Origin: Guillardia theta CCMP2712
Lineage: Eukaryota; Protista; Cryptophyta
Assembly: GCF_000315625.1 (NCBI RefSeq)
Contig: NW_005434600.1
Span: 14,352 to 52,452 of the forward strand
Direction of reading: 5' to 3'
DNA length: 38,101 nt
Shown: in pieces, positions 1 to 38,101 of the stretch
How the letters are laid out: every line of letters begins with the position of its first letter
Numbering within the stretch: the stretch's first letter is position 1
Notes under the pieces: model-generated
The model's database searches: none
What the model was told of the DNA's origin: nothing
What the model saw: only the letters and a program-made list of their open reading frames with translations
Position numbers and translations under genes: made by a program

Positions 1-60
1 GAGGAGAGGAGAGGAGAGGAGAGGAGAGGAGAGGAGAGGGGAGAGGAGAGGAGGGGAGGA
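1..60. repeat. (GGAGA)n microsatellite
   Basis: Read directly; the same motif recurs at ~25367-25436, ~26068-26108 and ~38000-38101. Confidence 0.95.
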
Positions 61-2823
61 GGAAGGAGTGAAGAAAGAACAAGAATGGAGACGAAGGTTG
101 GCGGCAGGTGGGATCGTCGATGAAACGGAGAAAGAAGGAGAATGAAGGACGGAGAGGTGAGAAAGGGAGGGAGGGAGGAGAGGGAGGGAGGGAGGTAGGG
201 AGGAGAGGGAGGGAGGGAGGGAGGGAGGGAGGGTTTGGTCACATTGATATCCGAGGGAGGTACAAGGTCGCATTTGTTGAGAATGATAACGTTGGCAAAT
301 TCAATCTTGAAGTCTGTTAGCAGAATAGAAATAACGCTCCTGCTCTTGCAACCCTCCTCCTGCATTCTCCAAATTTGTCGCTCCTCGATGTTTTTTGCTC
401 CTCTCGTCTCGGCTTCTTGCTCTCCTCGTCCTCCTCTCCCTCTTCCTCCTCGTCCTCGTCCTCGTCCTCCTCTCCCTCTTCCTCCTGCTCCTGCTTCTGC
501 TCCTACTCCTTCCCCTCCTCCTCCTCCTCTTCCTCTTCCTCACCTGGTCCACGAGAAGATCTGAGAGAGTCCTTTCATCGTCCTCTCCCGTTGCCATTTT
601 CCGGTCTCTGGATGCAGTTGGACAAGAATCAGAAGAAGGGACGGAGGAAGAAGAATGCGAGGGAGGAGGTAGAGAGGAAGGAGGGAGGGGGAGGAGGGAG
701 GAGGGAGGGAGGGAGGAGGGAGGGAAAGGAGGAAGGAGGGAGGGAGGAGGGAGAGGAAGGAGGAGGGGGGAGGTGGGGGGTGAAGGCGGGTGAGGGAAGG
801 CAGAATAAATCTCCCATCACTTGAGTTTTTCCCCGCAGCTAAAATCTTTGGAGAACTGAAACGCATCGACGACAGTGACCTGCAACAACAGAGGGAGGTG
901 AGGACGAAAAGAACACATTGATCACTTGTTAGGTGACAATGCAGTATGAGGAGGGAGGGAGGGAGGGAGGGAGGAGAGAAAAGGGATAAAATATCTCCAA
1001 AGAGGTCAGGGTGAGAAGAGAGTTCCTCACTAGGACAACAGGGCTTGGAAGGAGAATGTCAACAAACAAGAATTTCAACAGACAGCAGTCATGCAGTGGG
1101 GGAGAGATTTGTTGAGTGCCGTCTCAACATACCAAGGTGTCCAATCTTGCGATCTGAGACAGATTACGACCTTCCAAGTCTTGCATCATGAAACTTTGTG
1201 CAACCTGTTCGTTTCATCACCCCAACTAGGAGGAGCGAGACAGTGGACAGCAAAGAGACGGCAAGTCACCGGGAGAGGTTCGGAGATGCCGGTGCTCTCG
1301 ATGAGGAGGTATTGAAAGCGATTCTGCACAGAACTTCATCAGCGCTTTGAGGGAAACGAGTTTGAGCTGTTGGTCATGGAAGAGCGATGAGAAGCATCTC
1401 TCGAGGCAGCCTCTATCTCATCTTCAACTGCATCTGATTCTGATCTGATCTGATCTGATCTGATCTGATCTGATCTGATCTGATCTGATCTGATCTGATC
1501 ACTCCACCACAGCATGCACATGCGCTGTCACTGCTTGCACATGCGCTCTCACCTCAAATGCAATCCTCGACACTTCATGAATCAGATCCTGTTCATCCAT
1601 CAGTAACATTCATGAATCTAGCAGCTCAACACAGTCCATACTTGTCTTAATGTACAGCATATACATCCGTTGCTCAGTTCCACAAGATTTTCTTCAGTCC
1701 TTGTCACGCTCAAATTCGCGTTATCCACAATCCACCCATCAACATTGACGTCTGAAAGAGAACCAGAAAAGTTCGTCAAAGATGTCCAAGACATACAAAT
1801 AGAAAAGTTTGTACAAGACCGGAAAACAAAAAAGATTTAGTCTTTCCCACCTGCCATGTCGTTTACAATCACTGCAACCTTGTACCCAGAGGTGTTTAGA
1901 ATCAGATGCTTCAAAAGGGTTGTCTTTCCGGCCCCAAGAAATCCACTCAAGACTGTCACAGGGAGTTTCCCCCCTCCTGCTCATTGCAAACAGGTCACCG
2001 GGACAAGCTGTGATGTGTCAGCCAACACCTGACTCATCCTTCCTCTTTGTTGGGAGTCCGTTGGAGAGCGAGCGAGACTTTGGGATCGGAGTTGTTATGC
2101 ACAGTTACAACTTCAAAACACAATCACCAAAGAAGGATTCCCTTGGCTGTATCTGCGCATCTCCGCCAAGATCCGATCCCTGTCAGCGCCTTTCTCCATC
2201 TTGGAAACCTCCTCCTCCAGTGCCAGTAGGAGATCGCGATACAACATGCTCTCCCCATCCAGCTCGAGCGCACGCGCAGCAGACATCCATGATGAGAGAA
2301 ACAGATCGTGCACCGAAGAAATGTCTCCTCCTCCTCCTCCTCCTCCTCCTCCTCCTCCTCCTCCTCTCTCCTTCAACCTATCTTGGGTGTCAAGAGAAAA
2401 CATCATCTTCAACGACGCAACACCTCGATCGCGCCAGGTCCAGCAATGCCTGGCTCATGCGGAAATGTCCCTTTGCGAACGCTGGTCTGATCTTCACGCA
2501 CCTCTCTGCATCTTCGAGAGCCTGTTCCGCTCTCTGACAGCAACAACATCTGTCATCATGGAAGAACACAACCAAGTCGTACTCACCTCAAGCTCCACAA
2601 GACATGCAGACCTGTTGGAGAGTAGCTATCGGAGAATGAGAGTCACATAGAACACGATAGATCTTTCTGCCCACCTGAGCCAACAGTTCATCATCAGGTT
2701 CCTTGCTGATTCCCTGCGTGTACGCCTCCAGGGCTCCTTGCAGATCTCCCTTTCGCAGCCTTGCGTTTCCGTTCTCCTGAGTGAAATCAGGACATCACAC
2801 ACTTGTGTTGGACATCTTGTCAT
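1..2823 (-). CDS. Multi-exon TPR-domain + COG0523 (CobW/ZigA/ZNG1-like) G3E GTPase metallochaperone; 5' start uncertain, 3' end runs off the window
   Basis: Hand-spliced minus-strand exons. TPR part: [23 protein letters not shown] (~2700-2780), [12 protein letters not shown] (~2590-2625) and [33 protein letters not shown] (~2435-2535). GTPase part: [32 protein letters not shown] (~1852-1975), [19 protein letters not shown] (~1642-1752), [15 protein letters not shown] (~1268-1312), VTVVDA (~860-878), TLSDLLVDQ (~545-570) and [15 protein letters not shown] (~260-305). GT-AG introns keep the frame. Confidence 0.9.
1434..1500. repeat. (TGATC)n microsatellite in an intron of the COG0523 gene
   Basis: About 13 tandem TGATC units. 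Confidence 0.95.
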
Positions 2824-4479
2824 CTCCAGGGAAGCAGGCGAACGAGGGAGGGCATGGCAGATGAGACAAGAAAGTCGGTGACATCAGGTGGCATCATGAT
2901 TTCAGCTGTTTCTTTCTACACGACATGTCTCCTCTGCTTTCACACGAAGCTCTGAATGCCGTGTGCTTCATCATTCCCTTATCCTCTTGCCGTCCTTTCC
3001 TTTGTGTCTTGAGCGCTTCCCTTATTTTCTTCCCTCCCCTTCCCTTCTTTCGCCTTCCATTGCCTTCTCCACTCTTCTGTTCTCTGGTTGCCTTGCCTTG
3101 CCTTGCCTTGCCTTCTTCCCTCTCCTCCCGCTGCTGTTCTCTACCCTCTGCTCGGATCCACCATGCTCTCTTCGCCCCTCCATCTCCTCACCTTGTATCG
3201 CATCGCCTCCACCAACTCTCCCGCCATCCCGCATCAAGGCCGAATGTCCTGTAGGTGATTTGGGTCGCATTATTTTTCTGTGAAATTTATAGTTTTCCAC
3301 AGTAAAATGAGACTTCAACAATAAAATACAGAGTCTTCTGGATTCTGGTCAGAGCGGGGATGACGACAAAGAAATGAGGGGGATGATGAGTGGGTCATTG
3401 GGGGGAAGAGGGGCCCTTCTTCTCTATTTCGGGCGCCATGTTCGCTGTGTTGTCGCATTTCTCTATGCTCATCGACTGTCCATCGGGCACCATGCCGGAT
3501 CCAACGTGAGGCCTCATCCCCCCCCTCCTCCTCATATCCTGCCTTATGTTTGACCAAGAGATGTTCATGATGGAGCTCGATGGGTGATGGTTCAACACAT
3601 GAATCTGACCCCATCCATCCTGTTGAAAGTGTAGAATACTCAGACATGTTCGACTTAACGTGATTGTTGTTACGCGGTGTGTAAATATGTATTAGATGAG
3701 AGAGGTTCAATTGCAAGATGAGAAAGGTTCAAAAGGCATACAGCATGTAATGAAGTGATCATTGAATTCAAGCCAAGATGAAATGTCAAATTTCGCACAA
3801 TCAGCTCGTGCCCGTCTCCTCCTCAACTACNNNNNNNNNNNNNNNNNNNNNNNNNNNNNNNNNNNNNNNNNNNNNNNNNNNNNNNNNNNNNNNNNNNNNN
3901 NNNNNNNNNNNNNNNNNNNNNNNNNNNNNNNNNNNNNNNNNNNNNNNNNNNNNNNNNNNNNNNNNNNNNNNNNNNNNNNNNNNNNNNNNNNNNNNNNNNN
4001 NNNNNNNNNNNNNNNNNNNNNNNNNNNNNNNNNNNNNNNNNNNNNNNNNNNNNNNNNNNNNNNNNNNNNNNNNNNNNNNNNNNNNNNNNNNNNNNNNACC
4101 TCCGCCAGCTTTTCGTCGTCTCAACCTTTCTGGTGTAGGCACTATCCTTCCTCTCGCTGCGTTCTGCCTTCGGTTGCCAAGATGCTCCAAGGTGAAAGTC
4201 ATTCGAGGAGTGGTTTTTATTCGGCTGAATGTCTTGCCAACAGGAACTGGGGGCTCAGACAGTGCATCTGGTTTTTAGAACCACGACTGTCATATTCTTT
4301 CATTGTACTCGTAGGGTCAGCTCATTCTTCAGGATGGGAATGACGGAACTTGAATTTGTCTAGTTTACTTTGATACAGATCAAAGCACGTTCCCGTATAC
4401 CGTCAAGGGTGGTACAGTGGCACTGGCTGCTCAGAGAACCTGCTGGATCATCATAGCCTAGGGTAATGACCAGGGATAG

Positions 4480-7400
4480 CTATCCTTGGTCAATAGCATC
4501 TGCGGATTCAGGCACTTGTTTTGCTTCGGAGTGGCTCTCCTCCTCCCCGTGCAAAGCAAGGAGGTCACACCCGTCCCTCGTACGAGTCGAAGCCTCACCT
4601 TGTCTGCTGTTCACCCTGGCTCGCTCAGACTTGTCTGACTTGCACTCCGTTCGCAATGAGGGCGAGTCTGATCCCTTGGATGCTCTCCTTCTTTTTGATA
4701 AGCGAACTTCATCCTTTAATGCATCCTGGTGCATCGTCCGCAGACCAAAAGGATTCGTTGAAAGTCCAAGCTCCATCAGAATCAACACTCTGTACCTCTG
4801 AGCTCCCTGTACCACTCTGTGGAAAGTGTGCCAAGGTACGTCATCATTTTTCCTCCAGTGTAACAGCAACCAGCTCTCCTTCCCGCCACGAGGTAAAATC
4901 CGCTCACTCTCGAACTTTCTCAGCTTTGGTGCCATGAAAAACAGCAGGTCGTGCCCATGCCTAGATAACTTCTTCACAATCTTTTTCAGCTGCGATGCAC
5001 TAACCGCCTGTCTCCGGTTCTTGAACTCTGCACCTCCCGATTTTCTACTTCCATCCTGACCGACGGGACTGTAGAAGATTCCGTCCCGTCTCTGACTATT
5101 TTTGCAACGCATGTAGCAGCCGTACGCTGTACTTTCATTTACGTGCTCTTCACCAATGCGAAGGGGAACAAGGTTCGAGAAGCACGAAGTCAAGACTTGA
5201 CGAAATCCCTCTGCAGCTTCTTGATTCTGCACCCTCTCAAGAACGTTCATAACCTTGCTCTTTACCTCCCTTCCGCAATGAAAGCTGAGAGTTGAAAGAA
5301 TGTCGTCAGGATGACTCCAGCTTGTCAACATCACAACAACCCCCCCAAACGATTCCAGCAGGTTCCCGTCCCTTTGCATCGCGTCAACCGCTGTTGGGTC
5401 ATTTGAAGGTCTCGCAGCCTCTTCATGAATCCTCGTCAAGACCGCGAGACACGATCTCTCCTTGAAGGGCTTTCCTCCACCAGCGCTGACTGCCACAGTG
5501 ATGGGATCCAACAAGGAAGAAGCAAACTTGGAGGTCAAATGGTGAATGTCAAGGCCGTGCAGAAGAAGCTTGCCATCATTTGTTTGGCTCATTTCGACGA
5601 TAGACTGTGGACTACCACGTGCAGGGACTTCACCTCCTGGCCAAGCATTCAGGAGACCGAAGCCTTGTAAGATTTGTGTCTGAGACATGGCTTCGTGCGA
5701 TGCAATCTGGAACATAGAATACAAGGATGCGTCGTTGAGATTCTTCTTGTCGGATCGTAGACGCTGCAGAACATGATAAGCTAGGTTACGAAATAAAGTT
5801 GCAGGGTCTTCCACTGATATATCGACGTTCAATCCTTCCAAGAAAACATTGCATAACCATGGGTTCACGTTGTCGAGCAACAATGAGATCTTGCCCTCCC
5901 CAAACAGTCGCTTGAGAAGAATTCTCTGCTTCGCTGATCGTAGCATCATCGGAGGGAGGGCTCGATGGGTGACGCAGATGATGGTCTGCTTGTTCTTGCC
6001 TCGGCTGTCCAACGTCTGTCGCGTAGCTTCATTGAAATTCATCACCAGAGTGTTAGTTCCTAACATGATGCAATGAAAACCCGCATTACGGAGAATTCTT
6101 TTCAGGAAATCAAGTCTGTCCAATGCGCCAACAACACCGAAGCTGCTTTTCTTCTTCTCCCTCGGAATCGCTTCATCAACCATAACCCACAACTTCTGCT
6201 GCGACATCCAGGTCCTTGCTTGCTGCACTGTTACCTTGGCGGGCGTTGTGGTCTTGCCAAACAGATAGCCGAGCGTGCCAAGAACGTTCCAACTGTAGTC
6301 CTCCAGCTTGATCGATGAGATCTCCGTCGACTCACCTGACACGATCTTGAAGACATTGATACTGCGAAAATACTGTTGAAGGTCCAGATCGATAGCTGCA
6401 TTCATGATACACGTCAGGTCTTGTACTCTTGAATAGATTTCCTGTTCGTGGACGTATTCGAACACGAAGTATAGCGAGGTCGTCGGATGTCGAGAAAAGT
6501 AGTCTGCAGCGCACAGAGATTTCCCGCTTCCCGAGCATGCCTCGATCATACATGAAACTGTAACAACATTGTCATTGCTTGCAGCTGCCACTACTCTGTC
6601 GATAGGATTGAGATAGCTGAAATTACTGTTCCTTGGTTCAAGTACATTTTTGAGGTACTCCTTCAAGCCATTAGCTGCATCTTCCAGCGAAAGGCGTGAA
6701 AGGCGAAGCTTCGAAACCAAAGCGCTTAGCACTATCAAACAGCATTCCGTCAGCATCTTTATAAAAAAAACACCCGTTCTCAGACGGGGTTGGACAAAAT
6801 AATAACAGGAAGATTACCTTGGTTGTCCGTAGGAAAAGCTAACGATGCACGATAGCTCGCAAGTTCAGAATTATGGTGGTCCAAATCTTTCTGTGCCTGG
6901 AATATCAGCTCCTCGTCCCCGCTTGCACGTGCCTGTTCCAGCTTCGCCTTCGCCACCTCCACCTCCTCTGCCAGCTTCGCCTTCGCCACCTCCACCTCCC
7001 ACGCTGATATCAGCTCCTCGTCCCTGGTTGCCCGTGCCTGTTCCAGCTTCGCCTTCGCCACCTCCACCTCCCCCGCTGATATCAGCTTCTCGTCCCCGCT
7101 TGCCCGTGCCTGTTCCAGCTTCGCCTTCGCCACCTCCACCTCCCCCGCTGATATCAGCTTCTCGTCCCCGCTTGCACGTGCCTGTTCCAGCTTCGCCTTC
7201 GCCACCTCCAGCTCCCACGCTGATATCAGCTCCTTGTCCCTGGTTGCACGTGCCTGTTCCAGCTTCGCCTTCGCCACCTCCACCTCCTCTGCCAGCTTCG
7301 CCTTCGCCACCTCCACCTCCCCCGCTGATATCAGCTCCTTGTCCCCGCTTGCACGTGCCTGTTCCAGCTTCGCCTTCGCCACCTCCACCTCCCCCGCTGA

Positions 7401-7967
7401 TATCAGCTCCTTGTCCCTGGTTGCACGTGCCTGTTCCAGCTTCGCCTTCGCCACCTCCACCTCCTCTGCCAGCTTCGCCTTCGCCACCTCCACCTCCCCC
7501 GCTGATATCAGCTCCTTGTCCCTGGTTGCACGTGCCTGTTCCAGCTTCGCCTTCGCCACCTCCACCTCCCCCGCTGATATCAGCTCCTTGTCCCTGGTTG
7601 CACGTGCCTGTTCCAGCTTCGCCTTCGCCACCTCCACCTCCCACGCTGATATCAGCTTCTCGTCCCCGCTTGCACGTGCCTGTTCCAGCTTCGCCTTCGC
7701 CGCCTGCAGTTCGCTGTTTGAAGGATTATCTGCCCCTCCTTGTATTCGCAAACAAGAGGGTTGGGAAAGCAAGCCTATCCGACGAAGGTTTGGTTGAGAA
7801 AAGGGAACTGTCAATCTCTGCTGGCAAAACAAACGATCAGCGTCTCTCCTGCGGCAGATTCGGGGCATTCTACCTCTGCGCTTGAAATGACGATTGACCC
7901 CAAACATACCAACACACAACGTGTGTGGGTTGGTATGGCTCCCAAGCGATGGCGATCGATCCCGCAT
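4480..7967 (-). CDS. Helical-repeat + P-loop NTPase + PD-(D/E)XK-like nuclease protein (Crinkler/CR-effector-like), copy A; exons ~7967-6818 and 6731-4480
   Basis: A predicted GT-AG intron (6817-6732) joins the 395-aa repeat ORF in frame to the 758-aa ORF (..PTDNQ/VLSALVSK..). Walker A-like IEACSGSGKS, Walker B VMVDE and C-terminal RRDGIFY..GGAEFKNR are visible. The true start codon is uncertain. Confidence 0.75.
6903..7715 (-). repeat. Coding minisatellite: ten 72-bp units (EVEVAKAKLEQARA[TR/SG]D[KE/EK/EE]LISA[G/W]) plus three 33-bp units (EVEVAKAKLAE)
   Basis: Units counted from the translation of ORF 6780-7967. Confidence 0.95.
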
Positions 7968-8539
7968 GCCTTCTCCCGGTGGTGGAGTATCTTCTTCCCC
8001 TGAAGCAACGGGGTGGTCATGTTAGGATTCACCAAGAGAGCATCCGCAGCAGGTAAGAGCAGTTGAGCGTGATCAGCCTTGCTCTCACTCTACCAAGTGT
8101 TGAAATCGTGATGCGAGAAATATTCAATTCACCCATGATCTTTGTGAAATTTGAATGTGTTATACTAATGTTTAGTCAACCCAATCTCAATCTGAATTCC
8201 TAGCGGTTTTCGCTGCCTCCTCCGTTTCCTAGTGTCTTATTGAGGCGGGTTTGTCGGATTTATCCTCGTCCTCCTATGTTTGCTCCGGTTTGCCTTTTCT
8301 TTTCAGTCAATAAATATAAAAAAGGAATTTATTAATCAATTTTTTATTAATCAATTTTTTTCGTACCGTTACGGAGAAGAAGGGTGCCTTTGGGGAATGT
8401 GAAGAAGTAGAGCAAGATGTAAGGGGGCAGATAGAATCAGTAAGTGGAATCTGTAAGAGATTGGATGGGAAAGAGATTGGATCTGTAAGAGATTGGTCAA
8501 CCCGAAGACCTCCTCTTGGAGTTCTGTAAGCCAACTGAT

Positions 8540-9686
8540 TACTTTGCTGTGTGAGAAGAGAGCATGTTGCTTGTCAGCTTCGGAGTTGAGCACGAAATCG
8601 CAGTCCAACCCCTGAGAAGATCAAGAGTTGCTGGCAAGACGGGGGTTGGTTTCTTTGTACATGAGGAAATGCTCGCACCAGCAAATGTCTTCGTTGCTGA
8701 TAATGAAGCAAAAAGCTACTTGAAGTTTCAGTCAAACATGTCTCTAAGGTCTGGCGTCAGGCATGTTTACAGAAGGAACAACCACTCAAAGACTTTCGGT
8801 GGAAGATTGATACAACCATATATTGGAGTCCTACAAAGGTCTTCATAGATGAGGCGGCAGTAGGTGTCACGAAACTAAGCTCGGGAAAGGATGCAAATCC
8901 GTTGACGGAAGAGAATTACATAGGCATAAGAAGATAGGATCGTGGGCAGCCTGACATATGTCACATTGAGTTGGGATGTCATCTGTAGATCCGTGAATAC
9001 GGTTCAGATCCTGCTGCATGCAACACATCTGATGGCAAGATGATCATATGTTCGTTGGAGTTCCGAGCCTGGAGGATTTGAAACGCAACATTGCAGAAAA
9101 CAACGATTCAGTCGCAGGCATGCTGAAGGAGATTCCGGAGATAGGGCAACATGCGACAGAACACCAGGAACAGGAAGAGGAACCTGACCTCGGAGATGTA
9201 AAAGCTGGCGCACTGCTGAATCGGAGCACTGTACAGTGTGTCAATGGCGATCGAGCTGGCGTTCGTCACACTGTGACTCAGACTGATCAAGCTGATCTGA
9301 AAACGATTCGAATTTCTGGTGAAGCGAAATGTTTCAACAGTGCATGGAATCTGTATCACTCTGGCAAACATGCCAAAGGGATACCTCCTTCGGAGAAACT
9401 GCAACGAGCAAATTTTAACAGAGCATGAAGCAAATGGTTTGCAGGCATAGCTTATCTCATGAAGTGCTTTGACCAATTCATCCGGCGAAGTGTAATGGAA
9501 CTGAATTCCTTCTTTGATAGTCGGTGAGAATCTTTGATGTTTCAAGGCCAAGATGAAACATTCAAGAAATATCCAAAGGATTTCATCTCGTGGCTCAATC
9601 AGAGAGAAGGGGCAGAGAGCTCAAGTGATAGGAGTGGGCAGTTTGCACAGGCAACGTACTTCAAGAAAATGCGAAAGTGTGTTTGA
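8540..9686 (+). pseudogene. Degenerate, internally deleted Crypton-like tyrosine-recombinase transposon ORF
   Basis: Fragments across frames: SLRSGVRHVYRR (~8740), GVTKLSSGKDA (~8865), TYVTLSWDVICRSVNTVQILLH (~8954-9019; resembles the LSWNLMCR..N first catalytic Arg motif of stramenopile Cryptons) and AWNLYHSGKHAKGIPP (~9342-9390). Stops and frameshifts are present; no HxxR/Y region is seen. Confidence 0.6.
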
Positions 9687-9918
9687 GTCTTGGACCTCTG
9701 AGGCGGGTGTGTGAGTGTTTGAGGGTAGGGAGGGAGGGAGGGTGAGGTCCTAAACTGGTCTTTGGGTGGGGTAGGGGTCATATTCGGAAGGAGTTTATGT
9801 GAATTAGCACTAAACCTCTCAAAAAACTACAAAAGTGTATATATTTGTCCGGACTACATCTTATTACACCTCTAAACCTCTAAATTAGTGGTATGGTGCA
9901 CTGACAGAAAAGTTGCAA

Positions 9919-10618
9919 AATTTTAATGATTGACAGTGCAACGTGCAATGTACCGGTACTATCCAGCCCATTGGATCGGCAGGGGTACTGCATTCAATGC
10001 AATCCAGCAGAGCAAATGATGCCATGTTGCAGGAGCGACAACGACGACAAGAAAGGGCATTTGACCTAATAGAGAACAAAGTCATCGCTGATAGTACGAA
10101 GAAAGTTTACCGATGCAAGATCAATAGGATCGTGCGTCTGTTACTGAAAGTGAACCCCAGGGCTGTCGACGAGGACGGCGAATTGATACTCCCAAAGGCA
10201 TGGAAAGATTTGAAGAGTTTGTTTGGAGACCTTGTCACCAATACTGACTTACCAAAATCTAGAAGGAGAAGAGGAGGTCAAGAGCAGGAAGAGCAGGAAG
10301 AGCAGGAAGAGCAGGAAGAGCAGGAAGAGCAGGAAGAGCAGAAAGAGCAGGAAGAGCAGGAAGAGCAGGAAGAGCAGGAAGACGAAGATCAGGATTTTAT
10401 TTTCCCTCAGAAGACGCCGTGCAAAAGTATGTGGCAGAAATGGCACCTAGGGCAAGAGGAGAAGATTAATGGAGAATGGAAGCGTATTGGTCCACTCAAA
10501 GCTTTGCACAATTATTTTGACAAAATAACGTTGTGAATGCAGTACCACCCACTCCTGCCCATCCAATGGGCTGGATAGTACCGGTACATTGCACGTTGCA
10601 CTGTCAATCATTAAAATT
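9919..10618 (+). mobile_element. 700-bp unit bounded by ~80-bp inverted repeats, carrying a deleted Crypton-like ORF (9943/9997-10536)
   Basis: IRs at 9919-9996 and 10534-10618. The ORF has IADSTKKVYRCKINRI..DGELILP..LFG fused through a (QEE)n tract to DFIFPQKTPCKSMWQKWHLG..IGPLKAL. No TSD is visible. Confidence 0.6.
10279..10382 (+). repeat. (GAAGAGCAG)n coding repeat, about 11 units
   Basis: Read directly. Confidence 0.95.
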
Positions 10619-10976
10619 CGCTCAGCTACACGTCGCACCAACATCCGTGGTCGCCCTCTGCGGATAGTGGGGACCTCCGAGTCAGCCTGCACGGGCGGCA
10701 CGGCAACGGCGAGCCGCTGAGCAGTGGAGGCTCTCCTGTTAGTTCAGAGATTGTATCACCCTCTGGTGGTCACAGTGGTGGAGGCCGCCGGGGCGGCAAT
10801 GGTCGAGGGCGTGTAGGGACTGGCCGTTCCCATCGAAATTTCAGACAGACGTGCCAGTATCAGCACTGCCTCTTTGCACACAGCTCCTCCATCCGCATGT
10901 TGAGGAATTGATGGAATGGCTGTTTTCCCACGTTGCTCACACTCACAGCTGGTGTATCCTTCCGAATCAACATATT

Positions 10977-12099
10977 AGGGGGCTTATGGGCGCCAGGGGA
11001 TTAGACCTTAGGATTAGCTCCTGGTACAAATGTTTTAGTCAAAGGGAGGGCTAATCCCCTGCTAAGGTCGCCCAGGGGATTAGCAATTAGTAGCTAATCC
11101 CCTGGACAACCATAACCTTTGGCTTACCAACCGTTGCGAGTTCAAGGTTCTCCCTTCCCCCCGCGCGAGGGACGTTCGAGTCAAACCACCTTCGACCTGA
11201 TGCTCCGAGTGCGCATCAACCTGTGGCTCCTGTATGTCGCGTGCTTCCCATTGTGAGACAAGAGGATTGATGCCTCAGCAGCTAGGGAATGACAAGACCT
11301 TCAAAGTTGAGGGATAGGGTTGGAGGCTTCATGGACCGTGAGGGCAGTGGAAGCGTTTTGAATTCGAAAATGCGATGCGAATGTCAGTGTTCATGGTGAG
11401 GACTCCAATGTTGAACGGTTTTTATGAGGTAAACTTGTATAATGGCAATCAATCAATCAATCATTGGCTTCGCCTCGACGCATGATTGACAAGATTTAGC
11501 AACACAAATGGATACCGCCTTCTCAGGACAGAGTACAACAAGGCAAGCTTCCTATACATCCTGGATTCGTGAAAGAACCGAGTCTGACACCATCACGACG
11601 GATCTGATAGGAAGCGAGTTGAGCTGAGGTGTGTGGGCATCGTTGCTCTGAAGTTTAGCAACAGATATTCAGTACATGTGATGGTTTGTAATGTGCATCT
11701 TAACTTTGTTCCTGTGTTCATTGTAATTAGAACATGAGTAATGTAATTGGACCATGCAACACCTCGTATGCATAGAGCTGTTCTTCATCATGCTTGTACT
11801 TGCTTGCAACATCACCTACAACAGCATAAGCTAACATCTCACACTCCTTGCAAGCGCTCGTTCGGCACAAACATTTCAGTTTCACTACTAATCCAACACT
11901 TCCAAAAACGAAATAAAAAGAGAATAAAACTCTAAAAGTTAAGGTCATGATACAAATTATTGAGTGATTTTAGAAGGAAACTTGATCGCTTTCTTCCTAT
12001 ATCACAACGTCTCAAAATCAGACTAAGGTTAAAACCGCCGTGTAACGGCAAGGACAGCTAATCCTAAGGTCTAAGGTCTCTGGCGCCCATAAGCCCCCT
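10977..12099. mobile_element. Non-autonomous TIR DNA transposon, probably PIF/Harbinger-like
   Basis: Imperfect ~43-bp TIRs AGGGGGCTTATGGGCGCCAG..TTAGACCTTAGGATTAGCT at 10977-11019 and 12056-12099. ATT flanks both sides (10974-10976 and 12100-12102); an alternative reading is a TA TSD with ends at 10978/12098. The internal remnant RVGGFMD (~11317-11337) resembles the Harbinger GFxDG motif. Confidence 0.8.
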
Positions 12100-12874
12100 A
12101 TTTATTCATTCACGCAAAGATGATGGCACATCAGGCTTGCATCTTCAGCATTGATAAGAACTTTTATAAGTAGCATAAATGTTTGTGCTACCCCTACTAA
12201 ACAGTTCAAGTACCCTGGTAAAATCATGCCCTGCTTTCCAAAGGTATTTTAAATTTTCGAAATCTATCTGTTTTAGGGCCCTTTTAGTGCGCCGAAAAAA
12301 TTGATAAGTTAATAAATTCCTTTTTTATATTTATTGACTGAAAAGAAAAGGCAAACCGGAGCAAACATAGGAGGACGAGGATAAATCCGACAAACCCGCC
12401 TCAATAAGACACTAGGAAACGGAGGAGGCAGCGAAAACCGCTAGGAATTCAGATTGAGGTTGGGTTGACTAAACATTAGTACAACACATTCAAATTTCAC
12501 AAAGATCATGGGTGAATTGAATATTTCTCGCACCACGATTTCAACACTTCAAGAAGAGTTTCAAAAGAGTTCACGGCGTGACAAGCAGTAGTAGTTGGGA
12601 GGATTTCACAGTGCTCCCAAGTATTTCAGAGGTGCGAAATCAGAGTCTGGCTATATTTTCAAATCCATGGCCTTTGGTTGGGCGCAATACACAAACTCAC
12701 AAAACATTTTATCAACAAGGTTCTCTTGCACGCGGCAAATGACGGCTGGTAGAGTGAGAGCAAGGCTGATCACGCTCAACTGCTCTTACCTGCTGCGGAT
12801 GCTCTCTTGGTGAATCCTAACATGACCACCCCGTTGCTTCAGGGGAAGAAGATACTCCACCACCGGGAGAAGGC

Positions 12875-15755
12875 ATGCGGGATCGATCGCCATCGCTTGG
12901 GAGCCATACCAACCCACACACGTTGTGTGTTGGTATGTTTGGGGTCAATCGTCATTTCAAGCGCAGAGGTAGAATGCCCCGAATCTGCCGCAGGAGAGAC
13001 GCTGATCGTTTGTTTTGCCAGCAGAGATTGACAGTTCCCTTTTCTCAACCAAACCTTCGTCGGATAGGCTTACTTTCCCAACCCTCTTGTTTGCGAATAC
13101 AAGGAGGGGCAGATAATCCTTCAAACAGCGAACTGCAGGCGGCGAAGGCGAAGCTGGTATCAGCGGGGGAGGTGGAGGTGGCGAAGGCGAAGCAGCGTGG
13201 GAGGTGGAGGTGGCGAAGGCGAAGCTGGAACAGGCACGTGCAACCAGGGACAAGGAGCTGATATCAGCGTGGGAGGTGGAGGTGGCGAAGGCGAAGCTGG
13301 AACAGGCACGTGCAACCAGGGACAAGGAGCTGATATTCCAGGCACAGAAAGATTTGGACCACCATAATTCTGAACTTGCGAGCTATCGTGCATCGTTAGC
13401 TTTTCCTACGGACTACCAAGGTAATCTTCCTGTTATTATTTTGTCCAACCCCGTCTGAGAACGGGTGTTTTTCTTATATAGATGCTGACGGAATGCTGTT
13501 TGATAGTGCTAAGCGCTTTGGTTTCGAAGCTTCGCCTTTCACGCCTTTCGCTGGAAGATGCAGCTAATGGCTTGAAGGAGTACCTCAAAAATGTACTTGA
13601 ACCAAGGAACAGTAATTTCAGCTATCTCAATCCTATCGACAGAGTAGTGGCAGCTGCAAGCAATGACAATGTTGTTACAGTTTCATGTATGATCGAGGCA
13701 TGCTCGGGAAGCGGGAAATCTCTGTGCGCTGCAGACTACTTTTCTCGACATCCGACGACCTCGCTATACTTCGTGTTCGAATACGTCCACGAACAGGAAA
13801 TCTATTCAAGAGTACAAGACCTTACGTGTATCATGAATGCAGCTATCGATCTGGACCTTCAACAGTATTTTCGCAGTATCAATGTCTTCAAGATCGTGTC
13901 AGGTGAGTCGACGGAGATCTCATCGATCAAGCTGGAGGACTACAGTTGGAACGTTCTTGGCACGCTCGGCTATCTGTTTGGCAAGACCACAACGCCCGCC
14001 AAGGTAACAGTGCAGCAAGCAAGGACCTGGATGTCGCAGCAGAAGTTGTGGGTTATGGTTGATGAAGCGATTCCGAGGGAGAAGAAGAAAAGCAGCTTCG
14101 GGGTTGTTGGCGCATTGGACAGACTTGTTTTCCTGAAAAGAATTCTCCGTAATGCGGGTTTTCATTGCATCATGTTAGGAACTAACACTCTGGTGATGAA
14201 TTTCAATGAAGCTACGCGACAGACGTTGGACAGCCGAGGCAAGAACAAGCAGACCATCATCTGCGTCACCCATCGAGCCCTCCCTCCGATGATGCTACGA
14301 TCAGCGAAGCAGAGAATTCTTCTCAAGCGACTGTTTGGGGAGGGCAAGATCTCATTGTTGCTCGACAACGTGAACCCATGGTTATGCAATGTTTTCTTGG
14401 AAGGATTGAACGTCGATATATCAGTGGAAGACCCTGCAACTTTATTTCGTAACCTAGCTTATCATGTTCTGCAGCGTCTACGATCCGACAAGAAGAATCT
14501 CAACGACGCATCCTTGTATTCTATGTTCCAGATTGCATCGCACGAAGCCATGTCTCAGACACAAATCTTACAAGGCTTCGGTCTCCTGAATGCTTGGCCA
14601 GGAGGTGAAGTCCCTGCACGTGGTAGTCCACAGTCTATCGTCGAAATGAGCCAAACAAATGATGGCAAGCTTCTTCTGCACGGCCTTGACATTCACCATT
14701 TGACCTCCAAGTTTGCTTCTTCCTTGTTGGATCCCATCACTGTGGCAGTCAGCGCTGGTGGAGGAAAGCCCTTCAAGGAGAGATCGTGTCTCGCGGTCTT
14801 GACGAGGATTCATGAAGAGGCTGCCAGACCTTCAAATGACCCAACAGCGGTTGACGCGATGCAAAGGGACGGGAACCTGCTGGAATCGTTTGGGGGGGTT
14901 GTTGTGATGTTGACAAGCTGGAGTCATCCTGACGACATACTTTCAACTCTCAGCTTTCATTGCGGAAGGGAGGTAAAGAGCAAGGTTATGAACGTTCTTG
15001 AGAGGGTGCAGAATCAAGAAGCTGCAGAGGGATTTCGTCAAGTCTTGACTTCGTGCTTCTCGAACCTTGTTCCCCTTCGCATTGGTGAAGAGCACGTAAA
15101 TGAAAGTACAGCGTACGGCTGCTACATGCGTTGCAAAAATAGTCAGCGACGGGACGGAATCTTCTACAGTCCCGTCGGTCAGGATGGAAGCAGAAAATCG
15201 GGAGGTGCAGAGTTCAAGAACCGGAGACAGGCGGTTAGTGCATCGCAGCTGAAAAAGATTGTGAAGAAGTTATCTAGGCATGGGCACGACCTGCTGTTTT
15301 TCATGGCACCAAAGCTGAGAAAGTTCGAGAGTGAGCGGATTTTACCTCGTGGCGGGAAGGAGAGCTGGTTGCTGTTACACTGGAGGAAAAATGATGACGT
15401 ACCTTGGCACACTTTCCACAGAGTGGTACAGGGAGCTCAGAGGTACAGAGTGTTGATTCTGATGGAGCTTGGACTTTCAACGAATCCTTTTGGTCTGCGG
15501 ACGATGCACCAGGATGCATTAAAGGATGAAGTTCGCTTATCAAAAAGAAGGAGAGCATCCAAGGGATCAGACTCGCCCTCATTGCGAACGGAGTGCAAGT
15601 CAGACAAGTCTGAGCGAGCCAGGGTGAACAGCAGACAAGGTGAGGCTTCGACTCGTACGAGGGACGGGTGTGACCTCCTTGCTTTGCACGAGGAGGAGAG
15701 ACACTCCGAAGCAAAACAAGTGCCTGAATCCGCAGATGCTATTGACCAAGGATAG
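12875..15755 (+). CDS. NTPase + PD-(D/E)XK-like nuclease protein, copy B; repeat exon contracted and frameshifted (~13192); 757-aa ORF 13482-15755 intact
   Basis: Predicted intron 13421-13506. The ORF differs from copy A only at DRLD/DRLV and HGEEESHS/HEEERHS. The upstream exon is split into ORFs 12875-13261 and 13204-13458. Confidence 0.7.
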
Positions 15756-16132
15756 CTATCCCTGGTCATTACCCTAGGCTATGATGATCCAGCAGGTTCT
15801 CTGAGCAGCCAGTGCCACTGTACCACCCTTGACGGTATACGGGAACGTGCTTTGATCTGTATCAAAGTAAACTAGACAAATTTCCGTCATTCCCATCCTG
15901 AAGAATGAGCTGACCCTACGAGTACAATGAAAGAATATGACAGTCGTGGTTCTAAAAACCAGATGCACTGTCTGAGCCCCCAGTTCCTGTTGGCAAGACA
16001 TTCAGCCGAATAAAAACCACTCCTCGAATGACTTTCACCTTGGAGCATCTTGGCAACCGAAGGCAGAACGCAGCGAGAGGAAGGATAGTGCCTACACCAG
16101 AAAGGTTGAGACGACGAAAAGCTGGCGGAGGT

Positions 16133-16558
16133 GATGTTGCAGGGAGAGGGAGAAGAGGAGGAGGAGCAGCAGGATTAGGGAGAAAAAACGCAGGAGGAGC
16201 GAGGGAGCGGCGTGCGAAGAAGAGCAGGAGCAGGATAAGGGTGCAGCGGAAGAGCAGCAGGAGGGAAAGGAGACCGCGGAAGAGCGGGAGCAGCATGCGG
16301 AGGAGGGAGAGCAAGAGGGAGAGCAGGAGAGGATCAGGAGGAAGAGGAAGAGAAGGAGGAGGATCAGAAGGATGAGTAAGAGAAGGGGGGAGAAGAAGAG
16401 CAGGAGGGGAGGAGGAGGAACAAGGGGGGGGGAGGAACAGCAAGAGGGACAGGAACAGCAGGAGGAGGAAGGGAAAGGAACAGCAGGAGACGGAAGGGGA
16501 AGAGCAGCAGGGAAGGGAAGAGCAGGAGGAGGAGGAGGAGGAGGAGGAGGAGGAGGAG

Positions 16559-16600
<42 letters not shown>

Positions 16601-16761
16601 GCCCAGGACGAGGAGGAGGAAGACGAGGACGAGAACGAGGAGGACGAGGACGAGGAGGACGAGGAGGCCCAGGACGAGGACGAGGAGGACGAGGACGAGG
16701 ACGGGGACGAGTAGGAGGAGGAGGAGGAGGAGTACGAGTATGAGGACGAGGACGAGGTCGG

Positions 16762-16809
<48 letters not shown>

Positions 16810-16920
16810 GCAGGAGGAGGATGAGTAGAAGGAGGAGGATGAGTAGGAATAGGAGGAGAAGGACGAGGACGAGGACGAGGACGAGGAGGACGAGGAGGAG
16901 GATGAGGAGGAGGAGGGGGA
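16133..16920. repeat. Low-complexity (GAG)n/(GAGGAC)n purine tract
   Basis: Read directly. It explains the Ser-, Pro-Arg- and Gly-Arg-rich overlapping ORFs here. Confidence 0.9.
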
Positions 16921-17689
16921 TGAGGCCTCACGTTGGATCCGGCATGGTGCCCGTTCTGGGAGGCTTTCCAACGAGACCCTGTGAAATGGTAACAATCGTT
17001 TAATGAGTAAAGACGCAAGCTATTCCTGGGAAGATGCCGGGGAAGCCGAACGCAACAACTTGCCGACGGCAAAGGCCTTGAAGCCTCGGCCTCGGAGGGA
17101 GGCAGAGGGGCACTGCCGGATGGAGGAGCTGTGTGCAAAGAGGCAGTGCTGATACTGGCACGTCTGTCTGAAATTTCGGGAGGGAATTTGAATGTGTTGT
17201 ACTAATAGGAGTCACATAGTAGTGTGAGCAGCTGTCACGAGGCCGCACGGTTCCGGGGTCACTAAGATCAAACCCGCGTAACTTCAACCTGAAGGGTCAA
17301 CCGAGATCACGGCACGGGCACGGCTGCCACCCCATGACACCCCCGACAGCTTCTTCCGACCTCCCTACGGCTACAAAATGACGTCTTCTCGAACACCCTT
17401 GGACTTAGCGGAGTAACGAAAAGCATTGTTTTCAGGTTTGAGGATATTTACTACAACTGACTTTGTAAGCCTTCGTATCCGCTGACCGGGCAGCACCACC
17501 AACCTCTCGTGGTAAAAGGTGCTTCACAGCACCGGTACATGTATCAGGAATTGGAAAGATTCAGGGGGTGGTTTTTCAGTAGTCGCTTCTTCATGCTCCC
17601 AGGGGTGGGTCTTCTCCGGAATCCGCTCCCGATTTGTTGATTCCGCACCCCTAGTAATCCCATAAGATATCGACGGGGGTAGGGTCAGG

Positions 17690-18550
17690 AGATGCAAATT
17701 GGGGCTGGACACATGTGATATTGCTGACATGCACGTAACCATCCTTGTCAGCAGGTTTAGGGAGTTCGCATCAAAAGCAAGCGAACGAAGGGGTCGAGCA
17801 AACAAGGGAAGAGCCCAAGGAAAGAAGTCTCAGTGCGATCTGAAACATCTCTCTCAAGCCAGCAGAGGTTCAAGAGAAGTGATAGGAGTGATCAGCCTTA
17901 AGGAGGACCGTGCGAAGTAAGATCAAGAAACCGTCGATCGCAAACTTCTGGTTTTCTCCGGAGCTACTGGTTTGTTCAGCTTCCTACGAATGACACCATC
18001 TTTGATGCCTAGTCAAAGACTCCTACAGCACTCATCTAGATCGTTCAAGGGATCATTCGCGTTGAAGAAGGACAATGTCTGGAACTTGCATGCAATTTTT
18101 ATTCTTTGGTTGGGATACATAGGGGAGATGTTGAGGTCAATTTGGACTACCCACAGGGCAGCCTCCGCTCATGCGTGTCAGGCTGAGGAGAAGCGTTGGC
18201 AAAGGCAGAACTCGCTGCGGCGGAAATCAGAATCGATGAAAGACGACTATCAGCAGCTCCTGCAGATCATGCAAGACTGTTGCCAGAGTGGACATGTGGT
18301 CCTGACAAGTCCGCCATCGAAGCTTGATAGCAGGAGGAGAAGGGAGCAGCAAACCCACCGGAGAAAGAGCATGACTCTATTAGAATGCAAGCAACAAGTA
18401 GATACTCGAAGGTCAAGGTTGGAAGCCAACACACATGCTGCCTGGAACTCGCAGCAAGGCTACATGGTTGCCGGCTCACCAGCACCACAAACTTTTGAGA
18501 AGCTAAAGCGTAGAAATGATAGGATTCTATCCAAATGGGTGGAAATGTAA
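17690..18550 (+). pseudogene. Possible degraded ORF, perhaps a nuclease-fold remnant
   Basis: Protein-like fragments in shifting frames with stops, e.g. SYWFVQLPTNDTIFDA*SKTPTALI*IV (~17962-18045). Confidence 0.3.
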
Positions 18551-18839
18551 TAAAGTGTAATCTATTCCATTTAGATACTGCCGCACTCAACGTTGCTCCT
18601 CTCTTTCGATGGCTAACTCCCGAACAGGCATTCATTCACCACTGTACTGCTGATTTTCATGTGTTGATACAATCTTACTGTCAACCATAGTAGCAACACA
18701 CCGTTGGCAGTGACATCGATTTAAGAACTTGACTGCACTTTGTTAGTTTGACAGCCAACTGTGTTATTTCTACGAAATACAAAGTAGCAGAATTGAAAGC
18801 CGTAGCTACCAGCGGCACCGCTTACAATAATACAAATTA

Positions 18840-19230
18840 CGGTAGTACCGTCCGTACTGCCGTCACTGAGCGGCCAAGATCTGTTGCCCTGAACAGCAAA
18901 GGAAGTTCACCGTAACAGTCCTAGCAAGCAATGCAGCAGCACCATGTGGCGCACTGCGGCAGCCTGGCCGCTGAGGCTCAGCCAAGCCTAGTAGGCAGCG
19001 ACTCGGACTCATGCCATGATGCTTGCCACTCAGTGACTGCCGGCCGGGCGGCTCGGAGGGCTAAGTGAGGATAAGCCTTCAAGGCTTAACACCCGGGCCG
19101 GGCCGGGCCTGCTTCCCCTCGGCTATTATTGAAAGCAACTTGATGATCATGTTGTCAATCGGTTAAAAGCTTGCTCAGCGGGGAGTCCGACTCGTGCCAC
19201 TGTATGATAGTATCATAGTATCCCAAGATG
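18840..19230. repeat. GC-rich intergenic word-mosaic island
   Basis: Clusters of CCGG/GGCC, ACTCAGT/GACTC, TGATCA and TATGATAGTATCATA words shared with the other islands. Confidence 0.55.
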
Positions 19231-21026
19231 TAGGGCGCCTCCAAAAAAAGCTTAGGATTCTCTTTTTTGGTAAAATTTGAAAAAAAAAAAATTGCAGTTG
19301 ATGGACACATTTATCGCGAAACATGCATAGTTTCAGTACCTTGCACGCATTGTTGGCGTGATCGTTTGAAATGCCTAAGGTTCAAAACTCTGGTACTAAT
19401 TTGTACCGGCGATCAGTACTGATAATTGAGTAAATTACATATATATGCGGTACACTTATTTGTACCAGTTACTCTCTTTAATATTAATATATATAGAATT
19501 CTCTCCTTTTTTTTTGACTTAGTGAAAGAATCTTGAAGCGCCCTGCGAGATCCAGTCCTTGTATCAGGCCGCGCCTCACGGCAGTGCCGTTCTTCAACGG
19601 GATCGGATACCGTACCGATGCCCCCACGCGGCCCATCATCCGATCCAGAGTCGTCAGTCTGGTACCCCTCCTCCGAGGCTTTATCAGTGAAGGTAGGGTA
19701 CTCGAGGGTACTTCCGGGCCCCGCAGCCTGTTCAATTCGTTCGGTGTCCGACCGCAATGCTCAAATTGTATGGAAAAGTCAATCAAAAATTAAAATTCTG
19801 TCTAAATCTCATTGGGTTAACCAGCGAAACTGACATCTGCCAGGGCCCCCTTTCGCTGGATCCCCCGTTATAGCCGCCTCGGTGTAAAGGCCTTGGCCCC
19901 CCGTTCCGCAATCAGTTGGCGATTCCGCGAGCAACACTTATTTTGCACTCGAAAATCTGCCATGGATTATTGAAAATAGACAATAAATTTTCAAATTGTA
20001 CCTTTCTTTTTCATATCATTCGTTTGAATTTGCGACCATTATCCCCGCCAACATTTACAACCCCTCAGATTTCCCTGCCTTTGTATGTAATTTACTACGC
20101 CTGGTACCATATGAAGGGAATTTGAGTAATTTTTGTATTGGCACCATCCACCCCCACCCCGCCTCCAATCAATCCACCCTCTTCTCAAAATTACTCACTA
20201 TTTACCCCACCCTACCCCACCGTGATATTCACACCGATCCTTTTTCTCCCATGACAGCTCTGACCCCTACCTTATCGATGATCCCACCACCCCTGAACGA
20301 ATACCCACCCACCCATCGTAATCAGACGGTTCAACTGAGAAACGAGTTCTTCTCCACCCTACCCACCAGGATCCCAATTGCAACAAATACCCTACTGTCA
20401 CTTTCGACTCGATTACCTCTCAAAACCATGGGTAGTATCACTACCTACCGTCTAACGACACATTCGAACTCCCTGCTGCCACCCCACCCCTCCACATGAA
20501 AAGGATATAGACTGACTCTGAATACCCCACCCCATCCCCACCCTTTGCACCCCCTCGTCATCCCTTGCACTGTAGCCCAGTTCAGGGTACCCCCACCCAC
20601 GATGATCCACTTCACCCACCCACATTGTGTAAAACACGATACTCCACCCCCCTTTCAGTAAGTACCCCCCACCCCACCCCCGAGCTCAACCCCGTCAAAC
20701 GTGGCTTTTCCCCAGTTTGTGTCCCCCGAAAGTATCAGCGACTGCTTCCTTCCCACCCGCATCTCTGCCCTCCCACTTCATCCGCCGCTTCCTCCCCCTC
20801 CTCGCTCTTTCTTCTTCTCATTCACTTCTGATCATCCCCTCCGATTCGTCAGGCTTTCATCCCACCTCATCTCATTTCTTTCTCACAGCCCAACTCTCTT
20901 TCATTGGTCGTTCATCTCAAATTGTTCTGGACCAGGGGTGTCTAGTTTAACGACCTGTGCTGTGACGGTTGATATCGCATTGGGATTTGTCTTCTACAGA
21001 AACAAGTCTTGATAGCAAGCAACCTG

Positions 21027-21968
21027 ATGAGTCGTGAGAGAATGGTAGAGTTTGTGGCGGGCGCTGCGTCGGGATTTGTTGCAGACGGTGTAACGCACCC
21101 TGTGGACACTGTTCGAACAAGATTGTGGGTTCAAGGGGAAGGGACAGCTTACAGGTATTCTGGATTGCTTCATGGAACAGTAGACATGGTGAAGAAAGAG
21201 GGATTGCCCTCGCTCTTCAAAGGTTTCGGAAGCGTCGCATTGCTGACTCCTTTAGCGCATGGTCTTTACTTTGGATCATATGAATGGTTCAAGCGAACAC
21301 TAGGACACCGGAAAGGCGGCCTAGGCCTCGGAGACTCCTCCAACGCTATGATCTCAGGATTCTTTGCGAATGGAGTCGGAGGTCTGGTGTGGAATCCGAT
21401 GGACGTGGTGAAGCAGAAGCAACAAGCCAACGTCGGCAGCTTGTACAAAAGTCCATTGAATGGGCTCGTTGAGGTTTGGAGGGAGGGAGGCATGTGCCGG
21501 GGTTTGATGAAAGGATATTGGTCGGGAATGGCAACATATGGGCCATTTTCAGCTATTTACTTCATGATGTACGAGAACTGGAAAGTAGCATGCATGAAAT
21601 GGACTACGCAGCATGCGCGGCACGACGAGCTTAACACAGGACACTACGTAGCAGGAGGATTCATAGCTGGGAGTGCTGCAGCTGTTGCGACAGCTCCAAT
21701 CGATCTGATCAAGACGAGGATACAAGTTTGCGATCATTACTCAGGAATGTACTCCACCGCAACACGCATAATCAAGGAAGAAGGCTACGGAGTTTTCACC
21801 AAAGGACTTGGAGCAAGGATATTGTGGGTAGCTCCAGGTTGTGCGATCACCATTGCAGTGTTTGAAGACATTCGAAAGTTTTGTTCGAGTGCCTCAGACT
21901 TCGGTAGTGATGGTTACTCTAGCCTGGACATGTCGTCTGTTACAGATGGATCAGCTTTCACAGTATGA
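21027..21968 (+). CDS. Mitochondrial carrier family (SLC25) protein, intronless
   Basis: Three Px[DE]xx[KR]x[RK] signatures (PVDTVRTR, PMDVVKQK, PIDLIKTR), the KEG..LFKG and EEG..FTKG motifs, and ~313 aa. Substrate not assigned. Confidence 0.95.
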   Translation: MSRERMVEFVAGAASGFVADGVTHPVDTVRTRLWVQGEGTAYRYSGLLHGTVDMVKKEGLPSLFKGFGSVALLTPLAHGLYFGSYEWFKRTLGHRKGGLGLGDSSNAMISGFFANGVGGLVWNPMDVVKQKQQANVGSLYKSPLNGLVEVWREGGMCRGLMKGYWSGMATYGPFSAIYFMMYENWKVACMKWTTQHARHDELNTGHYVAGGFIAGSAAAVATAPIDLIKTRIQVCDHYSGMYSTATRIIKEEGYGVFTKGLGARILWVAPGCAITIAVFEDIRKFCSSASDFGSDGYSSLDMSSVTDGSAFTV

Positions 21969-22059
21969 ACTCAGCACTAATTCCGAGTCCCAGCAGCGGT
22001 CATGTGTAGACTACGGTAGTACCAGGTGTTTCTGTTCTATAATTCTTCAAAGTTTGTTG

Positions 22060-22875
22060 TACATAGTACTATGATGATGTAATGGCCCTCCGATTCGATC
22101 AGTGACCATCCGTGACGTGGTTGCACTCGTGATCTGCCAGTTGACTCAGTGAGGCCCGGGCCGCCGGGGCCGCCGGGCCCCGCGGCCCGGGCTGAGCGGC
22201 ACTGTGACAGTGAGCCTCCGGCGGCGGCGGCCATCCGATGATCAGTAGGCAGTGCCGCTGGTCACGTGGCAGTCCTGAATGACCCTAGCCTTGAGTGCCA
22301 GTGCAGCCCGTCGCGGCCGGGCGCTGGTCCCGCCGCGCTGGTGCCAGGCGCGGGGGGGCGGTGGCAGCACTGCGGCTGCCAGAGTGCGGCCGGCGGCCCG
22401 GCCGCCCGGCGGGACTGAGTCCGGGGCCGTGATCTGAATCAAACTTTCCGAAGTTCCCGGAAGTTCCGGGCCGGAGTCCGGCCCAACTTGAAGTCCGATC
22501 ACCGTGGCACTGTACGGTCCGGCACCGTGGCACCGCCCGGCGGGGCGGCCTCAGTCGGACTGCCGCGGTGCATGCAGCAGTCACGCGGCCGGTTTGCCCG
22601 GCGCCCGGCGCGGCCGGGCACGGCGGGGCCGGGCCCGCACCCGGCGGGGTCTGGGCCGGGGATCATAGTACTATGATAGGCCCCGGACGCCGGTCCCCGG
22701 CGGCCCGGGCACTGATGGGTGCTGTCCCGGCGATCGAGCCGCCCCCGGGCCCCGGCGCACGGGACTCTGAGTCTGTCACTGGTCTCAGTAGTACAGGCTG
22801 TCAGGCCCGGGCCGGGGATGATGCATGCAGTGCGGTTGAGGGGGATGATGCTCTGATTTGTCACGTGTCTTAGTA
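22060..22875. repeat. GC-rich intergenic word-mosaic island
   Basis: Dense CCGG/GGCCCGGG words with TAGTACTA, TGATCA, ACTCAGT/ACTGAGT and GTCAC; no convincing ORF. Confidence 0.75.
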
Positions 22876-23753
22876 CTGAAAAAATGTTTAACTAAAAGTA
22901 TTTAGGGAGGCCGCTATCTTGCATCTGTGGGGGTTGAGGGTTCATGATCAGGGGTGGACTTGAGTACCCGGTGGTCCCAGGACCATTTTTTCAATGAAAA
23001 ATATGTGAAAGTATGGGGTCAATTTGATTATGTTTTTTGACATGATTCACTGATCATGGGTGGGTGATTCAGAGAAGGGGGTAGGGGTGATGCAGGAGGA
23101 TCGGTGATGTAGGCCATGCGGCGCATAGAGAAGAAGAGCGAAAAGCGAAGAGGAGAGAAAGAGAGGAGAAGAGATGCCGAGGAAGAGAAGAGAAGGAGGA
23201 GAGCAGAATGAGCGAGAAGGAGGAGAGCAGACGAGAGCAGAGGGGAGGGAAACAGAGCAGAGGGGAAGGAAGCAGAGCAGAGGGGATGGGATGGGAGGGG
23301 ACGAGAGGAGAGGAGAAGGGAAGAGGAAAAAGGGTACAAGACGGGATGGGTGGGACTGGAAGGGAGGAGGATGAAAGGGATTGACATGGTCAATATCGTC
23401 CAGGAACAAGGGCATAGTTAGTGGTAGATGGAGACAAACTGAGAAGGGTGCCAAGAATGATGAAACTAGCCAGCGAAGAAATGGAAGAGCATAAGTAGAT
23501 CAGAGAGGACAGAAGCAGGTGGCGCTTTCCCTCGTATCATAGAGCGCGCTCATTTCTTTCCTGTTGGTTATGCACGCTAACGGCGATGTGGGAGATGGAC
23601 AGAGGGTAGAATCCTGTGGAAGAGCGACAGCCATGTTCACTAGCATTGCGATCTTTCAATCGTGACATTGACGTTTCCTTCTGAACCAGCACTCGTGTGC
23701 CTTCAAACCAGTGTTCACAGCGTAACCGTGACCATTTGGCAGTTCAAAGAGCC

Positions 23754-24522
23754 ATGATGGGTCGTTGCATTGCTCTATGGTTGATCCTGTCCCTTGTCTT
23801 CTGCTTGAGCTCTGCTCAACTTGGAGGTCGTGGGCTGCAAGGAGGAGGAAGGGCTGCAGAAGCTGAGTGCGTGCCCAGCGCCATGCTGGTGGTCAGGATG
23901 TGACCTGCTGCTGCAGGGCTGCTGCTGGAGGAGGAATGAACGACGAGATCGTCAGGCTGCTGCAGCAGATGCAGGCTCAGCAGGCGCAGGCGCAGCAGGG
24001 GGGGCCTGCTGCTCCTGCTGCCGGAGTGAACAGGATGGAGGTAAACAAGCCTAGTCAGCCAGCACAGAAAACGGCAGAGAGGAAGGGAAACGACGACTTC
24101 GCTCGCTTGTTGCAGCAGTATGCCATGCAGTCCCAGCATGGAGGAGGCAGAGGAGAGATGCAGGAGGAGGAGGAGGAGGCAGAGGCCATGCACATGGGAG
24201 GGCTGCATGCTCCTGGCATGGCCAGCCCTCCCCAGGGTATGATGGGAACGGCGCCAGGAGCAGGAGGCGGATCAAAAGGTTTGTGCAGGTGGTGATGGAG
24301 GCATAAGGGTGAGGAGCGCATGGCAGGACAAGGAGGAGCGTCTGCCCTGTTTGAAGCTCTTGGGATGGGAGGGGGAGACAAGGTCAGCGGAGAGCAGGCG
24401 CTTGGAGGGCAGCAGGCGACCCCACCAGCCGGAGCAAGTCAGAAGAATTCAGCACAGGCTTCCAAGGCCGCACTGTTGAATCGCCTGGCTGGAATCTTCG
24501 GAGGAGGAGGAGGAGGAGGAGG

Positions 24523-24559
<37 letters not shown>

Positions 24560-25696
24560 TCATCAGGACAGGTGAAAACAGTGTGGTGGTAGACGAGATG
24601 GTTTCTGACTGGGTTGAAGACTACCAAGCCAAATCCTTCCGATGATGAGGAGACCTGTCCTAATGGAGTCTGCCGTGCAGGAGGTGAGAATGTGTTGTCG
24701 AGAAGTTGAAGTTGCAGTCGTCTGATATCTTGTGCAGGAGCTCCTCAGCAGAAAGCTGTAGCTCCCCAAGCATCGCGCTATGATCTCATGTGCCAGAAGC
24801 AACATGGGCCAGGGGCAGGTGAAACCTCTTGTGTCTTGTTGGCGGTCAAGTCAGCGTGTTGAGACTTGTTGCCAGAGTTCGATGGAGTTGACAGCTGCCG
24901 CTGCAAGGAAGGGTATGAAGAAGTCGACGGAAAGTGTAGAGAGGTGAAGCAAAGTTCTCCAACCCCACACTTATGTCACCATCTTGACTGATACCAAACT
25001 TCGACCTTGACATCTGAAACCTCCGCACCCTGCGATGGCTGGAGGGGTTTGACTGTCGGACAGATCGGACATGTCGGCGCCATGTCGGCGCGGCGCGGCT
25101 CGGAGGCCGCAGGCAAGCATTCTGCCGCCCTGGTCAAGGTCGACGTTCTGTGCAAGAAGGAATTCGGTACGTGACGAGGACGGGAGAGCATCGTAGCTTG
25201 ACACGTCTCGTTGTTTGTTATGGTGCTGCATCTGCTCTGTGTTTGCTCTCCCCACCCCCCCCCCCTTTCTCCTGCTCTCTCCCGCCCTGACCTTGTCTAT
25301 CCCTCAGTATTTGTGTGCATCCGTACTGAACTTTCCCAACACAAGTTTTCTTTGTGAACCCATGACTCTCCTCTCCTCTCCTCTCCTCTCCTCTCCTCTC
25401 CTCTCCTCTCCTCTCCTCTCCTCTCCTCTCCTCTCCTTTCTTCGTCTCTCCTTCTCCTCCTTCCCCTTGTTGCTCATGTTATGGTGTTTTCAAGGTCAAG
25501 GAGCAGAGTTCGATGGCAAGGACAGTTGTCGTTGCGCGCAAGGGTTTGCAAACAGGTTTTCCGCGCGTTTTCAGTTTGTGCAAAGGCAGTGAAGTTTGAA
25601 CAGAGGAGGAGCGTGTGTGGAGGTTGGTCATGAGAACGCGCCGATGCCGTACCGACAGGTTGAATATTTCTTGATGCGCGATGTTTAGAAGCAATT

Positions 25697-25756
<60 letters not shown>

Positions 25757-26798
25757 GTGATTGAGATGATGATGAAAATGGCGATGAAGAAGCAGAAAAA
25801 GAAGAAGATGCTGATGATTATGATGATGCTGGAGAAGAAGATGAAGAAGATGCTGATGATGATGGAGATGATGATGATGATGGTCATGAAATTTATCTTT
25901 CTGTCTCGTTTGATTTTCGTCTCACTTTGAATCCAGGGAAAGACGAGCCCACAAGACGCAGCCATTCAACGTTACCACCAGATGTGCCGAGATCAGTTTG
26001 GCGAGAATGCAGAGTTTGATGGAGTGAGCAGGTGAAGAATTTTTAATGCTCTCCTCTTCTCCACTTTGCTCTCCTCTCCTCTCTCCTCTCCTCTCCTCTC
26101 CTCTCCTCTCTAAGTTCCCCTCTTCTGTTCTCTTCCCTTGTTCTTCCCCTCCCCCCCCCCCCCCCCTCCTCTACCCAGCCCTCCCCGTCCTTTCACTCTC
26201 CTTGGCTCCTCTTTCCTATTCCTGGGCTGGGCAGTCACGACCTCTACTCAAACAAGAGAGAAGTTCCCCCTACAGTCCGGGGAAAAAGGGGTTTGAAGAG
26301 AAAATGGATCCCCGGACCCCGGAAGAAGAGCNNNNNNNNNNNNNNNNNNNNNNNNNNNNNNNNNNNNNNNNNNNNNNNNNNNNNNNNNNNNNNNNNNNNN
26401 NNNNNNNNNNNNNNNNNNNNNNNNNNNNNNNCACGTCATTTCTCTCTCCACCCCCTCTTCCCACAGTCTTTCACTCCTCCGGCAGGCTCTCTGCAAGCAG
26501 CACTTCGGGGAGGGCGCAGAGTTCGATGGAGCGGACGGCTGCCGCTGCCGCAGGCATGTTACCCAACACCTCCCCTCCTCCCATTTCTCCCTGCACCTCC
26601 CACCCTATTCCACGTGCAATGTTGTTCCTGCTCCTTCCTCTTCTCCTCCTTAGCTTGCCCCAACGGATTTTCTTGTGTCCTCAACCTATTTCTTCGTGTC
26701 CTGGTGAGCATCTGATAGTTCCCTGCAGCGGATACCGCAATGTCAAGGGCAAGTGTGTGCCTGGAGGAGAAGGAGCCAAAGCCTTCGGCCTCTCATAG
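23754..26798 (+). CDS. Multi-exon secreted protein: signal peptide, Gly/Gln/Ala-rich region, at least four Cys-rich EGF-like repeats
   Basis: N-terminus MMGRCIALWLILSLVFCLSSA. Spliced repeats: LMCQKQHGPGA/EFDGVDSCRCKEGYEEVDGKC, VLCKKEF/GQGAEFDGKDSCRCAQGFANR/GGAC, QMCRDQFGENAEFDGVS.. and LCKQHFGEGAEFDGADGCRCRS/GYRNVKGKC. An N gap lies inside the gene. Confidence 0.8.
25697..25885. repeat. (GAT)n microsatellite, intronic
   Basis: Read directly. Confidence 0.95.
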
Positions 26799-27005
26799 TC
26801 AGTCTACGAGTCCTCTTCACATCTCGGCCACTTGTAAATGTAGATTCAGACTTCACTGGATTTCCTCCAAACTCTCTCGCTCGTTACTCTCTACGCCCTC
26901 CAGTAATGGGCAAACACTTGTCGTCAGTGATCCCTACTCTCTGCTCCTGCCTTCCGTTTCTTCTCTTTCGTCCTTCATGTTCAGATGCTTTCAGGAGCTC
27001 TGCTC

Positions 27006-28603
27006 CTACAAGAAGTAGTCGGGTAGCGCCTTGAGCTTGGGCTTGCCTTCTTCTCCATGCTGGTGACGAGGAGCAGGATCGAACTGGATCACGCTCTTGT
27101 TCAAGTTCTCTGCTCAAAGCATCAATGAACAAAAACAATCGATATCAAATCGTATCACCGTCGAGCTGCATGATCGCAGCTTGATTGCCGCATCGATAGC
27201 AGTAATTTGGTGCGGAGAAGAGAGTCAAAACTCCACCCGAGTGCTGTCGAATGTGAGAGAGAAAATTGCACATTGCACGGGACAAACCTGCCACTGATAA
27301 CCTTCCATGATGAGCTGATGTGCGCGCACAATGTATTGAAGGTTATTATCATGGTTGAAAGTCTCTGTAATGTCCTGCACAACTCTAGATAAGCACATAC
27401 TCAAAATTCAAGATAGTTCGGACCTGCCCAAAGGTGTACCCTGCACCACGAGGAGAGATTCCCCATCCATATCTGACAAGCAATCAAGGGTGGGCCAACA
27501 AAGAGTGACCGAGCGCTACCTGTCGTCGGGATCTGACCACATCAGATCGCAAATGGGTCCCTCATGAGGAATCTCAACGAAACGATCAAGTTTCTGCACG
27601 TGCTCAATTCTGGCAGAATCGTCAGTTAGAGAGTTTTCAATTCTTCTGTGCTAACCGGTCAAGTGAAGGGGAAAGACCGCCGTGAGGAGTGAAAATCGCA
27701 TCGTCGACCAAGGCCGCCAATGGAAGGAAATCAAAAAGATCTTTCAAACAAGTGAGCAAAAATTGTATCTGATTCCAGAACAGTCACCAGTGAAGTGCTT
27801 CCAAACATTGGCAGTCCCGTGCACCCTCAAACATTCATCATAAAATCCGTAAACCTGACAGTACAGCGACAATCAATAAATGTACCAATCGAATCGAATT
27901 CAGGATAGAAATTTCTCTCGCCAGCTGCTTTTTGTGATTGCGTACCTGTGTAATTTGTCTGCATTCGTGATTTCCACGGGTCAATGTTATTCTATCGGGA
28001 TATCGAACCTGAAACCAAAGATTGAGAGGATGAACAAACAGGACTCGACATCAAAACCTTGAGAGCAACCAGGAGCAACACACAGTCCAACGAATAAAAT
28101 CCACGATCTACGTAGTCACCCTAGAGCCTTGTCAGTGCTAGAATCCATGCGAAGTAGATCATACCAGGAACAGGTAGTTATGGAATGGCGGCTTGCCTCC
28201 AATTTCGAATAGTTCAAGCAGATCGAAAAATTGACCATGGACTGAAAAGTTGCCAATGATCACTCGTCTGTAGATGCCGTACCAAGCAACAATCACACAC
28301 CATCGCCAACAACTATCACTGGGGCTTGCACGCCTTTCACGTTGTCTTCGTTCTGCAATATTTCTTTTGCCATCTCGCACAACTTGCAAACCTGGACGAA
28401 AGTATGAGACAACCCCGTATAAAGGCAACACCTCTCACATCTGCTTCTGGAAGAATATTGTGTGCAGCGCTTCCACCTCGCTTCTGTTCGAACATATCCG
28501 AAATTATTCTATCAAGATCCTTGGTAGAATACTTTTCTACTGCAAGAAAAATCAAACTCCAATCAACCGTCTGGAGATCCCGATCTACACCTTCCGAATC
28601 CAT
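27006..28603 (-). CDS. PPP2C: Serine/threonine protein phosphatase 2A catalytic subunit (PPP family), about 13 exons
   Basis: Spliced motifs [115 protein letters not shown] and C-terminal PDYFL*. Confidence 0.95.
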
Positions 28604-28781
28604 CTTGAAATTGGAGTGACTGGAGGCAACCTAGCGTTGATGAGCACTCGAGCCTGTTTTTCGCACGTCACTTCCATCAACAGAAAAAGATGAAGCAGAA
28701 ATTGAAAACGAAGATGAAGTACACTGTATATGTCACAGGGTTCATCGCTTAACTTGGTTGTGAGCTGGAAGAAGGCATAAA

Positions 28782-28823
28782 AGGTGGGACAAGTCTACCA
28801 CAGGTGGGACAAGTCTACCACAG
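28782..28823. repeat. 20-bp perfect tandem duplication (AGGTGGGACAAGTCTACCAC x2) upstream of PP2A
   Basis: Read directly. Confidence 0.9.
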
Positions 28824-29734
28824 CGAACATGAAAGATCATGTAACAAACATACAAGAATGCAAGGATATACTATGCAGCTAAGAAAGAGGAACACACTTT
28901 ACGCAGCTAAAGTTTGCCAGAGGTTACAGCACACATGTTGAATGGCATTGAGCTTGCGATTGGAATAATGTTGAAGAGCAGCACAAAAACCATCAATTAG
29001 CACCGCAATTGGTATGAGATGAATCATGGAAGAAGCATTTTTGTGATGATGAGGCTTGAAAGATCAGACGATTTTTATCTCTAATGCAGAAAGAGCAAGA
29101 TTGATCGGTCAGGGAAGGATGGTAGGATTCGAGCAAATCATGCCACTAATATCTCCCCTGGTGGACTTTCCACTGTCAACCAGGAGCAAAGAAGGAGAAG
29201 GATAAATGAGGTAGGAGCAGAATGAGTTTTTGTTGCAGGAGGAGGAGGAGGAGAAAGGGCGAAAATCCGCGAGGCAGAGAGAATGTGTGAACTTTTCATC
29301 TGCAGCGCCCGCCATTTCCTACGGCATGCGGCAGCGGCAAAGCGGCGGCGGCAGGGGTACAGAACTTCTTGCGGAAGAGCAGCAGGAACTTTTGAGGTTC
29401 AATTGGAGAACTATTCAGCAAATTAATACGAACATTTGGTGAAAAGAATCTGAATTAGAGGAACTCTCGAGAGGAAATTAGGAACTTTTGGCTGAAATGG
29501 TTTTATCAGAACTTTTCGGAGGCTGGATACAACTCATTCAAGAATACCGCCAATTCCAAGCTTGGAGAGCAACATGAAATATTCAAACTAAATTATTGTC
29601 TAAAACTTCAAATATACAGAATTATTATGAAATATTTAAAATATATATATCTAATTCTCAAACCTGTGTCGCACCAAGACACACCCACCGAAAAGATGAG
29701 GAAAACTTTCTGCAGAGAGTGACTGAGCTTGTCG

Positions 29735-30290
29735 GAACTCCGTGACTGCCGTCAGCGCCCGGCCGGCCCGGCCGGGCCCGGCGCCGCGGCGGCCTACTAC
29801 GCGTACTACCCGGCGGTTTACTCAAAGTTAAGTTAAAGTGACACGGTATGATCGGACGTGATCGGGCCGGCCGCGCGTCCGACGGTCCTAAACTCAGGGC
29901 CAACCGGGCGGCAGGCGCCGGGCCCGGGCCCGGGAGGCCGCTCCCCGGGCCCGGACCGTGCGGATCCTGATCATCGGATCCGACTCGCCGAGTAGGCATG
30001 GTCGCCGCCGCTGGGGGGCCCGCCGGGTGGGCCCGGCTGGCCGGGCCGCGGGGCCGGGTGGGTTGCCGGGCCACAAGCCTCCTCGATCGGAGTCCTGATT
30101 TAGTGTCCTCGTACTGATTCGGATTTTTGACTTAACTTGCCAGGCTGGCAGGCTTTGAGTATGCCGCAGCCGGGCAGTACTACCATCATGCTCTTTACTC
30201 AAAGTTAAGTAAAAGACTACCGTTCACTACCGCCGAGTGTTTACTCATCGCCGAGTCGGCTGCACAGTGACTTCAAGTTTACTTACATAT
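29735..30290. repeat. GC-rich intergenic word-mosaic island
   Basis: CCGG/GGCC-dense, with TGATCA and AGTACT, and TTTACTCAAAGTTAAGT occurring twice (~29817 and ~30194). Confidence 0.75.
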
Positions 30291-31078
30291 GCTGTAGGAC
30301 CACCCCTACAGTACCCACCATAATCCACCACCCCCACCCCTCTGGCAAGCAGCTGCACTCATCATGAAGATAGTCAAGTTAACAAACTCCTCTACCCCTC
30401 GTCCCCCCACAGCAAGTTAACAATCGGTGCCCCTACCCCCCTTGAAAAGAATTCAGTCAGCAATCTACCCCTCTTAATTGGAAAAAGTAACATGTGCTAC
30501 CCCTCATTTCAGGTTTGATTGTCATGTTTTTACAGTCGAAGGGTAGGGTACATACACCCACCCATGGCGTAACGTACGGTGGTATCCACCCCCACCCCTC
30601 CCAAATGCTGAAATTTTTTCTGGCACCTCGACGGTCTTGACGCTCGTAATCCCTCGCGACCTCCTGGCACAGTCCACCTCCTTGACTGCCCCAACCCGCG
30701 TCTTCGCGAATCCATCAGTCTCCACTCCTCCTCCTCTCTCCCTCCTCCTTACATCCTTTGCCCATCCTACTCCTCAAAACTTTCTCGAATTCCACTTTCC
30801 TTGTACCTCTCCGCTCGCCCCCTTTATTCCCCCACTGCTGTTCATCAACTTCTTTGTCCTCCGCTGCCCAGCCTGACTCTCCTCCTCGTGTATTCCTTTC
30901 CCCACTTCTGAACGTTGTGCATACATCACCAGCAACAACGCTTCTTCCCACTCAAAGCCTTGCCTCGCGTTCTAGAAGTGTACAACTATCGCGAGAACGT
31001 GAGGCAAAAATTGGACTACTGTGATCTTTAAGTCATCTTAACCTGTAAGTCATCTATCAACACCCAGCTACCTCTACC

Positions 31079-32056
31079 ATGCCACGTCCAAGAGCATCCA
31101 AGGAGAACATCCAACTTTCAATAGATTTCGCTGCCGTCTTGACGACGGCAAATGAAGGGAAATGCCATTGCATTGCCAGGCACGGCAGCCTGAGCTTGTT
31201 CAATATCCTCAGTCGGTGCGTGCCGTCTGCGGTCAGGCACCCACAGATGGCTGAGGAGAGCTGCACTTCTCGTAAGGCAATCTCAGAGCCAGAGATCCTC
31301 AAGGTTCTGGAAGCTTGCGGCATGTTCAAGCGGTACAGGCATAGGCGAGCGGGAAGGATAGAAGATGATCCTGCAGGGGCCGGCATGAGTCTATTCCTCG
31401 GTCGACGTTGGAGAGACCCTTCGATTCTTTCGGACATGGTGGTGCTGCGGGAAGGGCATGATTGGCTGTGCAGCCTGTATCCTTCCTACAAAGAGGAATG
31501 CAGTTTCAACTCCCTCATCACGACGCTCAAGGAGGTTATCGAGATGTGGACCCCCCGTAACCCCTTCCTGCAAGGCCGGAACAGGATATTCCACAGCCAG
31601 GACGAGAGCAAGGTCTCTGTCAAGCGCTCGCTCGTCGATCCCCCTGCATCGATTCAATTCGCGGTATCACGAGCTGCTGAATTTAACAACTTTGCTCCCC
31701 CACCAGCCAAGAAACCCAGGAGAAGGCAATCGTCGGGGAAGAGAAGCTGCACGAGCAAGGCCGAAGAAGCTGTTCAGCCAGCAAGTGCAGTAGAGATCAA
31801 GCCCATGCTGGGCCATGAAAGCTCCACGTCGCTCAAAGGTACATTGTCGGCACAAGAGCAGACGATCAGAACGGTTGAACCTTTAGAGCAACACAAGGAG
31901 GCTTCGCAACATGGCAGTCAGAGATCGGAGCTTTCATCCTTCGTTGAAGATCAGGACAAACCCTTGGATCTCTTTGACGTTTTGGGATACCAGGACTTCG
32001 ATCTGTCACCAGATCTTCACTGTCAAACCATGTTTGATGTTCTTGCGCCGCCTTGA
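31079..32056 (+). CDS. Hypothetical protein (coding probably from ATG 31247), basic N-terminal domain, NLS-like PPAKKPRRR
   Basis: 325-aa non-repetitive ORF with a basic block KRYRHRRAGRIEDDPAGAGMSLFLGRRWRDP and an acidic C-terminal tail. Confidence 0.7.
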   Translation: MPRPRASKENIQLSIDFAAVLTTANEGKCHCIARHGSLSLFNILSRCVPSAVRHPQMAEESCTSRKAISEPEILKVLEACGMFKRYRHRRAGRIEDDPAGAGMSLFLGRRWRDPSILSDMVVLREGHDWLCSLYPSYKEECSFNSLITTLKEVIEMWTPRNPFLQGRNRIFHSQDESKVSVKRSLVDPPASIQFAVSRAAEFNNFAPPPAKKPRRRQSSGKRSCTSKAEEAVQPASAVEIKPMLGHESSTSLKGTLSAQEQTIRTVEPLEQHKEASQHGSQRSELSSFVEDQDKPLDLFDVLGYQDFDLSPDLHCQTMFDVLAPP

Positions 32057-32329
32057 CTCGCGCAGCGCGTACTTCGTTGCTACACTAAGTAGTACTCAGT
32101 GTTTCAACGGGCCGGGCGGGCGGCGTGCCCATGATCATTCAGGCCGCACTGGCTGGCGGCAGTTCCGACTCGTTTCAAGTTTCCAGTGACGACAGTGTGA
32201 TTGATTTGAACCTCAGTCAGAAGTATATTGATAGTTTTATCCTTCAAGATATGTGTCCGAGCCTTCCGACTAGCCGGAAGCATCCGATGATTATCACGGT
32301 TGACCGACGAAACTTGTGACCGCATGATT

Positions 32330-32710
32330 CCCAACTTTCAAGTTTGAAAGGCTTCGAGCTTCAGTGCTCAGTGCCGGGCCAAGCCGCTAAACTGACCGTA
32401 CGGTCACAGCCTACGGTGAACCGCCGGGTCACCGGGTCATAACTTGGCAACTTGGCAACTTGGCAAGCCTGGAAGTTCAACCGTTGAACCGTCCGGACGG
32501 TTCCCAGCCAGGCCGCGGACTCCCGGCGGCCGCGTCACCGTGGCCTTCAATGGCGGTTCCCAGCCCGGCTCCGCGGCCGGCCCCTGAGGCTCCGTGAAAC
32601 AGGCTGCGCTGCGGCAGTGCCAGCTGGCGGCTGTGGTCGGCACCCGGTGACCGGCCGGGCCCGGTTCCGAGTTGAGGAGTCCGACGGTCCGAACTGGGTC
32701 AGTCAGAACT
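32330..32710. repeat. GC-rich intergenic word-mosaic island
   Basis: Same vocabulary as the other islands, plus (AACTTGGC)x3 at ~32441-32466. Confidence 0.7.
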
Positions 32711-33433
32711 TTGTTTGGTAGTGAAGTTTTAATTCGGAGGTTTTAAAGTTTGGAAAGTTTTTCAAGTGACGCAGCACTGGGTCCAACGTTGACCTACCCC
32801 ACAATAATGACCCACAGGTTTACCCCTACCCCCTTCATCTGAATATGAGATCTAATTTCAAATTTTTATTTAATGAAAATTATAAATAATGTTATCAATA
32901 TTTCAAATAGTTTGGAATTAAGTATCACCCCACTTGAATTGATCCCTGACTTCATGACCCCCCACCCCCCTTCCAATTCCCTTACTTCCATCCTCTCATC
33001 ATCACGCTTGCCCCTTCTTTCTCCCACCGTCTCTCCTTCTCCTCCTCCTCCTCCTCCTCCTCCTCCTTGATCCTCCTTCTCCTCCTCCTCCCCTTCTCCT
33101 CCCTCCCTCCCTCCCTCCCTCCCTCCCTCCCTGCCTCCCTCCTTTCATCCTTCTCCATCTTCTCACTCAATATCTCTTGTTCTGTGACTCACTCCTTTCA
33201 CCACTTCGTTTCCGTGTCCTTCCCAACTTGGGTATCACCCAGCCCTTGCAGGATTCCCCGCCAACACCTACTTGTACTGCGTCATCTTTCAGACCATATC
33301 CATCCTTTCTCATCCGCCTCTCTTCTCACCTTCTTTCCTACGGACTATCCTGTCGGTTTCATCAGATTCCACCTCTCTGCACTAGAGCACTGTAACCCCC
33401 TGTCAGCTCGCAGCAGCTTCCGGACACATAGGA

Positions 33434-36400
33434 ATGTCTGCTTGTGACGCAAGGGCGCTATGGCGGGGAGACGCGCGTCCCTTCCTCACTCACTGCTTCG
33501 ACGACATCTTCCTCTTCGGAGCAGCCACCGTCTTTATCTTCATGTTCGGCTCCTACCGGGCATGGACGCTCCTCCACATCCCCCCTATGGAGGAATTTCC
33601 CTACTCCACCATGCACAGTGTGAAAGTGATGGTCCTCGGATGGCTGGGCATGTTTCCTCTGATTGTGTTTGCGGCCAAGTATGCCAACGGTGCTCATGAT
33701 GACTTCGAGTGGATCGCAAAGCCCCTTGCCTCCTCGGCATGGCTGTACAGCCTTTGGCTCTTCAACATGGAGGTTTCTCGCAACCTCACAGAGTAAGTTC
33801 GACGCTCTGCTGCGTTCCTCCTCCTCCTCCTCTTTCTGCTGCTTCTGCTGTTTCTGCTGGTGCTCCCCCCCTCCTGCTTCTGCTCCTGCTCCTGCTCCTC
33901 CTTCTCCTCCTTCGGTACAAGTTAACATCTAATCACTGCAAGCGTCGGTATGACTGCCGTTCGTTCCCTAACGCCCTATGAAGGTGTTGGATCCTCAAAA
34001 CTTTCTGGGCCACGTCAGCAATTGCTGGGACCTTCAGCCTGCCAACGGTTGTGATCGCATCGGAGACCAACGGGTGACGATGAAAACTTGCGATCTCGAT
34101 CTCGTGCCTGATCCGATGCCCCCTTGGTTTCTCAGCTACGGCCTTTCCTTTTATGCCTACCTCCTCCACTACGTCCTTTACCTCGTGATCGTCGTCCTCG
34201 CCTTCCGCTTTCCACACCAGTCCAAAGGTGAGAGGAGCGCGGGAATGACGATGCGACGACGTTGACGGGAGGACGAGCAGACGTGGCGCCAGAGCTGGGC
34301 ACCTTGCAGGACGCCCAGTCCAAGATGGAGGGAGCAGAGGGGAAGGATCGAAACCAAGAGCACTTGGGCTTCCTTACGGTAGATCTCCGTGCTCTCTAAG
34401 GTCTGTGAGCGATGGGTGACGTTGAGATCAGGAGGTGTGGAGAGATCGGTTCTGGAAGGTCCTCAGCATGTTTGAGCCCGAGAAGCTCTTGCTCTCCTTG
34501 TCCTTCCTGTACGTCCCTGCCTCTCCCTCTCTGCTCTGCTCTGCTTGTCCTTCCTGTACGTCCCTGCCTCTCCCTCTCTGCTCTGCTCTCCTTCTATTCA
34601 TCTTAGTCCTCTCCATCAATTCCTCTCCTACGTCCTTCCACTCTCCTCCCCACCTCTACTCGGTTTCTCTCCTCGCTACTCCTCTGCTCTGCTCTGCTCT
34701 GCTCCGCTCTCCTGTCCTCTTCCTCGTCTCCCTTCCTCTTTCTCATCCTCTACCCGCAGGTGCATGATAGCTTCAGTTGCGTCCTCCGGCTTCGCCTTTG
34801 TCATCCTCGGCCGTCTCTTCAACAACTTCTACTATCCTTACTCCCCAGGATCCGCCAGGGGGCATCTGAGAGAATACTGCGTGATCTTGGTGGCTATCTA
34901 TCTGATCTGCTCGATCCTCGACGCCGCCTATGCCACCATCATCCACAACGCGGAGGAGAGGATGGCGTCGAGGACGAGGAGGAAGGTCTTCCACAACCTG
35001 CTGCGGCAGGAAGTAGAGTTCTTCGACGGGAAGAAGCCCGAGGAGCTTGTGGAGAGCATACAGAACGACGTGGCACTGCTGCAGAAGACACTCGGGGACC
35101 ACATGATACATGGCCTCCACTGCATCCTCACAGTCTTGATGTGCATCTTCATTATGTTCATGATCAGCTGGAAGATCACTCTTGTGGTCCTGTCCCTGGT
35201 CCCGATCTGCATGCTCGTCGGCAAGATCCAGAAGTTTTACGCCAGGAGGCTAGGTAAGGAGAGAGCGGAGGCGATGGCTACTTCGATGGAGCTGGTGGAG
35301 GAGACTCTGTCCAGCCTTCGCATCGTCCGCTCGCTCGCTGCGGAGTCCCGACAGCTCGAGAAGTTCAAGGAGATGGCAGCGGATATCTACGACCTCTCCC
35401 TCCAGACCGGGCTGGTGGACGCAACTTCCAAGAGTTCCGCAACGCTCATGATACAGCTCGCCGTCGTCCTGTCACTCTACGTTAGCGGGCTGGCCGTCCT
35501 GTCCCGCCAGGTCGAAGTCGGCTACCTCGTCACGTACGCTGGCGTTACCATCCTTGCGATCTCAAGCATCGCCCAGCTGTCGCCCCTCCTGAGGCAGATT
35601 ACCAAGGCGCTCAGGGCCTCTGAGAGAGTTTTTCACCTACTCGATCGATCTCCCAAGTTCGGCGGCAGCGGAGGAAGCACCATGGAGAAGGTGGACGGGA
35701 GGATCGAGATGAGGGAGGTGGACTTGTTCCCCGATGCTCCGAGCAGCGACAAGCTCCTCAGCTCAGTCTCGATCTCGGCCGGGAGCATCGCGGCCATCGT
35801 GGGGGGAAGGGGAGCAGGGAAGACTCGGCTCATGGAGAGCATGCAGCGCATGCAGGAGCCGGCAGGCGGCAGCATCCTGCTGGATGGGAGTGACGTGAAG
35901 GCGCTGGACCCTGACTGGCTGAGGGAGCATGTGGTGGCCGTGCAGACAGAGCCTGTCCTGTTCGCCATGAGCATCGCGCAGAACATCTCGTATGCTGTCG
36001 AGACGGCGTCGCAGGCGCAGGTAGAAGCTGCTGCTCGTCTCGCCTGCGCCCACGAGTTCATCCAGCTCATCCCCGACAGCTACCAGGCGCATGTCGGGGA
36101 CACAGGTGTGCGGCTGACGGCCATGCAGAAGCTGCAGGTTGCGATCGCAAGAGCCTGGCTGACAACAGCCAACGTCATCCTCCTGGACGACGTGTTCTCT
36201 CGGATGGACGCTGAGACTGCAAGGAGGATCCTTTCCAACCTGCGGGGACGACGGGGCGACCGGACGGTCATCATATTCTCCTCCTCTTCCAGCCTTCTCG
36301 AGGGTACGTGCGACTCTTTCTCCTACCTCGAGGGAGGACGGCTGTTGGGGACAGGCTCCCACGGTGAGCTCGCTGCCGTTTTCCCGTCCTACGCCCAGCT

Positions 36401-36605
36401 CGCTGACCGCCACGGCTCCTCCCAAGATGCCTCCCACGCCGAGGAGGCGGAGGAGGGAGTGTGGAGGAGGCGGCTCCAGCTGGCCGACGAGCTGGAGGAC
36501 AGTATCTTCCAGCTGGGGTTGCCGCAGGGAAAGGTGATGGCGCTGGTGGAGATGGCGAACGAGATGAAGGAGGCGCTCGTCCTGGAGTCCCAGACCCTCG
36601 GCTAG
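33434..36605 (+). CDS. ABCB-type half transporter with extra N-terminal TMD0 and degenerate nucleotide-binding domain
   Basis: Exons approx. 33434-33792, 33984-34072, 34136-34227, ~34310-34378, 34432-34508 and 34760-36605. TMD motifs FHNLLRQEVEFFD and ASERVFHLLDR; NBD motifs GGRGAGKT, GSILLDG.DV, EPVLFAMSIAQNISY, AHEFI, VGDTGVRLTAMQK and VILLDD. Confidence 0.9.
34497..34589. repeat. 47-bp tandem duplication spanning an exon/intron donor of the ABC gene
   Basis: CTTGTCCTTCCT/GTACGTCCCTGCCTCTCCCTCTCTGCTCTGCTCT at 34497 and 34544. Confidence 0.9.
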
Positions 36606-36820
36606 AACTTAAAATGTACAGAGAAAACATATACAGCTCCGACTCTACGCTCCTCCCCCTCTCTCCCTCCCTCCCTCCCTCCCTCCCTCTCCTCCCTTGC
36701 TGGATCTTCCTCCTCCACCACCTCCTCCTCCTGCTGCTTCTGCTCCCCCTCCCGCCCCCCCTTCCTCCTCCCACCTCCCTCCTAGCGCTCCCCTGCTCGT
36801 TGGCCATGAGCTGGAAAACG

Positions 36821-38101
36821 TTAGAGCGAGAGGCCCCACAGCCAGTAGCAGATGTCGGTCACTATCCCCCGCATCCATCCTCGCATCGCCTCCTCCATCC
36901 CTCCCATCTCGCCCTTCCCCCCACCTTGTCTCCCCTCCTCCTCCTCCTCCTCCTCGCAAGTGCATATCAGCGCCTGGAGCTCCGACCTGTCCCCGAACGT
37001 CCGGATGGTGAGGATCACGGCGGTACCCGGACTCTCCTCATGGGCAGGGAGCAGCAGCAGCCACTTCCTGCATGAAGATACATGTGACCAGCTCCGGTGG
37101 CGGGTGGCCAGGTCGTCCAGCAGCTGGGACCAGGGGGCCTCAAGCTGGAGAAGCTGCTGGAGTCGCCCGTCGAGCCTCGTCAGAGGGTAGCTGCGGACCC
37201 TCCGCAGGAGCGCGTCCACCTCCCATGCCAACAGCTGCACCTTCGGGCAGGTGCATCGCCCCCATATCCACACCCTCGTTGCCTCCCTCACCAACCCCTC
37301 CAGCAGGCGCAGGACCCGGTCCTGCCCCCTCTTCCTCCAGACCCCAGCAGGGTCCGGCAGCGCCCCGTCCCGACCCTCCGTGCCCTCCTGCCGCCAGCAC
37401 AGCACCCAGCAGCGGGGAACGTGACTTCTCAGCTCCTCCTCGTCGACAATCTCGAGATCCCCCTCTCCGTCCTCTTCGTCCAGGGAGATGACAGCTGAGA
37501 AACGCCACGTGTCATCCTCTCCCTCCCCCTCCCTCGTTGCTGCTGCTGCTGCTGCTCCTGCCGCCGCCGCTCCTCCTCCTCCTCCTCCTGGCCCGTCCAG
37601 GTTGCAGATGAGGCAGGTGCCTTGGACCATGACGGAGGAGTCAAGGCTGGAGGCAAGCTGGTCCTTCTGCTGGGAGAGGTACACCAAGACGTCGGAGAGG
37701 CTCATGGTAGACATGAGCATTAGCTGCAAACACGCAGAGATCAGCTGGATTGGAGCAGGTTATGATGAAAGGAAGGAGGAGGAGGAGGAGAAGGACGCCG
37801 AGGAAGGAGGAGGCAGAGGAGGAGAGGAGAGCGAGAGAGGAGGAGGAGGAGGAGGAGGCGTCGTGCAAGGAAATCAGTTACCTTGGGTGACCAGCGGAAC
37901 ATCGAGTGCCACGTGTGAGACTTTTTCCTGGCAGTGATGTCAAAGGGAAATGAAAACATCTCAAGAGTGAGTAGAGTTAGGAGGAGATGGGAGGAGATGG
38001 GAGGAGAGGAGAGGAGAGGAGAGGAGAGGAGAGGAGAGGAGAGGAGAGGAGAGGAGGAGGAGGGAGAGGAGAGGAGTGGAGAGGAGAGTGAGAGTAGAGA
38101 G
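36821..38101 (-). CDS. SZT2: 3' exons of a large gene, SZT2 (KICSTOR scaffold)-like C-terminus
   Basis: EVDALLRRVRSYPLTRLDGRLQQLLQLEAPWSQLLDDLATRH..KWLLLL and terminal IVTDICYWLWGLSL* resemble the SZT2 C-terminus as I recall it. A further exon lies at ~37880-37930, and the gene continues beyond the window. Confidence 0.5.

Follow-up and report, generated by a model that had tools for sequence, protein, structure and literature searches.

A probable young inverted duplication of a putative NTPase-nuclease gene around transposon debris in the nuclear genome of Guillardia theta

How did two near-identical copies of one gene come to lie head to head around a core of transposon pieces in the nuclear genome of Guillardia theta CCMP2712? 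The locus spans 13.5 kb of a 38,101-nt stretch of contig NW_005434600.1 (hereafter the window, to which all coordinates refer). As the initial annotation had described, it is flanked by housekeeping genes, namely a cobW/COG0523 exon on the minus strand (1849-1962) and a mitochondrial-carrier gene (Mito_carr) on the plus strand (21009-21968). That annotation proposed either a composite mobile unit or an effector/defence island kept by arm-to-arm recombination. Our analysis makes it probable that the locus is instead a young, genuine inverted segmental duplication, that is, a palindrome between the COG0523 and mitochondrial-carrier genes.

When one arm was compared with the reverse complement of the other using blastn, three inverted matches were obtained: 4098-6966 against 16132-13272 (99.2% over 2869 nt), 7505-8095 against 13336-12747 (96.8%), and 8095-8335 against 12549-12309 (98.8%). 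Read by eye, the homology extends to ~8363 on the left and ~12306 on the right (Table 1). The duplicated unit comprises one gene with about 0.6 kb of upstream and 1.2 kb of downstream sequence, and the arms differ in the copy number of a 72-nt repeat, by approximately 10, and in a 197-nt indel (12550-12746). The near-identical inverted arms of the initial annotation are thus present, as are the outer ends that it placed at 3484 and 16953, which carry a 52-nt inverted match. The outermost parts of the arms, however, are not homologous as assembled: on the left they consist of 295 nt from contig C1 and a gap of 267 N, and on the right of 769 nt of GAG/GAC sequence. The C1-derived segment lies between the outer repeat and the gap and has only one other copy in the genome, that on C1. 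Since left-arm homology starts exactly where the gap ends (4098), placement of the left outer part depends on scaffolding across the gap. Located 382 nt past the end of the left gene (stop codon at 4480), the gap is crossed by no real reading frame, and it probably hides low-complexity DNA like that of the right arm.

Table 1 Features of the palindromic locus, in window coordinates.
Feature	Position	Strand	Evidence or remark
Left outer end: inverted match (52 nt) to 16902-16953	3484..3535		98%, E 1e-21
Segment copied from C1:491152-491446 (final codons of a gene and sequence downstream of it)	3536..3830	+	98% over 295 nt
Assembly gap, 267 N, length estimated	3831..4097		Left-arm homology to right arm starts at its right edge, 4098
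Left arm of inverted duplication	4098..8363	-	blastn blocks 99.2%, 96.8%, 98.8%; boundary by eye
Left gene exon 2: putative P-loop NTPase (Walker A GSGKS) and C-terminal PD-(D/E)xK-type nuclease, including stop	4480..6731	-	ORF, conserved motifs, folds; splice acceptor 6733-6732
Left gene putative 86-nt GT..AG intron	6732..6817	-	Alignment to annotated paralogue
Left gene exon 1: ~13 tandem 72-nt (24-aa) and 33-nt helical repeats; array 6830-7771	6818..7967	-	
Remnant (~14 nt) of Crypton 5' terminus at left inner boundary, with a 16-nt tandem duplication before it	8350..8363	+	Compared with termini of four full-length copies
3' part of 2.5-kb dispersed repeat A (at least 5 copies, 94-99%)	8365..9876	+	Contigs of other copies diverge at 8370
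Internally deleted, partly inverted Crypton-type element	9891..10618	+	Recombinase ORF pieces 9943-10536
Fragment of repeat D (copies on C19, C40)	10619..10894		Final 62 nt also present, inverted, at 17117-17178
5' part of repeat A, inverted, split by 1130-bp element 10973-12102	10895..12248	-	
Element C, 1.13 kb, ~44-nt terminal inverted repeats, inserted into repeat A	10973..12102		
Crypton 5' terminus abutting right arm	12247..12305	-	Exact 24-mer 12282-12305; 11-nt insertion 12271-12281
Right arm of inverted duplication	12306..16132	+	blastn; public contigs 12219-12359, 12503-12966
Right gene exon 1: ~3 repeat units only, frame broken inside array	12875..13420	+	
Right gene putative 86-nt intron	13421..13506	+	
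Right gene exon 2 (putative NTPase and nuclease), open	13507..15755	+	
GAG/GAC low-complexity tract, right arm only as assembled	16133..16901		769 nt
Right outer end: inverted match (52 nt) to 3484-3535	16902..16953		98%, E 1e-21

The spacer (approximately 8364-12305, 3.9 kb) is a mosaic of dispersed, nested repeats, in line with the transposon-filled centre reported earlier. Its description as a core of tyrosine-recombinase remnants holds for one Crypton remnant and is otherwise overstated: only about 0.8 kb derives from such an element, a Crypton without its catalytic domain, and the rest includes three other repeat families. This Crypton copy retains an N-terminal and one C-terminal piece of the recombinase ORF (residues ~17-147 and 148-189), and 10501-10618 is its 5' region in inverted orientation. 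The empty site of element C was seen in two public runs as contigs that skip the 1130 bp. Both inner arm ends stop at a Crypton 5' terminus. The terminal 24-mer has five exact copies genome-wide (reversed control, 0), the four others belonging to full-length Cryptons with unrelated flanks; with up to 2 mismatches allowed, the terminus was found genome-wide only at this locus and in these four elements, and hence, for this Crypton subfamily, not upstream of other paralogues of the gene. The full-length copy on contig C342 displays R..HSFRKG..DRY motifs by eye, and its feature neighbours are NDC10_II, Phage_integrase and DUF3504. A search of the whole genome with Pfam PF00589 returned no match, and the model does not score even a full-length Crypton copy; because Cryptons are present yet missed, this blank is uninformative. 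The ORFs of repeat A likewise gave no match in Pfam.

The long-range order of the palindrome rests on a 2012-era Sanger assembly. Public DNA runs were examined as contigs, the sole raw-read run being RNA. Among them, one contig (12219-12359, run X1) carries the right inner junction, another (12503-12966, run X4) the 197-nt segment found only in the right arm, and a third (7877-8230) a left-type junction. No read or contig covers an arm together with the spacer, and no public contig here exceeds ~0.5 kb. Such short contigs would be compatible with an assembly or scaffolding artefact in which both copies exist and the head-to-head link was made falsely, either through the spacer repeats or by mis-scaffolding across the gap. 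The coincidence of the start of left-arm homology with the gap, the foreign C1-derived piece beside it, and the 95-99% identity of the spacer repeats to copies elsewhere, which could mislead an assembler, point the same way. We nevertheless consider an artefact unlikely: a single contig without gaps (4098-26331) contains both arms and the spacer, and the inverted 52-nt outer end is carried independently by the other, left contig in the orientation that a palindrome predicts. Moreover, a chance mis-join would not place the same Crypton terminus at both inner boundaries, and the differences between the arms are evolutionary rather than sequencing errors. Two alleles mis-scaffolded in inverted orientation are ruled out, since the sequences next to the two arms differ on the inner as well as the outer side. 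An apparent contig joint from 12496 to 10834, with CCCTCC in between, was considered as an alternative arrangement and proved to be merely a contig of the right flank, where 17117-17178 repeats 10834-10895 exactly in reverse-complement orientation.

The two genes are transcribed outward, the left from the minus and the right from the plus strand, as had been stated. Across the putative intron, the spliced junction of the left gene (TDNQ-VLSALVSKL) aligns with the annotated paralogue GUITHDRAFT_113579 (SDTAVLDAISLKY), and the resulting coding sequence is intact and specifies 1133 aa. In exon 1 of the right gene, the frame that begins with ATG runs into a stop at 13261, and the one continuous with exon 2 after splicing lacks an ATG and opens only at 13117. 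We infer that the left copy is the working gene and that the right copy has just lost the frame of its header. In the one RNA run sampled, almost no reads fell on 12300-13699.

The arms differ by SNPs as well as indels, as the initial annotation had noted. Within the enzyme exon, where divergence is ~0.35%, there are 6 synonymous and 2 non-synonymous changes and one in-frame codon indel (binomial P ~0.004 against neutrality for 6 versus 2 changes, assuming 25% synonymous sites). With a related copy on contig C180 as the outgroup, 6 changes are derived in the right arm and 5 in the left; this split between both lineages identifies the arms as true paralogues. Judged by these substitutions, the arms appear young. 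An older palindrome of conflict genes, with arms kept alike by gene conversion between them as in the ampliconic palindromes of sex chromosomes, would also look young, and two observations would suit it: the enzyme exon and 3' region are 99.6-100% alike between arms even though the spacer has gathered at least three nested insertions and an inversion, and the SNPs cluster beside the repeat array. Each arm, however, keeps derived substitutions of its own along the whole gene, the 197-nt indel and the frameshift persist without homogenisation, and simple youth can explain the identity. Because young arms with private derived substitutions are sufficient, conversion need not be invoked, and we regard it as improbable.

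A different origin is suggested by the long inverted arms, the transposon content in the middle and the sharp outer ends, namely a composite or fold-back mobile element that moves as a whole 13.5-kb unit with the arms as very long terminal inverted repeats. The initial annotation, although it raised a mobile unit, had seen no target-site duplication at 3484/16953, and we likewise found none: the flanks (...gtccat and ttctgg...) share nothing. Searches of the 87-Mb assembly revealed no other copy of the unit, of the inner upstream region or of the outer 52-nt end, and a genome-wide search for further copies of an arm returned, apart from this locus, only the copy on C180 (93%), which shares the gene body alone. 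Nor does the locus hold an intact transposase or recombinase, the Crypton copy having lost its catalytic domain. A mobile element is accordingly very improbable, and the unit presumably does not transpose.

The remaining proposal, an effector/defence island, concerns the encoded protein. Its predicted architecture comprises a header of 24-residue helical repeats, a STAND-like P-loop NTPase and a PD-(D/E)xK-type nuclease, and the Walker A (GSGKS), Walker B (hhhhDE) and E468..D558..E577-x-K579 motifs are conserved in 14 relatives; motifs and fold neighbours thus agree with the NTPase-nuclease assignment made earlier. Using Foldseek, the N-terminal part was matched to CED-4, MalT and ORC (E 4e-4 to 1e-3, prob 0.96-1.0), with a TM of only 0.2-0.3 on a model of pLDDT 62; Cdc6 is also among its fold neighbours, and distant relatives give weak AAA_22 matches. 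The C-terminal domain was modelled with a pLDDT of 89, and restriction-type nucleases make up most of the top rows of its VIA list, with a Z of 5.0-5.5 that falls short of the reliability mark of the tool; Foldseek returned nothing for this domain at E ≤ 0.001. Searches of Pfam, PADLOC, NCBIfam and PDB sequences with the protein gave nothing usable, and Pfam gave no match to the ORFs of the paralogue array unit. The gene belongs to a cryptophyte-expanded family, which occupies at least 20 loci in this genome and has relatives in Guillardia and Hanusia. Profile searches against 1.8 and 5.8 billion proteins yielded no more than unnamed proteins of protist or environmental origin. By analogy of architecture only, the most likely activity of the protein is that of an NTP-switched nuclease with a role in conflict or immunity. 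A defence island is plausible at the level of protein architecture only (a STAND-like NTPase with a REase-fold nuclease in a lineage-expanded family).

We thus favour a young inverted duplication, for which the following course may be proposed. A Crypton would have sat ~570 bp upstream of a single ancestral gene, and an inverted copy would have arisen with the Crypton as pivot, through replication template switch or fold-back at the Crypton or through recombination at its end. The centre would then have decayed by insertions, deletions and one inversion. The basis for the Crypton as pivot is its position; an older Crypton insertion whose homology was subsequently lost in a different way in each arm would leave an identical picture. 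Taken by itself, the locus is a young inverted duplication of an ordinary kind, set in intergenic DNA rich in repeats. It offers a clean, datable case of a protist enlarging a family of putative NTP-switched nucleases, whose layout is also used by bacterial immune systems and Crinkler effectors, and at each breakpoint of the duplication stands a transposon terminus. A broader idea, to which we assign a rather slim chance, is that conflict genes of the NTPase-nuclease kind are amplified in cryptophytes by Crypton tyrosine-recombinase transposons. A gene with a Crypton terminus just upstream would be copied by recombination or replication fold-back at that terminus, inverted here or in tandem elsewhere in the genome, and an immune-type gene family would use the transposon end repeatedly as a pivot for duplication. 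Were Crypton ends linked to these genes throughout the genome, the origin of conflict-gene arrays would be tied to a tyrosine-recombinase transposon.

Among known systems, Crinkler proteins have C-terminal modules summarised as 'NTPase + HTH + REase' (Zhang et al. 2016, as outlined in PMC5289972). As far as that outline goes, the order is the same here, with a P-loop NTPase, a helical linker and then a restriction-endonuclease-fold nuclease, and both families are eukaryotic, lineage-expanded and multi-copy. By language-model features, the protein lies beside oomycete and fungal clusters, some with a Crinkler header (score 0.92), and its best structural neighbour is an oomycete cluster of 676 aa (TM 0.49/0.54). 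In contrast to Crinklers, the N-terminus here is a 24-residue helical tandem repeat rather than a Ubl header, for which Pfam PF20147 gave no match at E ≤ 0.01 in the 395-aa exon-1 ORF and the enzyme ORFs; the host is a free-living alga, and named CRN proteins were not reached by profile searches, including one whose profile was made from distant relatives.

Prokaryotic STAND NTPase-nuclease immune proteins, such as Avs4 with its Mrr-like nuclease, share a STAND/AAA_22-like NTPase and a PD-(D/E)xK nuclease with the present protein, and the C-terminal domain may also be likened to the nuclease effectors of Hachiman, Lamassu and CBASS. HamA, LmuA, Cap4, Card1 and Avs4 are among its structural neighbours, at Z of only 4-5.5. 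Compared with Avs4, the domain order here is reversed, and there is neither a sensor repeat region nor a match to a PADLOC model.

The spacer Crypton belongs to a family of 3.4-kb elements, and the recombinase encoded by full-length members has R..H-x-x-R..Y-type motifs. The copy here differs from these members in its internal deletion, partial inversion and loss of the catalytic domain. Large palindromes and inverted duplications, whether the ampliconic ones of the Y and X chromosomes or those formed by fold-back or template switch, share with this locus arms of >99% identity, a non-duplicated spacer and one gene of a multi-copy family per arm; the small templated or foreign pieces at the junctions (3536-3830; 10834-10895 and 17117-17178) are a further likeness. 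In contrast to them, the present palindrome is far smaller, with arms of 4-5 kb, its spacer consists of transposon debris, and a transposon terminus stands exactly at both inner boundaries.

As judged from its sequence, the locus most likely represents a genuine inverted duplication of recent origin that carries a conflict-type NTPase-nuclease gene in both arms. When we compared the window with itself, the two arms aligned in three inverted blocks: 4098-6966 with 16132-13272 (99.2% identity, 2869 nt), 7505-8095 with 13336-12747 (96.8%), and 8095-8335 with 12549-12309 (98.8%). By eye, the homology extends as far as ~8363 in the left arm and ~12306 in the right. The inverted arms described in the initial annotation are therefore borne out, as are its outer limits of 3484 and 16953, where the sequence of 3484-3535 recurs in inverted form at 16902-16953 (98%, 52 nt, E 1e-21). 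Comparison of the flanks of these outer ends found no target-site duplication, also as annotated, and the neighboring COG0523 and SLC25 genes are present on either side (Table). From the outer 52-mers to the main homology the arms, as assembled, are unlike each other. On the left, this stretch begins with a copy of the final codons, and of the sequence just beyond them, of an unannotated 244-codon ORF on contig C1; as the genome has no further copy, this piece looks like a templated insertion at the outer junction. The assembly gap that follows, 382 nt past the stop codon (4480) of the left gene, most likely hides a low-complexity tract resembling that of the right arm; no real reading frame spans it, and ORFs listed there are artefacts of translated Ns. 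A single uninterrupted contig runs from 4098 to the next gap (26332-26431, 100 N), which lies outside the palindrome.

Features of the palindromic locus, its spacer and its flanking genes
Feature	Position	Strand	Remarks
cobW/COG0523 gene, first exon	1849-1962	-	
Left-arm segment	3536-3830		295 nt; 98% identical to a gene's 3' end on contig C1 (G000:C1:491152-491446), then gap
Gap	3831-4097		267 N; right edge is exactly the start of left-arm homology
Enzyme ORF, left	4480-6756	-	757/758 codons in either arm
2.5-kb repeat A, 3' part	8365-9876		at least 5 copies, 94-99%
Crypton-type element pieces	9891-10618		
Repeat D (third repeat)	10619-10894		
Repeat A, 5' part	10895-10976 and 12103-12248		opposite orientation
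1130-bp element	10973-12102		~44-nt terminal inverted repeats; divides the inverted part of A
Enzyme ORF, right	13482-15755	+	757/758 codons in either arm
GAG/GAC low complexity, right arm	16133-16901		769 nt
Mitochondrial carrier gene	21009-21968	+	

Between the arms, the 2.3-kb enzyme exon differs by eight substitutions, six synonymous and two not, and by one in-frame codon indel. By our own binomial estimate, assuming about one quarter of sites to be synonymous, six or more synonymous changes among eight would occur by chance in about 0.4% of cases. Using the copy on contig C180 as outgroup, six derived substitutions were assigned to the right arm and five to the left; SNPs that tell the arms apart lie, for example, at 13414, 13479 and 13823. 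A 197-nt segment (12550-12746) is present in the right arm and absent from the left; because it is partly common to C180, the left arm lost it. The arms also have separate neighbors on both their inner and outer sides. The substitutions, their polarization, the 197-nt difference and the separate neighbors together exclude both a fold-back cloning artefact and a pair of alleles of one locus. Gene conversion may have acted between the arms, but nothing seen here requires it. A 112-nt dispersed repeat with more than 35 genome copies (88-93% identity) lies upstream of both gene copies, at 12330-12443 and, on the left, at about 8201-8314; it could be a MITE, a SINE-like element or a promoter module.

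Public sequencing runs were compared as short contigs for DNA, the single raw-read run being RNA. A contig of run X1 (12219-12359) crosses the inner junction of the right arm, one from the independent run X4 (12503-12966) contains the segment specific to the right arm along with its two borders, and one from run X11 (7877-8230) carries the left-type junction; none of the public-run contigs holds an arm and the spacer together. When 6% of one RNA run was sampled, almost no reads fell within 12300-13699. X11 is a freshwater metagenome (2023); compared over 7700-13699, its contigs, that of 7877-8230 among them, match the locus of this marine alga at 99-100% identity, which might reflect contamination, a spike-in in the laboratory or the presence of a close relative.

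Each enzyme ORF is preceded by an exon built of tandem repeats, 72 nt and 33 nt long, that code for a helical unit of 24 residues; in the annotated paralogue GUITHDRAFT_113579, the same repeats are joined to the enzyme part. Alignment to this paralogue predicts an 86-nt GT..AG intron (left 6817-6732, right 13421-13506), with the spliced junction TDNQ-VLSALVSKL corresponding to SDTAVLDAISLKY in GUITHDRAFT_113579. Spliced in this way, the left copy is an intact gene of 1133 codons. The repeat array of the right copy has only about three units and its frame is broken by a non-triplet deletion; the ATG frame ends at 13261, and the splice-donor frame is open only from 13117, without an ATG. As assembled, the right copy would be unable to make the full protein because its header frame is broken, so that one gene copy appears intact and the other has a broken header exon.

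The window is G000:C74:14352-52452 in an 87.1-Mb assembly of 669 contigs. A search of this genome with 8336-12308 resolved the spacer into a mosaic, in which the core of tyrosine-recombinase remnants described initially holds for about 0.8 kb, the rest of the 3.9 kb being other repeats. The Crypton was identified from full-length relatives rather than from the window copy, which keeps only the N-terminal 130 residues and a short C-terminal piece, together with a duplicate of its 5' region in inverted orientation. In the copy on contig C342, two long ORFs adjoin and together show an N-terminus of core-binding type, a CRSE arginine box, and HSFRKG and DRY motifs; an intron or a frameshift must separate the arginine box from the H-x-x-R box. 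Sequence-feature neighbors of this recombinase are NDC10_II, Phage_integrase and DUF3504, which are Crypton-related families. This full-length element occupies 1444-4600 of locus L028 (G000:C342:9500-16500), with recombinase ORFs at 1701-3080 and 3093-4502, and includes a long EEQ repeat of variable length among copies. The 1130-bp element has further copies on contigs C77, C29, C16 and C278; its empty site was found as a 1130-nt skip in contigs of two runs, with a joint sharing 4 nt.

Four full-length copies with unrelated flanks define the 5' terminus of the Crypton, and the genome has just five exact matches to its first 24 nt. The one outside these four copies, at 12282-12305, abuts the right arm and is oriented away from the gene, and this locus was the only place where the exact terminus was found beside a member of the gene family; an 11-nt GC-palindromic insertion at 12271-12281 (TTTTAGGGCCC, plus strand) adjoins or interrupts this otherwise exact terminus. 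At its inner end the left arm retains a mere 14 nt or so of the terminus (8350-8363), which follow a local duplication of 16 nt and lead into repeat A. The terminus at 12282-12305 and the remnant at 8350-8363 thus place both inner breakpoints of the palindrome at the end of one Crypton.

These features suggest a history in which a Crypton lay upstream of one ancestral gene, at a distance of about 570 bp, an inverted copy of this gene and the DNA around it was then made with the Crypton at the pivot, and the palindrome center subsequently decayed. One later inversion would explain the split of repeat A, because inverting the interval from the left boundary to mid-A restores an intact A beside the right arm. 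In the right flank, 17117-17178 is an exact 62-nt inverted duplicate of 10834-10895, at a breakpoint inside the spacer; this duplicate produced an apparent joint in read placement that is misleading. Together with the C1-derived segment on the outer side of the left arm, it is consistent with a template-switching type of event, but is not proof of one. The initial suggestion of a composite mobile unit does not hold: no target-site duplication was found, a second copy of the unit or its ends was not found in the 87.1-Mb assembly, and there is no working recombinase inside. By these sequence features, the locus is not a composite transposon. The idea of the Crypton as pivot is the part of the locus most worth pursuing.

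The gene belongs to a narrow family, with 65 clusters among 1.8 billion representatives in a profile search, that is strongly amplified in the Guillardia theta genome (at least 20 loci); these include tandem arrays on contigs C155, C281 and C15, and contig C180 carries an internally deleted copy of 93% identity. Among named proteins, the best relatives come from Guillardia theta CCMP2712 (GUITHDRAFT proteins) and Hanusia phi. The arrays (G000:C155:100500-122700, C281 and C15:396000-431000) consist of head-to-tail paralogues of about 68% nucleotide identity, set at intervals of about 7.5-7.9 kb (2.2 kb at the C155 end), and every paralogue has its own 33/39-nt repeat header exon; some copies have short inverted gene fragments about 0.7 kb downstream.

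Searches of Pfam, PADLOC, NCBIfam and PDB sequences with the protein returned no matches. In an alignment of 14 relatives, the Walker A (GSGKS, with K79) and Walker B (hhhhDE) motifs are conserved, as is a C-terminal E468...D558...E577-x-K579 pattern of the type typical of PD-(D/E)xK nucleases. In the full-length model, which is mediocre (pLDDT 62), the N-terminal 350-500 residues resemble the STAND/AAA+ proteins CED-4, MalT, ORC/Cdc6 and PAB2304 (Foldseek E 4e-4 to 5e-3). The C-terminal 246 residues modelled alone gave a confident structure (pLDDT 89), for which the best matches among ~48,000 PDB representatives were mostly restriction-fold nucleases, with Z only 5.0-5.5, rated uncertain by the tool (PaqCI, AF1548, AspBHI, LlaBIII, HamA, Card1, BspD6I, Cap4, NgoMIV, Can2, MspJI, LmuA and FokI). 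The nearest ESM Atlas structure is a 676-aa oomycete cluster (TM 0.49/0.54), and sequence features place the protein near clusters with a Crinkler header (0.92). By analogy of domain architecture, the gene most likely encodes a conflict-type NTPase-nuclease.

Profile searches reached no named Crinkler. By its motifs, fold neighbors and feature neighbors, the domain layout here agrees with the "NTPase + HTH + REase" layout of Crinkler-type C-termini summarized in PMC5289972; the Crinkler header was not found here by Pfam. The locus is a new example of already known kinds of things.

Follow-up and report, generated by a model that had tools for sequence, protein, structure and literature searches.

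Results

In the window (the whole stretch of DNA that was analysed, 38,101 nt), two minus-strand ORFs, 4480..6756(-) of 758 aa and 6780..7967(-) of 395 aa, read as the main parts of a single gene, here called copy 1 (Table 1). Both of its exons match the Guillardia theta protein P0002 collinearly, the core exon with 55% identity over 669 aligned columns and the header with 36% identity over 338 aligned columns (E 3e-19). Because homologues of copy 1 reach E = 1e-224 and the motif residues stay invariant, or almost so, even where relatives share just 14-18% identity, its features are not the product of chance. Translation and TRF found in place all the ORFs, repeats and motifs, as well as the intron at 6732-6817, that a first-pass annotation of this DNA had described.

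Table 1. Positions of the gene, its parts and the surrounding duplication within the window
Feature	Position	Strand	Basis or remarks
Gene copy 1 (possible first exon, header exon, intron, core exon, stop)	4480..7967	-	ORFs; homologues; collinear exon matches to G. theta P0002
Possible short first coding exon	7874..7967	-	Candidate; ATG at 7967 or 7907
Possible upstream intron, GT..AG, 135 nt, phase 1	7739..7873	-	Inferred from donor and acceptor blocks conserved with L004
Header exon	6818..7738	-	~300 aa of helical repeats rich in alanine, lysine and glutamate, followed by a non-repeat tail up to the donor site
Tandem repeat array; unit of 72 nt (24 aa), higher-order units of 105 and 177 nt	6902..7709	-	TRF
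Header/core intron, GT..AG, 86 nt, phase 1	6732..6817	-	Splits a Val codon; frame restored
Core exon	4480..6731	-	749 full codons (4483-6729) and stop codon
P-loop NTPase core, exon-2 residues 56-255, strands b1-b5	5965..6564	-	DSSP of model; Foldseek
Walker A ACSGSGKS	6517..6540	-	Translation; G69 and K70 conserved in 13/13 (alignment with distant relatives)
Walker B WVMVDE	6172..6189	-	Translation; D185 and E186 conserved in 13/13
Strand b4 ending in GTN (HCIMLGTNT), sensor-1-like polar residues	6049..6075	-	T225 in 13/13, N226 in 11/13
Helical linker with beta-hairpin, residues 256-499	5233..5964	-	DSSP; Foldseek alignments to NLR and Apaf-1 chains over 440-680 columns, past the P-loop core
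PD-(D/E)xK (restriction-endonuclease-fold) domain, residues 500-665	4735..5232	-	Domain model; Foldseek
Putative catalytic residues D549 (5083-5085), E568-x-K570 (5020-5028)	5020..5085	-	Translation; alignment
C-terminal tail, low confidence, basic KRRR cluster	4483..4734	-	pLDDT <50 from residue 666
Left arm of inverted duplication	4098..8345		Outer end hidden by N gap 3831-4097
Right arm of inverted duplication	12295..16132		97-99% identical to left arm
Conserved upstream block B	8201..8314	-	Second copy at 12330-12443 (+)
Gene copy 2, inverted	12875..15755	+	99% identical; core ORF intact, 757 aa, 755/758 identical

That the repeat header is spliced to the core, as had been proposed, is supported by comparison among relatives. 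Removal of the phase-1 GT..AG intron restores the frame, and an intron at the same position and in the same phase is found in both window copies and in loci L007, L001, L011, L004, and L008 (83 nt in G. theta L001, 48 nt in L004, which like L008 is a deep paralog). In Guillardia theta and three other relatives it interrupts the same codon. No transcript across the header/core junction was found. A header-less product is possible, since Hanusia transcript ORFs start exactly at this junction and the intron itself contains an in-frame ATG (6756). Further upstream, a donor region at 7869-7906 shares 84% identity with L004 7578-7615, and the conserved blocks suggest an additional phase-1 intron at 7739-7873; the ATG at 7967 is a putative start. 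In L004 the corresponding read-through is closed by a stop; in the window it stays open, so this intron is a candidate.

The array of copy 1 comprises 10.3 copies of a 72-nt period, and within it a higher-order unit of 177 nt reaches 98% identity. Paralogs in L004, L005, and L008 are likewise preceded by header exons, and the extent of the header is variable: the number of units ranges from ~3 to more than 10 between the two copies in the window, and the header spans ~280 to 1,450 nt across loci. No resemblance to a known family was accepted in searches of Pfam, NCBIfam, PADLOC, PHROGs, and PDB sequences, which agrees with the first reading of the header as a type not recognised. One NCBIfam match, PirA_Argsyn (64.9 bits, cut-off 50), was rejected as an artefact because it is the sum of five partial repeat matches to 20/48 model positions. 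A short motif with two glycines at its end stands at the start of the header exon and recurs in G. theta paralog 110897. We considered and rejected a link to the ubiquitin C-terminus, and thus to the header of Crinkler-RHS-type (CR) proteins, as Pfam scans of every upstream frame piece returned no ubiquitin-like domain; a conserved 3′ splice site accounts better for the motif. The N-terminus as read has no hydrophobic leader.

The core was modelled with AlphaFold (AF2; pLDDT 74, pTM 0.74). Its first part carries a Walker A motif (GxxxxGK[ST]) after strand 1, a Walker B motif of the form hhhhDE, and, on the core strand that comes next, a polar residue of the sensor-1 kind. Foldseek matches of this model (E 4.6e-5 to 1e-3, prob 0.95-1.0, with a whole-chain TM of only ~0.2) include NLRC4, CED-4, Apaf-1/Dark, plant NLRs (WRR4A), ORC/Cdc6, and TnsC (9g0f, 7mbw); a DnaB-like helicase ATPase was also matched. 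Among family members, Pfam AAA_22 was matched in 12 of 30, with weak matches to NPHP3_N, AAA_16, and TniB, all of them sub-threshold; NACHT and NB-ARC yielded no Pfam matches in these members even below threshold. The model thus supports assignment of the core to the STAND/AAA+-like P-loop NTPases of the ASCE division, and the P-loop predicted earlier is borne out by Foldseek (E 5e-5 to 1e-3) and by the weak Pfam matches of relatives. The two clades differ in that AAA+ proteins have an arginine finger or sensor 2 and STAND proteins a winged helix with a conserved histidine; here residue H345 is conserved in 15/16 members of the cryptophyte group and in 8/13 distant relatives. The secondary structure of the linker hints that it may contain a winged helix (HTH).

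In the model of the C-terminal domain (pLDDT 91.7, pTM 0.87), the elements H9-22, E43-47, E56-59, E70-75, H84-95, and E101-106 form an alpha-beta-beta-beta-alpha-beta core, with a short additional strand (E26-29) after the first helix. D549 lies just before core strand 2 (E56-59), and E568 and K570 lie within core strand 3 (E70-75). In the alignment with distant relatives, R541, D549, and E568 are conserved in 13/13 and K570 in 12/13; the codon of R541 (5107-5109) falls just outside the interval of the putative catalytic residues. The top Foldseek matches are MspJI, AspBHI, BamHI, NucS, and PaqCI in PDB (best E 1.6e-2) and Mrr-like and phage restriction endonucleases in BFVD (best E 1.4e-3). 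These fold matches are weak (E 1.4e-3 to 4e-2, prob 0.85-0.99, TM ~0.3, 11-16% identity), and low-probability nucleoside-phosphorylase entries take up much of the PDB list. With D..ExK on consecutive strands, the model supports a PD-(D/E)xK-type fold, as the first-pass annotation had surmised from the D..E-x-K motif. The basic tail that follows resembles a nuclear localisation signal (NLS) in its residues, and paralogs likewise carry basic clusters near their C-termini in the alignment.

An observation that adds to the earlier picture of a single gene is a 99%-identical inverted copy at 12875-15755(+). Its header array, cut to ~3 units, carries one frame change. The two arms of the inverted duplication differ in the length of the repeat array and in one ~200-nt insertion. 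Within the arms, upstream of the gene, block B shares 88% identity with G. theta L004 6827-6940 and 82% with L007 6093-6193, and the sequences flanking it are unalignable. Block B was evaluated as a structured RNA and rejected, as it had no Rfam match and no stable fold (z = +0.57).

A profile search of 1.84e9 representative proteins, in a library that carries no names, gave 59 hits, none of them named. Where word searches gave named matches, these were Guillardia and Hanusia proteins labelled no more than "hypothetical" or "uncharacterized", and word-index searches with alignments of distant relatives brought no further named proteins; a profile built from the whole divergent alignment varied too much to be of use in scanning loci. 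The core found nothing above threshold in Pfam, NCBIfam, PADLOC, PHROGs, or PDB sequences, and a literature search found no mention of three G. theta locus tags. A viral origin was rejected, as neither relatives nor block B were present among the viral contigs of IMG/VR. The family is transcribed, as seen in transcript-derived proteins from MMETSP and Hanusia phi. At least 3-4 deep paralogs occur per organism; they are old (36-56% identity) yet share intron position and phase. Local duplication is recurrent: besides the inverted pair in the window, G. theta L005 has three tandem copies and L002 a tandem pair of 99.9% identity. We found no synteny with G. theta outside the gene. The dN/dS is ~0.1 between the window copies, a figure that only 8 differences underlie, and ~0.5 against the 95% orthologue; the latter value could also reflect decay, as the metagenome copy compared has one frame change. 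We conclude that this is a narrow family, not described before, whose known members come mainly from cryptophyte algae.

Discussion

Our study suggests that the gene probably encodes a nuclear, NTP-switched nuclease of ~1,100 aa that belongs to a lineage-specific conflict or defence family. Its predicted order is a variable array of 24-residue helical repeats, a STAND/AAA+ P-loop NTPase, a helical linker with a possible winged helix, a PD-(D/E)xK (Mrr/MspJI-like) nuclease, and a basic NLS-like tail. Nucleotide binding and hydrolysis at K70 and D185/E186 would act as a conformational or oligomerisation switch, which would license the putative metal site formed by D549 and E568-x-K570 for nucleic-acid cleavage in the nucleus. 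The header, which changes fast, may serve as a module for interaction, sensing, or multimerisation. The role would be one in genetic conflict: the protein may defend against viruses or mobile DNA, or have a selfish or addictive function. Helical-repeat head, ATPase switch, and nuclease together make an architecture that is typical of defence and genetic-conflict proteins; it is on this analogy and on the evolutionary pattern of the family (narrow distribution, deep paralogs, recurrent local duplication, a header of variable length, and a dN/dS of ~0.5) that we infer a defence role. Gene structure, domain folds, conservation of catalytic residues, distribution, paralogy, and local duplication are what the analysis shows; enzymatic activity, action in the nucleus, header function, and biological role are proposed.

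Among known systems, the NTPase domain and the helical region that follows it find their best structural matches in STAND NTPases (NLRC4, Apaf-1/CED-4/Dark, and plant NLRs), whose logic of combining a nucleotide switch with a repeat module and an effector recurs here. However, the order is inverted here, with the repeats N-terminal and the nuclease C-terminal; the Walker B motif is hhhhDE followed by a GTN strand, with Pfam matches that are sub-threshold and include neither NACHT nor NB-ARC; and the repeats are helical units of 24 residues rather than LRR, WD40, or TPR. The predicted nuclease domain is most like the type IV restriction endonucleases Mrr, MspJI, and AspBHI, which are its top fold matches and have the helix-three-strand-helix-strand core and D...ExK signature in common with it, but the similarity is at the level of fold only (E 1e-3 to 2e-2, 11-16% identity), and the protein described here is eukaryotic, fused to an NTPase, and devoid of a DNA-modification reader domain. 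Bacterial Avs proteins couple a STAND NTPase to Mrr/REase effectors.

The domain order also recalls CR proteins, which the first-pass annotation had named as the likeness. The same succession of P-loop NTPase, helical region, and PD-(D/E)xK nuclease behind a variable N-terminal header is described as the commonest CR C-terminal architecture in the part of PMC5289972 that summarises Zhang et al. 2016, where the nuclease is taken as the active end and the NTPase as its regulator, and CR proteins have been reported from free-living eukaryotes too. The likeness holds only for the order of the domains: the gene lacks a ubiquitin-like CR header or an LxLFLAK-type leader, and no Pfam match to ubiquitin or Crinkler was found at E <= 10 in exon 1 or in the upstream stop-to-stop pieces of the window, L001, L004, and L005. 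Pfam and the profile search, whose library carries no names, gave no sequence-level link, and word searches yielded nothing annotated as Crinkler. The header here is instead a tandem helical repeat, and a missing hydrophobic leader, an NLS-like basic tail, and intron-bearing paralogs in a phototrophic alga are not what one would expect of an effector or toxin delivered by its header and aimed at other organisms. We consider such an effector very unlikely. A mobile-element protein or a fresh derivative of one, with a TnsC/TniB-like ATPase fused to a TnsA-like REase and the duplications as traces of movement, is somewhat easier to entertain but still improbable. Tn7-type elements similarly pair an AAA+ ATPase with a PD-(D/E)xK nuclease; TnsC is among the fold matches, TniB gives a weak Pfam match in P0062, and coupled NTPase and REase domains are associated with transposable elements in prokaryotes (PMC5289972). 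In addition, near-identical local copies occur in three organisms, P0049 adjoins an RT/RNase H gene, and the homology of the window to the 95% relative L007 ends ~30 nt past the stop, beyond which the context differs. However, both domains lie here in one polypeptide, the arms and spacer contain no transposase or recombinase gene, and neither TIRs nor target-site duplications turned up at the arm ends, of which the left outer one is hidden by the N gap. There are only two copies in 38 kb and few per genome, IMG/VR has no relatives, and the old paralogs keep the position and phase of their intron, as expected of resident host genes. The earlier description of the protein as transposase-like thus finds no direct support.

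A housekeeping factor of nuclear replication, repair, or recombination, with an ORC/Cdc6-like loader joined to a nuclease and no part in conflict, would fit the matches to ORC, Cdc6, and the DnaB-like helicase ATPase, the intact core ORFs with conserved catalytic residues, and the low dN/dS between the window copies, small as the number of differences behind it is. We nonetheless regard it as quite unlikely, given the extremely narrow phyletic range, the several divergent paralogs per genome, the lack of conserved synteny with G. theta, and a header that is variable and, in one window copy, broken. That same broken header, collapsed and with one frame change, could be taken to mean that the gene is a decaying pseudogene, as could the frame change in the metagenome relative, and the scaffold gap abutting the left arm could point to an assembly artefact in the second copy or the whole arrangement. 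Yet the sequence from 4098 to 26331, which takes in both arms and a 4-kb unique spacer, is free of gaps, the arms are 1-3% divergent and have indels between them, as those of a fold-back chimera would not, and both core ORFs are intact over ~750 codons, so that we give this explanation hardly any weight.

The conflict or defence nuclease thus remains our preferred reading, and it admits a more specific form that we put forward as speculative and rather doubtful: that in cryptophytes and a small number of other protists an "inverted" NLR-like innate-immunity receptor has been assembled independently, whose helical-repeat header, rapidly gaining and losing units, senses an invader, whereupon the STAND-type NTPase activates the fused Mrr-like nuclease in the nucleus. 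If true, this receptor would be a eukaryotic counterpart of the bacterial Avs-type STAND-nuclease defence, and local duplication, in tandem or inverted, would drive the evolution of its clusters, as it does in plant NLRs.

NTPase-regulated nucleases recur in immunity and genetic conflict, as in bacterial STAND/Avs proteins, the Crinkler toxin module, and the Tn7 regulators. The family described here would extend this theme to cryptophyte algae with a new kind of header and with no sequence link to known families detectable in our searches; none of the family libraries searched (Pfam, NCBIfam, PADLOC, PHROGs) models it. Should it prove to be merely a lineage-specific nuclease, the family would still be worth modelling and naming. 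If instead it is an immune or conflict gene, it would offer a clear example of how such genes vary in repeat number and duplicate locally, and an entry to antiviral or anti-transposon biology in a major, little-studied algal lineage.

Results

Both minus-strand ORFs proposed in the first-pass annotation are present, one at 6780..7967 (395 aa), which carries the repeat header, and one at 4480..6756 (758 aa), and each of the quoted motifs (Walker A, Walker B, GTN strand, D, and ExK) falls at its expected position on the translation (see table). Within the header array, 177-nt higher-order units share 98% identity. The intron claimed between the ORFs, at 6732-6817 (-), fits as an 86-nt GT..AG intron in phase 1, whose predicted removal would join a split Val codon and restore the frame. 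The exons of this splice model were searched individually and unjoined (exon 1, window:6819-7967:-; exon 2, window:4483-6729:-), and both are collinear with the G. theta protein GUITHDRAFT_113579 (997 aa), the header exon with residues 23-343 (E 3e-19) and the core exon with residues 355-995 (55% identity). The genomic locus of that protein has an 83-nt intron with the identical Val codon split and phase. The intron also occurs in a further relative (L011) and in L007, a metagenome contig with 95% identity. Two deep paralogs, L004 (G. theta 110897), where the intron is 48 nt long, and L008, have it too, together with upstream header exons that carry a variant repeat. Because the deep paralogs share both the intron and the upstream header exons, sequence comparison indicates that the header-core fusion is ancestral to the cryptophyte family. 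No transcript spanning the header/core junction was found, and splicing is supported by comparison between relatives.

Coordinates of the gene, its motifs, and the surrounding duplication
Feature	Position in window	Strand	Position elsewhere	Remarks
Header tandem array	6902-7709	-		72-nt (24-aa) unit, 10.3 copies; within ORF 6780..7967
ACSGSGKS (Walker A)	6517-6540	-		translation
WVMVDE (Walker B)	6172-6189	-		translation
HCIMLGTNT (GTN strand)	6049-6075	-		translation
D549	5083-5085	-		translation
EFK (ExK motif)	5020-5028	-		translation
Block B	8201-8314, 12330-12443	-, +	L004 6827-6940; L007 6093-6193 (-)	~114 nt
Gene copy 2	12875-15755	inverted relative to copy 1		core 755/758 identical
Inverted duplication arms	4098-8345, 12295-16132			97-99% identical; spacer ~4 kb

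Two window blocks conserved with L004 (7869-7906 and 7735-7758) would fit a further upstream phase-1 intron, 7739-7873, and in L004 a stop codon closes read-through of the matching interval; given this candidate intron, the ATG at 7967 is a putative start only. Another in-frame ATG, at 6756, lies inside intron 6732-6817, shortly before its 3' splice site; paralog L008 has an in-frame ATG at the corresponding place (L008 709), and Hanusia phi transcript-derived proteins/ORFs begin at the header/core junction. Given the ATG at 6756 and these Hanusia phi starts, translation from an internal start, or a retained intron, might give a header-less product or isoform. The GUITHDRAFT_110897 model on L004 (JH993012.1) starts at an internal Met and leaves out an in-frame, repeat-bearing header exon upstream (L004 7653-8057). 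The header (6819-7967, -) also scored 64.9 bits against NCBIfam PirA_Argsyn (curated cut-off, 50 bits); as the sum of five partial matches, this was rejected as a repeat-driven false positive, one that could spread through automatic annotation.

Exon 2, as modelled by AF2 (pLDDT 74, pTM 0.74), matches STAND/AAA+ NTPases (NLRC4, CED-4, Dark/Apaf-1, WRR4A, ORC/Cdc6, and TnsC) at E 4.6e-5 to 1e-3 and probabilities up to 1.0, with a whole-chain TM of only ~0.2; weak Pfam matches among relatives point the same way (AAA_22 in 12 of 30; also NPHP3_N, AAA_16, and TniB). Modelled alone, the C-terminal domain (pLDDT 91.7) has a predicted helix-three-strand-helix-strand core, with D549 just ahead of core strand 2 and ExK within core strand 3, consistent with the claimed REase fold. 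Its best PDB matches (MspJI, AspBHI, BamHI, NucS, and PaqCI; E 0.016-0.1) and best BFVD matches (an Mrr-like protein, E 1.4e-3, phage restriction endonucleases, and RPB5 N-domains) are consistent with that fold but weak, and low-probability nucleoside phosphorylases make up much of the PDB match list. Between the NTPase and C-terminal domains, the predicted structure is helical apart from a beta-hairpin and may include a winged helix. In the disordered C-terminal tail there is a basic cluster that we infer to be NLS-like.

A word search found 15 relatives, none with a Pfam domain; Guillardia theta and Hanusia phi account for those with names, an MMETSP transcript contributes one, and all others are environmental or run-assembly sequences. 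An exhaustive profile search of 1.84 billion representative proteins gave 59 matches, ~40 of them close relatives or fragments and ~20 distant full-length proteins (630-880 aa) with 14-18% identity to the window protein and the entire architecture in common. In the alignment with distant relatives, G69, K70, D185, E186, T225, R541, D549, and E568 are conserved in 13 of 13 sequences and K570 in 12. One JGI sample holds four paralogs (95, 56, 40, and 38% identity); no family relative was found in IMG/VR. Homology between the window and L007 stops ~30 nt beyond the stop codon, dN/dS against L007 is ~0.5, and no synteny with G. theta was found. In Logan SRR21427517 (L013), DEAD/ResIII and Helicase_C ORFs lie directly downstream of a distant relative on the same strand.

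The duplicated segment comprises the whole gene with ~350 nt downstream and ~380 nt upstream. Most of the difference between its arms lies in the length of the repeat array and in one ~200-nt insertion; only about three repeat units occur in the copy 2 header exon, which also contains one frame change. No third copy was found within the 38,101-nt window. An N gap (3831-4097) conceals where the left arm ends on its outer side. It occupies the place equivalent to a low-complexity tract with strong strand skew that follows the right arm (15950-17140; GC skew +0.56, AT skew +0.68), where ORFs are serine and proline/arginine runs, and such a tract probably caused the gap. The spacer has no detectable transposase or recombinase domain; one ORF in it (9943-10536, +; 197 aa) has a long Glu/Gln repeat and a weak DUF4820 match (E 9e-4). 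Other local duplications in the family are a tandem triple on G. theta scaffold JH993119 and a 99.9% tandem pair of distant relatives in ENA ERZ25074583 (L002), which adjoins an RT/RNase H retroelement gene; L012, from the same assembly, has duplicated upstream segments. The triple (L005, JH993119.1; 1839-5386, 5682-7532, and 7851-9701) lies at a scaffold end with a header in the first copy only, and two 569-aa models there (GUITHDRAFT_119728 type) begin only past the Walker A region, with similarity starting upstream of the annotated start.

Block B, a conserved upstream block, is 82-88% identical among the window, G. theta, and L007, and its flanks cannot be aligned. In the window and in G. 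theta, a family gene follows downstream of it; the L007 copy is directed toward an unrelated ORF of 290 aa next to a NifS/IscS-like ORF. The block has no coding frame in common, Rfam match, or stable fold, and could be a module acting as promoter or 5' leader. Farther out are a mitochondrial carrier gene (21009-21968, +; Mito_carr E 3e-56) and an ABC transporter half-molecule (34545-36605, +; ABC_membrane + ABC_tran), ordinary eukaryotic genes consistent with an algal nuclear chromosome.

Discussion

The earlier description of the gene as Crinkler/CR-like holds in part. According to the summary in PMC5289972, the commonest C-terminal module of these effectors is NTPase + HTH + REase, and the domain order of the window protein equals it; however, the defining ubiquitin-like header is absent, and the profile searches found no sequence link to CR proteins. 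For these reasons, we do not classify the gene among the CR proteins. STAND-type NTPase-nuclease conflict proteins are closest in working, but their domain order is inverted relative to that of the window protein. A transposon origin, and with it the suggestion of a transposase-like protein, is possible but unsupported, as neither element ends nor a transposase was found and the introns are ancient, common to old paralogs.

We thus conclude that the gene is real, intact, and duplicated, that its NTPase-nuclease family was previously undescribed, and that its repeat header is novel. Its product is most likely an NTP-switched nuclear nuclease belonging to a lineage-specific conflict or defence family.
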